The notes beneath the pieces were generated by a model. The model saw only the letters and a list, made by a program, of their open reading frames with translations. It was not told the origin of the DNA and did not search any database. The translations under genes and the position numbers were made by a program. DNA of 64,000 nucleotides from Nitrosopumilus sp. (GTDB lineage Archaea > Thermoproteota > Nitrososphaeria > Nitrososphaerales > Nitrosopumilaceae): NCBI GenBank assembly GCA_965219345.1, contig OZ244732.1, forward strand, positions 1,600,001-1,664,000. The letters run 5' to 3'. How positions within the stretch are numbered: position 1 is the stretch's first letter; each line of letters starts with the position of its first letter. Positions 1-64,000 of the stretch are shown here, piece after piece.

Positions 1-69
1 AAATATGTTTTGTACATCCAAATAATTTATGATCTTTGCATCCACATAATACACATTTTTTCTCATTTG

Positions 70-444
70 TCATATTTTTTCGATTAATTCTTCAACTTCT
101 TCCATCATTTTTCTGTTTTCTAACGCCTCTAAAATTTTTAATCTCATATTTTTTACTCTACTAAGATCATTTGAATATAAGGATGCCATCGTTTCAATTT
201 CTTTTTCAAAGTAATAGTTATCCAGATAATGTTGAAATTTAGATTTTAGTATACTAAAATCAGATGAAGCAATTTTATCAGTTTCAATTTTTTTTGATAC
301 AACTTTTAAGAACCCATTAATTTTCAACATCTCTTTTTTAATATTATTAAGATCCTCTTCTTTTTCTTCAATTTCTCTGAGTATGTTGTAAGAATCTAAT
401 ATCTGCTTTAGTATATTTTTTAGATATTCGTTATAAGTAACCAT
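70..444 (-). CDS. hypothetical protein
   Basis: 124-aa ORF with core-like AT-rich composition; no motif recognised. Confidence 0.7.
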   Translation of the reverse strand: MVTYNEYLKNILKQILDSYNILREIEEKEEDLNNIKKEMLKINGFLKVVSKKIETDKIASSDFSILKSKFQHYLDNYYFEKEIETMASLYSNDLSRVKNMRLKILEALENRKMMEEVEELIEKI

Positions 445-533
445 AATTATTTTCCAGATTAATCTAATCTAAAGTTTAGGAAAAATAGCTTGACTTGCAT
501 AAAATTTACACATTTGCTTTAAATTATCATTAA

Positions 534-1886
534 TTGTTTGAAATGACGATGCAAGGTGACGTTCATCTCAAATGTATTGATCCACATTGTGGTTTGGAAT
601 ACTCAACAGAAAGTACAAATGTACAATGTGAAAAAGGCCACTTGTTAGATGTCAAATATAAAAATAATCCCTCGGATAACTTAAAGGAAGTATTTTACAA
701 AAGGCGAAATTCGCAAGGAAATATTTTCGATGAGAGTGGAGTTTGGAGATTTAGAGAATTACTAAATTTTTGTCAGATAGATACTGAAAATATCGAAGAG
801 TGTTCAAAATATTTGGTATCACTTGATGGAGCAGAAGGAAGACAGTCAAAACCATATCAGATGTCAAAAGCTGCAAAATTCATAGAAATCTCAAATGAAA
901 ATTTGTGGTTACAACCTGAAGGATACAATCCAAGTGGCTCTTTCAAAGATAATGGGATGGCTACAGCTGTAACACACGCAAAAATGATTGGTGCAAAAAA
1001 AATTGTTTGTGCATCTACTGGTAATACATCAGCTTCTGCCGGAATGTTTGCTGCTAATGAAGGAATAGACTGTGATGTCTATATTCCAGCAGGGCAAATT
1101 GCACCGGGAAAACTTAGTCAAGCGTATCAATTTGGAGCTCAAATTGTGCAAGTTGATGGGAATTTTGATGATGCATTAAAACAATCATTAGAAGATGTAC
1201 AAAACCATGATGGATATACAGTAAACTCAATTAATCCGTTTAGAATAGAAGGACAAAAAACAATTCCATTTAGAGCATTAGAATATCTTAATTGGGACGC
1301 CCCCGATTGGATTGTTTATCCAGGTGGAGCTTTAGGAAACACCTCAAGTTGTGGTAAAGCATTAATGGAATTGCATGAATGTGGATGGATTAAAAAAATT
1401 CCAAGAATTGCTGTCATAAATTCTGAAGGTGCAAGTACATTATCTGATTTGTATAATGGAAAATTTGAAGGAGAAGAATTAAGATGGAATAAAGGCAATC
1501 CTAACACTGAATTAATATCAAGATATTATGATCATCTAGATAAAGAAGGAATACGCCCTAAAACCAAAGCTACTGCAATCCAAATTGGCAGACCTACAAA
1601 TATTTTGAAAGGTTTGCGTGCACTGGAATTTACAAATGGTGTGGCAACAACAGTGTCAGACTCTGAAATGCTTGATGGGATGTCAGTTGTAGGTCTTAAT
1701 GGTTTTGACTGTGAGATGGCATCAGGGGCAACAGTTGTAGGAATTAAGAAATTAATCAGCGAAGGCATAATCAAAAAAGATGATGTAGTAGTTGGAATTC
1801 TTACAGGACGACAAAAAGATGCAATGCTACCGGTGGATTATCATAACAATTCTGAAAATAAATTTGCAAAACCACCAAAAAATTAG
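534..1886 (+). CDS. thrC: threonine synthase
   Basis: NPSGSFKD PLP-lysine motif, ASTGNTSAS, NSINPFRIEGQKT; true start may be a few codons downstream. Confidence 0.93.
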   Translation: MFEMTMQGDVHLKCIDPHCGLEYSTESTNVQCEKGHLLDVKYKNNPSDNLKEVFYKRRNSQGNIFDESGVWRFRELLNFCQIDTENIEECSKYLVSLDGAEGRQSKPYQMSKAAKFIEISNENLWLQPEGYNPSGSFKDNGMATAVTHAKMIGAKKIVCASTGNTSASAGMFAANEGIDCDVYIPAGQIAPGKLSQAYQFGAQIVQVDGNFDDALKQSLEDVQNHDGYTVNSINPFRIEGQKTIPFRALEYLNWDAPDWIVYPGGALGNTSSCGKALMELHECGWIKKIPRIAVINSEGASTLSDLYNGKFEGEELRWNKGNPNTELISRYYDHLDKEGIRPKTKATAIQIGRPTNILKGLRALEFTNGVATTVSDSEMLDGMSVVGLNGFDCEMASGATVVGIKKLISEGIIKKDDVVVGILTGRQKDAMLPVDYHNNSENKFAKPPKN

Positions 1887-2038
1887 GCTCATCTTTTAGG
1901 CTCAATTAATTTAGAATTGTTTTGATATCTCAAGAGTTAAATCTCAGTTTTGTAAAACCATTGTAACCAAAAGATGGTGCTAAAAAACTAAATGAGAAAT
2001 TTGTGTGTTTGTTCTAAGAAATTTTTTCGGGGAATATT

Positions 2039-3313
2039 ATGGTAGATTTATGGGTTGAAATTGCAGCCTTATGGGTTGAAATTGTAGCCTTAGCTGTACT
2101 CATTGGACTAGCTGGATTTTTTAGCGGTTTAGAAGTTGCATTGATAGGCATTAGAAAATCAAAAGTTATTCAACTTTTTCAGGAAGGAAAGAAAGGCTCA
2201 AAAGCATTACACAAATTAAAAACAAATCCAAGTTGGATGATGTCAAGTGTAAATCTTGGCAATAACCTTGTAAATGTAGGAGCTTCTGCCCTTGCAACAA
2301 GCTTAGCAATAAGACTATTTGGAAATGATGGATTAGGAATTGCAGTCGGCGTAATGACATTTTTGATTCTTGTATTTGGTGAAATTACTCCAAAGACATA
2401 CTGTAATGCAAATTCTACTAAAATTGCACTAAGATTTGCTCCTGTATTACTAGCATTTAGTTATGTGTTCTATCCAGTTGTGAAATTTTTTGAGATCATT
2501 ACAAGAGGAGTGGTAAAGTTAACCGGAAGCAGTTATGCACCTCCGCCAATTACTGAAGAAGACATCAAAGGAGTTATTGAACAAGGATTAGAAGAAAAAG
2601 CAATCGAGAAAGAAGAATTGGAGTTAGTTCATGGTGCTTTAGAATTTGATGATACAGTAATTCGTTCTGTAATGACTCCTAGGACAAAGATGTTTACACT
2701 TAATTCAAAAATGTTGCTTTTTGAGGCATTACCGGAAATTAATAAAAGCGGACATTCAAGAATTCCAATTTATGGTGACACAAAAGACGATATTGTTGGA
2801 TTTATTCATGCTAGAGATATTCTTAAAGAATTAGAGAAGGATAACAAGATGACAAGCCTAGAACAGATTGCAAGAAAACCTGTTTTTGCATCTCAAGAAA
2901 AGATGGTTAGTTCTCTGTTAAAAGAAATGCAGGGAAGAAGAACTCACATAGCAATTGTTGTTGATGAACATGGTGGTGTTGAAGGACTTGTCACTCTAGA
3001 AGACTTGGTAGAAGAGATTGTAGGTGAAATTGAAGATGAGACAGACCTACCTAAACCAATAGGATATGAAAGAATTGATCAAGATACAATAGTTACCAAT
3101 GAGGATATTGAGATTGATACTATTAACAAAATTTTCAAGACAAATATTCCAGATGGAAACGATTATGCATCACTTAATGGGTTACTTCATGAAAGACTCA
3201 AAGATATTCCACAAGAAGGAGACAAGATAGAACTAGAAGAACTTAGAATTATTGTTGAAAAAGTTTCAAAAAATATTCCTCAAAAAATTCGAATCGAAAG
3301 AATCAGAAACTAG
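2039..3313 (+). CDS. CNNM/HlyC/CorC family transporter (DUF21 + CBS pair + CorC domain)
   Basis: FFSGLEVAL, FGEITPK, VMTPR, HSRIPIY, VVDEHGG..GLVTLEDLVEEIVGEIEDE motifs. Confidence 0.93.
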   Translation: MVDLWVEIAALWVEIVALAVLIGLAGFFSGLEVALIGIRKSKVIQLFQEGKKGSKALHKLKTNPSWMMSSVNLGNNLVNVGASALATSLAIRLFGNDGLGIAVGVMTFLILVFGEITPKTYCNANSTKIALRFAPVLLAFSYVFYPVVKFFEIITRGVVKLTGSSYAPPPITEEDIKGVIEQGLEEKAIEKEELELVHGALEFDDTVIRSVMTPRTKMFTLNSKMLLFEALPEINKSGHSRIPIYGDTKDDIVGFIHARDILKELEKDNKMTSLEQIARKPVFASQEKMVSSLLKEMQGRRTHIAIVVDEHGGVEGLVTLEDLVEEIVGEIEDETDLPKPIGYERIDQDTIVTNEDIEIDTINKIFKTNIPDGNDYASLNGLLHERLKDIPQEGDKIELEELRIIVEKVSKNIPQKIRIERIRN

Positions 3314-4361
3314 TTTTTTTAGCAAAATGTTCTTGTAATTTTTGCTTTTTCTCTGTCATATGAAAAATTGATTCTGTATGTTTTAATGCTTCTTCATATG
3401 ATTTTTTAAATAGCATTGCTTGCATCAACATATGGTTTTCAGGAATTACAATTCCTGTTTGATCATCAGAATACATCATTTGAACTGTATCGCCTATCGA
3501 AGTTGTCATATTAGCATGAATGTGAACCATATTTGTGTCTGTAAAATTAAAGCCCATGTTTTGAGCATAATCTCTAACATCTTTGGTTCCATTTGCAGTC
3601 CATAAAGTAGCAACACCGGGTTCATTTGTAAAAATTTCATGAATTTCAGAAGACTTTGGTGCCAAATCTTTGAACCTAATATCCATTATATGTAAATGCA
3701 TTTGTCTTGTTGGAACTTTGATTGCTCTAACAAAAAGAGGGGCATCCTTTCCAAAATACATCTTAACATCATCACCATGATGGGGTTTTTCTGTCATCTC
3801 TATAGTGTCTGAAAGTTCCTTGTCAGTTTGTTCAATATCTGCCCATCTTCTAACAAGAGTCACATCAAAGCGAACTAATCTGTCGCCAAACTTATTACGT
3901 AACGGCTCTAGAATTCGTCCCATTCCAGTTACATTACAACTACCTTGCATTACATGACTTTTTCCTAATGCTTTGTCATAGTTTGCTCTAGAGTTAAACA
4001 GTAAATTAGAAACGGCTTCAGATCCCATAGCTGATTCTCCTCCTTGATAAATGGCTGGAATGTTTTTTGGTTCATATAGATTCTTTTTATTTTTGTATCC
4101 ATATCCTTCTGGAGCAGCATCAATTACCAAATCACAATCATCAAGTGCAGATTCTACACTTCCTGCAATTTTATAATCTGAAAAATCACCCAGTTTTTTT
4201 TCTGGTACATAGACATTCAGGCCTTTAGAATTAGCAAGTTCTACTTTATCATCAGGGGAATATTTGCCAACTCCAATAATTGTTATTTCAGGATCATCTT
4301 TAAGAAAAGAGGTGATTCTACTTCCAATTGAACCATATCCATTAACAAAAATCTTCTTCAT
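3303..4361 (-). CDS. gap: type II (archaeal) glyceraldehyde-3-phosphate dehydrogenase
   Basis: VNGYGSIG Rossmann motif, YQGGE, SCN catalytic Cys, VRR.AD, IVIPEN. Confidence 0.88.
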   Translation of the reverse strand: MKKIFVNGYGSIGSRITSFLKDDPEITIIGVGKYSPDDKVELANSKGLNVYVPEKKLGDFSDYKIAGSVESALDDCDLVIDAAPEGYGYKNKKNLYEPKNIPAIYQGGESAMGSEAVSNLLFNSRANYDKALGKSHVMQGSCNVTGMGRILEPLRNKFGDRLVRFDVTLVRRWADIEQTDKELSDTIEMTEKPHHGDDVKMYFGKDAPLFVRAIKVPTRQMHLHIMDIRFKDLAPKSSEIHEIFTNEPGVATLWTANGTKDVRDYAQNMGFNFTDTNMVHIHANMTTSIGDTVQMMYSDDQTGIVIPENHMLMQAMLFKKSYEEALKHTESIFHMTEKKQKLQEHFAKKTSF

Positions 4362-4452
4362 GAATAATCTATGACTGGCCCATTTATTTAGATTGAGCTG
4401 AGCATACTGGTATTATCAAGATCTTTTTTAAAAAACGTCTCATAGTAATATT

Positions 4453-4752
4453 ATGAGGTTTTTATCCAATTTTAGAAAAGACTTGCAAACTGAAAAAAGA
4501 AAAAAAGCTGCTCAGATTAACGGCAAGAATCTCAAAGGATTATTAAAAAAATTCAAAGAAGAAAGAGACAGGATAGAAAAAGAGACTGGAAACAGGCCTG
4601 AAATCGATAATACTACACAGATGTTTATGCAAAAAATCCTAAACGTATGGATTTCCGAAGGAAAAGAAATTGATGAAGAGAAGTTCTGGGCAGAAGTTGA
4701 TTATAATAGGCAGTTTACCCATCCAGTTGAATTTTATGAGATAAAACGCTAG
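4453..4752 (+). CDS. hypothetical protein
   Basis: 99-aa ORF, core-like composition. Confidence 0.65.
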   Translation: MRFLSNFRKDLQTEKRKKAAQINGKNLKGLLKKFKEERDRIEKETGNRPEIDNTTQMFMQKILNVWISEGKEIDEEKFWAEVDYNRQFTHPVEFYEIKR

Positions 4753-4767
4753 CTTAATCCTAATTTA

Positions 4768-4986
4768 TTATGACAAATTTGCAACAAATTGATAAATTAC
4801 TACAGTACCTATTATTATCCCAATCACACTTCCAATAATCACCACATATTTTTTGAGCGCTTCACTTTTTTCAAATTTAATATTGGCTATCCGTTTTGCC
4901 TCTGAGTGATGTCTTTCGCAACGAAGTTTACCTTCATATTCCCGAATTCCCTTTTCATCACATTCATCACATTTTCGATCATCCAT
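4768..4986 (-). CDS. small membrane protein with N-terminal CxxC...CxxH
   Basis: CDEC..CERH plus C-terminal hydrophobic helix. Confidence 0.5.
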   Translation of the reverse strand: MDDRKCDECDEKGIREYEGKLRCERHHSEAKRIANIKFEKSEALKKYVVIIGSVIGIIIGTVVIYQFVANLS

Positions 4987-5220
4987 AATGATATTTTGAA
5001 TTTCACCAATGTTTAAAATTTCTGATTAACTTACGATCAACTCTAAATAATGTCCAAAAATAGACTAATTAGATTAGTTTGGAATAATTTTACTCAAAAA
5101 AATAGACTGGAAGGAAAGTTTTGATGACTGATTTACATATAATAACAAAATAGGCATTAATTATAACAAAAATTGGACGAAAATTTACTTAGTATCAAAT
5201 TAGAAGAAGTAATGAACAAC

Positions 5221-5890
5221 TCATCTCAAAACCCTACAATACATCAAAAATGATGCAATGTTGACAAATGCCAGATAGTTTTCTGCGATTCTTTCATATC
5301 GAATTCTTGTTCTGTGAAAGCCATTCTTCAGCCAGTCAAAGAACCGCTCCACTACAAACCTGGTCTTGTTGTAATTGCCTTGCAGATTATTTTTCAGTGC
5401 CAGTTTAGAATTATTCCTGTAGGGGATACAGCAACCAATTCCATGACATCTGAGATAATTTCTAATGTATGCGGCATCGTAACCCTTGTCAGCATAGCAT
5501 GTTACAACTTGCTGAATCATGGAATCATCACCTGCAAAATCTGAGATTGATTCTATCACGTCAATGAATTTTGTGGAATCATGCTCGTTTGCGGAACTGA
5601 TTACAATGGATATCGGCAAGCCGTTTTGTTCTACCGCAACATGCAGTTTTGTGCCTAGAATCTTCTTAAATCCGTCATATCCTAGTTTGTTGCCACTTCT
5701 TCTTTACCGTGAATGGATGAAGAGTCAACTGATATCTTTTGCAGATTGATCTTATCTTGCCTGTGTGCTGATTGAATCGCACATCTGAAAACCTTCTTCC
5801 AAATCCCTTTTTGTTGCCAGGAGTTTAATCTTCTGCTTGCGGTAGAATCATCGCCGTATTGTCTTGGCATCTCACCCCATCAGCATCCTT
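5221..5890 (-). mobile_element. IS5-family transposase remnant (two frames, 5' end lost)
   Basis: GC*WGEMPRQYG, ISVDSS, GYDGFKKILGTKLHVAV, YADKGYD and RFVVERFF.WLK motifs split over two frames; fused upstream to an IS110 fragment. Confidence 0.88.
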
Positions 5891-6015
5891 TCTGCAAACT
5901 CACGGGCGCCGTCTTCGGTGTTGGGGTACTGCCCCCTCTCGAGAACTCTTCCCCTGCCGTCCACTATGCAGTAGTCGCACTTTCTCTTTGCAATGTCTAT
6001 TCCTATGCTGTTCAT
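5872..6015 (-). pseudogene. IS110-family recombinase N-terminal fragment (47 aa, absent from ORF track)
   Basis: Hand translation MNSIGIDIAKRKCDYCIVDGRGRVLERGQYPNTEDGAREFAERM: GIDIAK first-Asp motif of the DEDD RuvC domain; preceded by an AGGAGGTGA Shine-Dalgarno. Confidence 0.82.
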
Positions 6016-6039
6016 CCTATCCTATCACCTCCTTTCGGA

Positions 6040-6166
6040 TGTGTTGACGGATCGGAAGCTGCAAGCACCCATCATGGCGCGAAGCCCAATTACACAGCAG
6101 CTCGGATTGCCCCATTCATAACTGAGGGCGCGAAGCCCAAACGAAATAAGGGGTCGATCCATCACA
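6040..6166 (-). ncRNA. candidate IS110 bridge RNA, copy 1 (transcribed strand uncertain)
   Basis: Outer stem enclosing two stem-loops, each with a large internal loop and a GGC-TTCGC-GCC apical hairpin. Confidence 0.6.
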
Positions 6167-6192
6167 GCTACTGCGCAGGGGTGGTTATCATG

Positions 6193-6284
6193 GTATGAGG
6201 TCACGTCCCCCTTGCAGATAGGCACGGAAACGCTTTGAACCGTTCGAATTTACGCCTATCATGAAGGTACAGGTGACCTCATAC
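6193..6284. mobile_element. 92-bp MITE
   Basis: Perfect 12-bp TIR GTATGAGGTCAC/GTGACCTCATAC; 8-bp TSD TTATCATG at 6185-6192 and 6285-6292; empty site present in the other IS110 end. Confidence 0.9.
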
Positions 6285-6442
6285 TTATCATGTGTTCATA
6301 ACTGAATAAAGAGATAATCCAATATACTTGCAGGCGTCGCGCATTACAATGCATTCTGGCATGTCAGATTCAGGCGTTAGAAGATCCTCATCTACCTAGC
6401 TTACCAAAGTTTATACCGTCATTGATGCCAAGTTAGCTACTC

Positions 6443-7357
6443 TTGGGTTATGATGATCTTTATCCACTTGATTTATCAAAATGCTTCAAGGACTGGCTTT
6501 ATCGGCATTCCCGCCTACGCGCGTTTTACGTGGATATAGTGTACAGGCAGACCGCGTTTCGGAGGATCACCGCGCCACTGAGGGCGATGCCGGATTTTGT
6601 CATCATAGGCGCGCAAAAGTCTGGGACGACTTCGCTGTATGATTATATCACAAGTCACCCCTCAGTGGCGCGCGCGCGCTATAAGGAGGTGCATTATTTT
6701 TCCCTGCGGCACAAGTATGGCAAGCTGTGGTACCGTTCCAACTTCCAGACCAACTTCTCGCGGCGCCGCTTTTACGAGAAGACAGGGCAAAAGCTCCTCA
6801 GCGGGGAGGCCAGCCCGTACTATCTCTTCCACCCTGCAGTCCCGGACAGGATGAAGGCTGTCCTGCCAGATGTGAAGCTCATCGTGATCTTGCGCAACCC
6901 CGTTGACCGCGCATACTCCCACTACCACCACACATCAAGGAAGAACCAAGAACCGTTGTCGTTTGAGGAGGCCATCAGGGCAGAGGAGGCGCGGTGCACG
7001 GGGGAGAGGGAGCGACTGCTCAGGGATCCGGACTTTGTCCCCCTACACTACCGCAACCACTCGTACCTTTCCAGAGGCGTCTACGCCGACCAGCTGGAAA
7101 ACTGGTTCAAGTACTATGGCAGGGAACAGTTCTTGATCCTGGCCACTGAAGACCTCCGCAAGGATCCGCAGCGTACACTGGACCGCGTCTTTGACTTTCT
7201 GGGGGCAACTCCATTACGTGTCGGCGGCTTGAGGGATCGCAATGTTGGAGACTATAAGGAGATGGGCAAGGAGACGCGCAAATTCCTGATCGAGTACTTT
7301 AGGCCATACAACCAGAGGCTGTACAAGATGCTGCATCGCAGCTTTGATTGGAACTAG
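6443..7357 (+). CDS. PAPS-dependent sulfotransferase (heparan sulfate 3-O-ST-like family)
   Basis: IIGAQKSGTTSLY 5'-PSB and LRNPVDRAYS 3'-PB motifs; GC-rich. Confidence 0.92.
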   Translation: MGYDDLYPLDLSKCFKDWLYRHSRLRAFYVDIVYRQTAFRRITAPLRAMPDFVIIGAQKSGTTSLYDYITSHPSVARARYKEVHYFSLRHKYGKLWYRSNFQTNFSRRRFYEKTGQKLLSGEASPYYLFHPAVPDRMKAVLPDVKLIVILRNPVDRAYSHYHHTSRKNQEPLSFEEAIRAEEARCTGERERLLRDPDFVPLHYRNHSYLSRGVYADQLENWFKYYGREQFLILATEDLRKDPQRTLDRVFDFLGATPLRVGGLRDRNVGDYKEMGKETRKFLIEYFRPYNQRLYKMLHRSFDWN

Positions 7358-7638
7358 CGTGGTGGCGTAGTTTCCGTGGCTCATAATTAATCACAAAAAC
7401 GCCAACAATTACCAACCAAACGATCTAGATCACAGCAGGACTCACATACACACACACACTGCATGAGAATCGAATATTCAGCGATACCGGCAGGGGACAA
7501 GTTCCTGCCGGGCACGAGCAGGGCGTACCTACGCAGGTCATCTTCCGTTCTGGCGGTGCCAGAACCGGCAGACTCATCCATCTCATCTTCTGGATTCTTG
7601 GATCCTTGCACATATGATTACTAATCTCTTATACACGC

Positions 7639-8502
7639 TCAAGATATTATCGCTGATTCCACATAGATGGCAGTGTCCGTGTTCCTTAGTAGCGAGCGTT
7701 TCATGCCTAGTCGGCCAAGAACTTTCTCTTTCTGATACCTTTTGTTCCACGAGGCCACTTGGTCGTCCTTGCATTCAACTCCGGAGGACAGATATCCTTT
7801 GATGTAGTGCAAATTCCATCTTCTGATTGTTACAAGTATTACGAACCATAGTGAGAACCCCCTTTGTTTGAACAATTTGCCACGCCGTTCTATCGTCTGC
7901 CTGTTGTAGTTGGTGCCAATATTTCGTTTGAACTGCATAGGTATGTCGGTGTATACTGCAGATCGAAACCCTGTGAGGGAGGCATGTGTGATAAGGGATG
8001 CGCCGTTCAGGTGGGAGGTTCTAGAGGGGTGTTGGAATTTTTTCAACCATTTGACGTCAACTATCGCGCCGGATTCGCCCACAAGTATGAGCTTGTCTTG
8101 TAGGTCTTGGCCGCACGCTATGACCACCCCGTCACGGCGCATCCTTTTTGTGATTTCGCCAATATACGAATTGGAAAGGACTGTGTCTCCATCTACGCAT
8201 ATTACGTAGTCAGTCCCCCCCCCCACGATTGCCTCGTTGAAGAGACTTTGCCGTAGTTCGAAAAAACGTCCAGACAGATAATCGTGTGGATAAGGGTCGT
8301 GGTGGGTGATTTCGATTCCACTTATAGAATCAAGTATTTCCTTTGTGCCGTCGGTGGATCCGTCATTGGCTACCAATATACGTGAGGCGGGAGGATCCTG
8401 CGCTTTTATGGCATCAATTACGCTCCGTATGTGGTTCTCTTCGTTTCGGATCACAAGAAATGCATTCCACGTGTAACTACCTGACTGCATTTTACTACAC
8501 AT
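7639..8502 (-). CDS. glycosyltransferase family 2 (GT-A)
   Basis: RNEE, ANDGSTDGT and VDGD (DxD) motifs. Confidence 0.85.
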   Translation of the reverse strand: MCSKMQSGSYTWNAFLVIRNEENHIRSVIDAIKAQDPPASRILVANDGSTDGTKEILDSISGIEITHHDPYPHDYLSGRFFELRQSLFNEAIVGGGTDYVICVDGDTVLSNSYIGEITKRMRRDGVVIACGQDLQDKLILVGESGAIVDVKWLKKFQHPSRTSHLNGASLITHASLTGFRSAVYTDIPMQFKRNIGTNYNRQTIERRGKLFKQRGFSLWFVILVTIRRWNLHYIKGYLSSGVECKDDQVASWNKRYQKEKVLGRLGMKRSLLRNTDTAIYVESAIIS

Positions 8503-8717
8503 AAGATGCTGTCAACAGTTAAATATTTTATGCAAAGACTGAGGTTGGTGCGTAATTCTAGTCTATCCCGTTCACACACATCTCCCGCCATGTCTTCACC
8601 GACGGATTTTCCGGGTGTGTCAGGCCTTCAGCTGCCTTGTACACATCGTTTCCCAGTAGATGGACCCGTCTAGGCGCATGCCGCGCGTGCTAGGTCGCCA
8701 TAGGTCGGTATCGGTAT

Positions 8718-8756
8718 CCGGAGCTCAATCCAGTCGAGATCCAGTGGCGCGGGGAG
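8718..8756 (+). mobile_element. tiny IS630-like transposase relic
   Basis: Translates PELNPVEIQWR, matching the IS630 SPELNPIE..W catalytic-Glu motif; no intact ORF. Confidence 0.45.
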
Positions 8757-8841
8757 TTTACATCCTTTCACTGTATACCAACCGTTAACGCGCAAGAATC
8801 GATCATCATGATCAGTGATAAGCATAGGACTTATCGGATGT

Positions 8842-9765
8842 TTATCTATCCCAATCAAAACTGCATCGTAGCAGTTTGGATAGTCTCTTGTTGTGAGGTT
8901 TAAAGTACTCGATTAGGAATTTGCGCGTCTCTTCGCTCATCTTCTCATAGTTTCCAATGTTAAGGGATTTCGTTTTTTCTACTTGAAAAGAAGGCACTCC
9001 CAAGAAATCAAAGACTTTATCTAGCGTCTGCTGTCGATTTTCACGAAGATCTTCTGCAGTCAAAATCAAAAACTTTTCTCTGCCATAGTACTTGAACCAG
9101 TTTTCCAGCTGATCGACGTAAATGCCATTGGCAAGGCACAAATTAGTAGAATCTCTGTTGTGAATATAATCTGGATCTGTTATCATACGTTTCCTTTCTC
9201 TGACGCGCTGTTCTTCTTCCAACTTGATGACTTTCTCAAATGAGATTGATTCTCTATTCAATCTCAATAACATATGATAGTGAGAGTACGCCCGATCAAC
9301 TGGATTGCGCAAAATCACGATCAGTTTTACGTCAGGCAAGAGCGCTTTCATCCTGCTTGGGGCGGCCTGCCAAAAAAGGTAGTTTGGACTAGCTTCTCCA
9401 CTGAGGAGTTTTTTCTTTGTTTTTTTGTAGAAATAGTACCTTTGTATCTTGGTTGGAAAATTAGAACGGTACCACAGTTTGCCAAATCTATATCCAGTAG
9501 AAAAATATTTTAGCTCTTTTGCAGGTGTGGGAACAATATCTGGATGTTTAACAATAAAATCATACAACGATGTGGTTCCGGATTTCTGAGCGCCGATAAT
9601 AACAAAATCAGGCAATTCCCTTAAGGGCGAGGTAATTATTTGAAACCTACCCGAGTTGCGCGCTTTCGGGTCCGTACCTATCCTTGGGTTATAGAATACG
9701 TGCAAAAGAGGGTGCCGATGCAACCACTTACTTGCATTCTCCCTGAGATATCCCAATATTGACAC
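8842..9765 (-). CDS. PAPS-dependent sulfotransferase, paralog of 6443-7357
   Basis: Same GAQKSGTTSLY and LRNPVDRAYS motifs; C-terminus FDWDR vs FDWN. Confidence 0.92.
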   Translation of the reverse strand: MSILGYLRENASKWLHRHPLLHVFYNPRIGTDPKARNSGRFQIITSPLRELPDFVIIGAQKSGTTSLYDFIVKHPDIVPTPAKELKYFSTGYRFGKLWYRSNFPTKIQRYYFYKKTKKKLLSGEASPNYLFWQAAPSRMKALLPDVKLIVILRNPVDRAYSHYHMLLRLNRESISFEKVIKLEEEQRVRERKRMITDPDYIHNRDSTNLCLANGIYVDQLENWFKYYGREKFLILTAEDLRENRQQTLDKVFDFLGVPSFQVEKTKSLNIGNYEKMSEETRKFLIEYFKPHNKRLSKLLRCSFDWDR

Positions 9766-9800
9766 TAATCAATCGATGTTATTTGTATGTCGCGCGTACG

Positions 9801-10010
9801 TCAGTTATGAACACATGATAACCACCCCCTGCGCAGTAGTTGTGATGGATCGACCCCTTATTTCGTCTGGGCTTCGCGCCCTCAGTTATGAATGGGGCAA
9901 TCCGAGCTGCTGTGTAATTGAGCTTCGCGCCATGATGGGTGCTTGCAGCTTCCGATCCGTCAACACATCCAAAAGGAGGTGATAGGATAGGATGAACAGC
10001 ATAGGAATAG
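9801..10010 (+). mobile_element. IS110 non-coding end, copy 2, with first 6 codons (MNSIGI)
   Basis: Inverted match to 5997-6305; SD and ATG at 9992; cut at 10010 by an IS6-type end. Confidence 0.85.
9841..9967 (+). ncRNA. candidate IS110 bridge RNA, copy 2 (transcribed strand uncertain)
   Basis: GATGGATCG/CGATCCGTC outer stem; CCCC/GGGG and AGCTGC/GCAGCT stems close two internal loops, both capped by TTCGC hairpins. Confidence 0.6.
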
Positions 10011-10512
10011 GGTTCTGTTGGGTTATGGGGATATAGAATGAAATATGAATTTTCTCCTAATTAAAAAATCATACCTACACAGAATCCTTGCTTAAACTTG
10101 CATTCTGAATTATTGTCTTCCATTTGTTTAATCCATCAACCTCAATCATAGAGGCCTGTGCTGGAGTTTGACCCTTCAATGCTCCGTGCTTTTTTGTAAA
10201 ATTATAGTAGACTCTCATGCTATCCGAAATACCAGTATCCATCTTTTTGAGACCTCTGAATACCTTTTCCCTGTCCCTGATTTCACCGTTTAATCTTTCC
10301 ATCTTGTTGTTGTTCATGTCACCTTGCAGATGAATATGCCTAATGTGGTTGGTATCACTGCCAAAGATTTTCCTGCTTGACTTCATGTAAGCTTGCAAAC
10401 CATCTGTTATGAAATTGCGTGGATTCTTGCCAGCTTGTAATTTTGTTAATCTCAATAGGCTGTCTGCATTATGATGAAATTTGTTATCTGCAATCTCTTT
10501 TTTATCTCCCAA
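10011..10512 (-). mobile_element. IS6-family remnant (C-terminal DDE part plus terminal repeat)
   Basis: ITDG, NNKMERLNGEIRDR..VFRGLK and YYNF motifs; GGTTCTGTTG at 10011 resembles IS257/IS6 TIR starts. Confidence 0.82.
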
Positions 10513-10558
10513 TTCAACTATTTTTTTTCGCCTACTAATTTTTGAAGATGAGATGTGA

Positions 10559-11103
10559 TCACATCATCAGTAAATCCAAGAATGTCTGTAATTTTACTTA
10601 AACTAATCTGATTTCCAGCTTTCAAAATAAAATTAATACGGTCTATTACTTTTTCTGCTGCTTTTGATTCAGCTTCTTTCAGCATCTTAACTTGTTCTGA
10701 TTCTTTTGAAAAGAAAGTTGCTCTTTTTCAATTGTATCAATAATACTTTTTAGATCATCAAATCGTATTGACTTGTCAAGATAGCGGCATACTCCGTACG
10801 AATAAGTTCTTTTATTCCTGCATCTTCCTTCTCGGTAGCAGTTTCCAAAATTACTCGCACATCTGGTTGAATTTCAATCATCTGTGTCAAAACTGAACGT
10901 GCATCCATGTCGGGTAATATAAAATCAAGTAATACAAATGGTTGTTTATTGTTAGTAATTAGTTCATTGAATGTATGAACCGCACCAGAACCTGTCTCAC
11001 AAATATGATTATCAGTATATCCTAATTTTTCCAAATAATTTTTTAAAAGAATACCAACAGCAGGGTTATCCTCTACAATCAGAACACTCTCTTTTGAGCT
11101 CAT
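10559..11103 (-). pseudogene. response-regulator receiver protein, frameshifted
   Basis: IVEDN and LLDFILPDMD; the receiver C-terminus (YGVCRYLDKSIRFDDLKSII) continues in another frame from about 10798. Confidence 0.75.
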
Positions 11104-11642
11104 TTTTGACTTTCCAGCATAATGTTGAGTGAAAATTATTTATGAAATAAAGAGTGTTTTGTTTAGCTTATGACATGAATTTTTACACCATTTTGATAGA
11201 ATAGTACATCATCCCAAGTCTGGAAATTTTTTGATGAATATACCTGAATTTCAGGATAATTATTGAAAGATTCTTTGTATAATATATTAAGAAATTATGA
11301 CAATAAAGGTATAACATATGATAAGATTCTAATTAATTATTAATTTATCATTTAAAAAAACCAGATGCAGAAAAAATAATTACGTAATTGAAAAGAATAC
11401 TCTAAAAAACTTGTAGAAGTAAAAATTTAAACTCGACAAGCATCAGAAAAAGGTAAATAATTTTTAAATCAAGCTTTTAGTTTCTAAAAATTCTAAATAA
11501 GAAATGTTAATCGTTAAAATAAACATAGGGACCAAATCCAATGTCACCAAAAATTTTACAAATACATGAATACGTTGAATAGAAAATTCTAGTAATCAAT
11601 ACAGCACAAAGGACTAAATGTGTCAAAAAAATTCAATATTTA

Positions 11643-12347
11643 TTGATACATGGTCCCTCTCTTGCAATAGGTGCTGCAGTTGCATCAGCAGTATTAGTTA
11701 TAGTGTTTTTTGGGTTTGGTACAATTTCAAATGAATCTGAACTTGTTTTAGAACCAACCACTTCAATTCAAGAATTAGGACCACCAAAGATTTCTATGAC
11801 AACATTTTTGGCAAATGCTTCACCAATGCTTGGAAATCCTAATGCTCCCGTTCTACTTGTTGAATTTGGTGATTACCAATGTCATTTTTGCAATGTTTTC
11901 TTTCATTCAACTGAAGATGATATTTTGAAAAATTATGTGGAGACAGGAAAAGTTAGAATGATCTTTAAAGATTACAATATAATTGGTCCTGATTCTATTA
12001 CCGCATCACATGGAGCACATTGTGCAAATGATCAAGAATTGTTTTGGGAATATCACGATATTTTGTATTCAAACTGGACAGGGGAAAATAATGGATGGGC
12101 ATCACCTGAAAATCTTGCAAAGTTTGCCCAAGAAATTGGCTTGGATATGGATGAATGGTCTGAATGCATGGCAGATATGCCGCACTCTCAAATGATTCTG
12201 GGAAGCAACAGAGATGCAAGAACGCTTGAATTGACAGGCACTCCAGCATTTTTTGTCATTGGGCCTGATGAAGACATTACACCAATTTTTGGGGCACAGC
12301 CATATCTGGTGTTTGAGAATATTTTTGAAACAGAACTAAAAAAATAA
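11643..12347 (+). CDS. DsbA-family thioredoxin-fold protein
   Basis: N-terminal TM, EFGDYQCHFC, GTPAF, GAQP. Confidence 0.9.
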   Translation: MIHGPSLAIGAAVASAVLVIVFFGFGTISNESELVLEPTTSIQELGPPKISMTTFLANASPMLGNPNAPVLLVEFGDYQCHFCNVFFHSTEDDILKNYVETGKVRMIFKDYNIIGPDSITASHGAHCANDQELFWEYHDILYSNWTGENNGWASPENLAKFAQEIGLDMDEWSECMADMPHSQMILGSNRDARTLELTGTPAFFVIGPDEDITPIFGAQPYLVFENIFETELKK

Positions 12348-12454
12348 TTAGCGATCAAATAGCAAGTTAAGAACAAAAAAGATACCAAAACTTCCTTCCT
12401 AGCTAGTTAGAATTTACTGGATATCCTTATTAATGAACCATCGAACCGAAGCTT

Positions 12455-13849
12455 ATGACAGCTGGAATTGACGATATTGCAATATACATCCCTAGATTGT
12501 ATATTGATGCAGCTGATTTTGCAGAAGCTAGAGGTTTAGACCCGGTAAAATTACAAAAAGGTCTAGGAGTTTCTCAAATGGCAATTGTTGATGCCAATCA
12601 AGACCCAGCATGTCTTGCAGCAAATGCATGTTTAAAAATTATGCAAAGAAACAAACTTTCCCCAGAAGATATTGGAAGATTATACGTTTCAACCGAATCA
12701 GCATTTGATGAATCAAAGGCAATGAACTCTTATGTTATTGGAATGCTAGAACAGGTTTATGGTCAAGGCGCATTTGAGCACTGTGGTGGCATTGAGACAA
12801 AATTTGCTTGTGTTAGTGGTTCGTATGCCCTTTATGACAATACAAACTGGATTAGAGCTGGAGAAGCAGAAGAAAAAGCTGCACTTGTAGTAGTATCTGA
12901 CATTGCAAAATACGATATGGGCTCTAGTGGTGAGATGACACAAGGAGCAGGAGCAGTGGTAATGCTTCTAAATGACAAACCAAGATTATTGGAATTTGAT
13001 CCTAAAGTTACGTCCACCTCAATTAAAGATGAATATGACTTTTACAGACCTTTTGGAAAAGAGACACCCATTGTCCATGGTCAATATTCTAATTTACTTT
13101 ACATGATTCAGGTAAGAAAAGCACTAGATGCTTACAAGAAAAAAGTGATTTCAACTGGATTAATCAACATAGAGCCTGGCGAAACAATTTTAGATCATAT
13201 GGATTACATCAATATGCATTTGCCATATAGTAACATGGGAAAGAAGGCCTTAGCATATATGGTCAGACATGAATGGCGTCAACTTTCACGATGGAAGAGA
13301 ATTTTACAGGAAATAGGAATGGATGAACCAGTACCAAAAGATCCACGTGGAACAATTGAATCGGTATTGGGAGATGCTGAATTTATGGCAAAAGACCATG
13401 AATTTACCAAACTATTTTCAAAAACTCCAGAATTTCAGGAAGTATACGAATCGAAACTTGCAAGCTCACTTATTGCATCCAGTATGATTGGGAATCTGTA
13501 CACTGCATCACTGTACTTGGGATTTAGAAGTAGTTTAGAATTTGAATATCAAAAAGGAATTAATTTGGAAGGAAAAAGAGTTGGGTTTGGATCATATGGT
13601 AGTGGAGCTAGTGCAATGGTATTCAGTGGAATCATTCAACCAGAATATGAACAAGTTGTAAAGAACATGAACTTGGAAGCAGAAATCGGTGAAAGAAAAA
13701 GACTAACGTGGGATGAATACGAAAAACTACACGAAAATAAACTATCTGTTGATGAATCAATGGTTCATACAAAGAAAGAATTTGTCTTAGTGGATGTGAA
13801 GACTGAAACTGCATCTAGAGGCGAAAGACGTTACGTCTTTAACGAATAA
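12455..13849 (+). CDS. hydroxymethylglutaryl-CoA synthase
   Basis: GIDDIAIYIP, TES..DESK, KFACVSG, SDIAKY, GAGAV, HLPY, GNLYTAS, SYGSG. Confidence 0.93.
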   Translation: MTAGIDDIAIYIPRLYIDAADFAEARGLDPVKLQKGLGVSQMAIVDANQDPACLAANACLKIMQRNKLSPEDIGRLYVSTESAFDESKAMNSYVIGMLEQVYGQGAFEHCGGIETKFACVSGSYALYDNTNWIRAGEAEEKAALVVVSDIAKYDMGSSGEMTQGAGAVVMLLNDKPRLLEFDPKVTSTSIKDEYDFYRPFGKETPIVHGQYSNLLYMIQVRKALDAYKKKVISTGLINIEPGETILDHMDYINMHLPYSNMGKKALAYMVRHEWRQLSRWKRILQEIGMDEPVPKDPRGTIESVLGDAEFMAKDHEFTKLFSKTPEFQEVYESKLASSLIASSMIGNLYTASLYLGFRSSLEFEYQKGINLEGKRVGFGSYGSGASAMVFSGIIQPEYEQVVKNMNLEAEIGERKRLTWDEYEKLHENKLSVDESMVHTKKEFVLVDVKTETASRGERRYVFNE

Positions 13850-14087
13850 ACTAGTAAAATAGAAACAGTCCCAGAGTCATCAAAAACAATCCAGTTATTG
13901 CTAACACCCTAATTAACACAGAATTCATTTTTCTTCAGGATCATTTGCCTTGTCTCGAACCTTTTTGAGAATACAAAATTTACTTAGACTTTTGAGAAAT
14001 CCCATATACTTTATTCAGCATTCTATTATTTTAGGAATTTCCTGCATTAAATTTGAATATAGGTAGAACTTCTAACATGGTAGAATA

Positions 14088-14639
14088 ATGCAGGAAGAGC
14101 CTAATCCAATCAAGGATTATCTGTTTGATTACCTATCAAAATCAGACGAGAAAATTCAAAAATTAATCTCAGATGAGAAATTTTCAGAAATAATTGATGG
14201 TGTAATTACAAATTGTTATGATAAAATCATTACACTTGGAAAAAGAGACGAAAGTCTAGGGGTTTTAGCAACAGGACTACTCCATTTTCTTCTTACCAAT
14301 GCGTTATTGAATAGTCAAAGGAAGATAATGTATAATGGAACAGAAATAGACATTGTTATTCCAGATTTGAAAACATTAGAAAAAGATCCTAAACAAACTT
14401 TGTTGATATGTATTCCAAAAACAGGTAACAAAAAAGAAATTGAGCAGAAATTAACAGAATTATATAAAATACAACCAGAAAAACAGAATGTCTGGCTAGT
14501 TTTATCACAAAAACTTGATTTTGAAAACAGATCATATATCATAAATAAAGAAGATCAAACGTTTTCAAAGATTATCTTTGATATTGGACAATTTGTCAAT
14601 ATACAAGGAAAAAATAAATTCAAAATTTTACGAATATAA
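14088..14639 (+). CDS. hypothetical protein
   Basis: 183-aa ORF, core-like composition. Confidence 0.7.
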   Translation: MQEEPNPIKDYLFDYLSKSDEKIQKLISDEKFSEIIDGVITNCYDKIITLGKRDESLGVLATGLLHFLLTNALLNSQRKIMYNGTEIDIVIPDLKTLEKDPKQTLLICIPKTGNKKEIEQKLTELYKIQPEKQNVWLVLSQKLDFENRSYIINKEDQTFSKIIFDIGQFVNIQGKNKFKILRI

Positions 14640-14663
14640 GAAAGGTATCATTCAAGTATTATT

Positions 14664-14891
14664 GTGAGACCCATCGGAATAATTATTGTAGCTGTAAGTC
14701 TTGGAGCTATAGTTGCAATCTTAGGTGGAAATTATTCTGATCAAAATGAAACAAAACCTTGGGTTGGGTTGAATTGTGACAAAATGTTAGACTTTAGCGC
14801 TTCAGATCAGCATCAAGATCTGACTATGGATCAACACATGAAATTTCATGAGTATTATGTTAACCATTGCTCAGACACTGAAATACCTTGA
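14664..14891 (+). CDS. small exported hypothetical protein
   Basis: N-terminal hydrophobic segment, two Cys. Confidence 0.55.
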   Translation: MRPIGIIIVAVSLGAIVAILGGNYSDQNETKPWVGLNCDKMLDFSASDQHQDLTMDQHMKFHEYYVNHCSDTEIP

Positions 14892-14893
14892 TT

Positions 14894-15139
14894 CTAAGAT
14901 TCACAAACCACTTCACTAGTGTTTCCGCCATCATAGTCCTATCATGGCATCAACATCACATTCAGATGCATATGGGAAATTTGTTTCAATTATAGGATAC
15001 ATTAAATCTTCAGGATCAGAGGAGTGTGCTAAGCCTAAAGCATGGCCTAATTCATGCCTTACAACTGTCTCAAGTGCAGCCAAAGATATGTTATTTACAT
15101 CAAATATAGTAACTCTGGACTTGAGAATTCTTCCCTTTT
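14894..15139 (-). pseudogene. matrixin-like zinc metalloprotease, C-terminal fragment
   Basis: Hand translation VVRHELGHALGLAHSSDPEDLMYP (HExxHxxGxxH plus Met-turn); 5' part missing, frameshift near the end. Confidence 0.8.
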
Positions 15140-15398
15140 AGTTTCTAATTCTTTTTCTGCAGCTTTAAGATTTTAAGATTGTTCTTTTAGTTTTTTCTCA
15201 ATTTCTTTAAGTTCTTTTTCAGATTTGGTCATTATCCAATTTGAGGTATGGGTTCTATCTAAGAGCTTTCAGTCAACTGATATAATCTAGGATTGTCTGG
15301 AGTTTGTCGGATTAATCCCTGGGCTACGGCATTATTGAACTCATCAGTTCCAACCTTGTTAAACCAACTAGCTACTTCGCCAATAATCTCATCCCTTC

Positions 15399-15855
15399 TC
15401 AATTTTTTGTATTTTTCCAAGAGAAGAACTACTGCGTTAGTCGCCATTATTATCGTCATTATTACCGTAATAGCTGTCGCCATTATTATCGTTAGAGTGA
15501 TCCAACCAGAAATCCAGATCCTCTACAATGATTCCCACATCATCAGGCATGATCTCTGGTAATTTTATCCTAAAATCACTGAGTTCCATCTGCATAATCA
15601 GGTTATACTTGTAATCAGCAACCTCAACGGTTTCTGCATTACTGCGTTGCCGTGTGATGCGTCTGTTACGGTCCATATATCGTAATATGAATGTCATGAT
15701 GTAGTACCGAATACCTCCCTGTACAGCGTGACATATTTCTTTATGTTGAAGCTCATTGTATCCCTGGTTAACTTTGCTTCTTTGTCATTAATCTCATTCT
15801 TTGTCAATTTTTTGTATTTTTCCAAGAGAAGAACTACTGCGTTAGTCGTCATTAT
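15399..15855. repeat. 52-bp direct repeat pair (15399-15450 and 15804-15855)
   Basis: TCAATTTTTTGTATTTTTCCAAGAGAAGAACTACTGCGTTAGTCGYCATTAT, one mismatch. Confidence 0.9.
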
Positions 15856-16402
15856 CTAGAAAATCCTCCGATGCGTTTGGAAATGACAGTTCTCCCAATG
15901 ATTTGTATTTTTCCTGCATTTCATCTCTGGTTCTAAAGCTCATATAATCCTTAAAAGTGATTCTCATTTTTCCTACAGGAATCTTAGTATTTGACACAAT
16001 TCTTACCTCTGTCTCAGTGGCAAAAGCAGAGTTTTTTGTACTGTGTATATTCTCTTTGACTTCATGATTTTGGGTCCTGGGAAACTGCGTATAGTTTGCA
16101 GTCTTTGAACCTTCCCTTATCTCATCAGCAGGATAAGCTATTTGGACTCCCCCTCCTTGGCCAAAGAATTTGCTTTGATCTTCTACTGTCATGCATTTGT
16201 AATCGGCATCCTTTCCTACTCCAAATTTTGATACTCCAAATGTTGCATTAGGTTTTAGATAACTGTCAAGCTTTTCAGTATCAGTAAATCTATAGAACTC
16301 CTTGGCCTTGTCAGCTTTCTTTTGGAGTGATTGATTAAATGCATGGACCTCTTCTTCTCTCTCCTTCAACTGAAATATTTTCTCCTTTTTTGAGAATTTC
16401 AA
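15842..16402 (-). CDS. hypothetical protein, likely 5'-damaged; possible ADP-ribosyltransferase-like fold
   Basis: 186-aa ORF with FYR ... ATETEV spacing; fold is inference only. Confidence 0.45.
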   Translation of the reverse strand: MKFSKKEKIFQLKEREEEVHAFNQSLQKKADKAKEFYRFTDTEKLDSYLKPNATFGVSKFGVGKDADYKCMTVEDQSKFFGQGGGVQIAYPADEIREGSKTANYTQFPRTQNHEVKENIHSTKNSAFATETEVRIVSNTKIPVGKMRITFKDYMSFRTRDEMQEKYKSLGELSFPNASEDFLDNDD

Positions 16403-16675
16403 CTGCCTCTATTGCATCATGTAATTTTTGCTCAATCTCTGAAAGAGAACATGCTTTATCATTAGAATCATCGTGGCTCATGAATTAATCTCCAGTTTAT
16501 TCATAATATCACATTATTATTTAAAGTAAAAAACCCATAAAGACCGTGGAATTTTCTAGGCTCAATAGGTTCCTAAATGGAATAAACTATCAAAAACCAT
16601 TCATTTTATTTTCAATTAAAATTTGATACAGCCTCGTTTTTTAAAATCAATTTTGGTAGGCATGAAAAATATTAG

Positions 16676-17067
16676 ATGGGATGTACTTTGCTTGATCGTA
16701 TGAAAGTCTGCATTATTGATGATAATACAAGCATTACAGGCATGTTCTCAAAATTGCTAAAAATGGAAGGTCATGAGGTGGTAATTTCAAACGGCGGAAG
16801 AGCAGGCCTTGCATTATTGGATAATGATGTATTTGATGCAACAATTTCAGATATTTTCATGCCAGAATTTTCTGGAATCGATATGGTTGATGCATTAAAT
16901 GAAAGTGGAAGAATGAAAGAACAAAAAATTGTAATTTTTTCTGCATCAACCATCGATGAGAAAACAATCAATGAGTTTAAAGAAAAAGGAGTGGTAGATT
17001 TTCTAAAAAACCAATGGGCCTTTCTGAATTGATTGTAAAATTAGAAGAAATAGTCGAGTCTGATTAA
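16676..17067 (+). pseudogene. response-regulator receiver protein, frameshifted in an A-run
   Basis: IIDDN and SDIFMPEFSG; one extra A in A6 at 17005-17010 restores FLKKPMGLSELIVKLEEIVESD*. Confidence 0.78.
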
Positions 17068-17167
17068 CATTTTTGTGCCAATCTAGTACCAATACAGTTC
17101 CAAAAATATTCTAATCTTATAGGAATTGAACCTAGAATTTAATTTAATTAGAATATTTTTACTAAGA

Positions 17168-17854
17168 TTATTTTAACAGAGTTGCCAAATCTATATTCTT
17201 TTTGAAGATACGATATAGAGAAGCATCACTCATGTTTTTAATGAATGGAATTGAGCCTAAAACCTTGATTCCTGTAAGGTTTTGCAAGTCACGCTTTAGT
17301 TCTTTAACAGGATAACCCTTTTCAAAATTATTAATTATGATTCCTTTAACTGGAATTTTGTATTTTTCACACATCTTTACAGTCATTATAGTATGATTAA
17401 CTGTTCCAACTTTACTTCTTGTTACAATTACCGCAGGGATTTTCATTGCCTTGATCAAATTTGTAATGTAATAGTCTTTCAAAATTGGAGTCATGATTCC
17501 ACCCATTCCCTCAACAAGAATCATGTCATGAAGTTTTGTGAGTTTTTTGAAACTAGATAGTATAGTAGAAACTTTTGGTTTTGTCTTCAAAGTTTTCCAT
17601 GCAGTATATGGAGATGCAGGAATTCTAAAAAATTGAGGATTTACTAATTTTTCAGGATCACATGCCATTGCAGCACGGGACAAAATTACAATATCCTCAG
17701 ATTTGTAGCCTTTTTTCTGAGCTCTTCCAGCTGCAAATGGTTTCATTACACCAACATCAATTCCCATCTTACGAAATGCTATTCCCAGACCTGCAGCGAT
17801 GTAGGTTTTTCCAACATCAGTATCGGTTCCAGCAATGAATAGTGATTTCAACAA
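17168..17854 (-). CDS. bioD: dethiobiotin synthase
   Basis: GTDTDVGKT, MKP, VEGMGG, GTVNHT. Confidence 0.95.
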   Translation of the reverse strand: MLKSLFIAGTDTDVGKTYIAAGLGIAFRKMGIDVGVMKPFAAGRAQKKGYKSEDIVILSRAAMACDPEKLVNPQFFRIPASPYTAWKTLKTKPKVSTILSSFKKLTKLHDMILVEGMGGIMTPILKDYYITNLIKAMKIPAVIVTRSKVGTVNHTIMTVKMCEKYKIPVKGIIINNFEKGYPVKELKRDLQNLTGIKVLGSIPFIKNMSDASLYRIFKKNIDLATLLK

Positions 17855-17924
17855 ATTAGATTCAGAATTTTTACTTGATTAACTCATCGGTTAATTATTA
17901 AGATCTCAGATCTTACAAAATCAG

Positions 17925-19241
17925 TTGAAAAGCTCTGTTTGGCACCCAAACACACAGATGAAAGAATGGAATTCTTTTGATAAGATCACCAAAGGCAAAG
18001 GAATGTGGCTGATTGACTCCAAAGGCAACAAGATGCTTGATGGGGTAGCATCAATGTGGTGTAACGTATGGGGACATTCTAACCCAGAATTAGTTAGAGC
18101 CATTACAGATCAGAGCAAAAAATTGCAGCATTCCTCCATGTTTAATCTCACAAATGAGCCTGCTGAAAGACTTGCAGAAAGTCTAGTAAAATTATCACCA
18201 AAAATGCACAAGGTCTTTTTTTCAGATAATGGATCTACAGCAATGGAGATATCCATCAAACTAGCTTTACAGTACTGGAAAAATATTGGGGAAAAAAAGA
18301 AGACCAAGATTGCTACAGTAGAAAATGGATACCACGGTGATACGTTTGGAGCAATGTCTGTAGGATATGTACCAGAATTTTTTGGTAGATTCAAAGAACA
18401 GTTATTTTCAACAATACAATTTCCAGTTCCAAACAAATACAGAGTCCCAAAAGGATTCACTTTTTCAGATTATCAAAACTATTGCATAGATAACATTGAA
18501 AAGAGGTTTTCCAAAAATAATAACATTGCAGCATTTATCATGGAGAGTGGTGCACAGGTAGCAGGGGGAGTTTTAATTTATCCAAAAGGATTTCAAAATA
18601 AAATTAGTAAATTATGCAAAAAATATGATGTCTTATTTGTTTTAGATGAGATTGCTACAGGTTTTGGAAGACTTGGTTCCATGACACAGTATGAAGAACA
18701 GAAAAGCATTCCAGACATTGTAGCATATGGAAAGATGTTAACTGGCGGATATCTAACAATGGCTGCAACCTTAACAAGCAAGAAAATTTATGATTCGTAT
18801 TTAGGAGAATTCAATGATTGGAAGCATCTATTTCATGGACATACTTACACTGGCAATCCAATTGCAGCAGCTGTTGCAAATGAAAATCTCAAAATGTACA
18901 AAAAGAATAATCTGATCAAAAAGATTCAAAAAACATCAAAGATATTTGAGAAATTCTATCAAGAAATATTAGAGATGGATATTGTAGGGGATATAAGACA
19001 CAAAGGAATGCTGATGGGAATTGAGTTAGTCACTAATAGAAAGAAAAAAACCCCAATTCATCCCAAAAAATCAATAAACAAAATATTCTTCGAAGAAGGT
19101 AAAAAACAAGGGATCTATCTTAGAACTCTTGGAAACACAGTCATGCTTGTTCCACCTTTAGCAATCTCAGAAAAAGAGCTAAATTTACTCCTAAAAAAGA
19201 CAATAAAGACGATAAAGGCTGCAAGATCAAAGGTAATTTGA
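17925..19241 (+). CDS. bioA: adenosylmethionine-8-amino-7-oxononanoate aminotransferase
   Basis: WHP.TQM, GYHGDT, DEIATGFGR, GK.LTGG, HGHTYTGNP. Confidence 0.95.
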   Translation: MKSSVWHPNTQMKEWNSFDKITKGKGMWLIDSKGNKMLDGVASMWCNVWGHSNPELVRAITDQSKKLQHSSMFNLTNEPAERLAESLVKLSPKMHKVFFSDNGSTAMEISIKLALQYWKNIGEKKKTKIATVENGYHGDTFGAMSVGYVPEFFGRFKEQLFSTIQFPVPNKYRVPKGFTFSDYQNYCIDNIEKRFSKNNNIAAFIMESGAQVAGGVLIYPKGFQNKISKLCKKYDVLFVLDEIATGFGRLGSMTQYEEQKSIPDIVAYGKMLTGGYLTMAATLTSKKIYDSYLGEFNDWKHLFHGHTYTGNPIAAAVANENLKMYKKNNLIKKIQKTSKIFEKFYQEILEMDIVGDIRHKGMLMGIELVTNRKKKTPIHPKKSINKIFFEEGKKQGIYLRTLGNTVMLVPPLAISEKELNLLLKKTIKTIKAARSKVI

Positions 19242-19313
19242 CTGTTAACCCCTATAATCTTCAAGGTTAACATTTCCACTAGTATTATTAATGAAACGCT
19301 ATTTGAAATTAAT

Positions 19314-20291
19314 ATGAGCACCTTAGAATTTATCAGAGGGTGTCAAGAAAAAGTATTTTCCGGGATTGGGATTTCATCCGAAGATGCTGAGAAACTATTT
19401 GACACTCCAGATGAGAATCTAAAAGATTTAGCAAAGCATGCAAATGAGATTACTAGAGATTTTAATGGAAGTAAGGTTGATGTAGAGCAGTTAAACAATA
19501 TCAAAAAAAATGCATGTAGTGAAGACTGTACCTTCTGTGGACAATCCGCTTTTTTTGATACAGGGATTGAAACATACCAGTTGCCAACTCCTGAAGAGAT
19601 AGTTATAAAAGCTCAAAAAGCAAAAGATGAGGGAGCTGAATCGTATTGTCTCGTTGCTGCATGGAGAGAACCATCACCAAATGATTTTAAAAAAGTTTGT
19701 AAAATTATTGTCGAGATAAATAACAAGGTTGGAATAACTATAGAATGTAGTTTAGGTTTTCTCACTAGAGAACAGGCAAAAAAGCTGAAAGAACTCAAAG
19801 TAAAAAGATACAACCATAATTTAGAAACAGCAAAATCAAAATTTTCAGAAATTTGCACAACTCACACATACGAAGACAGATTAAATACATTAGAGATTGC
19901 AAGGAATGCAGGATTGGAGTTATGCACTGGTGGAATTATTGGACTAGGTGAAACAAGAGAACAGAGACTAGAATTGGTATTAGAATTAGCTAGATTATTC
20001 CCTGAAGAAGTAACAATTAACATGCTAGTTCCAATTCCAGGAACCCCACTTGAATTACAAACAGAACTGTCCAACTCAGAGATTCTCAGAATGTTTTCTG
20101 TGATCAGATTCCTCTTACCAGAATCAGTCATCAAAATTTCTGGTGGAAGAGAAACAAAGCTAGATGATTCTGGTGAAGAGTTACTTCAGAGTGGTGCAAA
20201 TGGAATAATTACTGCAGGTTACTTAACGATGACCGGAAATGAGGCTAAAAAAGACCTAAAAATGATAGAAAAGATTGGCCTTGAAGCATAA
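19314..20291 (+). CDS. bioB: biotin synthase
   Basis: CSEDCTFCGQS radical SAM motif, YNHNLET, SGGRE. Confidence 0.95.
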   Translation: MSTLEFIRGCQEKVFSGIGISSEDAEKLFDTPDENLKDLAKHANEITRDFNGSKVDVEQLNNIKKNACSEDCTFCGQSAFFDTGIETYQLPTPEEIVIKAQKAKDEGAESYCLVAAWREPSPNDFKKVCKIIVEINNKVGITIECSLGFLTREQAKKLKELKVKRYNHNLETAKSKFSEICTTHTYEDRLNTLEIARNAGLELCTGGIIGLGETREQRLELVLELARLFPEEVTINMLVPIPGTPLELQTELSNSEILRMFSVIRFLLPESVIKISGGRETKLDDSGEELLQSGANGIITAGYLTMTGNEAKKDLKMIEKIGLEA

Positions 20292-21405
20292 GCTGAGATT
20301 TATTGATTCAGAATTAGAGAGAATCAAGCGAAATAACCTCTACAGAAAATTGCGATATGGGAAAACAAGTGGGGCTCATATCACAATTGATGGCAAAAAA
20401 CTATTGAATTTATGTTCAAATGATTACCTAGGAATTCCATCAGTAAAGATTCAGTTCAGACATCTTCAGTCAAGCTCAAGACTTGTTTCAGGAAATGATG
20501 AATCATATAAAAAATTAGAAAACGCCCTTGCAAAACATAAATCAAAACAAAACAGTTTGATTTATCCAACTGGATATATGGCAAATCTTGGAGTAATTTC
20601 TTCAATTGCAAGAAAAGGAGACTTGATTCTCAGTGATGAGTTAAATCATGCAAGCATAATAGAATCGTGCAAGTTAACTGATGCTAAAGTTTCAATTTAC
20701 AAACATAACAATATGCAAGATTTACAAAAAAAACTCAAACAGAAAGGAAAAAACAAGTTTGTAATCACTGAAGGAATATTCAGTATGGATGGAGATTTTT
20801 CATCTTTAAAACAACTTACCGAAATCTCAGAAAGAGCAAAAGCGATTACAATTGTAGACGATGCACATGGAGATTTTGCTATTGGAAGAGATGGAAAAGG
20901 AACACCAAATTATTTCAATGTAACAAAGAAAATTGATTTGTATATTAGCAGTCTAAGTAAAGGACTTGGATCATTTGGAGGATATGTTGCATCACAAAAT
21001 AATGTAATTGATTTGTGTATCAATAAATCAAAATCATTTATCTACACATCTGCACTTCCTTCATTTTTGGTTAACCATTCCATGAAGAGGTTTGAATCAA
21101 ATAGAGAAAAGCAAAAGAAGAAACTAGAAAAAAATACCAAACAACTCTCAAAAGGACTGACACAGATTGGATATGAGATAAGTTCCTCAACACACATCAT
21201 ACCAATAATAATTGGAAGTGAAAAATCAGCAATGAACTTTGGAAAATTCTTGTTTGATAACGGAGTATTTGCACAGCCGGTCAGATATCCTACAGTACCA
21301 AAGAATCAAGCAAGATTGAGAATTTCAGTTACTGCATGGCTCTCAACAGCAAATATTGAAAAAGCACTAGAAATTTTTGAAAAGGCCTATTCAAGAATTG
21401 GATGA
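20275..21405 (+). CDS. bioF: 8-amino-7-oxononanoate synthase
   Basis: SNDYLG, DELNHAS, EGIFSMDGD, DDAHG, SLSKG. Confidence 0.93.
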   Translation: MALKHKLRFIDSELERIKRNNLYRKLRYGKTSGAHITIDGKKLLNLCSNDYLGIPSVKIQFRHLQSSSRLVSGNDESYKKLENALAKHKSKQNSLIYPTGYMANLGVISSIARKGDLILSDELNHASIIESCKLTDAKVSIYKHNNMQDLQKKLKQKGKNKFVITEGIFSMDGDFSSLKQLTEISERAKAITIVDDAHGDFAIGRDGKGTPNYFNVTKKIDLYISSLSKGLGSFGGYVASQNNVIDLCINKSKSFIYTSALPSFLVNHSMKRFESNREKQKKKLEKNTKQLSKGLTQIGYEISSSTHIIPIIIGSEKSAMNFGKFLFDNGVFAQPVRYPTVPKNQARLRISVTAWLSTANIEKALEIFEKAYSRIG

Positions 21406-21608
21406 TTACCGATAAGAATCAAAGCCAATAGGGCCAGCAGGTGACCCAACAATTACTGCAATCGTGATTATAGTCCCTAATGCTATACCTACAAGTACTA
21501 ACCGCTTATTCATATCAAAATTATGATTTTCCCAGTTAAAAATGGATTGTATAAGATTAGGAAGTGATTTGGAAGAACATTTTAAAGGAAAAATCACAAT
21601 TTTGATTC

Positions 21609-22340
21609 ATGGCAGATCCTACAATATTTGTAGCATTACTTGCTGGCCTAGGTTCATTTATTGCCCCCTGCATTCTACCAATGATTCCAGCTTTTCTTGC
21701 ATACATTTCTGGTACCACTGTTACAGAACTTGGTTCCAAAAGTGGATCTGTCCTTTCCATTAATCGAGTAAACATTGTACTGAATACTGTATTTTTTGTC
21801 TTGGGATTTTCAGTAGTATTTTCTATTCTAGGAGTTTTGATTAACAGTGTTTTTTCAAGTGCAGTTGGTGAATTTACAGAGAGTCTTAATTTTGTAGGCG
21901 GAACAATCATTGTTGCATTTGGAATTTTCATGTTGTTATCTACAAAAATTCGTTCATTAAATATAGAGAAAAAATTCTTCCCAAAAAGTTCAAAGTCAAG
22001 CTATCCAATGTCATTTGTGTTTGGTTTAGCATTTGCAGTAGGATGGACACCATGTGTTGGCCCAATACTAGGAACAATACTTACTTTGGCAGCTACCACT
22101 CCGTCTCTTTCATTTAGCTTATTACTTGCATATTCACTAGGTCTAGGAATTCCTTTCGTATTAATGGGTGTATTTTTCTCAAGGGCTACAAGGCTTATTC
22201 GTTCAATGACCAAACATCTCAAATACTATAATGTAATCTTGGGTGCATTCATTATCATTTTAGGAATTCTAGTATTTACAAATCAATTGGCATATATTGC
22301 AAATTTCCCACTTCTCAACGATTTGGTGTTACTAGGGTAA
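21609..22340 (+). CDS. ccdA: CcdA/DsbD-type disulfide-exchange membrane protein
   Basis: SFIAPCILPMIP and GWTPCVGP. Confidence 0.9.
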   Translation: MADPTIFVALLAGLGSFIAPCILPMIPAFLAYISGTTVTELGSKSGSVLSINRVNIVLNTVFFVLGFSVVFSILGVLINSVFSSAVGEFTESLNFVGGTIIVAFGIFMLLSTKIRSLNIEKKFFPKSSKSSYPMSFVFGLAFAVGWTPCVGPILGTILTLAATTPSLSFSLLLAYSLGLGIPFVLMGVFFSRATRLIRSMTKHLKYYNVILGAFIIILGILVFTNQLAYIANFPLLNDLVLLG

Positions 22341-22344
22341 TCAA

Positions 22345-23454
22345 ATGAAATCAGAAATAAAAACAGCATTAATCTTAGGAATCATAATTGCTACAGGGTT
22401 GGGCATAGTGAGTATGGTTTTTTCGTCATTTGATGAAAAATTTGAGCCGGCAAACATAATTTCTGAAGTAAATTCAACCACCAAAATTGATAAATCTGGA
22501 TTCAAAACGGCTCCAGATTTAGTCGGAATTGCCCATTACTTGAATACCACACCTGAGAAACTAAGTGAAGTGGTCAAGGACAAAGTGATACTTTATGATA
22601 TTTGGACATACAGTTGCATTAATTGTATCAGAACACTACCATACATCACCGCATGGGATGACAAATATGCAGACCAAGGGTTATTGATCATCGGAGTTCA
22701 TTCACCAGAATTTGAATTTGAAAAAGATCCTGAGAATGTAAAGATGGCAATTGAAAAATACGGTATTACTTATCCTGTTGTTTTGGATAACGATATGGAA
22801 ACATGGAAAGCATTTGAAAATAGATACTGGCCAAGAAAATACATTGCAGACCATGAAGGATACATCAGATATGATCACATTGGAGAAGGAGGATATCAAG
22901 AAACTGAAAAAATCATTCAACAACTTTTGCATGAAAGAAACACATCACTTGGGATTCAGATGGCATCAGCTGCACCACTTGTAGATATTGACGAATTTGA
23001 GCACTCAATGTTTAGAACTCCTGAATTATACTTTGGATACAAGTTTGCACAAAATAGAAACCAACTAGGAAGTGAAGAGGGATTCAAACCAGGACAAACA
23101 GTCACATATTCAGAATCGAGTAAGGCGGACTTGCACAAATTCTATCTAACAGGAGATTGGAAGAACTATCAGGACAGTATGGAATTAGTATCAGATACTG
23201 GAACCATTAAATTACAATACAATGCAAAACAAGTTAACATAGTAACTGACAATGTTGCAGAATTAGAAATATTTCTTGATGGAGAGCCAATTCCTGCAAA
23301 GTATTCAGGAGATGACATTACATCAGGAAATATGCTGATAGTCTCAGAACCAGATCTCTATAACATCATTAGCAGTGAAAATAGTTCGTCACACCTATTG
23401 GAAATACAGATCAAGGATAAAGGATTCCAGATATTCACATTTACCTTTGGATAG
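22345..23454 (+). CDS. DipZ-like redoxin (thioredoxin fold)
   Basis: WTYSCINC, GVHSPEFEFEK, NRYWP, C-terminal FTFG. Confidence 0.9.
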   Translation: MKSEIKTALILGIIIATGLGIVSMVFSSFDEKFEPANIISEVNSTTKIDKSGFKTAPDLVGIAHYLNTTPEKLSEVVKDKVILYDIWTYSCINCIRTLPYITAWDDKYADQGLLIIGVHSPEFEFEKDPENVKMAIEKYGITYPVVLDNDMETWKAFENRYWPRKYIADHEGYIRYDHIGEGGYQETEKIIQQLLHERNTSLGIQMASAAPLVDIDEFEHSMFRTPELYFGYKFAQNRNQLGSEEGFKPGQTVTYSESSKADLHKFYLTGDWKNYQDSMELVSDTGTIKLQYNAKQVNIVTDNVAELEIFLDGEPIPAKYSGDDITSGNMLIVSEPDLYNIISSENSSSHLLEIQIKDKGFQIFTFTFG

Positions 23455-23548
23455 TGTAACCGTTCCCTCTTGTCACTGGAGTTACAACAGTTGCAGTGAC
23501 AAATCTGTTTAAAACAAAAATTTGCAGTCATAACAGGGAAATTAAGGA

Positions 23549-24199
23549 ATGATAAGCAGTTCTTGGAACAAAGTAGTCGGACAGAACATATCTCAAAATG
23601 TAATTAAGAAAATAAAGCCTGATGCTCCAATCAAAAATAAGATTGATTTTGCACAAAAAAAAATAGAATTTCAGATTTCAAAATTAGAAGGAATTAATGA
23701 AAAATTAAAGAAAAAACATGATATAATTTTTGAGAGGATTGTAAATGCTCAAAAAAATAACAAAGATGGTTATGCGAAAGCATATGCAGGAGAGTTGAAC
23801 CAAATTAGAAAAATGAAGAATATGGTGGGTGGTGCAAAATTATCCATGGAACAAATCAGTCTTAGATTAAGCACAGTATCCGAACTAGGAGATGTAGTAG
23901 TGACACTTAGTCCATGTATGGCAATCATTAAAGGATTAACTCCGTCACTTAGAGGAATTATGCCAGACGCAAATGCTTCAATGCAAGAACTATCACAATC
24001 ACTTGGAGATGTAATGTCAGGCTCATCATTAAACATGAGTGACAGTATCAATGTAAGTTCTGAGACAAATGCAGATACCTTGGCAATTCTAGAAGAAGCA
24101 CATAATGTAATTGCGGGTCAGACTAAATCAACAATTCCAGAGGTTCCCAATAGTCTCAAACATCAAATAGTTGAGAGAAAATCAGACGTACTCATCTAA
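23549..24199 (+). CDS. cdvB: CdvB/ESCRT-III (Snf7-like) cell-division protein
   Basis: Coiled coil with AKAYAGEL..IRK and LRLSTVSELGDVV..LSP, typical of thaumarchaeal CdvB paralogs. Confidence 0.8.
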   Translation: MISSSWNKVVGQNISQNVIKKIKPDAPIKNKIDFAQKKIEFQISKLEGINEKLKKKHDIIFERIVNAQKNNKDGYAKAYAGELNQIRKMKNMVGGAKLSMEQISLRLSTVSELGDVVVTLSPCMAIIKGLTPSLRGIMPDANASMQELSQSLGDVMSGSSLNMSDSINVSSETNADTLAILEEAHNVIAGQTKSTIPEVPNSLKHQIVERKSDVLI

Positions 24200-24215
24200 A
24201 ATTTTTAGTCAATCT

Positions 24216-24557
24216 TTATTTTGATCTCTTTTTACTTTTCTGAACTAGAATTTTCTTTATTCTAGAAATTGTAGGATAACTATATCCATGTCGACGATAA
24301 TTTGATATCATCATCTTCCAATTCTTTAACCTCCATTGAGCTTGCTCAGTGGTGACAGAATGAACCTCTTTTTGAATAATGCTTTTTCTTCCCACTTTTA
24401 GAGTTCCAGCGTCTTTTGCAGACCACCTATTCTTGGCAAATTTTAGTCCTGATAGGATCTCCTCTACAGGCATTTCTTTGAAATATTCTTTAAGTTTTTT
24501 TAGTTCCATGTCTGAAGGTTTTTTAGAAATCGGTAGCTCAATGGTAGGTTTTACCAT
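24216..24557 (-). CDS. conserved hypothetical basic protein
   Basis: 113-aa ORF, core-like composition. Confidence 0.7.
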   Translation of the reverse strand: MVKPTIELPISKKPSDMELKKLKEYFKEMPVEEILSGLKFAKNRWSAKDAGTLKVGRKSIIQKEVHSVTTEQAQWRLKNWKMMISNYRRHGYSYPTISRIKKILVQKSKKRSK

Positions 24558-24801
24558 GAAATTTCTAATGGGTTATGCTTTAAGAGAATCTTGCTAAACC
24601 AGATTTAACTAAAACAGGAAATAATTGGAAAAGATTTGATAAGCTCTAACAACTGAAAGGAATGTTTGCATTTTTGCATATTGTGTTGTACATTCCAAAT
24701 GCAAGGATCAAAGTTGCAAAAGCTGCCAAAGGAATTAAGATGAAAATGTTTGTTTTTCGACCCATAATCAAAATTAGATGTATGCCTATAAAATTGTCAC
24801 A

Positions 24802-25218
24802 TTAGTCAACCGTGATAGTAAAGGTACCTTTTGTTTTTGGATCTTGCAATAATGAAACCATCTCTCTTGGTAACAGATCAGATGCCTTGTCACATTTAAC
24901 AGCCAGAGTTCTTGGACATATGAAGTCACTTTTTCTTATGACTATATCTTCAGAATGAGTAAGGATCAAATCAGAGTGACCTTTTCCTTCTATTACAAAC
25001 TCATACTCTCCAACACAAATTGAGAAAGTTACTTTAGCACCAGATGCTTTTAGTTTGTCTTTTAATTCTTGAGGCAAGTCAGCGCAGCCTGAAGTTGCAC
25101 TAACACCAACTATACAATCTCCTTGAGGTGTTAAGTGAGACTCTTTTGTAATCTCGATAGTTTTTTGGTGATTTGATCTAATACTTTTATTTCCAGAAAA
25201 TTGAATTTCAAATCTCAC
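24802..25218 (-). CDS. DUF371 domain protein
   Basis: TIEITKE..LTPQGDCIVGV, IVIRKSDF..PRT. Confidence 0.88.
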   Translation of the reverse strand: MRFEIQFSGNKSIRSNHQKTIEITKESHLTPQGDCIVGVSATSGCADLPQELKDKLKASGAKVTFSICVGEYEFVIEGKGHSDLILTHSEDIVIRKSDFICPRTLAVKCDKASDLLPREMVSLLQDPKTKGTFTITVD

Positions 25219-25270
25219 GCCAAATCTAATAGGCTAGACTTAAATTAAACTTTCAAAGCATTGGAATCAA

Positions 25271-26008
25271 ATGCTTCCCCAGCAACAAGGTTATGATAGA
25301 GCAATTACAGTATTTTCACCAGACGGTAGACTTTACCAGGTAGAATATGCCATTGAGACTGTTAAAAGGGGAACAATAGCAGTTGGTGTAAAATGTAAAG
25401 ACGGCATAGTAATCGCAGTCGAAGAAAAACCTAGGAAATTACAGATATCTGAAACGGCGCAAAAGATTTTCCAAGTTGATGATCATGTTGGAGTTGCAGC
25501 AGCAGGATATATCCCAGATGCAAGAAGTCAGGTTGACAATGCAAGATTCTTTTCACAAAGTAACAAAATGATTTATGATGAACCAGTTGAGGTTGAAACG
25601 ATTGCAAAACATTTAGCTGATCAGTGTCAACAATATACACAATATGCAGGTGTAAGACCTTTTGGTGTTGCGCTTATTTTAGGGGGAGTGGTGAATAAAA
25701 TACCACAAATGTATCTAACTGACCCTAGTGGTACATACATCTCTTATGACGCAATTGCAATTGGTGCAACTTCTGAAGAGGTAAATGACTTTTTAGAAAA
25801 AAGTTACAAAAATTCTCTTTCGCTAGATGACGCTTCTGTATTAGCTGCAGCAGGAATTTATCTAGCAAGTGAAGATAAAGAAGGAGCAGATCACATCAGA
25901 ATGGCACATGTCAAAACAGAAACAGGGTTATATGAAATACTTTCTAACGGGCAGATTACGAGTTTTGCAAATACTGCTAAAGAAAAATATCCACATAACC
26001 AAAAATAA
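25271..26008 (+). CDS. psmA: proteasome alpha subunit
   Basis: GYDRAITVFSPDGRLYQVEYA signature. Confidence 0.97.
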   Translation: MLPQQQGYDRAITVFSPDGRLYQVEYAIETVKRGTIAVGVKCKDGIVIAVEEKPRKLQISETAQKIFQVDDHVGVAAAGYIPDARSQVDNARFFSQSNKMIYDEPVEVETIAKHLADQCQQYTQYAGVRPFGVALILGGVVNKIPQMYLTDPSGTYISYDAIAIGATSEEVNDFLEKSYKNSLSLDDASVLAAAGIYLASEDKEGADHIRMAHVKTETGLYEILSNGQITSFANTAKEKYPHNQK

Positions 26009-26040
26009 TTACTTTTAACTGCTTGTGAGATTAAATTACG

Positions 26041-26853
26041 TTGAAATTATCAGTCGCCATTCCCGAATCAGCACTATCTGATGATTCACTCAAGATTGAC
26101 AAAACTAGAAAAATATCAGTTCTAGCAAGGGCTTGTTCTATTTTTAAAATAGATACAATCTATGTCTACCAAGACGGAGACAACAAACAGGATGGAAGTC
26201 TGCTAGTAATGATTTTAAAATATTTAGAAACACCACAATTTTTGAGAAGAAGGTTATTTCCTAAAATAAATGATCTAAAGTTTGCAGGCGTACTTCAACC
26301 ACTAAAAATTCCCAGCCACATAACACCAGCAAATCCAAAAAAGATCAATAGAGGAGATGTAAGAGAAGGAATTGTGGTCAGCATAAAAGGGAAAAGATTT
26401 GTGGACGTTGGAATAAACCAATTAGTACAATTTTTTGGCAAGACTTCAATAGGAAAAAGAGTTACAGTTCAATTCAAAGAAGGTTATCCCAAATTTTCAG
26501 TAAAGGAGATCAACAAAAATGAAGTTCTTACTTATTGGGGATACTCAGTCAAAGAGAGGGCAAACTTGTTTTCTCTATTAAATGAGTGGAAGGGAAACAT
26601 AATAATCACATCTAGAAAAGGAAAAACTGCAACAAAAGAACAGATTTCTAAATATACAAAATCAGAACAACCAACACTAATAGTATTTGGCTCTCCTGAA
26701 AGAGGAGTTCATGAAATATTGGGAGGGAGAATGAAAAATGTACAAAATGCAAAGACTCTAAATTTTTTCCCAGATCAAGCCACTCAAACCGTACGTCTAG
26801 AAGAAGCATTACTTGGAACATTAGCAATAATTAATGCTCAAAGAACATCGTAA
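26041..26853 (+). CDS. SPOUT RNA methyltransferase (MTH1/C9orf114-like)
   Basis: YLETPQFLR, FAG.L.PL.IPSH, PDQATQTVRLEEA; conserved position before rpl3. Confidence 0.88.
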   Translation: MKLSVAIPESALSDDSLKIDKTRKISVLARACSIFKIDTIYVYQDGDNKQDGSLLVMILKYLETPQFLRRRLFPKINDLKFAGVLQPLKIPSHITPANPKKINRGDVREGIVVSIKGKRFVDVGINQLVQFFGKTSIGKRVTVQFKEGYPKFSVKEINKNEVLTYWGYSVKERANLFSLLNEWKGNIIITSRKGKTATKEQISKYTKSEQPTLIVFGSPERGVHEILGGRMKNVQNAKTLNFFPDQATQTVRLEEALLGTLAIINAQRTS

Positions 26854-27058
26854 CATGCCAGAAAAAAAGAATTTTTTATTATTGGCAATTATGATGGGAG
26901 CAGCAGGAATTATAATTGGAGGATTTACTATCTGGAACATGGCATTAGATTTATTCAAGCCATAATGATTTCAGGCATAGTTGGTTAACCAGTATTTTTA
27001 ATATGGTTAACGATATCTCATATGGTTTAATAGAGGGCAATCGAGATGCGACATAACC

Positions 27059-28051
27059 ATGGGAGCTCGAAAACGCCATTCACCACGTAGGGGAAGCCTT
27101 GCATACTCACCTAGAGGACGTGCTAAAAGTATGGAAGCAAGGATTAGAGCATGGCCAAAATTAGATTCGGAAGAACCAAAAATTTTAGCTCATTGTGGTT
27201 TCAAAGCAGGATGTGTCCAAATTGTAAGTATTGACGATCGTGAAAAGACACCAAACGCAGGAAAACAACTTGTTAGTCTTGGAACAGTCCTTGTAACACC
27301 ACCAGTACTAATTTTAGGCATTAGAGGATATTCAAAAGATCATGACGGATTACATGCAGAATTTGATGTGTATGCAGATGATATTCCAAAATACATTACA
27401 AAAGAAATTACATTAAAAAATAAGGAAGGAGCACTAGAAAATGCAGAAAAAAGATTAAGGAGGATTAAAGAAATCTTTGCAATAGTTGCAGTTTCACCAC
27501 GCGCAGCTGGATTAGAACAAAAGAAACCATATGTGTTTGAAGCTTCAGTTAGTGGCGGAGACATTCAAAAACAATTTACTCATGTTAAAGAATTACTTGG
27601 AAAAGAAATTAAGATTGATCAAATTTTTGAACTTGGTTCAAGTGTTGATGTTGCTGCAATTACTAAAGGCAAGGGATGGCAAGGTGTCATTCAAAGATGG
27701 GGTGTAAAAAAGAAACAACACAAATCAAGGAAAACAGTTAGAGAAGTAGGTTCACTTGGCCCAATCTCTCCACAAAGTGTCATGTATACAGTTCCAAGGG
27801 CCGGGCAGATGGGATTCCATCAAAGAATAGAGTATGATAAACGAATTATGATTATAGGAAACACAGATGATGATCAAATTAAAATTAACCCAGAGGGCGG
27901 ATACAAACACTTTGGATTAGTTAAAGGAGATTTTATTGTTGTAAAAGGTTCAGTTCCTGGAACATATAGAAGATTAATCAAACTAAGAAGTCAGATTAGA
28001 AATGCTCCGGTCAAAGCTCTCAAACCAAACATTTTGGAGGTAGTAGTGTAA
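27059..28051 (+). CDS. rpl3: 50S ribosomal protein L3
   Basis: PRRGSL, TKGKGWQG, GQMGFHQR. Confidence 0.97.
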   Translation: MGARKRHSPRRGSLAYSPRGRAKSMEARIRAWPKLDSEEPKILAHCGFKAGCVQIVSIDDREKTPNAGKQLVSLGTVLVTPPVLILGIRGYSKDHDGLHAEFDVYADDIPKYITKEITLKNKEGALENAEKRLRRIKEIFAIVAVSPRAAGLEQKKPYVFEASVSGGDIQKQFTHVKELLGKEIKIDQIFELGSSVDVAAITKGKGWQGVIQRWGVKKKQHKSRKTVREVGSLGPISPQSVMYTVPRAGQMGFHQRIEYDKRIMIIGNTDDDQIKINPEGGYKHFGLVKGDFIVVKGSVPGTYRRLIKLRSQIRNAPVKALKPNILEVVV

Positions 28052-28863
28052 TGAAGGCAACGGCATACACAACTACAGGTACAAAAGATGGAGAAGTAGA
28101 ACTTCCACTTGTGTTCTCAACTCCATTTAGAAGAGAGTTAATTCACAAGGCTTTCACCAATCTGACTTCACACAAATTCCAACCACAGGGTAGACACCCA
28201 ACTGCGGGTCAAGATGTTGTGGCAGACTCAAATGATCCTCCTACAGGTCAAGGCGTATCTCGTGTTGCCAGAGCACAAGGTGGAGGAGGCGGAAGACAAG
28301 GTCAAGGTGCAGAAGTTGCATCCACTAGAGGAGGAAGACAAGCACACCCACCTATTGTTGGGAAGATAATTTACAAGAAACTAAACAAAAAAGAAAACAA
28401 ACTAGCATTGTGTTCTGCAATTGCAGCAACTGCATCAAAAGATCTCGTAGAATCACGCGGTCATAAAGTTGAAGGTATTGAATCATTCCCAATAATAGTA
28501 TCAGACGATATTGAATCAATTTCTAAGACTAGTGAAATCTCCAGAGTATTAGATTCACTAAACCTATCACAGGACATTAAGAGATTAGAATCAAGAAAAA
28601 TCCGTTCTGGACAATCAAGACTCAGAGGGAGAACCAAGAAAGTCGGGAAGAGTATTTTGTTTGTAACAGTAGATTCCTCAAACATAAGAAAAGCAATAGG
28701 TGCGCTGCCGGGGGTAGAAGCAATAAATGTCAAGGACTTGAGCGTCTTAGATTTGGCACCAGGTTCTGATCCAATTAGACTAACAGTGTATACCAAATCA
28801 GCAATAAAAGAGATTGGAAAGATTAAATCAACACATCTGGAGTTAATGGTGAAAACACAATGA
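28051..28863 (+). CDS. rpl4: 50S ribosomal protein L4
   Basis: GGRQAHPP, LAPG, operon order. Confidence 0.96.
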   Translation: MKATAYTTTGTKDGEVELPLVFSTPFRRELIHKAFTNLTSHKFQPQGRHPTAGQDVVADSNDPPTGQGVSRVARAQGGGGGRQGQGAEVASTRGGRQAHPPIVGKIIYKKLNKKENKLALCSAIAATASKDLVESRGHKVEGIESFPIIVSDDIESISKTSEISRVLDSLNLSQDIKRLESRKIRSGQSRLRGRTKKVGKSILFVTVDSSNIRKAIGALPGVEAINVKDLSVLDLAPGSDPIRLTVYTKSAIKEIGKIKSTHLELMVKTQ

Positions 28864-29126
28864 ATGTAGATCAAGCAAGTAGAGTTATTGTCAAGCCATA
28901 CATTACAGAAAAAACATTCGCGATGGTAGAAAATGAAAGTAAAGTTTGTTTCATTGTGGAAATTTCAGCAACTAAACCACAAATCGCTGAGGCAGTGAAA
29001 ATACTTTACAAAGAAGACGTTACCAACGTTAACACTGCAAGAACAATTTATGGTAAAAAGGCATTTGTTCAGTTTGAGACTACAGCAAAAGCCAGGGATT
29101 TGGCAACAAAGATAGGAATGCTATAA
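28860..29126 (+). CDS. rpl23: 50S ribosomal protein L23
   Basis: PYITEK, KKAFV. Confidence 0.95.
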   Translation: MNVDQASRVIVKPYITEKTFAMVENESKVCFIVEISATKPQIAEAVKILYKEDVTNVNTARTIYGKKAFVQFETTAKARDLATKIGML

Positions 29127-29170
29127 TATGGACCGTAAAACTCGAAGTACATTAACAGAGGAGAAGAAGG

Positions 29171-29566
29171 ATGGTTAAACAATTTTCATACAGAGGAATT
29201 CCAAAAGAGGAGTTAGAAGACACATCTTTAGAGAAATTATTCAAATTATTCAATTCCAGACAAAGAAGATCTCTCACTAGGGGCATTACTGACGGAAAGA
29301 GAAAGCTGATCGATGAGATTAAAGCATCAAAAGCAGGTAAATTAAAGAATCCTATCAAAACTCACCTAAGAGATTTGATTATTCTGCCATACATGGTGGA
29401 TGTCACAGTAAATGTTTTTTCAGGAAAAGAATTTGTTCCAGTCGTAATCAAAACAGAAATGATTGGACATTATCTGGGAGAATATGTCATAACAAACAAG
29501 AAAGTTTCACATGGAGCGCCAGGTGTGGGAGCATCAAGATCCAGCCTCTATGTACCATTAAAGTGA
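29171..29566 (+). CDS. rps19: 30S ribosomal protein S19
   Basis: KTHLRD, MIGHYLGEY, VPLK C-terminus. Confidence 0.96.
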   Translation: MVKQFSYRGIPKEELEDTSLEKLFKLFNSRQRRSLTRGITDGKRKLIDEIKASKAGKLKNPIKTHLRDLIILPYMVDVTVNVFSGKEFVPVVIKTEMIGHYLGEYVITNKKVSHGAPGVGASRSSLYVPLK

Positions 29567-29571
29567 TTATT

Positions 29572-30030
29572 ATGGGCAGATTCGGTTACGCTTTCCAAAA
29601 TTACGATTCAACAAGACATGTACGTTCTTCATTGAGAGAAAAAGACATTTCACATAAACATGCACGTGAAGTAGCAGTTGCAGTCAAGGGATTGTCAATT
29701 GAAAAAGCAAGAGATTACTTGCATGCAGTAATTCACAAAGACAGAGCTGTTGCATTTAGACGATTCAAAAACCAAGTAGGGCATAGAGCAGATCCTGGAA
29801 TGATGTCAGGACGTTATCCACAAAAAACAGCAAAAGAATTCATCAAAGTTTTAGATAATTTAGAATCAAATGCAGAATACAGAGGAATGGATTTAGATAG
29901 ATTGAAAATTATAAACGCAACTGTTCACAAAGGAGTAACGATAAAAAGATTCATTCCAAGAGCAATGGGAAGAGCGACTCCTAAAAACGATGTATTAACT
30001 CATGTAGAATTGGTAGCCCAGGAGATTTAG
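29572..30030 (+). CDS. rpl22: 50S ribosomal protein L22
   Basis: GRYPQK, NAEYRG, PRAMGRA; ATG at 29572 preferred. Confidence 0.95.
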
Positions 30031-30032
30031 AA

Positions 30033-30812
30033 ATGTCAGCAGTCAAAAACGTAATCAAAGACAACTACAACATGATGCTCCTCAAAGATTATCTAAGAGA
30101 GGCAATCAAAGATGCAGGTTTTTCACATGCAGAAATATCAAAAACTCCAACGGGAACTAGAGTTGCATTACATGTGACAAGACCTGGAATCGTTATAGGA
30201 AGAAAAGGTACGGGAATCAGGGCACTTACCGAAAAACTTGCAACAGACTTTGGATTAAAGAACCCACAAATTTCAGTAGTAGAGATTGAGAAACCAGAGC
30301 TAGTTCCAGGTGTTATGTGTAACAGAATGGCAGCTCACATTGAGCGCGGAACTGCCTTCAGAAGAGCGACAATGTGGACACTAAAACAAATCATGGAAAA
30401 TGGGGCAATGGGAGTTCAGATTACAATTTCGGGGAAACTCAGAGGTGACCGTTCAGCGTTTGAAAAACATACGGCAGGAATCCTGCCAAGAGCAGGACAT
30501 CATGCAGAAATTATTGTTGAGCAAGACATTGCACATGTACAAACTGCAATGGGATTAATTGGGATTAGGATTAGAATTGCAAGAAAAGAAAAGCTTATTC
30601 CAGAATTTGAACTAAAGAAGGGCAAAGAGCAAAAAGAAAAGCCAAAAGAGGTCAAAATGGAAGAAGTTGAGGTTGAAGATGTCAAAGTTGAAGTTATCAA
30701 AGTTGATGGAAATGAAGACAAAGCTAAATCAGAGTCTGAAGTAATTGAATTAGAAGAAAAGAAGATGGAAACGGTAGAAACACTTGAAGAAGAAGAGGAG
30801 AAGTTAAAGTAA
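30033..30812 (+). CDS. rps3: 30S ribosomal protein S3
   Basis: [12 protein letters not shown] motif, SGKL; acidic tail. Confidence 0.96.
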
Positions 30813-31033
30813 TGACAAGAATTAGTATGAAAACCATTAGACAGTTAAACGAAAAAGATCTTAAAAGTAAGATTCAAGAAGCAAGAAGCGAACTTACTAA
30901 ACTTAGAGTTGATGGGGCTAAGGGAACACTGAGAAAAGAAAGTGGTAAACTAAAACCACTTCGTCATGACATTGCAAGAATGCTAACTAGAGTAAACGAG
31001 ATGGGGAGAGAGAGAAATGATTACAGCAGATAA
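30812..31033 (+). CDS. rpl29: 50S ribosomal protein L29
   Basis: RHDIARMLT, operon order. Confidence 0.92.
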   Translation: MTRISMKTIRQLNEKDLKSKIQEARSELTKLRVDGAKGTLRKESGKLKPLRHDIARMLTRVNEMGRERNDYSR

Positions 31034-31283
31034 TATTACATCACATGAGTTCATTGGATTACATACTAAAATTACTCAGTCATCAAATCCACAAATTATA
31101 GGATTAAATGGGAGAATTGTTGATGAAACAAAATCAATGTTTAGAATTAACACAAAGAATGGAATGAAATCAATTGCCAAAGCAGAAAATAGTTGGAAGT
31201 TTTCAATTGAAGATCAGGACATAGTAGTTGAGGGTTCCAAAATTGCAAAAAGACCATTTGACAGGATAGGGGGCAAAACATGA
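31017..31283 (+). CDS. rnp1: RNase P protein subunit Rpp29/Pop4
   Basis: HEFIGL, G.IVDETK, RP.DRI. Confidence 0.9.
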   Translation: MITADNITSHEFIGLHTKITQSSNPQIIGLNGRIVDETKSMFRINTKNGMKSIAKAENSWKFSIEDQDIVVEGSKIAKRPFDRIGGKT

Positions 31284-31603
31284 CACCAAACATTGGATTA
31301 AAAGTAAAAGAACCCAAAAGAAAGTGTACAGACAGAAATTGTCCATTCCACGGAAATTTATCAGTAAGAGGAAAACTCTTTGATGGAAAGGTGACAGGCA
31401 GTAAAGCAAAGCAGACAATTACATTACAAAAAGAAGCACCAATTTACTTTAGTAAATTTAAGAGATATGCAAGAGGTAAAAGTACGATTCATGCACATGT
31501 ACCAAATTGTATTGACGTTGAATCAGGAGATTTTGTATTAACTGCAGAATGCAGACCAATTTCAAAATCAGTATCATATGTAGTAGTGGAGGTTAGATCA
31601 TAA
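31280..31603 (+). CDS. rps17: 30S ribosomal protein S17
   Basis: CPFHG, ECRPISK. Confidence 0.95.
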   Translation: MTPNIGLKVKEPKRKCTDRNCPFHGNLSVRGKLFDGKVTGSKAKQTITLQKEAPIYFSKFKRYARGKSTIHAHVPNCIDVESGDFVLTAECRPISKSVSYVVVEVRS

Positions 31604-32025
31604 TGGCAAAACAGGCAGGTAAAGGAGTGGAAGAATTCCGTCCATATGTTACAAGAGTAATTCCAGTTGGAGCACAAATTGTGTGTGCTGATAATTCAGG
31701 TGCTAAAATTTTAGAAATAATCAATGTTCCAAGACACAAAACAAGAGCGTCAAGACTTCCTTCAGCAGCAGTAGGGGATTTTTGTAATGTTGTAGTAAAG
31801 AAAGGACCAGCAGAATTAAGAAAGCAAGTACATGGTGCAGTAATTGTTAGACAAAAATATGCAGTTCGTAGATTAAACGGTGTTAGAGTTTGTTTTGAGG
31901 ACAATGCAGGAGTTCTAATTACTCCGGAAGGAGAAACAAGAGGAACAGACATCAAAGGACCAGTTGCAGCAGAAGCTTCAGAAAAATGGCCAAGAGTAGC
32001 TAACTTGGCATCAATGGTGGTATAA
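31603..32025 (+). CDS. rpl14: 50S ribosomal protein L14
   Basis: [19 protein letters not shown]. Confidence 0.96.
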
Positions 32026-32029
32026 TAAA

Positions 32030-33001
32030 ATGAAACCAACTAAAATGCGCAACAAAATGATTTATCGTGCAACATATCAGACAAAAAGCAAACAACTTGG
32101 AAGTGCATTATCAAAAGAACTGCACAAAAAATATGGAAAGAGGAGTGTCCGTGTTGTTGAGGGAGATAGTATAACAATTGTTAGAGGAGAATTCAAAGGA
32201 GTAGATGGTAAAATTTCAAAAATATCTACGCAAAAAAGTAGTGTTTCTGTTGAAGGAATAAAGAAAGAGAAAACAAAAGGGGATAAATTTGACGTTTACA
32301 TTCATACATCAAATCTTGTAGTTACGTCACTCAGTACTGGGGATAAATGGAGGATGGCAAAGCTCGAGGGTAAAGATCCAAGAAAACAGCCTGAAGAGAC
32401 ACCTAAAGAAAAACCAGCTAAGGAAGAGTCTGTTAAGGAAGCTCCTAAAGAAAAACCAGCTAAGGAAGAGTCTGTTAAGGAAGCTCCTAAAGAAAAACCA
32501 GCTAAGGAAGAGTCTGTTAAGGAAGTTCCTAAAGAAAAACCAGCTAAGGAAGAGTCTGTTAAGGAAGTTCCTAAAGAAAAACCAGCTAAGGAAGAGTCTG
32601 TTAAGGAAGTTCCTAAAGAAAAACCAGCTAAGGAAGAGTCTGTTAAGGAAGTTCCTAAAGAAAAACCAGCTAAGGAAGAGTCTGTTAAGGAAGCTCCTAA
32701 AGAAAAACCAGCTAAGGAAGAGTCTGTTAAGGAAGTTCCTAAAGAAAAACCAGCTAAGGAAGAGTCTGTTAAGGAAGTTCCTAAAGAAAAACCAGCTAAG
32801 GAAGAGTCTGTTAAGGAAGTTCCTAAAGAAAAACCAGCTAAGGAAGAGTCTGTTAAGGAAGCTCCTAAAGAAAAACCAGCTAAGGAAGAGTCTGTTAAGG
32901 AAGCTCCTAAAGAAAAACCAGCTAAGGAAGAGTCTGTTAAGGAAGCTCCTAAAGATACAAAAAAGGCAAAGGAAATCGAAAAAAAGGAAGATGAGAAATA
33001 A
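32030..33001 (+). CDS. rpl24: 50S ribosomal protein L24 with long repetitive C-terminal extension
   Basis: LSKEL..KYG, GD...[11 protein letters not shown] motif, IHTSNL. Confidence 0.94.
32402..32947 (+). repeat. 13 x 42-bp in-frame tandem repeat, [13 protein letters not shown][A/V]
   Basis: Units identical except a GCT/GTT last codon; 13 x 42 = 546 bp fits the coordinates. Confidence 0.97.
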
Positions 33002-33717
33002 TGGTAAGCATAGCAGGAAGTAAAAAACTTAAGCGTCAAATGGCTCCACAGTTCTGGGGAATTACTAGAAAAAGCAAGAGATTTGTGATTACAGTAAGAC
33101 CAGGCCCACACAAAAAGAGTCGTTCTGTGCCAACTGCAGTTTTTCTAAGAGATACATTAAAAATAGTTTCAAGTCTTAGAGAAGCAAAATCTGTAATATA
33201 TTCAGGTAAAGTAAAAATTGACGGAGTTGTAAGAAAATCACTTCATCATGCAATTGGATTAATGGATGTGGTAGAATTAGAAAATGTTTCAGATATTTAT
33301 CGTTTAGTTCCGTCAGAAAAAAGACTGTTAACACCAATTAAGATTAACGAATCAGAAAAATCAAAAAAACTTGTCAGGGTAATTAGTAAAACTACAATTA
33401 ACAAAGGAAAAATGCAGATAGGATTCCATGACGGACGTTCAACTATTTCAGATACAAAACTAAATGTAGGGGATACTTGCTTGGTACAAATTCCGGATCT
33501 AAAAATTCTTGAAGTAGTAAAATTAGAAGCAGGTTGCCAATGTATGGTAACACGTGGAGTTAACGCAGGACAAATAGGTAAGATTGAAACTATAGTAGAA
33601 GGTACATTTATTCTTCCAAAAAGAGCAGTTCTTCTTTTAGGGGATAGAAAAATCGAGATTCCAGCTGACATCGTAATGGCAATAGGAAAAGAGGAGCCAC
33701 TAATTCAACTAAAGTGA
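33001..33717 (+). CDS. rps4e: 30S ribosomal protein S4e
   Basis: LKRQMAP, PGPH, GLMDV, HDGR. Confidence 0.95.
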   Translation: MVSIAGSKKLKRQMAPQFWGITRKSKRFVITVRPGPHKKSRSVPTAVFLRDTLKIVSSLREAKSVIYSGKVKIDGVVRKSLHHAIGLMDVVELENVSDIYRLVPSEKRLLTPIKINESEKSKKLVRVISKTTINKGKMQIGFHDGRSTISDTKLNVGDTCLVQIPDLKILEVVKLEAGCQCMVTRGVNAGQIGKIETIVEGTFILPKRAVLLLGDRKIEIPADIVMAIGKEEPLIQLK

Positions 33718-33721
33718 TCAT

Positions 33722-34243
33722 ATGTCCCAAACAACAGAATCTCCAATGAAAACAATCTCTTTAGGTAAAGTAGTTCTCAACATGGGTGTAGGTAAATCGG
33801 GGGATGCAATCGAAATTGCAAAAAAAGCACTTGATCAAATTTCAGGGAAAAAATCATGTTCACATAATGCAAAAGAGACACAAAGGGATTGGGGAATTAG
33901 AAAAGGTGAGCCAATAGGCGTATCAGTAACAGTTCGCGGTGAAGACGCCATAGCATTACTAAAAAGATTATTGGAATCTAAAGGTAATACCGTTAAAGGT
34001 AAATCATTTGATAATTTTGGAAACTATTCATTTGGAATTAATGAACACATAGACATTCCAGGTGTTAAATATGAACCACAAATTGGAATTTTGGGTCTTG
34101 GAATTGCAATCACATTAACTAGACCCGGTTATGGAATAAGAAAAAGAAGTAAACACAAAGCAAGTCTTGGAAAATCTCATATTATTACAAGTCAAGAAGC
34201 AAAAGATTATCTAGTAAAAGAGTTTGGAGTGACGATAGAATAA
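33722..34243 (+). CDS. rpl5: 50S ribosomal protein L5
   Basis: NMGVG, FDNFGNYSFGI.EHID. Confidence 0.96.
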   Translation: MSQTTESPMKTISLGKVVLNMGVGKSGDAIEIAKKALDQISGKKSCSHNAKETQRDWGIRKGEPIGVSVTVRGEDAIALLKRLLESKGNTVKGKSFDNFGNYSFGINEHIDIPGVKYEPQIGILGLGIAITLTRPGYGIRKRSKHKASLGKSHIITSQEAKDYLVKEFGVTIE

Positions 34244-34422
34244 TGCCAAAAGATAGATCATACGAATTTACCGGAAGAAAAAAACATGACTTTGGTAGAG
34301 GTTCAAGATGGTGTAAAAGATGTGGGGATTATACAGCAGTCATACAGAAATACGATTTAATGTTATGCAGACGATGTTTCAGAGAAGTAGCAGTTTCTTT
34401 AGGATTTAGGAAAAATAAGTGA
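34243..34422 (+). CDS. rps14: 30S ribosomal protein S14 (59 aa, absent from ORF track)
   Basis: Hand translation ...GRGSRWCKRCG...LCRRCFRE.A..LGF between rpl5 and rps8. Confidence 0.95.
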   Translation: MPKDRSYEFTGRKKHDFGRGSRWCKRCGDYTAVIQKYDLMLCRRCFREVAVSLGFRKNK

Positions 34423-34426
34423 TATC

Positions 34427-34819
34427 ATGCCAGCAACTAACATTTTAGCAAATCTATTTGTTACATTATACAATAATGAAACAAGAAGAAGAAATGAATG
34501 TACAATTCTCCCAACTTCAAAAATAGGAGTTGAGGTTCTAAAGACCCTTCAAAAGGGCGGATATGTTGGAAAATTTGAACATATTGATGACAAAAGAGGC
34601 GGAAAATTCAAAATCAATCTATTGGCAAAAATAACAAAGTGTGGAGCAATTTCCCCAAGATTCAAAGTGAAAAATGATGAATTTAACAGCTGGGAACAAC
34701 AGTATTTGCCTGCATACAATAGAGGAATGCTTCTAGTTACAACAAATCAAGGAGTAATGTCTCATCATGAAGCAGTAGAGAAAGGAATTGGGGGATTTTT
34801 GATAGGATATGTCTACTGA
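34427..34819 (+). CDS. rps8: 30S ribosomal protein S8
   Basis: CGAISPRF, TTNQGVMSH, GG.LIGYVY. Confidence 0.96.
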   Translation: MPATNILANLFVTLYNNETRRRNECTILPTSKIGVEVLKTLQKGGYVGKFEHIDDKRGGKFKINLLAKITKCGAISPRFKVKNDEFNSWEQQYLPAYNRGMLLVTTNQGVMSHHEAVEKGIGGFLIGYVY

Positions 34820-35366
34820 GCAACTTGAAAAATTTCAAGACGAAGTAATTATTCCAGAAGGGGTTAAAGTTACACAAAATAAACACATGATAGCATTCGA
34901 AGGTCCATTAGGTAAAACCTTCAAAAGTTTTCGCAAAATTCCAATTAATATAGAGATTAAAGAAGGCAAAATGATCTTAAAGACAAAAAGTTTTAGAAAA
35001 AGGGATTATTCAATTTTACATGCTTCAAGATCAGTTATCAGAAATATTTGTGAAGGTCTAATAGATGGATATACAATTAAAATGAAAATTGTCTTTGCAC
35101 ACTTTCCAATTACGGTAAAAGTAGAAGGAAAGAAAATTTTAATTGAAAACTTTCAAGGAGAACGTGCACCAAGAATTACAAAAATTGTTGGGAACACCAA
35201 AGTAATTCCAAAAGGTGAAGATGTAATTCTTACTGGTGAAGTTTGGACAGACATTACTCAAACTGCAGCAAATATTGAGCTAAAAACTAAAGTAAAAAAT
35301 AAAGACCATAGGGTTTTCCTTGATGGTGTCTATGTCTATGATAAGAAAAAAGGCATAGAAAAATAA
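34809..35366 (+). CDS. rpl6: 50S ribosomal protein L6
   Basis: AHFPI, NFQGER, D.RVFLDG. Confidence 0.96.
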   Translation: MSTEQLEKFQDEVIIPEGVKVTQNKHMIAFEGPLGKTFKSFRKIPINIEIKEGKMILKTKSFRKRDYSILHASRSVIRNICEGLIDGYTIKMKIVFAHFPITVKVEGKKILIENFQGERAPRITKIVGNTKVIPKGEDVILTGEVWTDITQTAANIELKTKVKNKDHRVFLDGVYVYDKKKGIEK

Positions 35367-35383
35367 AATTTCTAGTTTTTCTT

Positions 35384-35671
35384 ATGACCCTAGATCCTGA
35401 ATTTACAGAACAAACAACAGACTTGATTGAACAGACACTAGAATTATACAAATCATCAGGGGCCTCGCCTAGAGTTGGAGAAATATGGGACTGTGCAAAC
35501 ATTGGCGACTTTTTATGTGGGTTTTTTGTTGGGGAGATGGTCGGTTCGGCACTTGGTGCATTTCAGATTGTTCATAAAAGGGAACCTACACCTGAGGAGC
35601 ATTCAGAAATTATTGAGCTAGTAGAAAGTCATTCAAAAGAAATCAGAGAATTTTTTGCCAAATTCAATTGA
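35384..35671 (+). CDS. conserved hypothetical protein
   Basis: 95-aa ORF following rpl6. Confidence 0.7.
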   Translation: MTLDPEFTEQTTDLIEQTLELYKSSGASPRVGEIWDCANIGDFLCGFFVGEMVGSALGAFQIVHKREPTPEEHSEIIELVESHSKEIREFFAKFN

Positions 35672-35744
35672 ACAGTTCCTGGACTTTGGTCTATTTTGCA
35701 TAGTAGCAAGGATTAAATCACTTTTACCAAAGTACAAGCATGTT

Positions 35745-35818
35745 GCCGCCCTAGCTCAGCGTGGTAGAGCATCCGACTGTTAATCGGACGGTCGTCAGTT
35801 CAAGTCTGATGGGCGGCG
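35745..35818 (+). tRNA. tRNA-Asn(GTT)
   Basis: GCCGCCC/GGGCGGC acceptor stem, TCCGA-CTGTTAA-TCGGA anticodon arm, GTTCAAG T-loop. Confidence 0.96.
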
Positions 35819-36281
35819 CTCCTATACACACACCAAAAGATGCTCTCTTTGAAACAGCCATGACAAGCATGCAGAATTCATGCTATCTGGCCCATAAGAA
35901 CTGATTTGCGCAGAAGACTGGTACTGTTAACTTTTGAGGATCCGAGATGCCAAATTGAGCGTGTCATCTGGCAAAAGACTCTCTGTTGTTAACAGTACTG
36001 TTAATGTTAGTACGGATAAATACAATAGATGGACCAAGTAAAAACGATTGGCAGTGAAAGCCATAACGCTCTCATCTGCCATAGGAAATGACGAGGTTGC
36101 ATCCAACAATCTGAGCCAATCATTTTTTCCTACTTGGTTCACCTATCTTAATTTTCAAGAGGTTTTACGCATGAATCCAAGAACACGGCGAGTCAAACAG
36201 ATGATAAAATCAACAGGATATGCCTTACTAAGCAAGGATTCTCAATAACCACAAAACTTCAATTCGGAGAAAATTCATGTT

Positions 36282-37217
36282 TTGGGTCTTGAAGATCATA
36301 CAGAACCAAATGATGGCCAAAATAAGAAAAAGAAGTTTTCTGATGGTTTAAGAATGGTACAGTCAGAGTCAATACAGTTGAGAACCCGTAACTTGTCAGA
36401 TACGTCGGCTCTGGTACTGCTCCTAGCTGACGGGGCAGTCCATACAAGCAGACATTCCAAAAAATATCTGGGCATGCTAAATCTTGATTCAGGCAAGACG
36501 CTTTACTCTGAGTGTGGCAGGATATGGCCGCACTACGGCGAGGTGATAAAGAACAGGAAGAGATGCATCATGGATCTAGTTCTTCACCACGTCACAAAAG
36601 AGAGGATCACGCAGCTGGCAGTCTTGGGCAGCGGCATGGATGCCCTGTCCCTGGAGACAGTATCACGTGCCAAGGACGTTGATGCCTATGATGTTGATTA
36701 TTCGCATATGGAGCTCAAAGAAAGGCTCATCAGAAAGGCATACGGCACAAGCCCAATCAGGTGTGTTCTCTCTGATCTGAATGATGCAAAAAAGGTTCTT
36801 GACGGCATGAGAAAAAACGGATGGGACAACAGCAGGCCGTCGGTTTTGGTGCTTGAGGGGATATCATATTATTTGAGCAGAAAAAAATTGTGGGATCTTG
36901 TTGCCACATTCAAGACAGCAGACAGGAGAAACGTGCTGATACTGGAGTACATGGTACCGCAAGAGGGGATTGCCAGAAAAAGACAACAGATACCGGAGCA
37001 AGTTTTTGGAGCAATTCAGAAGAAGAGTGACGACTCAAAGACACACCATACCGTAAGATATGGTGCAGATGACATTAGGATGTGCATTGAGAAGATTGGG
37101 GGATGTCTCATCCTGAGATACCGCATGAAGAACATGGAGAAGAACAGGACGGGGCACAACGTGCACTTTAAGACATACAAGAGCGGGTGGATTGAGGTGT
37201 GCCAGGCAGTTATCTGA
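36282..37217 (+). CDS. class I SAM-dependent methyltransferase (leucine-carboxyl-methyltransferase-like)
   Basis: VLGSGMD, YDVD, SDL, VLEGISYYL; true start probably downstream. Confidence 0.82.
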   Translation: MGLEDHTEPNDGQNKKKKFSDGLRMVQSESIQLRTRNLSDTSALVLLLADGAVHTSRHSKKYLGMLNLDSGKTLYSECGRIWPHYGEVIKNRKRCIMDLVLHHVTKERITQLAVLGSGMDALSLETVSRAKDVDAYDVDYSHMELKERLIRKAYGTSPIRCVLSDLNDAKKVLDGMRKNGWDNSRPSVLVLEGISYYLSRKKLWDLVATFKTADRRNVLILEYMVPQEGIARKRQQIPEQVFGAIQKKSDDSKTHHTVRYGADDIRMCIEKIGGCLILRYRMKNMEKNRTGHNVHFKTYKSGWIEVCQAVI

Positions 37218-37560
37218 GCATTGGAGCTTCAAGGCCTTGCAAAAAACGTCATTCTCAGATGATGATATGACATCAGAAACCTGCTGTTAAATTTTGATGA
37301 TCAGAATAACTGGTATTTATCACATCTTGTCTTGTGCCATCAAAAGGGCTCTGGTCAATTTAGGTGATCAGATCACCGATAGTGGCCAGGGCCGCCAGAA
37401 CATCCCCGTATCGTTGCCATTATTACTAATATGAAAAAACACAAAGAACCGTTCACAGATCCTCAAAAAAATTGATCGTGTGACACAGTTTGGTTTACTC
37501 TATTAGACAACATAGATCTAATAGTTGATCGCATATTGAGAATAATGCAGGAGGTTTACA

Positions 37561-37830
37561 TTGGTCAGAACTAGACGTGCCAACAGGTATTGTGTCGACT
37601 GTGGTGCCAGACTTGTGTATTATCCCAGGCTTTCAAACCCCAAGGCGCCAAACGAGCACAGGATACTAGTTTATGCATGTCCTGACTGTACAGATGACTT
37701 TGAGAAACCAAAGATGTTCTCAATCCGGCGCAACCAAGTAGAGGCGCCACTAGAGACAGTCGAAATTGAGATCACGCAGACGCAGAAAAAAAACGCGACA
37801 ACAAGTAGGGGAGAACAGAGGACGGGATGA
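37561..37830 (+). CDS. small zinc-ribbon protein
   Basis: CVDC ... CPDC. Confidence 0.7.
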   Translation: MVRTRRANRYCVDCGARLVYYPRLSNPKAPNEHRILVYACPDCTDDFEKPKMFSIRRNQVEAPLETVEIEITQTQKKNATTSRGEQRTG

Positions 37831-38051
37831 GTTACACTAAAAAAAGAAGCAACGCGTGGTTTTTGCTGCCAATCCTCTTGGGAATTGTCGGCGGCATCAT
37901 TGCATTTTTTGTCTTGCGACAAGATGATCCTGCAAAGGCAAAAAACTGCCTGTACCTAGGAATTGTGTTGATGGTAGTGGGCATAGTCTTGAACGTCACC
38001 CTTGCTGCATTTTTCCCCGAGTTGGGTGCAGACTTTGATGTGAACATCTAG
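37827..38051 (+). CDS. small two-TM membrane protein
   Basis: WFLLPI..GIVGGIIAFF..DDP.KAKNCL; overlaps the upstream stop. Confidence 0.7.
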   Translation: MSYTKKRSNAWFLLPILLGIVGGIIAFFVLRQDDPAKAKNCLYLGIVLMVVGIVLNVTLAAFFPELGADFDVNI

Positions 38052-38181
38052 AGAGGGTACATGTCGTTTCAGACAGCATCTGCAGGTCAGCAAATTTTGC
38101 AATGCAAGATTATCCCGGCACGCGACTGCACTAAATTCATGCCTCCAAACACAAATAAAAGACAAAAAAGAGATTCTCCAG

Positions 38182-38646
38182 ATGGCAAAGAAGACACTTT
38201 ACCTTGCAAACCCGTACGGATTCTCTGAGCAACAAAAAGCCGGACCGCTGCAAGACCTTGTAAGGACGCTAAATGATCTGGGAGCCGAGGTGTGGGAGCC
38301 GTTTGAGCGAAACAATCAGGACAGTATGCTGGCAGCTGGCAGTCCCTACAAGATCGGCCGTGCTGACATGCAAGATGTCAGGGATGCAGACGGCATCTTT
38401 GCAGTCGTTAATGGGACGCCGCCAGATGAAGGCGTAATGATCGAGCTTGGCATGGCTATTGCATGGGGCAAGGAGGTCTTTTTGTTCCGTGATGACTTTC
38501 GGAGATGCACTGACAGCAGTATGTATACGCTCAACCTGATGCTGTTTACCGGCCTGCCAGAAAACGGCTGGCAAGACTGGTACTATACCAGCATGGCCGA
38601 GCTTGCAGACCCAGACAAGGCCCTGGTAAAGTGGCTAAACAAATAA
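38182..38646 (+). CDS. nucleoside 2-deoxyribosyltransferase family protein
   Basis: YLANP, D....DG, DEG.MIELG.A, NLML. Confidence 0.9.
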   Translation: MAKKTLYLANPYGFSEQQKAGPLQDLVRTLNDLGAEVWEPFERNNQDSMLAAGSPYKIGRADMQDVRDADGIFAVVNGTPPDEGVMIELGMAIAWGKEVFLFRDDFRRCTDSSMYTLNLMLFTGLPENGWQDWYYTSMAELADPDKALVKWLNK

Positions 38647-38733
38647 CCTGTTACTGTAAGATCATCATCATCTAATTTCAAAATTATTTTTTCTAAGGTA
38701 AAGTGGCTAAACAAATAACCTGTTGCTGTAAGA
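38625..38733. repeat. 37-bp direct repeat pair around a 35-bp unique insert
   Basis: GGTAAAGTGGCTAAACAAATAACCTGTTRCTGTAAGA at 38625-38661 and 38697-38733. Confidence 0.92.
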
Positions 38734-38833
38734 CAGCGATGTGCGGATCTGCTTACTCTTCAAATCTGACAGCGCGTGGAGCTGTTGTAGTCAGGTAAAT
38801 TTACATACAGGAATGCGATATGCCATCTCTTAT

Positions 38834-38890
38834 GCATTGAAGGTGAAAACAAGTGGAAGGCAATCATTGAGAACGCAAGTAAGGATTAAT
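38834..38890 (+). mobile_element. IS6-family transposase extreme C-terminal relic
   Basis: Translates IEGENKWKAIIENASKD*, similar to GLNKWKTIIQNAS in the 10075-10512 ORF. Confidence 0.55.
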
Positions 38891-39353
38891 CTTTTTTCTT
38901 AAGAGATTTGAATTTTTCATTTATCTCTTCAGGAGATAGAATTGTTCCAAATAGTTTTTCATATTTTGCTAATTCTTGCTGTAGAATTATAGCCCATGAT
39001 TTTAAGTTGACAGGTGTTAGATTTATCACACATTCAATTTCTCTATTGATTGTTGTTTTAGATGCCTTGATTTGATTTCCGTTTAATGCTTCTCTATAAT
39101 CTGGAATATCATGTAATACAGTTAGTTTGACTCCGTCATAGGTTAAATTGGAAATCTGTCCAGATACATGAACTTCTTTGTATGTGTTTGATTGTGTTAC
39201 TTGTACATCTGGTGCTTCGGACATGATTTTATCATTCTCATAAATAAAATTATTTAAACTGATCCCAATTTTTGGGCTTATTATCAATTCTGAGAGCAAT
39301 TTTATGGTCTCGATTCCAGAGACAGATTTAGTCATTTTTTCCTCCACCGACAC
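38886..39353 (-). CDS. hypothetical protein (DUF3467-like); probable start at MSEAP
   Basis: C-terminal LQQELAKYEKLFG.I pattern; family call tentative. Confidence 0.55.
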   Translation of the reverse strand: MSVEEKMTKSVSGIETIKLLSELIISPKIGISLNNFIYENDKIMSEAPDVQVTQSNTYKEVHVSGQISNLTYDGVKLTVLHDIPDYREALNGNQIKASKTTINREIECVINLTPVNLKSWAIILQQELAKYEKLFGTILSPEEINEKFKSLKKKD

Positions 39354-39571
39354 GCAACACCAATTTAATCAATCATTTTCACCTATAACGCAATGGACCT
39401 CGAATTTTATAGGAGTTTTTTTACGCCCAAGATAATGAGCAGGTAACCTCACACAAATATGATTCCGGTTATTTGTCAAAGTATTATGTCCCAGGTTGAA
39501 TGTATAACATTCCGGACAGTACGTGGATTCTCCCAATTGGAATAATCTTGATCTAGTTTATTTGCATCTCA

Positions 39572-41257
39572 TTGACACAAACATCAATGAGCGAGCCAAA
39601 GTCAGATACTCTGGATCTCATACCGGTAAGAATGCTTACACAGTATGCATACTGCAAGCGCCTGGCATACATGGAATGGGTGCAAGGCGAGTTTGAGTAT
39701 AATGCAGACGTAGTAGACGGCAAGTATCAGCACAGAAATGTAGACAAGCCGTCTGGAACAAAACAGACTGATCAGGACACAGATGAAAAGATTCATGCAA
39801 GATCAGTCACCATGTCAGATGCAAAACTCGGACTCGTATCTAAGATGGATCTGCTTGAGATGGAGGGAAATACCGCAACTCCGATAGAATACAAGCGTGG
39901 AAGCACTCCCAAGAATCCTAACAGGACGTATGAGGATCATGTCGTGCAGGTGTGTGCACAGGGACTGTTGCTTCGCGCAAACGGATACACATGCACCAGA
40001 GGCATTGTCTACTACATATCATCAAAGCAGAGAATAGAAGTCAATCTAGATGATGAGACGGTAAAAAAGACAAAACAGATGATCATGGAGATGAGGGAGA
40101 TGGCAAGTACTGACATGATGCCGCCTCCTCTTGTAGACAGTCCAAAGTGTCCGCGATGTTCTCTTGTCGGCATATGTCTGCCAGACGAAACAAACATGCT
40201 ATCCAAAAACGTGAGCCATATGAATAAGGATCAGATCCGCAGGATGTACCCAATGCGAAACGATGCCATCCCGATGTACGTGCAGGAGCAGGGGGCATAT
40301 GTAACAAAATCCGGAGAATGCATCCACGTAAAGACAAGAGAGGGATCTGTAAAAAAAGTCAGGCTAATTGACATCTCAGAGATCACAGTGTTTGGAAACG
40401 TACAGATAACAACCCCTGCAATACGGGAACTGTGCAACAGAAACATTCCCATCTGCTACATGACATACGGAGGATGGTTTACCGGCATGATTTCAGGACT
40501 GTCCCACAAGAATGTGGAGCTTCGCATAGGCCAGCACAGAATATACGAAAAGAAGAATGCATCTATGGCAATAGCTCGCGAGATTGTGTTTGCAAAGATA
40601 AAAAATTGTGTAACAATGCTGCGCAGAAACCACAAATCTCCCCCAAAAGACAAGATAGACGAGCTGGACGGATTTGCAGAGCGAGCACGTACTGTCAGGC
40701 AGTATGAGACACTTCTGGGAATAGAAGGAATGGCAGCTCGCATATATTTTTCAGAGTTTAACGGTATGGTAAAATCGGAGTCGATGTATTTCGAGTTTGT
40801 AGGCAGAAACAGGAGGCCTCCAAAGGATCCAGTCAATGCAATTCTGTCTTTTTTGTATGCGATGCTGACAAGGCAGGCGGTGACTACTGTGAGCATGGTT
40901 GGCCTTGATCCATATCTGGGGTATCTTCACAGGCCAAAGTATGGCAAACCTGCACTTGCGCTTGATCTGATTGAAGAATTTCGGCCAATTGTGGCAGATT
41001 CTGTCTGCATCACGCTTATCAATAACGGAGAGATAACCCCATCAGACGTGATAAAGACACGCTTTGGTGTGAATCTCACAAGTAATGGAAGGCGTAATGT
41101 GATAACTGCATATGAAAGGCGGATGGACACTACCATAACACATCCGATTTTGGGTTATGCTGCAAGTTATAGGAGGGTTATGGAGACGCAGGCAAGATTA
41201 CTCTCCAGACACATCCTAGCGGAGATCCCGGCATATCCTGCATTTAGGACAAGGTGA
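39572..41257 (+). CDS. cas1: Cas4-Cas1 fusion (type I-G adaptation)
   Basis: Cas4: YCKR, D...EYKRG, C..CSL...C; Cas1: LLGIEG, RNRRPP.DP.NA.LS..Y, GLDPY.G.LH, DL.EEFRP. Confidence 0.96.
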   Translation: MTQTSMSEPKSDTLDLIPVRMLTQYAYCKRLAYMEWVQGEFEYNADVVDGKYQHRNVDKPSGTKQTDQDTDEKIHARSVTMSDAKLGLVSKMDLLEMEGNTATPIEYKRGSTPKNPNRTYEDHVVQVCAQGLLLRANGYTCTRGIVYYISSKQRIEVNLDDETVKKTKQMIMEMREMASTDMMPPPLVDSPKCPRCSLVGICLPDETNMLSKNVSHMNKDQIRRMYPMRNDAIPMYVQEQGAYVTKSGECIHVKTREGSVKKVRLIDISEITVFGNVQITTPAIRELCNRNIPICYMTYGGWFTGMISGLSHKNVELRIGQHRIYEKKNASMAIAREIVFAKIKNCVTMLRRNHKSPPKDKIDELDGFAERARTVRQYETLLGIEGMAARIYFSEFNGMVKSESMYFEFVGRNRRPPKDPVNAILSFLYAMLTRQAVTTVSMVGLDPYLGYLHRPKYGKPALALDLIEEFRPIVADSVCITLINNGEITPSDVIKTRFGVNLTSNGRRNVITAYERRMDTTITHPILGYAASYRRVMETQARLLSRHILAEIPAYPAFRTR

Positions 41258-41261
41258 GAGG

Positions 41262-41549
41262 TTGCGCAACAGATACTTTGTGTGTTACGATGTTTCAGAT
41301 CCGCAGCGGCTTGCGCAGACATACAAGAAGATGAAAGGATACGGAGAAGCAGTACAGTATTCCGTGTTTGCCTGCGATCTAAATGACAAGGAGATCATAA
41401 TTATGAAGGAGGATCTGGGGAACATATTAAACCTAGAAGAGGACAGAATTTTGATGATCAACATCGGATCGGTGGACAAAAGCAAGGATCGTGTGTCCAC
41501 TATGGGCATGTCGCTTGAAACACAAAAGGAGGCATCCATAGTGATATGA
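41262..41549 (+). CDS. cas2: CRISPR-associated Cas2
   Basis: YFVCYDV, VQYSVF, EDR. Confidence 0.96.
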   Translation: MRNRYFVCYDVSDPQRLAQTYKKMKGYGEAVQYSVFACDLNDKEIIIMKEDLGNILNLEEDRILMINIGSVDKSKDRVSTMGMSLETQKEASIVI

Positions 41550-41727
41550 TAAAGACGATGCGAGATGTCGTGACTCATCGCATCTACGAAGAAGCGCTTG
41601 CAGATGTGTTTTATGGTAAAAAAAATATGCGTAAAATATACTTGCACGGTATGACCAAAACGTCGGCAAACAAAGAAAAAACAACGAAGAGCGAAAATTT
41701 CTTGACGAATCCTGAGAAAATGACAGG
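41550..41727 (+). promoter_or_regulatory. CRISPR leader
   Basis: A-rich stretch between cas2 and the first repeat; the degenerate repeat lies at the opposite end of the array. Confidence 0.8.
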
Positions 41728-44700
41728 ATTTCCATAACGAAAAAGTTATGGCCCCATTGAAGCTTTTACCTCGAATATTGAAAAGTCTATTCTAACACCT
41801 TGAATTTCCATAACGAAAAAGTTATGGCCCCATTGAAGCAATGCAAATCGAAAATAATTATGCTACAATCGGCAGAATTTCCATAACGAAAAAGTTATGG
41901 CCCCATTGAAGCACAAAAGTCAATCTTCACTTTCTCCTTGGATTTTTGATTTCCATAACGAAAAAGTTATGGCCCCATTGAAGCTCTTCTTTGTTTCCTG
42001 CCATAATTATTCAGAACAATCAGGATTTCCATAACGAAAAAGTTATGGCCCCATTGAAGCTAGTAAGATATTGTAAGGCGTCTTGCTCATCATCTCGATT
42101 TCCATAACGAAAAAGTTATGGCCCCATTGAAGCTCCTCTTCGTCTAAAGTTCCTCGAAGAAGAAAATTCCAAATTTCCATAACGAAAAAGTTATGGCCCC
42201 ATTGAAGCTTTGACAAGTCTACAACAGTACCTGAGGTGTGTAAAATTTCCATAACGAAAAAGTTATGGCCCCATTGAAGCACGGATGTGGATATGAGACA
42301 CATGAAAGGAGTCCCATAATTTCCATAACGAAAAAGTTATGGCCCCATTGAAGCTTCAAGCTGAATTGATAGTCCCTCCAGTGCTCTATCCCTTATTTCC
42401 ATAACGAAAAAGTTATGGCCCCATTGAAGCATTAATTTCAGTGCCAATAACAATTGATTTTTTGGTTAAATTTCCATAACGAAAAAGTTATGGCCCCATT
42501 GAAGCGATACCAGTATCGATTTGTAGCCTTTGCCCCATATACTTAATTTCCATAACGAAAAAGTTATGGCCCCATTGAAGCTCCAGTTCCTTGCCCTTTA
42601 GGCCGTCATCCCACTCGAAATTTCCATAACGAAAAAGTTATGGCCCCATTGAAGCCTCGATGGACTCCTCTATTTCTCCCTGGGCTGATTTATTTCCATA
42701 ACGAAAAAGTTATGGCCCCATTGAAGCTTAATTCCTGATGTTGTTGCTCAAGAAACTGCGGCGGAATTTCCATAACGAAAAAGTTATGGCCCCATTGAAG
42801 CAGATAAAACATGAAGGATCAAATTAAGACAAGGCCCATTTCCATAACGAAAAAGTTATGGCCCCATTGAAGCTCCCTAGGGGAATCGATTACATTCCCA
42901 TTAGGAAAATTTCCATAACGAAAAAGTTATGGCCCCATTGAAGCACTTTTTTGGGACAAGTTGTGCATTATTACAAAAAGGCAAATTTCCATAACGAAAA
43001 AGTTATGGCCCCATTGAAGCAAAGTATAGTTACAAAATTATGTTAACACAAAAAAGAAATTTCCATAACGAAAAAGTTATGGCCCCATTGAAGCCGTGAC
43101 ACCTTTGCAATTCCCCCCGCCAATTCCAACAATTTCCATAACGAAAAAGTTATGGCCCCATTGAAGCTCTGTTCTGGAGGAAAGTTAGTATCAGTGTATG
43201 ATGCCGAATTTCCATAACGAAAAAGTTATGGCCCCATTGAAGCTTCCCTCAGGATCAATAAACACCTGCTCTGACATTAATTTCCATAACGAAAAAGTTA
43301 TGGCCCCATTGAAGCAGATCACTAAATTCCAATGATGTGTTTGCCAGTGTCTGATTTCCATAACGAAAAAGTTATGGCCCCATTGAAGCCATCATCATCG
43401 ATTCCATCATCATCGATTCCATCATATTTCCATAACGAAAAAGTTATGGCCCCATTGAAGCATTTTTTCGGCGGTGCTAACCATGTCGATCATAACGAAT
43501 TTCCATAACGAAAAAGTTATGGCCCCATTGAAGCAAAGACTGGCAGTAACTACTAGGTCTACTCCCTTTTTTTAGCATATTTCCATAACGAAAAAGTTAT
43601 GGCCCCATTGAAGCTTTTCTATGTTTGCCGACTTTATTATATCCCAGTTCAACCCCAATTTCCATAACGAAAAAGTTATGGCCCCATTGAAGCGTTTTTG
43701 GCGGTGTTTCCTCCTCCACCAACGGATGTGATTTCCATAACGAAAAAGTTATGGCCCCATTGAAGCTGTCGTAACTATCACCGGTGCCTGCGATGGTTCT
43801 GCATTATTTCCATAACGAAAAAGTTATGGCCCCATTGAAGCATAACAAAGGAATTGCTGCCGGCCATATCACGGCAGATTTCCATAACGAAAAAGTTATG
43901 GCCCCATTGAAGCCTCCTCCTCCTTCCCCCATTTGTCCTGCAGAATCCATTGATTTCCATAACGAAAAAGTTATGGCCCCATTGAAGCGGTAAGCCCCTT
44001 TACGGAGATAATTTGGAGGATAGTAATTTCCATAACGAAAAAGTTATGGCCCCATTGAAGCTCACGGGACAGTCCCGCGGTACGGGTGGAACCGAGATTT
44101 CCATAACGAAAAAGTTATGGCCCCATTGAAGCATTGAGTGTTCTTGCGTTGCTTTGGTGTGCTGTGCTACATTTCCATAACGAAAAAGTTATGGCCCCAT
44201 TGAAGCTGATTTTCCAGCCGTTTTTACGACGGCCTTAGTATTTAATTTCCATAACGAAAAAGTTATGGCCCCATTGAAGCGAATAAAATTTTGGGTGATA
44301 TGGTTAATCCAAAAATATTTCCATAACGAAAAAGTTATGGCCCCATTGAAGCCGGTATTGGTACTAGTTCCGGTATTGGCTCTTCCGGATTTCCATAACG
44401 AAAAAGTTATGGCCCCATTGAAGCATGGGCTTGCTGGGTGTTCATCCTGCTTTCATCGTAGATTTCCATAACGAAAAAGTTATGGCCCCATTGAAGCCTA
44501 CTTCCTCGAGATGGACACTTGTAATATATTTAAAGTTCGTAATTTCCATAACGAAAAAGTTATGGCCCCATTGAAGCACATTTACCAGTTTCATCAAAAT
44601 AGTGCATACAATCACATTTCCATAACGAAAAAGTTATGGCCCCATTGAAGCTCTTTTGTTGCTGAGTGCATGTACCTTGGAGCGAGAAAATTTCCATAAC

Positions 44701-47700
44701 GAAAAAGTTATGGCCCCATTGAAGCAACGAATTCGGTAGGCTTACATCACCCACTACGGACGGGAATTTCCATAACGAAAAAGTTATGGCCCCATTGAAG
44801 CCCAGTCTTCCCGCTTTAGCTCCAGGATTCCCGTAGTTATCAATTTCCATAACGAAAAAGTTATGGCCCCATTGAAGCCCATGCAGGCCGTTAGGTCGCT
44901 GCGCACTTGTGACAAATTTCCATAACGAAAAAGTTATGGCCCCATTGAAGCAATTTTCTCATGGTTGCTTGACAGGGTCAATACCTCCATATTTCCATAA
45001 CGAAAAAGTTATGGCCCCATTGAAGCCTTTTTTCGTTAATCGCGAAAGTGCCGAATAAACCGAATTTCCATAACGAAAAAGTTATGGCCCCATTGAAGCT
45101 TGCCTTCCAATTTTTAATACAGTTTCTTCTCCAAAATTTCCATAACGAAAAAGTTATGGCCCCATTGAAGCGAAACGCAATCGGCACGGACATCAACCCA
45201 AAGGCAATTGAGCTGTGTCTGCAGATTTCCATAACGAAAAAGTTATGGCCCCATTGAAGCTTTCCCATGCCGCTAAACGCGGTGAGCGTCTAACAATTGC
45301 GGCCCAAATTTCCATAACGAAAAAGTTATGGCCCCATTGAAGCAAAAGTTGGGAATTTATTACCGAATCTGCCAAACTGAATTTCCATAACGAAAAAGTT
45401 ATGGCCCCATTGAAGCTTATCATGGATAATGTCGCCAAATTGCCTACATTTTTTATTTCCATAACGAAAAAGTTATGGCCCCATTGAAGCTCGCTCATGT
45501 CACCGCCGCCGCCTCCAAGCATTCCGCATTTCCATAACGAAAAAGTTATGGCCCCATTGAAGCTAGTTTGTTGGCAAGTAGTTCAAAGGTTGCTGTTTCT
45601 TATTTCCATAACGAAAAAGTTATGGCCCCATTGAAGCATATCTGGTCCATCCTACATTATCTGGTATGTCTGGTATTTCCATAACGAAAAAGTTATGGCC
45701 CCATTGAAGCAGAATCATATAATCTAACACCGTGGAGTCTGTGGATGATTTCCATAACGAAAAAGTTATGGCCCCATTGAAGCTTGCTCCTACTCTGTCC
45801 CTTACTACTTCTGAGATGAATTTCCATAACGAAAAAGTTATGGCCCCATTGAAGCATGGTCATGTGAGAACCACCTTCGAATTGAAGGTTACCAATTTCC
45901 ATAACGAAAAAGTTATGGCCCCATTGAAGCTCGAAAACAGGTGCCCATCCGTCAACCTCATTTCCTCCACTGGATTTCCATAACGAAAAAGTTATGGCCC
46001 CATTGAAGCTTAGTTTCTGCTGTTTTTCCGTCTCGTTTTGCCTTAACCAATTTCCATAACGAAAAAGTTATGGCCCCATTGAAGCACCTAATCCTTCCAT
46101 AGGAACGCAATAGCACCTCCTAATTTCCATAACGAAAAAGTTATGGCCCCATTGAAGCACGATTGATGAGCAAACACCAACTTTACCAGACATACATTTC
46201 CATAACGAAAAAGTTATGGCCCCATTGAAGCAAAGAATAATCAACATCGCTAAACGGAACAAATGGAAATTTCCATAACGAAAAAGTTATGGCCCCATTG
46301 AAGCGGCTAAAATTACAGCATCATAGATGTAGTTGCTGCGGGATTTCCATAACGAAAAAGTTATGGCCCCATTGAAGCACATCGACAATAATTCGTGAAG
46401 AATTGAAATATTCGAGATTTCCATAACGAAAAAGTTATGGCCCCATTGAAGCTTGTCCAGCAAATGTTAGAAATAGAAAGTTTGTTGATTTCCATAACGA
46501 AAAAGTTATGGCCCCATTGAAGCCCGTGTTGACGACCATTACAATTTGTATGCCAAATTACAAATTTCCATAACGAAAAAGTTATGGCCCCATTGAAGCG
46601 TAATTGCGTGAATACATACTGGAAAAGTGCATATCCCAATTTCCATAACGAAAAAGTTATGGCCCCATTGAAGCGATTTCATTTTGTAAAATTTGGAGTG
46701 CCTCATTATCATTTCCATAACGAAAAAGTTATGGCCCCATTGAAGCGGTGGAGTTGTAATGCTGAGGTTTGGGGAAATACAGAATTTCCATAACGAAAAA
46801 GTTATGGCCCCATTGAAGCAGCGACCGGGAAAAAATCCGCGTCGATTGTAACGCGCGAATTTCCATAACGAAAAAGTTATGGCCCCATTGAAGCTCAGCC
46901 CCGAGCCCCCCCCCCCTAGTCGCAGATTAACCCCACATTTCCATAACGAAAAAGTTATGGCCCCATTGAAGCTTTTGATGGTCTAAATTTTCTAACGCCC
47001 TTTTCAAAAATTTCCATAACGAAAAAGTTATGGCCCCATTGAAGCTATTATAGGAATAAAGTTGAAGAGTGCATAGTTGCGACAAATTTCCATAACGAAA
47101 AAGTTATGGCCCCATTGAAGCTACCTATTGTTTTTACCGGCTTGATGATTTCACCGGCGATTTCCATAACGAAAAAGTTATGGCCCCATTGAAGCACTTT
47201 CAGTGTAGGAAACACGCAGAAAGACTAGTGAAATTTCCATAACGAAAAAGTTATGGCCCCATTGAAGCTGAAATCTTTGTCAGTCTTTATGGTTCGCCTA
47301 AAAATATTTCCATAACGAAAAAGTTATGGCCCCATTGAAGCAAAAACTCGAAGGCAATAACGGCCATAAAAAAAACTGATTTCCATAACGAAAAAGTTAT
47401 GGCCCCATTGAAGCCACCACCTCCATCAGCGCGTCATACACCGTGGTCTCCTCGCCATTTCCATAACGAAAAAGTTATGGCCCCATTGAAGCAACGTGTA
47501 CGGTTACAATGAACCAGATGATGAACCCATATTTCCATAACGAAAAAGTTATGGCCCCATTGAAGCGTATTTCATAGTGATCACACTGAGAATAATTTCT
47601 ATAAATTTCCATAACGAAAAAGTTATGGCCCCATTGAAGCGCCCCAACTGAAGTAATCATCCTCAATCACGGTGTCAATTTCCATAACGAAAAAGTTATG

Positions 47701-50700
47701 GCCCCATTGAAGCATGAAGTATTGAGTGCCAGTCCCTGATTCCACTGAAATTTCCATAACGAAAAAGTTATGGCCCCATTGAAGCTCTAATATCGCTCTA
47801 AAGGCAATTCCATTTAGCGCAATTTCCATAACGAAAAAGTTATGGCCCCATTGAAGCATCTTTTCATCATCATTACCATGAGGACAACTACAAGCATTTC
47901 CATAACGAAAAAGTTATGGCCCCATTGAAGCATCAAAATCAATCCCATATTCGCGCTTGTACCGATATCATTTCCATAACGAAAAAGTTATGGCCCCATT
48001 GAAGCGGAGCGCCAACGATTGTAAACGCGAGTCCTGTAGTTATTTCCATAACGAAAAAGTTATGGCCCCATTGAAGCTCTCACCTTCCGCTGATTCCCAT
48101 CTTACCAGTAGGTGAGATTTCCATAACGAAAAAGTTATGGCCCCATTGAAGCAGCCTAGTGTGTGTAACCGCCCGCTGAAAAGGACTATTATTTCCATAA
48201 CGAAAAAGTTATGGCCCCATTGAAGCAAAACCTTTGGCCATAACAAATTATGTTGCTGTTGCTACATTTCCATAACGAAAAAGTTATGGCCCCATTGAAG
48301 CTCTTTTTGTTGGGTCTTCCATGTCGTGATAATTTGACATTTCCATAACGAAAAAGTTATGGCCCCATTGAAGCGCCCTCCTCTGTCATTTGTCTAGTCC
48401 TAAAGCCGAGATTTCCATAACGAAAAAGTTATGGCCCCATTGAAGCTTAGTTCGGAAGGATCAAAGGGAAAAATATCGGACAATTTCCATAACGAAAAAG
48501 TTATGGCCCCATTGAAGCTGGTATGTACCGGGCGCGGACGGAAAAAGCGCCAAAATTTCCATAACGAAAAAGTTATGGCCCCATTGAAGCTCCATATCTC
48601 GCCTTTCGTTGTTTATCTAATCTAAATTTCCATAACGAAAAAGTTATGGCCCCATTGAAGCGAAGTTGCTACTCCTTTTGTCTTTTCCACAAAAACCGTA
48701 TTTCCATAACGAAAAAGTTATGGCCCCATTGAAGCACTGCCGTAAATTCCGACTAATCCAGCCATACCAAAATTTCCATAACGAAAAAGTTATGGCCCCA
48801 TTGAAGCTTGGATCTGCTATCTTTCCCATGGTGGTGACAGCCCGATTTCCATAACGAAAAAGTTATGGCCCCATTGAAGCGGTGTATACAACGATAATAA
48901 CAGCCAGGTATTTGGCAGATTTCCATAACGAAAAAGTTATGGCCCCATTGAAGCAGTTATCTTGGGTGGATCAATCGGTTTTTTATTTCAGGTAGAATCT
49001 GAATTTCCATAACGAAAAAGTTATGGCCCCATTGAAGCATGGTCATGTGACTTCCGCCCTCATATTGCAAATTGCCGTATTTCCATAACGAAAAAGTTAT
49101 GGCCCCATTGAAGCACAAGTCTTTACGGTTCGCCCAAAAATTCTCGTTATATTTCCATAACGAAAAAGTTATGGCCCCATTGAAGCTCAGTACTCCTGAT
49201 AGCACGAGCAATTAAAGCACTAGATTTCCATAACGAAAAAGTTATGGCCCCATTGAAGCTAATATCCATTCTCTAATTTTGTTTTTTCTGCATATCTATT
49301 TCCATAACGAAAAAGTTATGGCCCCATTGAAGCTGTGAGAATGAGCTGTCGGATTTCAGGATGTTTAGATTTCCATAACGAAAAAGTTATGGCCCCATTG
49401 AAGCTGTGATAAAGCCATCTGCAACCAGCACGTAATTTCTATTTCCATAACGAAAAAGTTATGGCCCCATTGAAGCGTGTAATTGACTTGAGAAATTGTT
49501 TTTGATTGTTCCAAATTTCCATAACGAAAAAGTTATGGCCCCATTGAAGCTGTAATTGACCTAACCAATCTACTGGAGGGTCATTAATTTCCATAACGAA
49601 AAAGTTATGGCCCCATTGAAGCTGAGAGGTCCATGAAAAATTTGGGAATCAAGGCGGTATTTCCATAACGAAAAAGTTATGGCCCCATTGAAGCCAGAAA
49701 CTTTGATACAAAGTGAAAGCATCAAACTTGATTTCCATAACGAAAAAGTTATGGCCCCATTGAAGCGTCTATTTGGCGAATCTAAGGGATTCATCTAAAT
49801 GTCCGATTTCCATAACGAAAAAGTTATGGCCCCATTGAAGCTTGGATACTTTGACGATGCTGAAGAGGTTGAAAAATATTTCCATAACGAAAAAGTTATG
49901 GCCCCATTGAAGCTTTAATTTCGGTATGTTTAGGACGCCAGATGAAACAATTTCCATAACGAAAAAGTTATGGCCCCATTGAAGCTGATGCTAGTTTTGT
50001 TAAGGGGAATTAATTTTTCCTTGATTTCCATAACGAAAAAGTTATGGCCCCATTGAAGCAGGGTCTTGCTGGACACACGACTGGGATTTCTTGATGAGAT
50101 TTCCATAACGAAAAAGTTATGGCCCCATTGAAGCACAGACTGGGATTGGGATGTTTCAGGTGACCTAAATAATTTCCATAACGAAAAAGTTATGGCCCCA
50201 TTGAAGCCCTGGTTTTCCACTTCCTATAATTCCTGGACAAATTCAGATTTCCATAACGAAAAAGTTATGGCCCCATTGAAGCTTCGGAATGTGGTTTCTT
50301 AATCAATCGGACGAATCTGAATTTCCATAACGAAAAAGTTATGGCCCCATTGAAGCAAATTCCTCTGATGTTGCCAGTGTTCCTCTTTTGGTATTTCCAT
50401 AACGAAAAAGTTATGGCCCCATTGAAGCTCTGTTTAGTAAAATGATGGATTACTGGGGATTGACCACGATTTCCATAACGAAAAAGTTATGGCCCCATTG
50501 AAGCGGAGACAACTAGAGAAATAATATAATGACAGAAATACCTATTTCCATAACGAAAAAGTTATGGCCCCATTGAAGCACGACAATAATAACATTCTAC
50601 TTCCCGACCCCTGGATAAATTTCCATAACGAAAAAGTTATGGCCCCATTGAAGCCCAACTACAAGAACGTAAATTGTCTTGTAATAGATATTTCCATAAC

Positions 50701-53700
50701 GAAAAAGTTATGACCCCATTGAAGCAGAAATAAAAAAAAGAAAAAGGGGTGATTGATTAATCAATTTCCATAACGAAAAAGTTATGGCCCCATTGAAGCC
50801 CAAACGGCAGTAAAGCCGCCCGTCGCGAATGAACCGACTCTAATTTCCATAACGAAAAAGTTATGGCCCCATTGAAGCAAAAGAAATTGTCTTATAAGTT
50901 TACAAAGAACCTCTTAATTTCCATAACGAAAAAGTTATGGCCCCATTGAAGCTGCCTCATTTGCTGAGCGTTCGTACGACTCAATCGCAATTTCCATAAC
51001 GAAAAAGTTATGGCCCCATTGAAGCGCTAAATCTGTCAATGATATGCTAGATAGCAGAGCCAATTTCCATAACGAAAAAGTTATGGCCCCATTGAAGCTG
51101 GTATGTCATGCTCCAGGATTTGGGCATCCGATTTCATTTCCATAACGAAAAAGTTATGGCCCCATTGAAGCAGGTGGATCGATTGGTTTTTTATTTCAGG
51201 TTGAGAGCGAATTTCCATAACGAAAAAGTTATGGCCCCATTGAAGCTCACCATCTCAACAGGCATTTATTGAATCTCGAGAGATTTCCATAACGAAAAAG
51301 TTATGGCCCCATTGAAGCATCCCGTGACACAAAGAATAATTCCACAACCATACCCAATTTCCATAACGAAAAAGTTATGGCCCCATTGAAGCTTGTTCTG
51401 AGAGCGCCACATTCAGAAACATGAGAGAATTTCCATAACGAAAAAGTTATGGCCCCATTGAAGCAAGATTATTGGCGTCGCCGGATATGATAACTACGGG
51501 AAATTTCCATAACGAAAAAGTTATGGCCCCATTGAAGCAATTATTCACCGAATCAGAAATTAGCCTAACTCAGGTTCCCTATTTCCATAACGAAAAAGTT
51601 ATGGCCCCATTGAAGCAGCAATTTATCAAGGAACATCACAAGGAGATGTCGATTTCCATAACGAAAAAGTTATGGCCCCATTGAAGCGCCCTCTATATCT
51701 CCAGAATTGCCATGCTGAGTTTCATAATTTCCATAACGAAAAAGTTATGGCCCCATTGAAGCAAGGCATCTGTTGCGACATTGTCTAATCCACCGTTCCT
51801 TATTTCCATAACGAAAAAGTTATGGCCCCATTGAAGCCTTGCGAATTCGTGAGCATCATCAACCACCATCACCAAAATTTCCATAACGAAAAAGTTATGG
51901 CCCCATTGAAGCAAGGTGATGGACTCACCACACGATCTATTATTTCACAATTTCCATAACGAAAAAGTTATGGCCCCATTGAAGCTTTGGCCATTCCGCC
52001 ATAATTCGATTTTTCCGGTTCCGGCGGATTTCCATAACGAAAAAGTTATGGCCCCATTGAAGCTCTTCTTCAAGATAATCTACCTCACGGAATCCATGAA
52101 TTTCCATAACGAAAAAGTTATGGCCCCATTGAAGCTCAGTGTGGTCTTTGTGGTGGTGCTGCCAGTTAGCGCGATTTCCATAACGAAAAAGTTATGGCCC
52201 CATTGAAGCTGGTATTATGGACGGCGCTGTCAATTCTCATCTATATTTCCATAACGAAAAAGTTATGGCCCCATTGAAGCATCCAATGGAGGGGTAAGAA
52301 CAGGAGGAGGCAATTCCATATTTCCATAACGAAAAAGTTATGGCCCCATTGAAGCTCGTATGCTCTGCCAATTTGTCTGAGTGATGGCCTTATTTCCATA
52401 ACGAAAAAGTTATGGCCCCATTGAAGCCCCAAAACAAGAATGGTGGGGGTGGTGATGGCAGGGACAAATTTCCATAACGAAAAAGTTATGGCCCCATTGA
52501 AGCGATAGTTTGCCATGTATTATTAAATCGTCACATTCAGATTTCCATAACGAAAAAGTTATGGCCCCATTGAAGCTACGAATAGTAAGTTTGCCCTTCA
52601 CAAAGTGATGGAATTTCCATAACGAAAAAGTTATGGCCCCATTGAAGCGTATCAATTATAATATTATTTCTGGTACAATATTTGAGATTTCCATAACGAA
52701 AAAGTTATGGCCCCATTGAAGCCCGAATATCGACATGGCACTGAAGGTCATAGAGTCTATTTCCATAACGAAAAAGTTATGGCCCCATTGAAGCATTGTA
52801 ACGACTACGTGTGTACCTATGTTTCCTACCCTAATTTCCATAACGAAAAAGTTATGGCCCCATTGAAGCTACTGCATCGTATAGACTCTGTGTGTAGGCA
52901 TACTCATTTCCATAACGAAAAAGTTATGGCCCCATTGAAGCCATCTCTCAGTATTTCCGCATTCCCAGCATCCTTTGATTTCCATAACGAAAAAGTTATG
53001 GCCCCATTGAAGCGAGTGAGATTGGAAACGAAAATGCAGACACATTGAAAATTTCCATAACGAAAAAGTTATGGCCCCATTGAAGCAGCGAACCGTCCTA
53101 TTCCTACTTTCAGTACTATTCTTATTTCCATAACGAAAAAGTTATGGCCCCATTGAAGCGGATATAAGGTGAGGATGGATATCGCAATTAATGGGCATTT
53201 CCATAACGAAAAAGTTATGGCCCCATTGAAGCTGAGCATCCTCGGCACCATGCCCTGTGAATTCCCTCAGAATTTCCATAACGAAAAAGTTATGGCCCCA
53301 TTGAAGCTAGTACGCTAATTACATCTTGTGCTATTTGTTCGCGCAATTTCCATAACGAAAAAGTTATGGCCCCATTGAAGCAGTAAATGTGAACTGTATC
53401 ATTAATTTCAAGAAAACTATTTCCATAACGAAAAAGTTATGGCCCCATTGAAGCCTTGCCAAAACACGTAAAAAATGTAGGCAATTTGGCGAATTTCCAT
53501 AACGAAAAAGTTATGGCCCCATTGAAGCGTCAACGCCTTCCATGGACATTGGGACCAACACTAAATTTCCATAACGAAAAAGTTATGGCCCCATTGAAGC
53601 ATTGTTACCCTTACTGCCGTTCACCAAAAGCTATCGCCTATTTCCATAACGAAAAAGTTATGGCCCCATTGAAGCGAAAAAATCTCTGAGGCAATTTCGA

Positions 53701-53821
53701 CGCACACACCAATTTCCATAACGAAAAAGTTATGGCCCCATTGAAGCAGGTGTAAGATTCCATCGTGAGATGAATTCTGTTGTGGATTTCCATAACGAAA
53801 AAGTTATGGCCCCATTGAAGC
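41728..53821 (+). CRISPR. CRISPR array, about 164 repeats / 163 spacers (hand count)
   Basis: 36-bp repeat ATTTCCATAACGAAAAAGTTATGGCCCCATTGAAGC with CCATAAC/GTTATGG hairpin and ATTGAAGC 3' end; spacers mostly 35-43 bp. Confidence 0.99.
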
Positions 53822-53908
53822 CTGATCTGTATGATACAACATGATCTACAAATGCGTCAAAAATTGATGATTTCTATAGGGCCGAAATAATGGAATTGGC
53901 ACGTAGGA

Positions 53909-55324
53909 TTAAATGGTTTCTGGGACAAACATCCCCAAACCAAAATGAGCACCATGGCCAAAAGATAGAGGCCCTTGTATTTCCTCATCAAATTCAATCA
54001 ATACATCATATGCGCCAAATCCTGCAAGTTTGTCCTTTCTCCAACGACTAAACTGGATTGGTTTTAAGCCACATTTCATAGTAGAGGTGCTATCATTAAT
54101 TTCAATATTTTTGATTTTTGCTGTATCGCAAAATCTCCTTTTAATCTCCAGTCTTATCTGATCTTCTGGACCATCAACTATGTGTTTTTCCCCTTTACCT
54201 CTTACCTTGACATGTCTATTAAGTACAAATGGTGTAACAGATCTCCATCTTTTTGATTTTTGCAAAATTAAAATTTTTTCGAAATCTTCGAGTTCTCCGT
54301 ATCCCTGAAATACCAGACTAAATCCGTTTTGACCATATTGAACATGTCTCATAGAGGCTAATGCGTTCATCTCCTTTTCACCAAATGGATCTTTTGCAAC
54401 TATTGTTATATGATCTAAAATATTGTCTCCATCCTCATCGGTTGGAAGAAAAAATGCATGTCTATGGTTGTCTTTAAGATATGTGCTATCTGTTTGTTTT
54501 CCTGTGAATACTTGTGATGTCTCATTTTTATTTTCCTTTCCATAAATTGACATAGCAACTCTTCTAAGAAAATCACCCACATGGAGTGATTTAGTAACTT
54601 TTGGCCTTACGCTTCCTGCAATACGATATCTGACGACATTTATCGGTTTTGGTGGTACTGATGTGCTTTCCAACTGTTTTGTAAGCAAGTCCTTTGGAAG
54701 CCCATACTGTATCCATTTACTCCCCGGAGGATTCATAATTTTTTCTTTGTGAAGATCTCCAGTCTCAACGCAAATGTCCTCAAATGATACATTCTTGTTT
54801 GTAACTAGAACCTGAACGATATTTTCATTTCCTATGTGTACGTCATCCTCTAACTTGGAACAGTTTGGGGTGGGTGGTTTATCTACGCGTTGTACTTTAC
54901 ACCATGATTCTGCCCGTCCAAAGTATGACATGCTATTGATCACGATATCCAAAATTTCTTCTTGTTTCGTCTCTAATTTGACATCATTCCATATTGCAAC
55001 AACACACTCTTGAGTGTTTATCACCATAAAAGAGTCAATTATCTTTGTGGTTTCTTCTCCTCCCCAAACTGGCATGTAATGTCTAGTATGTGACTGTATT
55101 GCATTTGGCAGGTTAAATGAAACATCACATTCTGAGATAGCCTTTAGTATGGGCCACATTTCATCATATTTTATGTTATTTGATGTTTTTTTCCAAGTTG
55201 CAATTATTGCTCGCAATATACGCCAAGGGGATGGAGGCCAGTCAATTATCCCTTCATTTACATTTCTACCCCACTGTGTTGCATGATATCTACCAGCTAA
55301 AAATCTAAACGATAGTGCAAGCAT
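53909..55324 (-). CDS. csb2: type I-G Csb2 (Cas5-Cas6 fusion)
   Basis: GRYHAT.W, DWPPSPWR, YFGRAESW, H.HAFFLP, W.SVTP, GP..FG.G.HFGLGMF. Confidence 0.94.
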   Translation of the reverse strand: MLALSFRFLAGRYHATQWGRNVNEGIIDWPPSPWRILRAIIATWKKTSNNIKYDEMWPILKAISECDVSFNLPNAIQSHTRHYMPVWGGEETTKIIDSFMVINTQECVVAIWNDVKLETKQEEILDIVINSMSYFGRAESWCKVQRVDKPPTPNCSKLEDDVHIGNENIVQVLVTNKNVSFEDICVETGDLHKEKIMNPPGSKWIQYGLPKDLLTKQLESTSVPPKPINVVRYRIAGSVRPKVTKSLHVGDFLRRVAMSIYGKENKNETSQVFTGKQTDSTYLKDNHRHAFFLPTDEDGDNILDHITIVAKDPFGEKEMNALASMRHVQYGQNGFSLVFQGYGELEDFEKILILQKSKRWRSVTPFVLNRHVKVRGKGEKHIVDGPEDQIRLEIKRRFCDTAKIKNIEINDSTSTMKCGLKPIQFSRWRKDKLAGFGAYDVLIEFDEEIQGPLSFGHGAHFGLGMFVPETI

Positions 55325-55332
55325 GTTATTTT

Positions 55333-56304
55333 TTATGAACCCTGTTTACTTTTATTTTTTGTTTCATATTTGATGCTAATTGACTTATTTGGATCGAACT
55401 TACATTTAGATATAAGATCTTTTATCTTCGAGTTTAATTCAGACATGTCAGGTAATGTAAATCCTTCAGGAGATATAACTTTGGGTTCACTCTTAATCTG
55501 AAGATCGCATGCAGTTCGCAAACGCAATCCTGTTTCCAAGAATTTTTGAATCTTCCACAATGCCAGATTTATCAGTAATTCTGTCTGATGTTTTTCAAGA
55601 CAGTAACTCCTTATCTGTTGTAAATCTAGATTAAAAAATGCTGTTATGGATTCGGCAGTGTATTCTATACGTGAAAATGGAACGTTTCCTTGACCTTTTG
55701 ATGCACCACCTGTATCATCATCCTTACCTGGCTTAACATGATCAATTTTTGCACCACCACTTGTAACATTCTTTACATTTTTTGCCTCTATGAATGCTGA
55801 GAGTGCACGTGGAATTTTTATTCTTCCTTCCGCAATTTTTTTTGCAATCCAAACTCCATGTAACAAAGAATTAACATCCAATTCAAATATCAAAGGAGAT
55901 GTTTTAACAAGATCCGTGTTCCATCTTCCATCTTTATTTTGTAATCCATTTAATTTCTTTTTGATTTCCTCATTGCCACCTTCAAGGATATAAAACGAAC
56001 CGATTCGATGTGATTCACGAACTGAATTTGTTATTTGTTCATTATTGATATTGTTGACCTTTATCATTGGCAATCCATTTAATTCATCAACAAAGTTTGT
56101 CTTGTCTTTGTTCAAGCAAACTTCTTCCAAACGATTTGCCATTGATTGTGGTGATTCAACTAAAAGTGATATTGTGCTGTCATGTAATGGAATCTCAGCT
56201 GCACCCAAGTCTGGAAATCCAGTTGGCTGGAATCTATCTCCTTGTATAGGCTTTAATTCCACTTCTAATAATAATCTGCCACTGTTCTCTAAACTGTCAC
56301 TCAT
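55333..56304 (-). CDS. csb1: type I-G Cas7 (Csb1)
   Basis: RFQPTGFPD, LVESPQSMANRLE, HR, NSLLHG, RIKIPRAL, LRLRTACDL. Confidence 0.94.
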   Translation of the reverse strand: MSDSLENSGRLLLEVELKPIQGDRFQPTGFPDLGAAEIPLHDSTISLLVESPQSMANRLEEVCLNKDKTNFVDELNGLPMIKVNNINNEQITNSVRESHRIGSFYILEGGNEEIKKKLNGLQNKDGRWNTDLVKTSPLIFELDVNSLLHGVWIAKKIAEGRIKIPRALSAFIEAKNVKNVTSGGAKIDHVKPGKDDDTGGASKGQGNVPFSRIEYTAESITAFFNLDLQQIRSYCLEKHQTELLINLALWKIQKFLETGLRLRTACDLQIKSEPKVISPEGFTLPDMSELNSKIKDLISKCKFDPNKSISIKYETKNKSKQGS

Positions 56305-56328
56305 AAGATATCTAAGAATAGTCCATTA

Positions 56329-58482
56329 TTAAATTATATTGTATTTGATTCTGGGTTTTGCAATATGGTTAATCAGTTTCTCCATATCTGATTTATGTAA
56401 TGGAAAAAGAACAGCAGCTGTAAGTTTACTTATCATATGTTCTGGTATCTCCTGTGTTGAGTTTGATGAATACTTTGAGCTATCATATGTCAATATACTT
56501 GTACCAGTTATGTAAAGACGGCGCTGTGATATCTTGTGTGCTAAATTTATCTTACCTGATTTTAGCAGTCCTACTATAGATGGCTCAAATTTTGTAATAT
56601 TAGGGTCAAATGAGACTGGAGGAAAGTTTGACTTTATGGATATATATGTCTCTGGTATGAGCTCAGGAATTTCCCATATTTCTCTATAATTCTCATAGTC
56701 TAAATGATTATCATAATTAATCATTGAAAGTGGAAGTAATAGATTGCTTATCTTTTCATAGTCCAATTGACCATTTAGGAATAACAATACATCATTTACA
56801 GGCGCAGATACTTTTGATTTCAGTGGGATTGTTTTAAATTTTTGTATTTGGGCATCAATACATCGTCTTTCTAATACTGCAATCATGTTTTTAACGGTAT
56901 TGTTTTTATTCCATACTGCATGAGGACTTGATGGCTTCCATTCTAGTTTGTGGGTATACCTTATCTGCTCTAAATTGTATCTTATAGGATACTGTCCATC
57001 ATCATCTAAAATTGATGCCAAGGATACAGCAAGTCTGAATTCAGGTGTTTTATCATAACATGCACTTAGCCAATCAAAGGATAATTTCTGGAATGGTTGA
57101 ATCTTTTCTCTGATGGATGAGGAATTAGATATGATCCATTCTATCTTTCCTAAAATGATCAGGATCTCTTGCAAATATTGTTCCTTAGGATGTGTACAGA
57201 ATTTTATGATTGCGCCATCTATGTTACGTAATAATGATCTTATTGTTATTGGGAGGTTCTTCACTTTGCGGATTTTTTCCAACCACTCATCTATGTCTGT
57301 CAATAAATTGACTTGATGGTTTTTTATAGTATCTATCCTACCTAAACTAGTAGCAAGAAACGCCAATCCTTTTCTTTCAAACACACCAAATCTTTGAAAT
57401 CCGTATATGCCTCGCTCTGTACCCAAGCTTGTCAATGCTCTAACAAAATCAGTACCTGTGCTGGAATGTTTTTTGCCAATCTGTGATCTTCCTTCATTGA
57501 AGATATATTTTATTTCATCATATGTTGCAGGATTATCCCAGAGTGGAATCCATAACTCACCTCTAGACTTTTCTGCAGAGGATGAACCATATCCTGCCAT
57601 GGACGAATGCACTGTGAATGGGAATGCAGCTTTTGTTAAAATAGAACGGCGTGATACACTGCCTGCAAAAAGCAGGGTTCCCTCTATCATGAGAATATAG
57701 TCCCACGGATTTATCAATGATATTTTTTCTTTTTCGAAACCGGCACTTGTACAGTTTGATCCCTTGTATCCGTCAGGGTAAAAATATGCAGAGCTATTCT
57801 CCATTAACTTTACAGAATTACCAAACAACGAACCTTTAATCCAGTCTTTCTTCTCATCATCGGTGGAATTTTTATCTGGTAAAATACATTTACATATACA
57901 TTTCATAAAATTTTCTGAAATCTCAAAATTTCCATCATTTCCACAACTTCCTAAAATGGTACCATACGATGGTTTTGTAGATGTAATGACATACATTGCA
58001 TCAAACCAAGGTACTAATTTTTCAGTAATCTTGTTGCGGAATTGACTGAGCAGTAGATCTTTGTTATTCTTTATTTTCTTTTTGAGTTCTTTCATACGCT
58101 CCTCATCTTTTTTCTTGATTAGTTCAGCATATTCAGAAATGTTATCTTGGAGAATTTCTCGTACGTCTTCAAAAACCTCACAATACTCCTTTAAACGTTT
58201 ATTGTCTGATTGTTCTATCTCATACACAACAGAGTTGTCCACATCAAAAAAACCACTACCTCCATTCCAAGGGGATACTAGTGGTGTTGGTTTATACTGT
58301 TTTAGAAAAAAATCAAGTAATTCATCTTTGCTCAATTTTGTATGCAATACAAACACGTCTCTTTCCCAGTTTGCCGTAATTTCTTGGTCCATCTGTTCTG
58401 CTAGGATGCGAAAAATTCCAAGTGCTTTTAGATTCATCATAAGTGATTCTGGAATACATCCGTCCAGTCGTATGTCTATCAT
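56329..58482 (-). CDS. csx17: type I-G large subunit Cas8g (Csx17)
   Basis: LKALG, PTPLVSPWNGGSGF, GNDG, NPWD.IL..EG, AAFPF, RGELW.PLW, EGR. Confidence 0.93.
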   Translation of the reverse strand: MIDIRLDGCIPESLMMNLKALGIFRILAEQMDQEITANWERDVFVLHTKLSKDELLDFFLKQYKPTPLVSPWNGGSGFFDVDNSVVYEIEQSDNKRLKEYCEVFEDVREILQDNISEYAELIKKKDEERMKELKKKIKNNKDLLLSQFRNKITEKLVPWFDAMYVITSTKPSYGTILGSCGNDGNFEISENFMKCICKCILPDKNSTDDEKKDWIKGSLFGNSVKLMENSSAYFYPDGYKGSNCTSAGFEKEKISLINPWDYILMIEGTLLFAGSVSRRSILTKAAFPFTVHSSMAGYGSSSAEKSRGELWIPLWDNPATYDEIKYIFNEGRSQIGKKHSSTGTDFVRALTSLGTERGIYGFQRFGVFERKGLAFLATSLGRIDTIKNHQVNLLTDIDEWLEKIRKVKNLPITIRSLLRNIDGAIIKFCTHPKEQYLQEILIILGKIEWIISNSSSIREKIQPFQKLSFDWLSACYDKTPEFRLAVSLASILDDDGQYPIRYNLEQIRYTHKLEWKPSSPHAVWNKNNTVKNMIAVLERRCIDAQIQKFKTIPLKSKVSAPVNDVLLFLNGQLDYEKISNLLLPLSMINYDNHLDYENYREIWEIPELIPETYISIKSNFPPVSFDPNITKFEPSIVGLLKSGKINLAHKISQRRLYITGTSILTYDSSKYSSNSTQEIPEHMISKLTAAVLFPLHKSDMEKLINHIAKPRIKYNII

Positions 58483-60935
58483 GATTTTGATCTTTCATCC
58501 TCACTTGCCCTAGAATCTGCAGCACGTATTACTGCCTCAAGATATGCAAGTTTGAATGGACCATGTTTCTTGAGCAATCCTAATGTTATCTGTAGCCATG
58601 ATCTGCTGTTATCTTTTTTTCCAATTCTTGTAATGGATGCATCTATCTTGATCTCTTTATCTATATTTTCTTGCAATTTTTCCTCCTTACTTTCTTTTGA
58701 TTCTTTCATTTTATTGGATAGGAATATCGAGAGTTTTTCTGTTTCATCCAATTTCATTCCTAGAATATAACTGCCATCAGAATTGATGTATTTTGTGCCT
58801 TTCTTTTCAGGAAGAGAACGCATGGATAGACGCATCTTGCCATGGTGCGATGCAATGAGGTATGCTGCAAGATCTACATCAGTCTGTATATTGAGTTTTA
58901 AAAATGCCAGAGCACTTGCAGCCTCATGTCGAAAATTCTTACGTTCATGATTTGCACGTCCCCCTCTTTTTGCCCAAATCTCATCGCACGACACAGATGT
59001 GTCATCAGTGTTTTTTAGCATTGTATTTTGAAATACAGTATGTGCCTTGCCAATATCATGGTATTTTGCAACAATAATCATGACATCCTTTAGTTCTGTC
59101 AAATGTTCTAGTTGCTCAAGAATCTTTTTTGTCTTGGTAAGCACATGCACTGTATGATCATTGAGTGTAATCCAATCAGAATTCTCTGATATGGGATCTG
59201 AATTCAAAGATTCCTCTTCTGATTCTGATATTGGTTTGGTTTTATTGATATTATCTGGATGTGATTTGTCTTCCAAATCTTTTTCAACTGGTTTTACATA
59301 ATCATCTAATTTCACATGCCATCCTTTCTCTTCAGTGTATCCTCCACTTTTGGAATATATCAAATACGTCTGACCTGGATGCACATCATAACTCCTTTCC
59401 CAATATCCATCTAGCACATCATATTTCCATATACTATTTTTTTTAATAAATTCTTTTATGTCTGATATTGGCACATTACAAATCTCTTCATTTCGTATCT
59501 TATGTTTTGGCGGTCGCTGTTTTTCATCCCATTCTCTCCATAGGGCACCAACATCTGTAGTTTTTTCTAATGAACGAACATATCTTGATACATCAGTATG
59601 ACTGCCGGAAAGATCAGGAGTACTATCAAACAATCCAAGTACATCAGACTCTCTTATTACTATTTCATGGGTAATTGTTTCATCAATTTTTGGTATGGAT
59701 TTTGGCGAGAGGGATTTGCCTATTGATTTATCTATTTTCTTTTCAGATCTTTCCATATCTTCTTTCTCATATGGGATGTATTGATTTTCTGCAAGCCTTA
59801 TAAAATAAACTTTAGAGTCGTCATGCTCTCCTTTACGGTTACATCTTCCAAATCTTTGTACCATGCTAGACCACGGTGCCATCTCGGTGATCAGAGTCTT
59901 GGCAGAAATGTCAACACCTGCTTCAATTACCTGTGTAGATACTATGATCATATCCTGTTTTTCATCGGATTTTTCTGAGATATTCTGAATCTTTTTGTTT
60001 ATGTTTGCCCTCTCTTTTCTTCTGAATCGAGAATGTATCAACATTATGTCTGTTTTTTCTGAGATTTTTTTCAATTCTTCAAAAAGGCTCTGAGCTCGCT
60101 TTACAGTATTTACTATGATCAAGGTAACTGTTCCAGTATCATGTTTCTTTTTGATCTCTATTGCATCATTTTTTGTGTACTCATCTTTGTGTTTCGAAAG
60201 TTTTAATTCCTCTAGTCGTTTTTTTGCATTGTTGCGCTTTGAAAGAGATTCGTTTTCTGTATCTTCTTTGGACAACTCAAACTTTGTATATTTCTCAGGA
60301 TCCGAGTCCACAGTCTTCAACCATTGAGGGTTTATAGTAGCTGACATCCACACTGTCTTGTGTGGTGCATATGTCTTCTTTCTATCTCTAAACTCCTCTA
60401 ATTGTATAGATGTGGCAAGCCCGTTATGCATAAGTTGAATCTCATCCATTATCCACAGGCAATCATTGTTTAACAATCCAAACTCAACTGGCCATTGAAA
60501 TGGATTCATAGCATATCCTCTATTCAGTGCACGTGAAAGAAGCATGTCCTGAGTACCAATTATAATTGCATCGCTTTCAGGATATAGCCTATAATCATAT
60601 TCTGCGTTTCCGCCCATAATAGTGATCACTTTGATTTTATTTTCTAGTTTGAGGTTCTCAATCCATCTCTTAACTTTAGACACTGTTTGCTCTACTAAAA
60701 CGCGCATAGGCAAACAATAGACTAGTCTTCTTGGTGTGTTTTTGCGAACATCTTGATTTGAGTAAATACGTCTCCATACATATATTGCAAGTACTGCAGC
60801 TTCTGTTTTGCCTGCACCTGTAGGAATGCTGAGAATCTCCGAAATGTCTTTTGCGTTTGCTAATTTTTCTTGATAGGGATATGGTGCGAATCCACTTGCA
60901 TTTTTGAAAAACTCCTTAAATGTAATCTGTTCCAA
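58479..60935 (-). CDS. cas3: type I-G Cas3 helicase-nuclease with C-terminal HD domain
   Basis: PTGAGKT, DEIQL, SAT, QRFGRCNR, then HDIGK, RHE and SHHG at the C-terminus. Confidence 0.96.
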   Translation of the reverse strand: MEQITFKEFFKNASGFAPYPYQEKLANAKDISEILSIPTGAGKTEAAVLAIYVWRRIYSNQDVRKNTPRRLVYCLPMRVLVEQTVSKVKRWIENLKLENKIKVITIMGGNAEYDYRLYPESDAIIIGTQDMLLSRALNRGYAMNPFQWPVEFGLLNNDCLWIMDEIQLMHNGLATSIQLEEFRDRKKTYAPHKTVWMSATINPQWLKTVDSDPEKYTKFELSKEDTENESLSKRNNAKKRLEELKLSKHKDEYTKNDAIEIKKKHDTGTVTLIIVNTVKRAQSLFEELKKISEKTDIMLIHSRFRRKERANINKKIQNISEKSDEKQDMIIVSTQVIEAGVDISAKTLITEMAPWSSMVQRFGRCNRKGEHDDSKVYFIRLAENQYIPYEKEDMERSEKKIDKSIGKSLSPKSIPKIDETITHEIVIRESDVLGLFDSTPDLSGSHTDVSRYVRSLEKTTDVGALWREWDEKQRPPKHKIRNEEICNVPISDIKEFIKKNSIWKYDVLDGYWERSYDVHPGQTYLIYSKSGGYTEEKGWHVKLDDYVKPVEKDLEDKSHPDNINKTKPISESEEESLNSDPISENSDWITLNDHTVHVLTKTKKILEQLEHLTELKDVMIIVAKYHDIGKAHTVFQNTMLKNTDDTSVSCDEIWAKRGGRANHERKNFRHEAASALAFLKLNIQTDVDLAAYLIASHHGKMRLSMRSLPEKKGTKYINSDGSYILGMKLDETEKLSIFLSNKMKESKESKEEKLQENIDKEIKIDASITRIGKKDNSRSWLQITLGLLKKHGPFKLAYLEAVIRAADSRASEDERSKS

Positions 60936-61206
60936 GCAGCTATCAATCCTCCATGATTATTGATTATTGTTAACTATGAATATCTTTCCAAATATGGGGA
61001 CTACAGTTATCGGATATGAGTATTCATATTTTTATAATTTCATTCTTGCTGACAGAAGGTGTTGGGAATGTGTTGTATACCATACCTGCCAAATATCTTA
61101 ATCGACTTTCTAATTTTCCACCAATAGTTCTAAACCAAACCATGTTACATCCTTTATTAATAACGCCACACACAAGTTATTTTATCTGTGCCTGTCTATC
61201 CATACC

Positions 61207-61910
61207 ATGCCCAACCTCTTTGTCGACATAGAAACGGCGCCTAATATGACTAGTGACCAATATTTTCAGACCAGGCAGGAGATCGAGTCAGGCAAGCTGA
61301 CAAAAGACTCAGAGGACAAAGAAAGATTCTGGAAGTTTGAGAGGGAAGGCCTTACGCCGTTTGATGGCAAGGTGATTCTTATCACCTATAAGGTCAACAA
61401 CGGATACGTCCACAGACTCAAAGAATGGGAGGATGGCAAGGAGGCCATACTGAAAAAATTCTTTGAGATCCCAGTTGATCTGCAAAAAGGTGGAGGTTGG
61501 GATAACAGGCTGAGAATAATAGGCCACAACATACTTGGGTTTGATCTGTTCTTTTTGTGTAACCGCTCAAGAATTTACAAAATTCAAGAGGAGGGGGTCA
61601 TGCTTTAGACCCTTTGTGTTAAAGTCATTGATTGGTATGTGCACCTGAAGCGGGTCAGCACCTCAGGCTTGTTTATGATCCATTGATAGAGCCGGTGCTG
61701 GCACACGCATACAGATTTCCAACAAAGGAAACCCTAGGCTCTGGAGAAATCTCGCACTACTGCTAAAAAGAATATGGTAAGATCATAGAATATCCTAAAC
61801 GAGAGTTCATTTACCCAGAACTGTATGCAAAGATAGAGTTAGATGGTCTGACATCAAGGCAGTGTCTTCAAGAATCAATCCGGTGGTACGACGATCTGAA
61901 TCTACTCTGA
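61207..61910 (+). pseudogene. RNase H-like DEDD 3'-5' exonuclease, disrupted
   Basis: FVDIET (ExoI) and GHNILGFD (ExoII); protein-like continuation VLAHAYRFPTKETLGSGE..*KEYGKIIEY..REFIYPELY after the stop at 61608. Confidence 0.68.
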
Positions 61911-61996
61911 TTCAAATAAAGTCAGATCATAAGGCATCAGAAGAAACAACAGAAATTCTGCAATAAGGAAATCAGGTTTTTTGTTTAAGGTGATTA

Positions 61997-62830
61997 TCAA
62001 TTATTCACCACTAACACATAATCAAGCAATAATGAGAAAGTGTCCTCATCTCTGTTGCTGTATCTCCATTCCATCTCCTTGATGTACAACAGAAACCTTT
62101 CAGAACCAACACCATGATGCTCTGCCATCCTCTCTTTTGCAAAACTCCAAAAAGATTCAGTTCCATTGATGTACATACCACCTTTTCCAAACGTCTTACT
62201 GTGGCCAGCTGACAAGTGACGATATCCACGAAACATCAATGAATCATAACCTTTCGACTTGTCCGCATACACAATGCTTCCTTTCTTTGCTTTCTTGATG
62301 GTTCCAGCAAGCAATGTTTTGGCTTTCACATTAGTGACAGTCTCAATGTGAACCTTTCCTTTTCTCTCCAGTATTCCAAATACTATCGCCTTGTTTTTGG
62401 CACCACGTCCACGATTTCCATTTCTTCTGCCCCAAAAATACGCCGCCTCGTCAGCCTCAATTTTGCCCTTTGGTTTCCTGTCTGATTTTGCAAGATGGTA
62501 CGGTATGGAATACCTGATACAGTCAAATGCATTTGGTGCAGCTGGATAACTGACATCTGCTTCTCTTGCTGCACGTCTTGCACTAATCCCAAGATCAGGG
62601 AGTTTGATTAGAGCCAACCATTTTGTAAAATCAATGTTGATAATGTCAAACCATGTTCCACCAAATGGTCTGAACCTGTTTTGCAACCCTTGCATCTTAG
62701 CTTTCATCTTGAGATGATATGGTAATTTTTGGAATCACATAATGTGCAATGGATTGTGTCTTTCTTTTGGAATTGTCTGCATAGAAATTCCAATGCAGTG
62801 GATTTGTTGTAAATTATTTTGGATAATTCA
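61997..62830 (-). mobile_element. IS1595-family transposase, degenerate
   Basis: IEADE, RGRGAKNK, VFGILER, YADK..GY, ING.ESFW; N-terminal zinc ribbon (CTLC...CKGC) out of frame upstream of 62707. Confidence 0.85.
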
Positions 62831-63319
62831 ATTAGATTGGTTGTTTTTCTCAATAATTATGTGAAATTAGTTGGCGGTAATAGGTTTACAATCACCAATT
62901 CATAATCCAGAATAAAGTTACAAAATAGAGATATTCCATATTTTACAAGCTCGGTAGATTTTACAGATTTACAGTTCGAGGTCACATTATTTTACATAGT
63001 GGAGGCGATGGATAATAGATCATATTTTTTCCATATTCTACACACACTTACATGAAAATGGTCTATTTTCAACCACGGACACCACAATTCACACATTAGC
63101 CAAATTAAATCATGCCCCCATGGCGGAAATAGTAAATGGCAAAAAATTGTCTCACTTTGGTTTGGGTATGTTTATACCATACAATAAGCCAGACAAGTCT
63201 TGATCATAACTAATTCTCATTTTCAATGCCTGGAATTAATTGATGGTTAGTATCTGATTGCAGTTTGTTGAAGAGTTCTACCAAGAAACAATTTTTAGAT
63301 ACAATACTATCTACACCAT

Positions 63320-64000
63320 ATGACACGCCCAAAAATTACCAAATCGCTTAAAGGTGCTCTTGGTGAGACATACTACAAGGAGCTATGCTCACAAAGAGGT
63401 TGGGCATACTGCTCGCTTGAGACCATACACGGTTGCAAAAATCTTGGTGACGTTGTTTTTAAGATGGGTTTTGAGAGGTTTCGAGTACACATTCCAGAAT
63501 CCATAAGACCCGAGGTTCTTCAAATATCAGAACCATCCAACCGTTCTTCTTATAATCCAAGCTTTGTGTTTGACTATCTTGCATGTAAAATAGAGCAAGC
63601 AAACACCTCACATATCCAGCATCCAAGCGATTTCTGCTGGGCAGAAGTAAAGACCGGGTTGGGAATATTCTCAGACAGTCAATACAAGACATTATCAGAC
63701 ATACGCCTGCCGATTGCTGTCTTTTACATAGAGAATGTTTTGAGCAAGCCGGAGTATATCGACATGGATTTTGACATGATGACAGGGAAGGCATTTGCGC
63801 GCACTTTGACAAGTACAGAGGATGAATATGAGAACAACAATGGAAATATCTATGGTAATAGCCCGGATAACAACTATAGGAATAGCTACAATAACAAACA
63901 TGGCTCACAACTACATGGGATAATGGCAAAATTCAGCAGCATGTGCAAAATATGTAAACGTAAAATAACAGCAGGTAAGGACAGAGTTGCACAAGATAGA
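63320..64000 (+). CDS. PD-(D/E)XK-family nuclease with C-terminal CxxC; runs off the window (absent from ORF track)
   Basis: Hand translation, 227 open codons: KGALGE ... FVFDY ... WAEVKTG ... SQ, then AKFSSMCKICKRKITAG. Confidence 0.78.
   Translation, partial: MTRPKITKSLKGALGETYYKELCSQRGWAYCSLETIHGCKNLGDVVFKMGFERFRVHIPESIRPEVLQISEPSNRSSYNPSFVFDYLACKIEQANTSHIQHPSDFCWAEVKTGLGIFSDSQYKTLSDIRLPIAVFYIENVLSKPEYIDMDFDMMTGKAFARTLTSTEDEYENNNGNIYGNSPDNNYRNSYNNKHGSQLHGIMAKFSSMCKICKRKITAGKDRVAQDR

What the first reader, a model, noticed from the sequence alone, without database searches (positions are those of the whole stretch)
9801..9991. Archaeal IS110 non-coding end folds as a two-loop bridge RNA whose loop matches its own junction
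Seen: an outer stem (GATGGATCG/CGATCCGTC) encloses two parallel arms, CCCC-[TTATTTCGTCT]-GGGC-TTCGC-GCCC-[TCAGTTATGAAT]-GGGG and AGCTGC-[TGTGTAATTG]-RGC-TTCGC-GCC-[ATGATGGGTGCTT]-GCAGCT. The loop segment TCAGTTATGAA (9882-9892) is identical to the last 11 bp shared by both copies (9801-9811 and 6295-6305). The other loop's TGTGT is complementary to the adjacent ACACA. Known: IS621-type bridge RNAs have target- and donor-binding internal loops that base-pair with the recombination sites. Inference: a thaumarchaeal bridge RNA with readable guides. The strand relationship is not the simple IS621 one, so the RNA may be antisense (GCGAA loops) or use a different guide geometry.
Basis: partly seen in the sequence, partly recalled or inferred. 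Interest (0 to 1): 0.85.

Follow-up and report, generated by a model that had tools for sequence, protein, structure and literature searches.

The report
Fossil archaeal bridge RNA, IS1111-type
The stretch is the dead left end of an archaeal jumping gene whose leader RNA carries readable guide loops for choosing insertion sites, a known kind of RNA-guided system in an arrangement not yet described for archaea.

Summary
The 11-mer occurs 4 times in the window, twice per copy, against 0.06 expected. 95.8% of cells pair against 80.8% in shuffles, and 17 of 24 pairs show compensatory changes.

It is a bridge/seek RNA in the 5' non-coding end of an IS110-family element. The 47-codon remnant hits PF01548, and full-length relatives hit PF01548, PF02371 and NF033542.

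Arm 1 reads the target. Its 3' side equals the left flank, then a TG core, then the first bases of the IS. Its 5' side is the reverse complement of TG plus the right flank. No shuffle reached the observed match for 75 left and 20 right junctions (0 of 2000 each). Two uninterrupted target sites fix the core. Arm 2 reads the element's own ends.

The RNA is sense: 108 G·U against 18 A·C cells. Guide order, subterminal inverted repeats and 7/3-bp terminal extensions are IS1111-type. Only the upstream position of the RNA gene is IS110-type.

Both window copies are relics, with no intact transposase and no right end.

This is a new member of a known kind, of moderate interest.

The parts
9801..9807 (+). 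Left target half-site (flank DNA) of the right copy. It is identical to the variable part of the arm-1 3' loop side.
   Evidence: In relatives this flank covaries with the loop (75 junctions, 0 of 2000 shuffles reach the observed sum).
9808..9814 (+). 7-bp left terminal extension of the IS. It is the TG core at 9808-9809 followed by AACAC.
   Evidence: The core was fixed by two uninterrupted sites in a relative. In 19 of 20 relatives the inverted repeat starts at the 8th base counted from the core.
9815..9828 (+). Left subterminal inverted repeat (ATGATAACCACCCC).
   Evidence: Relatives carry its reverse complement 3 bp before the right-hand TG. No right-end partner exists in this genome.
9844..9961 (+). 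Bridge/seek RNA core: the outer stem (9844-9852 with 9953-9961) enclosing both arms.
   Evidence: RNAalifold consensus. Covariation counts. Covariance model R1 scores it 152.5 bits.
9858..9868 (+). Arm 1, 5' loop side: the guide for the right target half, pairing with the top strand. It is decayed here. It ends in TCT, where 58 of 75 relatives have CAT.
9882..9893 (+). Arm 1, 3' loop side: the guide for the left target half, pairing with the bottom strand. It reads flank bases, then TG, then AAT.
9911..9920 (+). Arm 2, 5' loop side. Its first 5 nt are complementary to IS bases 9811-9815.
   Evidence: own 4.09 of 5 against 3.51 for cross pairings, and 335 of 20000 shuffles reach the observed value. 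The support is weak.
9932..9944 (+). Arm 2, 3' loop side: the same sense as the element's right end (last 2 nt of the repeat, 3-nt extension, TG).
   Evidence: 17 of 19 relatives match at 7 of 7, with the right end located independently of this loop.
9975..10010 (+). Shine-Dalgarno-like GGAGGTG and the first 6 codons of the transposase (ATG at 9992). Homology with the other copy ends at 10010, where another IS begins.
6046..6163 (-). Bridge/seek RNA core of the left, inverted copy.
   Evidence: 98% inverted repeat. R1 scores it 149 bits.
5875..6015 (-). 47-codon N-terminal remnant of the IS110-family transposase, cut off next to an IS5-like ORF.
   Evidence: translation. (PF01548 at 29.8 and 31.7 bits, cut-off 29).
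6193..6284 (.). 92-bp MITE-like insertion splitting the left copy's subterminal repeat. It is flanked by the duplicated CATGATAA (6185-6192 and 6285-6292).
   Evidence: (I7, I8, I13). The right copy shows the uninterrupted form.
6285..6305 (-). Terminus of the left copy: part of the repeat, the 7-bp extension, and the 7-nt target flank at 6299-6305.
   Evidence: I8, 21 nt, 100%..

Best explanation
Positions 9801-9991, and the inverted twin at about 6025-6305, are the left end of an IS110-family insertion sequence of Nitrosopumilaceae. Its termini and guide order are of the IS1111 type.

The 5' non-coding region is read on the transposase strand. It forms a three-way junction: an outer stem closing two hairpin arms, each with a large internal loop.

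Arm 1 is the target-binding loop.
[quoted passage not shown] Three further bases (AAU) match the first bases of the IS. I infer a role like the IS621 handshake guide.

Arm 2 is the donor-binding loop.
- Its 3' side has the sense of the right IS end.
- The start of its 5' side pairs with bases 4-8 of the left IS end.

By analogy with IS621 and ISEc11 (inferred, not tested here), the DEDD recombinase uses this RNA to bring the circular IS junction and a TG-containing target together and to recombine them without a duplication.

In this window the system is dead.
- Both copies keep the RNA gene but only 47 and 6 codons of the transposase.
- There is no right end and no cognate transposase elsewhere in the genome.
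- The core-pairing bases of arm 1 are mutated.
- One copy is split by a MITE.
For: Structure:
- RNAalifold on 23 homologues gives exactly this fold, with 24 pairs of which 17 have compensatory changes.
- 95.8% of cells pair against 80.8% in shuffles. 0 of 500 shuffles reach any of the five measures. Slid controls give 31-45%.
- On 76 distinct model-aligned hits, 96.0% of cells pair and 20 of 24 pairs are compensatory.

Strand:
- 33 G·U against 5 A·C cells, and 108 against 18.

Protein:
- PF01548 on the window remnant. PF01548 plus PF02371 on relatives.
- NF033542, 'IS110 family RNA-guided transposase', at 226-234 bits against a cut-off of 140.

Target guides, by an unbiased scan:
- Left: 75 distinct junctions, own 6.55 of 9 against 5.06 for cross pairings, 0 of 2000 shuffles.
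- Right: 20 junctions, own 7.4 of 10 against 5.25, 0 of 2000 shuffles.
- 12 of the 13 strong right matches start exactly 3 bp after the inverted repeat.
- An earlier curated count agrees: 18 right junctions, 5.33 of 7 against 2.19, 0 of 20000.

Other points:
- Near-identical copies in one genome differ in their loops, and each matches its own flanks (L061, L062, L065, L070).
- Two uninterrupted copies of the target repeat (L088, L089) lack the element and fix TG as the shared core.
- Donor loop: 17 of 19 elements match at 7 of 7.

Relic status.
Against: - No RNA data exist. No listed run is on record as RNA, so transcription, strand and RNA ends are inferred only.
- Nothing was reconstituted.
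- The single-sequence fold is only marginally better than shuffles (z -1.77).
- The arm-2 5' side signal is weak (335 of 20000 shuffles).
- 5 of 18 curated right junctions match poorly, with 1-4 of 7 (L013, L015, L061, L065, L071). In the scan, 5 of 20 score 5 or less of 10. These may be decayed copies or later rearrangements.
- Sequences are related, so shuffle counts overstate independence.
- The A3 alignment is fitted to the model.
- The core rests on empty sites from one relative subfamily in one genome.
- The handshake-like role of AAU is an analogy only.
Confidence: 0.85

Rival explanations
1. The RNA is transcribed from the opposite strand, antisense to the transposase, and follows IS621-type guide geometry.
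For: The apical loops would read GCGAA on the other strand.
Against: - Stems contain 108 G·U but only 18 A·C cells. The count on A2 is 33 against 5. On the other strand the G·U pairs would be mismatches.
- The antisense single fold is weaker: -57.8 kcal/mol, z -0.90.
- By my own strand bookkeeping (reasoning, not a tool test), the antisense RNA would not give the IS621 arrangement either.
- The IS621-type arrangement tested on the sense RNA scores at background: 5.05 of 9 and 4.0 of 10.
Confidence: 0.03
2. The fold is only a cis-regulatory 5' leader of the transposase mRNA (translation or stability control). The similarity to the flank is a by-product of a protein-determined target preference.
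For: The fold ends about 14 nt before the Shine-Dalgarno-like GGAGGTG. Earlier literature proposed regulatory roles for IS110 ends (PMC11208160, passages).
Against: Copies with almost the same protein and leader have different loop bases, and each tracks its own left and right flanks. A protein-only preference would not make the loop co-vary with the flank on both strands.
Confidence: 0.05
3. The two inverted RNA-bearing ends are still used. With a recombinase supplied in trans, they invert or mobilise the 3.5-kb sulfotransferase / glycosyltransferase / sulfotransferase cassette that they bracket.
For: Both copies face the cassette with the same 7-nt flank and are 98% identical. IS110 recombinases can invert and excise DNA (PMC11208160, passages).
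Against: - No cognate transposase and no third R1 hit exist in this genome.
- No right end exists.
- The core-pairing bases of arm 1 are mutated in both copies, differently in each.
- One copy's inverted repeat is split by a MITE.
- Contigs from 4 DNA runs showed no inversion joint, but they break at the repeats, so this says little.
Confidence: 0.05

Closest known systems
IS1111-family elements with seekRNA (ISEc11, ISPa11, ISKpn4; Siddiquee et al. 2024, PMC11187229, passages read)
   Same: - DEDD transposase.
- Subterminal inverted repeats, here 10-16 bp.
- Terminal extensions of 7 bp on the left and 3 bp on the right.
- No duplication at the target.
- An RNA with the top-strand complement 5' of the bottom-strand complement, the two overlapping on the target.
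- Natural reprogramming among relatives.
   Different: The non-coding region and RNA gene lie upstream of the transposase gene, not downstream. Both loops are closed by one outer stem. The host is an archaeon. Full-length relatedness of the transposase to IS1111 itself was not tested.
IS621 bridge RNA (Durrant et al. 2024, PMC11208160; Hiraizumi et al. 2024, PMC11208158; passages read)
   Same: - The RNA is encoded in the left end, upstream of the recombinase and on the same strand.
- There are two internal loops: the target loop first, the donor loop second.
- Each loop addresses both DNA strands around a 2-nt core.
- Extra bases next to the core pairing match the other partner, like handshake guides.
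- The recognised target is about 14 nt.
   Different: - The sides are swapped. [quoted passage not shown] Here the 3' side does.
- The core is TG rather than CT.
- The subterminal repeats are long.
- The protein is only distantly similar: phmmer E 1.5e-8 to 8WT6, over the C-terminal part only.
IS1111-type exceptions with an upstream or double non-coding region (ISMtsp17, ISHvo10, ISAcp5), named in PMC11187229 (passage)
   Same: They combine IS1111-type features with an upstream non-coding region. The best plasmid-borne relative of the Nitrosopumilus transposase is haloarchaeal at 33% identity. It has a perfect 16-bp subterminal repeat and about 200-nt non-coding regions on both sides.
   Different: In the passages I read, the RNAs of these exceptions are not described. 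Model R1 does not hit the haloarchaeal element (best E 0.2). I could not confirm which ISfinder name, if any, that element bears.
[quoted passage not shown]
   Same: Several Nitrosopumilaceae copies sit about 9-10 bp inside the end of another repeated element.
   Different: The target elements and the hosts differ. I did not identify what the targeted repeat is.

Membership tests
IS110-family RNA-guided (DEDD) transposon | N-terminal DEDD_Tnp_IS110 domain (PF01548) | tested here: met
   The window remnant of 47 aa scores 31.7 bits against a cut-off of 29, and 29.8 bits in the genome scan. Relatives score 81.2 and 93.1 bits.
IS110-family RNA-guided (DEDD) transposon | C-terminal Transposase_20 domain (PF02371) and the full-length NF033542 model | tested here: inconclusive
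   The feature is absent from the window because both ORFs are truncated. It is present in full-length relatives: PF02371 at 80 and 64.6 bits, and NF033542 at 226-234 bits against a cut-off of 140.
IS110-family RNA-guided (DEDD) transposon | A structured non-coding-end RNA with two internal loops | tested here: met
   17 of 24 and 20 of 24 pairs are compensatory, and 0 of 500 shuffles reach the observed values.
IS110-family RNA-guided (DEDD) transposon | One loop is complementary to both strands of the target, with the two matches overlapping at a core | tested here: met
   left 75 junctions and right 20 junctions, 0 of 2000 shuffles each.. Empty sites.
IS110-family RNA-guided (DEDD) transposon | The other loop is complementary to the element's own ends (the donor) | tested here: met
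   3' side: 17 of 19 match at 7 of 7. 5' side: weak, 335 of 20000 shuffles.
IS110-family RNA-guided (DEDD) transposon | The RNA is made, binds the recombinase and is required for movement | not testable with these tools
   No listed run is on record as RNA.
IS110 group proper (IS621-type bridge RNA) | [quoted passage not shown] | tested here: not met
   The mirror control scores at background: 5.05 of 9 and 4.0 of 10. The opposite arrangement is the one that matches.
IS110 group proper (IS621-type bridge RNA) | Long non-coding region upstream of the transposase gene | tested here: met
   There are about 180 nt between the core and the ATG in the window, and the same in relatives.
IS110 group proper (IS621-type bridge RNA) | No subterminal repeats, or only very short ones (2-3 bp) | tested here: not met
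   Repeats of 10-14 bp were found in 20 of 20 elements whose right end was located through them, with at most 3 errors in 14.
IS1111 group (seekRNA type) | Subterminal inverted repeats of about 11-13 bp | tested here: met
   In the window only the left repeat survives (9815-9828), and there is no partner in the genome.
IS1111 group (seekRNA type) | Terminal extensions of 7 bp on the left and 3 bp on the right | tested here: met
   The repeat starts at the 8th base from the core in 19 of 20 elements. 12 of 13 strong right-flank matches begin 3 bp after the repeat. The core was fixed by empty sites.
IS1111 group (seekRNA type) | [quoted passage not shown] | tested here: met
   set against the published statement read.
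IS1111 group (seekRNA type) | Long non-coding region downstream of the transposase gene | tested here: not met
   The RNA lies upstream. The downstream ends are about 170-300 nt and were not examined for structure.
IS1111 group (seekRNA type) | Transposase related over its full length to that of IS1111 | not tested
   I fetched no named IS1111-group reference protein. Only distant solved relatives were seen (IS621 and ISCro4).
Any Rfam family | A match to a curated covariance model | tested here: not met
   A cmscan of 5500-10500 at E up to 1 gave one chance hit elsewhere (a snoRNA model, E 0.87) and none on the fold.

The most novel reading that the evidence does not exclude
This Nitrosopumilaceae lineage is a natural intermediate between the two published architectures. 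Its termini and guide polarity are of the IS1111 type, but the guide RNA gene sits upstream as in IS110, with both loops closed by one stem. If it is active, guide polarity travels with the recombinase and termini class, not with the position of the RNA gene. It would also be a compact RNA-guided recombinase from mesophilic archaea: a protein of about 350 aa and an RNA core of about 120 nt, with a code of 5 + TG + about 7 target bases.
Probability: 0.35. Interest if true: 0.6.

Novelty: new member of a known kind. Interest (0 to 1): 0.45.

Why it matters
The finding shows that RNA-guided IS110/IS1111 recombination can be read directly from sequence in ammonia-oxidising archaea. The RNA model hits 28 of 151 sampled genomes of the family and 11 of 27 genera, with 19 or more matches in some genomes. 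One of the 28 is the unpublished genome G138.

It gives a worked guide code. Two observations stand out:
- Within one genome, copies have been naturally reprogrammed to different sites.
- Many copies sit inside the ends of other mobile elements.

It also separates two properties that the literature has tied together, the position of the RNA gene and the order of the guides.

For the window itself the message is sobering. The two copies are fossils that mark old insertions next to a sulfation/glycosylation cassette. They are not a working system.

Tried and rejected
1. Single-sequence folding. It is marginal and did not reproduce the whole design, so I relied on homologues.

2. Rfam. There was no match on the fold.

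3. First core hypothesis, 'AT'. I took it from the overlap of the two arm-1 sides (note). I rejected it after two uninterrupted target copies showed that the shared bases are TG.

4. Fixed-register scoring from the model alignment. The alignment shifts by 2 nt in some subfamilies, so about 35 of 78 rows were read out of register. The shuffles still never reached the observed sums (0 of 20000). I replaced these counts with the register-free scan.

5. RNA evidence. No RNA holder was listed among 6 runs.

6. Laying contigs of 4 DNA runs on 4500-11500. The contigs break at the repeats, and no piece spans the stretch. No inversion joint was listed. This decides nothing.

7. Own-genome searches:
- No further copy of the leader.
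- No right-end repeat. The only exact hits are the two left ends.
- 24 occurrences of the 9-nt flank plus core, 4 of them the window's own (two junctions and two loop copies). None is followed by the right half predicted from the decayed loop.

8. Model R1 on a haloarchaeal relative. There was no hit.

9. I did not build a transposase tree against named IS1111 and IS110 references, because no tool let me fetch references by name. That membership feature stays untested.

Their element lists may already contain such archaeal elements.

11. Claims about what is in print rest (listings) and on passages read. None of the passages or listed titles and abstracts that I saw describes an archaeal bridge RNA. 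The preprint 10.1101/2024.06.21.599552 counts 662 archaeal IS110 recombinases. The preprint 10.64898/2026.10.21.760802 clustered bridge-RNA loci over bacterial and archaeal genomes, so the family may be in its database.

Full report
**What is in the window**

Positions 9801-10010 (+) and about 5875-6305 (-) are two inverted copies of the same sequence. The arms 5997-6181 and 9826-10010 are 98% complementary over 185 nt. The termini 6285-6305 and 9801-9821 are identical over 21 nt.

Each copy runs outward into a Shine-Dalgarno-like GGAGGTG and an ATG.
- The left copy keeps 47 codons (MNSIGIDIAKRKC...) before a stop next to an IS5-like ORF.
- The right copy keeps 6 codons before another IS begins at 10011.
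- The 47-residue remnant passes Pfam's cut-off for DEDD_Tnp_IS110: 31.7 bits against 29.
- The left copy is also split by a 92-bp MITE-like insertion at 6193-6284, flanked by a duplicated CATGATAA.

The 11-mer occurs 4 times in the window against 0.06 expected.

**Is the fold real?**

On its own the sequence folds only slightly better than shuffles (z -1.77). Rfam has nothing for it. The evidence comes from relatives.

DNA and protein searches found homologous leaders next to full-length IS110-family genes in other genomes of the same genus and family. Their public records are titled Nitrosopumilus sp., Nitrosopumilaceae archaeon and Cenarchaeum sp..

It has 24 pairs, of which 17 show compensatory changes.

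Counted on that alignment:
- 95.8% of cells pair, against 80.8% in column shuffles.
- 0 of 500 shuffles reach any of the five measures.
- Sliding one strand gives 31-45% pairing.

A covariance model built from the alignment (R1) found 84 matches in the loci I held. On 76 distinct rows, 96.0% of cells pair and 20 of 24 pairs are compensatory. That alignment is fitted to the model, so it leans towards the structure.

**Which strand?**

The stems hold 33 G·U against 5 A·C cells in the first alignment, and 108 against 18 in the larger one. G·U pairs become A·C mismatches on the other strand.

**What the loops read**

*Arm 1, 3' side.* Across relatives, the variable bases of this side are the same as the bases just left of the element. 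They are followed by an almost invariant TGAAT (67 of 75 rows).

*Arm 1, 5' side.* It ends in CAT in 58 of 75 rows. Its reverse complement is the sequence just right of the element.

*Curated counts.* A curated count gave 5.45 of 6 variable left positions matching for the element's own guide, against 2.63 for other elements' guides. That covered 29 elements, and 0 of 20000 shuffles reached the observed sum. For the right side, 18 elements gave 5.33 of 7 against 2.19, again with 0 of 20000.

In this repeat the right end was located only through the inverted repeat, not through any loop.

| Side | Distinct flanks | Own guide | Other guides | Shuffles reaching the observed sum |
|---|---|---|---|---|
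| Left | 75 | 6.55 of 9 | 5.06 | 0 of 2000 |
| Right | 20 | 7.4 of 10 | 5.25 | 0 of 2000 |

In the same analysis, 12 of the 13 strong right matches begin exactly 3 bp after the repeat.

*Poor matches.* They exist. 5 of 18 curated right junctions score 1-4 of 7 (L013, L015, L061, L065, L071). 5 of 20 score 5 or less of 10 in the scan.

*Reprogramming within one genome.* Four copies in one genome are 96-99.6% identical (L061, L062, L065, L070). They carry different loop bases, and for most of them each matches its own flanks. Six or more copies in another genome share one guide pair and sit in the same repeated target.

**Where exactly does the element end?**

I first took AT as the core. Several copies sit inside the end of another repeated element. 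In the same genome, two copies of that repeat are uninterrupted (L088, L089). Comparing occupied and empty sites shows that the bases shared by target and element are TG.

Counted from that TG:
- The left end has a 7-bp extension (TG plus five bases), and then an inverted repeat beginning ATG.
- The right end has the repeat ending CAT, a 3-bp extension, and then the target's TG.

The arm-1 3' side therefore reads about 5 target bases, the TG, and then three bases (AAU) that equal the first bases of the element. The 5' side reads one base of the right extension, the TG, and 6-8 target bases. Bases beyond the core that match the other DNA partner recall the handshake guides of IS621 (PMC11208158, passages). 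That role is my inference.

In the window:
- 9801-9807 is target flank.
- 9808-9809 is the core.
- 9808-9814 is the extension.
- 9815-9828 is the left repeat.

**Arm 2**

Its 3' side has the sense of the right end: the last two bases of the repeat, the extension and TG. 17 of 19 elements match at all 7 positions. The three sequence classes (6, 6 and 5 elements) are each paired with their own kind.

The first five bases of its 5' side are complementary to element bases 4-8. It holds only weakly across relatives: 4.09 of 5 against 3.51, with 335 of 20000 shuffles reaching the observed value.

**Comparison with what is known**

[quoted passage not shown] Here the sides are swapped. The IS621 arrangement scores at background.

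Siddiquee et al. report this reversed order for IS1111-family seekRNAs. They describe that family by four features: 11-13-bp subterminal repeats, extensions of 7 bp on the left and 3 bp on the right, no duplication, and a non-coding region that is usually downstream. They name a few exceptions with an upstream or double non-coding region: ISMtsp17, ISHvo10 and ISAcp5 (PMC11187229, passages).

The Nitrosopumilaceae elements meet every one of these features except the position of the non-coding region. Whether the transposase groups with IS1111 over its full length was not tested.

Other comparisons:
- NCBIfam files the proteins as 'IS110 family RNA-guided transposase' at 226-234 bits.
- The nearest plasmid-borne relatives are haloarchaeal, at 33% identity.
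- One of those relatives has a perfect 16-bp subterminal repeat and non-coding regions on both sides, but no R1 match.
- Solved structures are distant: IS621 at E 1.5e-8 and ISCro4 at E 3e-8.

**Distribution**

R1 matches 28 of 151 sampled genomes of the window's family, including the window's own genome. That covers 11 of 27 genera, with 19 or more matches in some genomes. One of the 28 is the unpublished genome G138. R1 also matches 7 of the 12 metagenome loci.

**State of the window's copies**

- The genome holds only these two copies of the leader.
- It has no right-end repeat.
- It has no cognate transposase. The only intact IS110-family ORF, at C1:1485919-1486353, has no R1 match.
- The arm-1 5' sides end in TCT and TTT where relatives have CAT. 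So the core pairing is lost, differently in each copy.

They are relics. No RNA run is on record for this DNA. Contigs of four DNA runs break at the repeats.

**Verdict**

The puzzle about strands is resolved by the published IS1111-type guide order. This is a new, archaeal member of a known kind. It has an unusual but not unprecedented combination of features, and in this window it is a fossil.

Noticed in passing
window 6193-6284: A 92-bp MITE-like insertion with about 12-bp terminal inverted repeats and a duplicated CATGATAA. It splits the left copy's subterminal repeat. The right copy shows the empty site at 9814-9821.
   Followed up: partly
window 6306-9800: The two relic ends bracket two diverged sulfotransferase paralogues in opposite orientation (6443-7357 + and 8842-9765 -, 72-79% alike at the DNA level) and a glycosyltransferase-like ORF (7639-8502 -). 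Both relics face this cassette with the same 7-nt flank.
   Followed up: partly
window 8215-8224: A run of ten C (G on the coding strand) lies inside the glycosyltransferase-like ORF. One low-depth contig of run X4 lacks 3 bases at 8215. One contig of X1 has two substitutions beside it, at 8212 and 8214.
   Followed up: no
L018/L031, L020/L032, L036, L021/L034 (genomes G002 and G018): Solo fragments of about 130 nt hold the left end plus arm 1 and stop inside arm 2, with no transposase gene behind them. Two of them (L020 and L036) are a local duplication. It is unclear whether they are deletion remnants or something else.
   Followed up: no
L055, L056, L058 and L086-L089 (G061); L126-L131 (G141): Many copies sit about 9-10 bp inside the end of another repeated element that begins TAGCC/GTGTTGCATAA... 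The IS appears to target the termini of a second mobile element. I did not identify that element.
   Followed up: partly
L059 about 2790-2830: One copy is inserted at the end of a long (GCT)n/(GTT)n microsatellite, and its left guide reads TTGTTGTTG. The guide is matched to a simple repeat.
   Followed up: no
L069 (record CBDAOT010000002.1): A full-length element of this family, with matching left and right guides, lies on a 51-kb contig whose record is titled Candidatus Poribacteria bacterium. This is either a binning error in a sponge metagenome or a transfer between sponge symbionts.
   Followed up: no
L055 1421-1627 (+) and 5431-5637 (-): Two full copies of the element lie in inverted orientation about 2.6 kb apart, with a shared segment between them. 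The arrangement resembles the window's bracket, but with intact elements.
   Followed up: no
window 10011-10720: The IS that truncates the right copy begins GGTTCTGTTGGG... It carries a transposase split over two frames (10075-10512 and 10518-10685, -). An element with a similar end abuts the full-length relative in L010.
   Followed up: no

Follow-up and report, generated by a model that had tools for sequence, protein, structure and literature searches.

A solitary repeat-insert-repeat unit at the 3' end of a nucleoside 2-deoxyribosyltransferase (NDT) gene of Nitrosopumilus sp. very probably arose when the resident type I-G Cas4/1-Cas2 carried out a single full-site spacer integration off target. 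The sequence-only reading of the window (the whole stretch of DNA analysed, 64,000 nt) had proposed a natural fossil of ectopic type I-G acquisition. The geometry of the unit, the source of its insert, the empty site in a relative, parallel units in the same genome and a Cas1-less control all agree with such an event, the protospacer-adjacent motif (PAM) being the exception. Nor is the unit a lone fossil, the genome carrying 29 solitary units with a spacing of 70-76.

Structure and source of the unit at the NDT gene

The NDT gene (Pfam PF05014, E 8.7e-25) occupies positions 38182-38646 of the window on the plus strand. Its end lies within the first of two direct repeats, 38625-38661 and 38697-38733, each 37 nt long and identical at 36 of 37 positions, the sole mismatch being A at 38653 in copy 1 and G at 38725 in copy 2. 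The copies start 72 nt apart and leave 35 nt between them (38662-38696). Re-measurement reproduced exactly the earlier description of a 37-bp duplication with one mismatch around a 35-bp insert, and the repeat pair is well past chance for the 1.9-Mb genome (BLAST E 2e-10). Base 38661 (A) is common to the repeat and to the match with the insert's source, so that the duplication is either 36 or 37 bp long. Owing to this ambiguity, the unit is best read as 36+36+36, matching the native array in its geometry: copy 1 of a duplicated 36-bp target at 38625-38660, a spacer-sized fragment of 36 nt at 38661-38696 (35 nt if base 38661 is assigned to the repeat), and copy 2 at 38697-38732, which runs on into ancestral downstream sequence (38733-38781) homologous to that of the relative G154. 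The 36-37-bp duplication agrees in length with the native 36-nt repeat and the 35-36-nt insert with the native spacers (35-53 nt, modal length 36). The 72-bp period, previously said to match that of the neighbouring array, indeed equals one native repeat plus one spacer of modal length.

The last six codons of the NDT gene and its TAA stop (38644-38646) are retained in copy 1, and the gene is therefore intact. Its orthologues are 93% (G154), 80% (G002 and G152) and 72% (G018) identical, and all end in ALxKWLxx followed by the stop; with the remoter G002, G152 and G018 only the end of the gene is in common. Downstream of the unit, about 40 nt of the stretch 38829-38882 have 80%-83% matches at four other places in the genome and also in relatives. 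Within the open reading frame 38741..38902 this stretch translates as ...EGENKWKAIIENA..., and we guess that it may be what is left of a multi-copy gene of sensor type.

The source of the insert, which the earlier reading had proposed to look for, was located in the cell's own chromosome. It is a small HEAT-repeat gene (Pfam HEAT_2, 6e-17) lying 1.34 Mb away on the opposite strand, where C1:301522-301557 matches the insert at 35 of 36 positions (E 3e-12); under strict scoring the match extends over exactly 38661-38696 of the window. The lone difference, GAC in the gene and GAT in the insert, is synonymous, and the orthologues of G157 and G159 match the insert perfectly (36/36). A search of relatives had returned unexpected 50-nt matches at the insert region in many genomes, together with a second place in the own genome. 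With up to 3 mismatches allowed, the 36-mer was found in 41 of 151 genomes of the genus including the own one (40 of 150 relatives), at one place in each relative and at two places only in the own genome. In addition, a contig with the HEAT-repeat gene from read run X1 diverges from the window exactly before 38661. Given these exact homology borders and the conservation of the gene, the insert amounts to one spacer length copied from a conserved cellular gene. Judging by the sequences, its donor could have been the cell's own gene, with one substitution occurring afterwards, or the HEAT-repeat gene of a very close relative.

The source is flanked by ATT when the spacer is taken in the minus-strand sense and by AAT in the plus-strand sense. 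The expectation of a 5' TTN PAM, taken from Geobacter sulfurreducens, was therefore disappointed. The native PAM is itself weakly known, from six flanks of overlapping spacers: CTT, CGT, TTT, TTT, TTC and ATT. A scan of viral contigs gave no match for the 36-mer insert and none for a multiply targeted native protospacer.

The empty site, for which relatives were to be checked, is present in G154, the closest relative found, which has a single target copy and lacks the 72-bp insertion. In G154 this site is interrupted at the same spot by an insertion sequence (IS) of 1.07 kb, so the single-copy state was read through the IS: the NDT gene ends ...GCCCTGATAAAGTGGCTAAACAAA, the IS follows, and then comes TAAATAACCTGCCGCTGTAGGCAGGCGGATCTGCC..., the homologue of copy 2 with 50 nt beyond it. 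G154 has G where the two copies differ, and the base in copy 2 is therefore the older one. The IS, at positions 4308-5375 of locus L062 (G154:C1:1384000-1392500, reverse strand), contains a 309-aa open reading frame and sits inside the very 36-bp integration target, so that two independent insertions have hit one spot.

An IS in the identical target, along with the occurrence of casposons in Nitrosopumilus (PMC8464041, from the available part of the source), might point to a scar of an IS, MITE, casposon or integrative element that has since gone or decayed to 35 nt. We regard such an origin as extremely improbable. The insert lacks terminal inverted repeats; it precisely copies a cellular gene that occurs once, and does not represent the terminus of an IS or integrative element. 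The G154 IS is flanked by about 3 bp, not 36. Duplications made by casposases are 13 bp long in N. koreensis and about 14 bp in family 2 (PMC8464041, same part), and apart from the resident Cas4/1 the genome has no intact Cas1, only a 77-aa fragment (C1:1123019-1123267). The proposal of an att scar likewise found no support, the insert being a plain copy of coding sequence.

Seven run rows from four studies contain the window stretch or part of it. Contigs of X1 (38593-38726) and X4 (38623-38726) run through copy 1 and the insert and 30 nt into copy 2, and neither differs from the window. These two runs may be the source sample of the genome, and their contigs therefore exclude an assembly error and do not count as independent biology. 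An artefact might have been suspected in a genome that is probably a metagenome assembly and with a divergent strain co-occurring in the runs; its probability is negligible, as short-read contigs of two runs, though possibly from the source sample, carry both junctions and other genomes show clean empty sites for parallel units. Among the joints listed for four runs, none skips the 72 bp. Some read contigs break exactly at 38697, and others have C>T at 38623; from these a co-existing empty allele could at most be suspected. A scan of metagenome contigs with a 22-mer of the target gave 0 matches and thus no empty or filled site of the same species in that collection.

The resident type I-G system

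The type I-G system at this locus is complete. The presumed integrase, a Cas4g/Cas1g fusion, is encoded at 39572..41257 on the plus strand in an unbroken frame (Pfam Cas1 7e-93 and Cas4 5e-21; NCBIfam NF049935 with 754 bits against a cut-off of 560), followed on the same strand by cas2 at 41262..41549 (Pfam PF09827, 4e-18). The start of cas4/1 lies 839 nt past copy 2, in line with the distance of about 0.85 kb given earlier, and an unnamed open reading frame (38886..39353, minus strand) is situated between the unit and cas4/1. A leader (41550..41727, plus strand), which ends in ...GACAGG adjoining the first repeat, leads into the native array (41728..53821, plus strand) with 164 repeats of 36 nt and 163 spacers. 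The effector genes csb2 (cas5/6), csb1 (cas7), cas8g/csx17 and cas3g are located at 53909..60935 on the minus strand and were recognized by NCBIfam models TIGR02165, TIGR02570, TIGR04113 and TIGR02621, all above their cut-offs. At the scale of the whole genome, this is the single CRISPR array, and the adaptation module is represented by both Cas4g/Cas1g and Cas2.

In the native array, 163 of 164 repeats are identical and the modal spacer length of 36 nt is found in 37 spacers. The repeat forms a 7-bp hairpin (-8.3 kcal/mol, z -3.4). In the arrays of relatives (loci L010-L038) the stem varies with compensatory changes (CCATAAC/GTTATGG, CCGTAAC/GTTACGG, CTGTAAC/GTTACAG and CCGCAAC/GTTGCGG), while the 3' end of the repeat, CCCCATTGAAGC, is constant across species. 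Genuine CRISPR repeats also occur as solitary items, in one or two copies far from arrays, at loci L021 (G017), L024 (G164), L031 (G155) and L029 (G161).

Two native spacers, 45417-45454 and 53455-53492, overlap by 23 nt on opposite strands, and arrays of relatives contain several opposite-strand overlaps of that sort as well as same-strand ones. Such overlaps show that the same targets were sampled repeatedly. The native array had no match in a phage collection, and its spacers had none in the retrieved loci. When the 163 own spacers, and a set of 1091 distinct spacers drawn from the own and the relatives' arrays together, were compared with the own genome, only partial or gapped matches of 15-30 nt were obtained, none of full length. 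The nearest Cas4/1 proteins outside Nitrosopumilaceae (loci L199-L219) belong to Dehalococcoidia, Caldilineaceae and Anaerolineales, with 50%-57% identity; the sequence relationships suggest that the adaptation module moved between unrelated microbes.

With these components, the origin of the unit could have proceeded as follows. Cas4/1-Cas2 would have captured a 36-nt piece of the HEAT-repeat gene, the cell's own or that of a very close relative. Its attacks on the two chromosomal strands, staggered by 36 bp, would have fallen at the end of the NDT gene (3') and not at the leader-repeat junction 3 kb away, and gap repair would have duplicated the 36-bp target on either side of the insert. Since the duplication spans the stop codon, the NDT gene would have stayed intact and the insertion would have been tolerated. 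The enzyme's part in this sequence of steps is inferred from the geometry, the parallel units and the distribution among relatives.

Solitary units across the genome and in relatives

The earlier suggestion to scan the genome for further 36+36+36 units proved productive. A whole-genome search for direct repeats present as one isolated pair (24 or more of 26 positions matching, spacings 40-200) yielded 59 of them. Spacings of 70-76 accounted for 29 units, with duplications of 35-44 bp (36-38 bp in 21 of 29) and inserts mostly of 33-38 nt. A second class, with spacings of 64-68, comprised nine units with duplications of 27-38 bp, and all other spacings, about 150 of them, shared 21 units with duplications of various lengths.

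Inserts of eight of the 29 units are self-derived, that is, 32-39 nt of them match elsewhere on the same chromosome, seven perfectly; among the spacers of the native array the corresponding figure is 0 of 163. TTN-like flanks were found at the sources of only two of these eight inserts. One source lies in the window itself, where 36412-36449 in the open reading frame 36282..37217 (leucine carboxyl methyltransferase-like) is a perfect 38-nt source for the insert of unit C1:915773.

The portions of G154, G156 or G007 that were sampled contained both flanks of 10 of 38 units, and in all ten cases the target in the relative is single-copy, the alignments overlap by 30-40 nt and the insert is absent. 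Six of 38 units disrupt reading frames, the open frame gaining 57-227 residues once the insert and one copy are removed. By our own reading, in about eight units including that of the NDT gene the duplication covers a stop codon or is only a few bases from where the frame ends; such gene-end positions are the pattern expected of survivors. The copies differ by 0 mismatches in 8 units, 1 in 11, 2 in 8 and 3 in 2, and the events are therefore of different ages. The location of one unit within 950 nt of the CRISPR-cas locus is mildly unusual (P about 0.03). The units are clustered, eight pairs of neighbours being no more than 6 kb apart where 2.5 would be expected (P 0.0015). Clusters on C1 are at 1503080-1519410, 1335273-1339961, 426363-429362, 915773-919312, 88225-92343 and 37490-43477, several of them in regions of raised G+C content, and may represent tolerant islands or preferred targets.

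The nine units of the second class lie at C1:431953, 1251065, 1265409, 1448839, 1483340, 1573079, 1573477, 1824845 and 1826938; six of their duplications are 30-33 bp long, their inserts are 30-39 nt, and single-copy sites for three of them were found in G007. The own genome has no array whose repeat measures about 30 nt; it does contain the 77-aa Cas1 fragment mentioned above. This class (about 30+35) may consist of footprints of a CRISPR system since lost. Two further structures differ in size: a perfect 64-bp duplication around a 35-nt insert at C2:29725-29887, on the second contig of 41.6 kb, and a perfect 35-bp duplication around a 102-nt insert at C1:451555-451726.

Relatives served as controls, the first 792,200 bp of G154, G156 and G007 (42% of the genome in the case of G007) being scanned by the same procedure. 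Spacings of 70-76 were counted 9 times in G154, 10 times in G156 and 3 times in G007, compared with 14 in the same stretch of the own genome. Four of the ten in G156 come from a 72-nt repeat inside a multi-copy gene, and the duplications in G007 are 47, 51 and 40 bp long. Filtering for distinct units with a duplication of 34-40 bp and an insert of 32-40 nt left 24 in the whole own genome, 7 in G154, 6 in G156 and one borderline unit in G007. Of the 151 genomes of the genus, 11 have an intact Cas4g/Cas1g, some have decayed copies and many have none. In G156 the Cas4g/Cas1g frame is unbroken and the repeat is that of the own genome. G154 possesses arrays of this repeat family, while its cas1 and cas4 genes are only broken, and its units must therefore predate that loss. 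G007, with neither Cas1 nor an array, is the only Cas1-less control. The evidence for a dependence on Cas1-Cas2 is comparative: units are present in three genomes with I-G arrays, as against at most one borderline unit in 792 kb of G007. The same structure in relatives that never had this Cas1 would have spoken against the earlier proposal; the count in G007 is in its favour.

These data also bear on template switching, in which a stalled polymerase would have copied 36 nt of the HEAT-repeat gene and resumed 36 nt upstream with no Cas protein involved. Such a process is able to give a duplication around an ectopic insert, and several inserts, that of the NDT unit included, lack a PAM. It is nevertheless very unlikely, since microhomology at the junctions is absent beyond one common base, sizes would be expected to vary while 29 of 59 units have array-like geometry at spacings of 70-76, and Cas1-less G007 has at most one borderline unit in 792 kb.

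Target choice and fate of the units

The target at the NDT gene shows no significant likeness to the native repeat (16 of 36 identical positions, null 13.9 +/- 2.0) and no resemblance to the native leader. A likeness was rejected for all target sites taken together as well (mean 13.6 of 36, null 13.9). The motif ATAAC..GTTA, earlier taken as an echo of the repeat stem, turned out to be confined to copy 1; copy 2 and G154 have G there, and on this comparison GTTA is probably a later substitution.

Exploratory expectation-maximisation search of 38 sites, allowing for orientation and a one-base shift, found a C-rich flank adjoining the duplication, with a likelihood of 188.7 compared with 141.3 +/- 8.6 in 40 neighbourhood-matched control sets. 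CC or GG occurs within 4 nt outside the borders 31 times against 15.7 expected, an about twofold excess that is likewise exploratory and covers four flank classes. Neither the PAM, an end bias of native spacers nor this motif settled the orientation of the NDT unit. The leader ends in AGG in 8 of 14 multi-repeat arrays compared, the own array included. Since native leaders mostly end in AGG and Cas1-Cas2 of Pyrococcus furiosus prefers G/C, a half-site preference of the integrase is plausible by analogy.

The possibility that the unit is a functional mini-array, CreTA-like or regulatory, whose RNA would guide the I-G effector to the HEAT-repeat gene or the cas promoter, draws on its proximity to cas4/1, on a 5-bp hairpin followed by 8 nt that the minus-strand repeat can form, and on the known regulatory roles of ectopic repeats (PMC9458426, from the available part of the source). 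We consider it highly improbable. The similarity to the CRISPR repeat is within the null, the hairpin is no better than that of 28 of 200 shuffles, the unit is missing in the closest relative, and about 28 like units are found at unrelated places, several of them gene-breaking; the regulatory mini-array put forward earlier gained no support. The unit holds a single spacer. The duplicated sequence has neither a significant hairpin nor the 3' handle ATTGAAGC of the native repeat, and without the 7-bp hairpin and this end processing into crRNA is unlikely. On these sequence features, the unit most likely does not work as a mini-array and is an inert scar. Inertness would also explain why a "spacer" matching the cell's own, apparently core, gene survived here and never in the array.

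Taken at the level of the genome, it is likely, though less firmly so than the origin of the NDT unit, that Cas4/1-Cas2 acts here as a low-level genome-wide insertional mutagen. It would have left about 30-40 fixed insertions, or some 15 per Mb, over a quarter self-copied and some gene-breaking, as inert scars keeping the unselected input of adaptation, with the class of about 30+35 as the footprint of a lost system. If this is true, the scars preserve raw adaptation input, including self DNA that autoimmunity erases from the array (0 of 163 spacers), and document in nature what adaptation costs and how specific it is, besides supplying raw material for new arrays. Off-target integration has so far been shown with overproduced or purified Cas1-Cas2. 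The NDT locus offers a clean natural case, with donor, target, empty site and the probable enzyme all named and about 30 more units in the genome. Such units allow the target preference of the type I-G integrase to be read from natural events, and the uptake of self DNA to be gauged where selection cannot purge it (8 of 29 inserts against 0 of 163 array spacers). Gene disruption can be seen as a price of CRISPR carriage. For genome annotation, pipelines may call solitary 36+36+36 units mini-arrays or miss them.

Comparison with known systems

The mechanism itself is already known from Escherichia coli and in vitro work, as far as the available parts of these sources extend. In the literature searched, which was limited in coverage, no description of natural genome-wide ectopic spacers was found, and a natural genome-wide archaeal type I-G record with self-derived inserts appears to be undescribed within the literature that could be searched.

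The casposase of Ca. Nitrosopumilus koreensis, from the same genus, is likewise a Cas1-family integrase producing a target duplication set by a ruler. According to the available part of PMC8464041, however, the casposon makes a 13-bp duplication, requires a specific target and carries cargo with terminal inverted repeats. CreTA shares with the NDT unit a repeat-spacer-repeat structure outside the array and near cas genes, but in the available text of PMC9458426 the CreA repeats are degenerate CRISPR repeats used by Cascade, whereas those of the NDT unit are ordinary gene sequence unrelated to the CRISPR repeat.

Cas4/1-Cas2 of the type I-U/I-G system of G. sulfurreducens belongs to the same gene family (NF049935), inserts spacers of mainly 36 bp and serves a repeat ending in AGC, as here (PMC6547450 and PMC10504553, available parts). 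In G. sulfurreducens a TTN PAM accompanied 50% of unique and more than 80% of all spacers, in contrast to ATT or AAT at the NDT insert's source; half of the unique naive spacers likewise lacked TTN, and a description of chromosomal off-target events was not found in the accessible portion of that paper (PMC6547450). Cas1-Cas2 of P. furiosus performs full-site off-target integration in vitro at repeat-length spacing (PMC6698737, available part). The NDT unit resembles its products in the paired attacks one repeat length apart on non-CRISPR DNA, and the preference of this enzyme for G/C at the attacked positions can be set beside the twofold excess of CC/GG flanks. The P. furiosus events, as given in the same text, had 30-bp spacing and took place on plasmids at sites resembling the repeat, unlike the 36-bp spacing, the chromosomal location and the lack of detected overall repeat likeness here.

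The precedent in E. coli invoked by the sequence-only reading is documented in later papers that cite Nivala, Shipman & Church 2018 (Nat Microbiol 3:310), by whose account off-target integration of the type I-E system in vivo produced neo-CRISPR units. As in that system, so far as the citing texts describe it, a spacer was placed outside the array and a repeat-length target was duplicated, giving repeat-spacer-repeat from non-CRISPR DNA. There, Cas1-Cas2 was overproduced and oligonucleotides were supplied, natural cases being called circumstantial. The NDT unit differs in representing a natural archaeal event with a presumed type I-G Cas4/1 fusion, a self-derived source and an empty site in a relative, and in being one of about 29 fixed units in a single genome.
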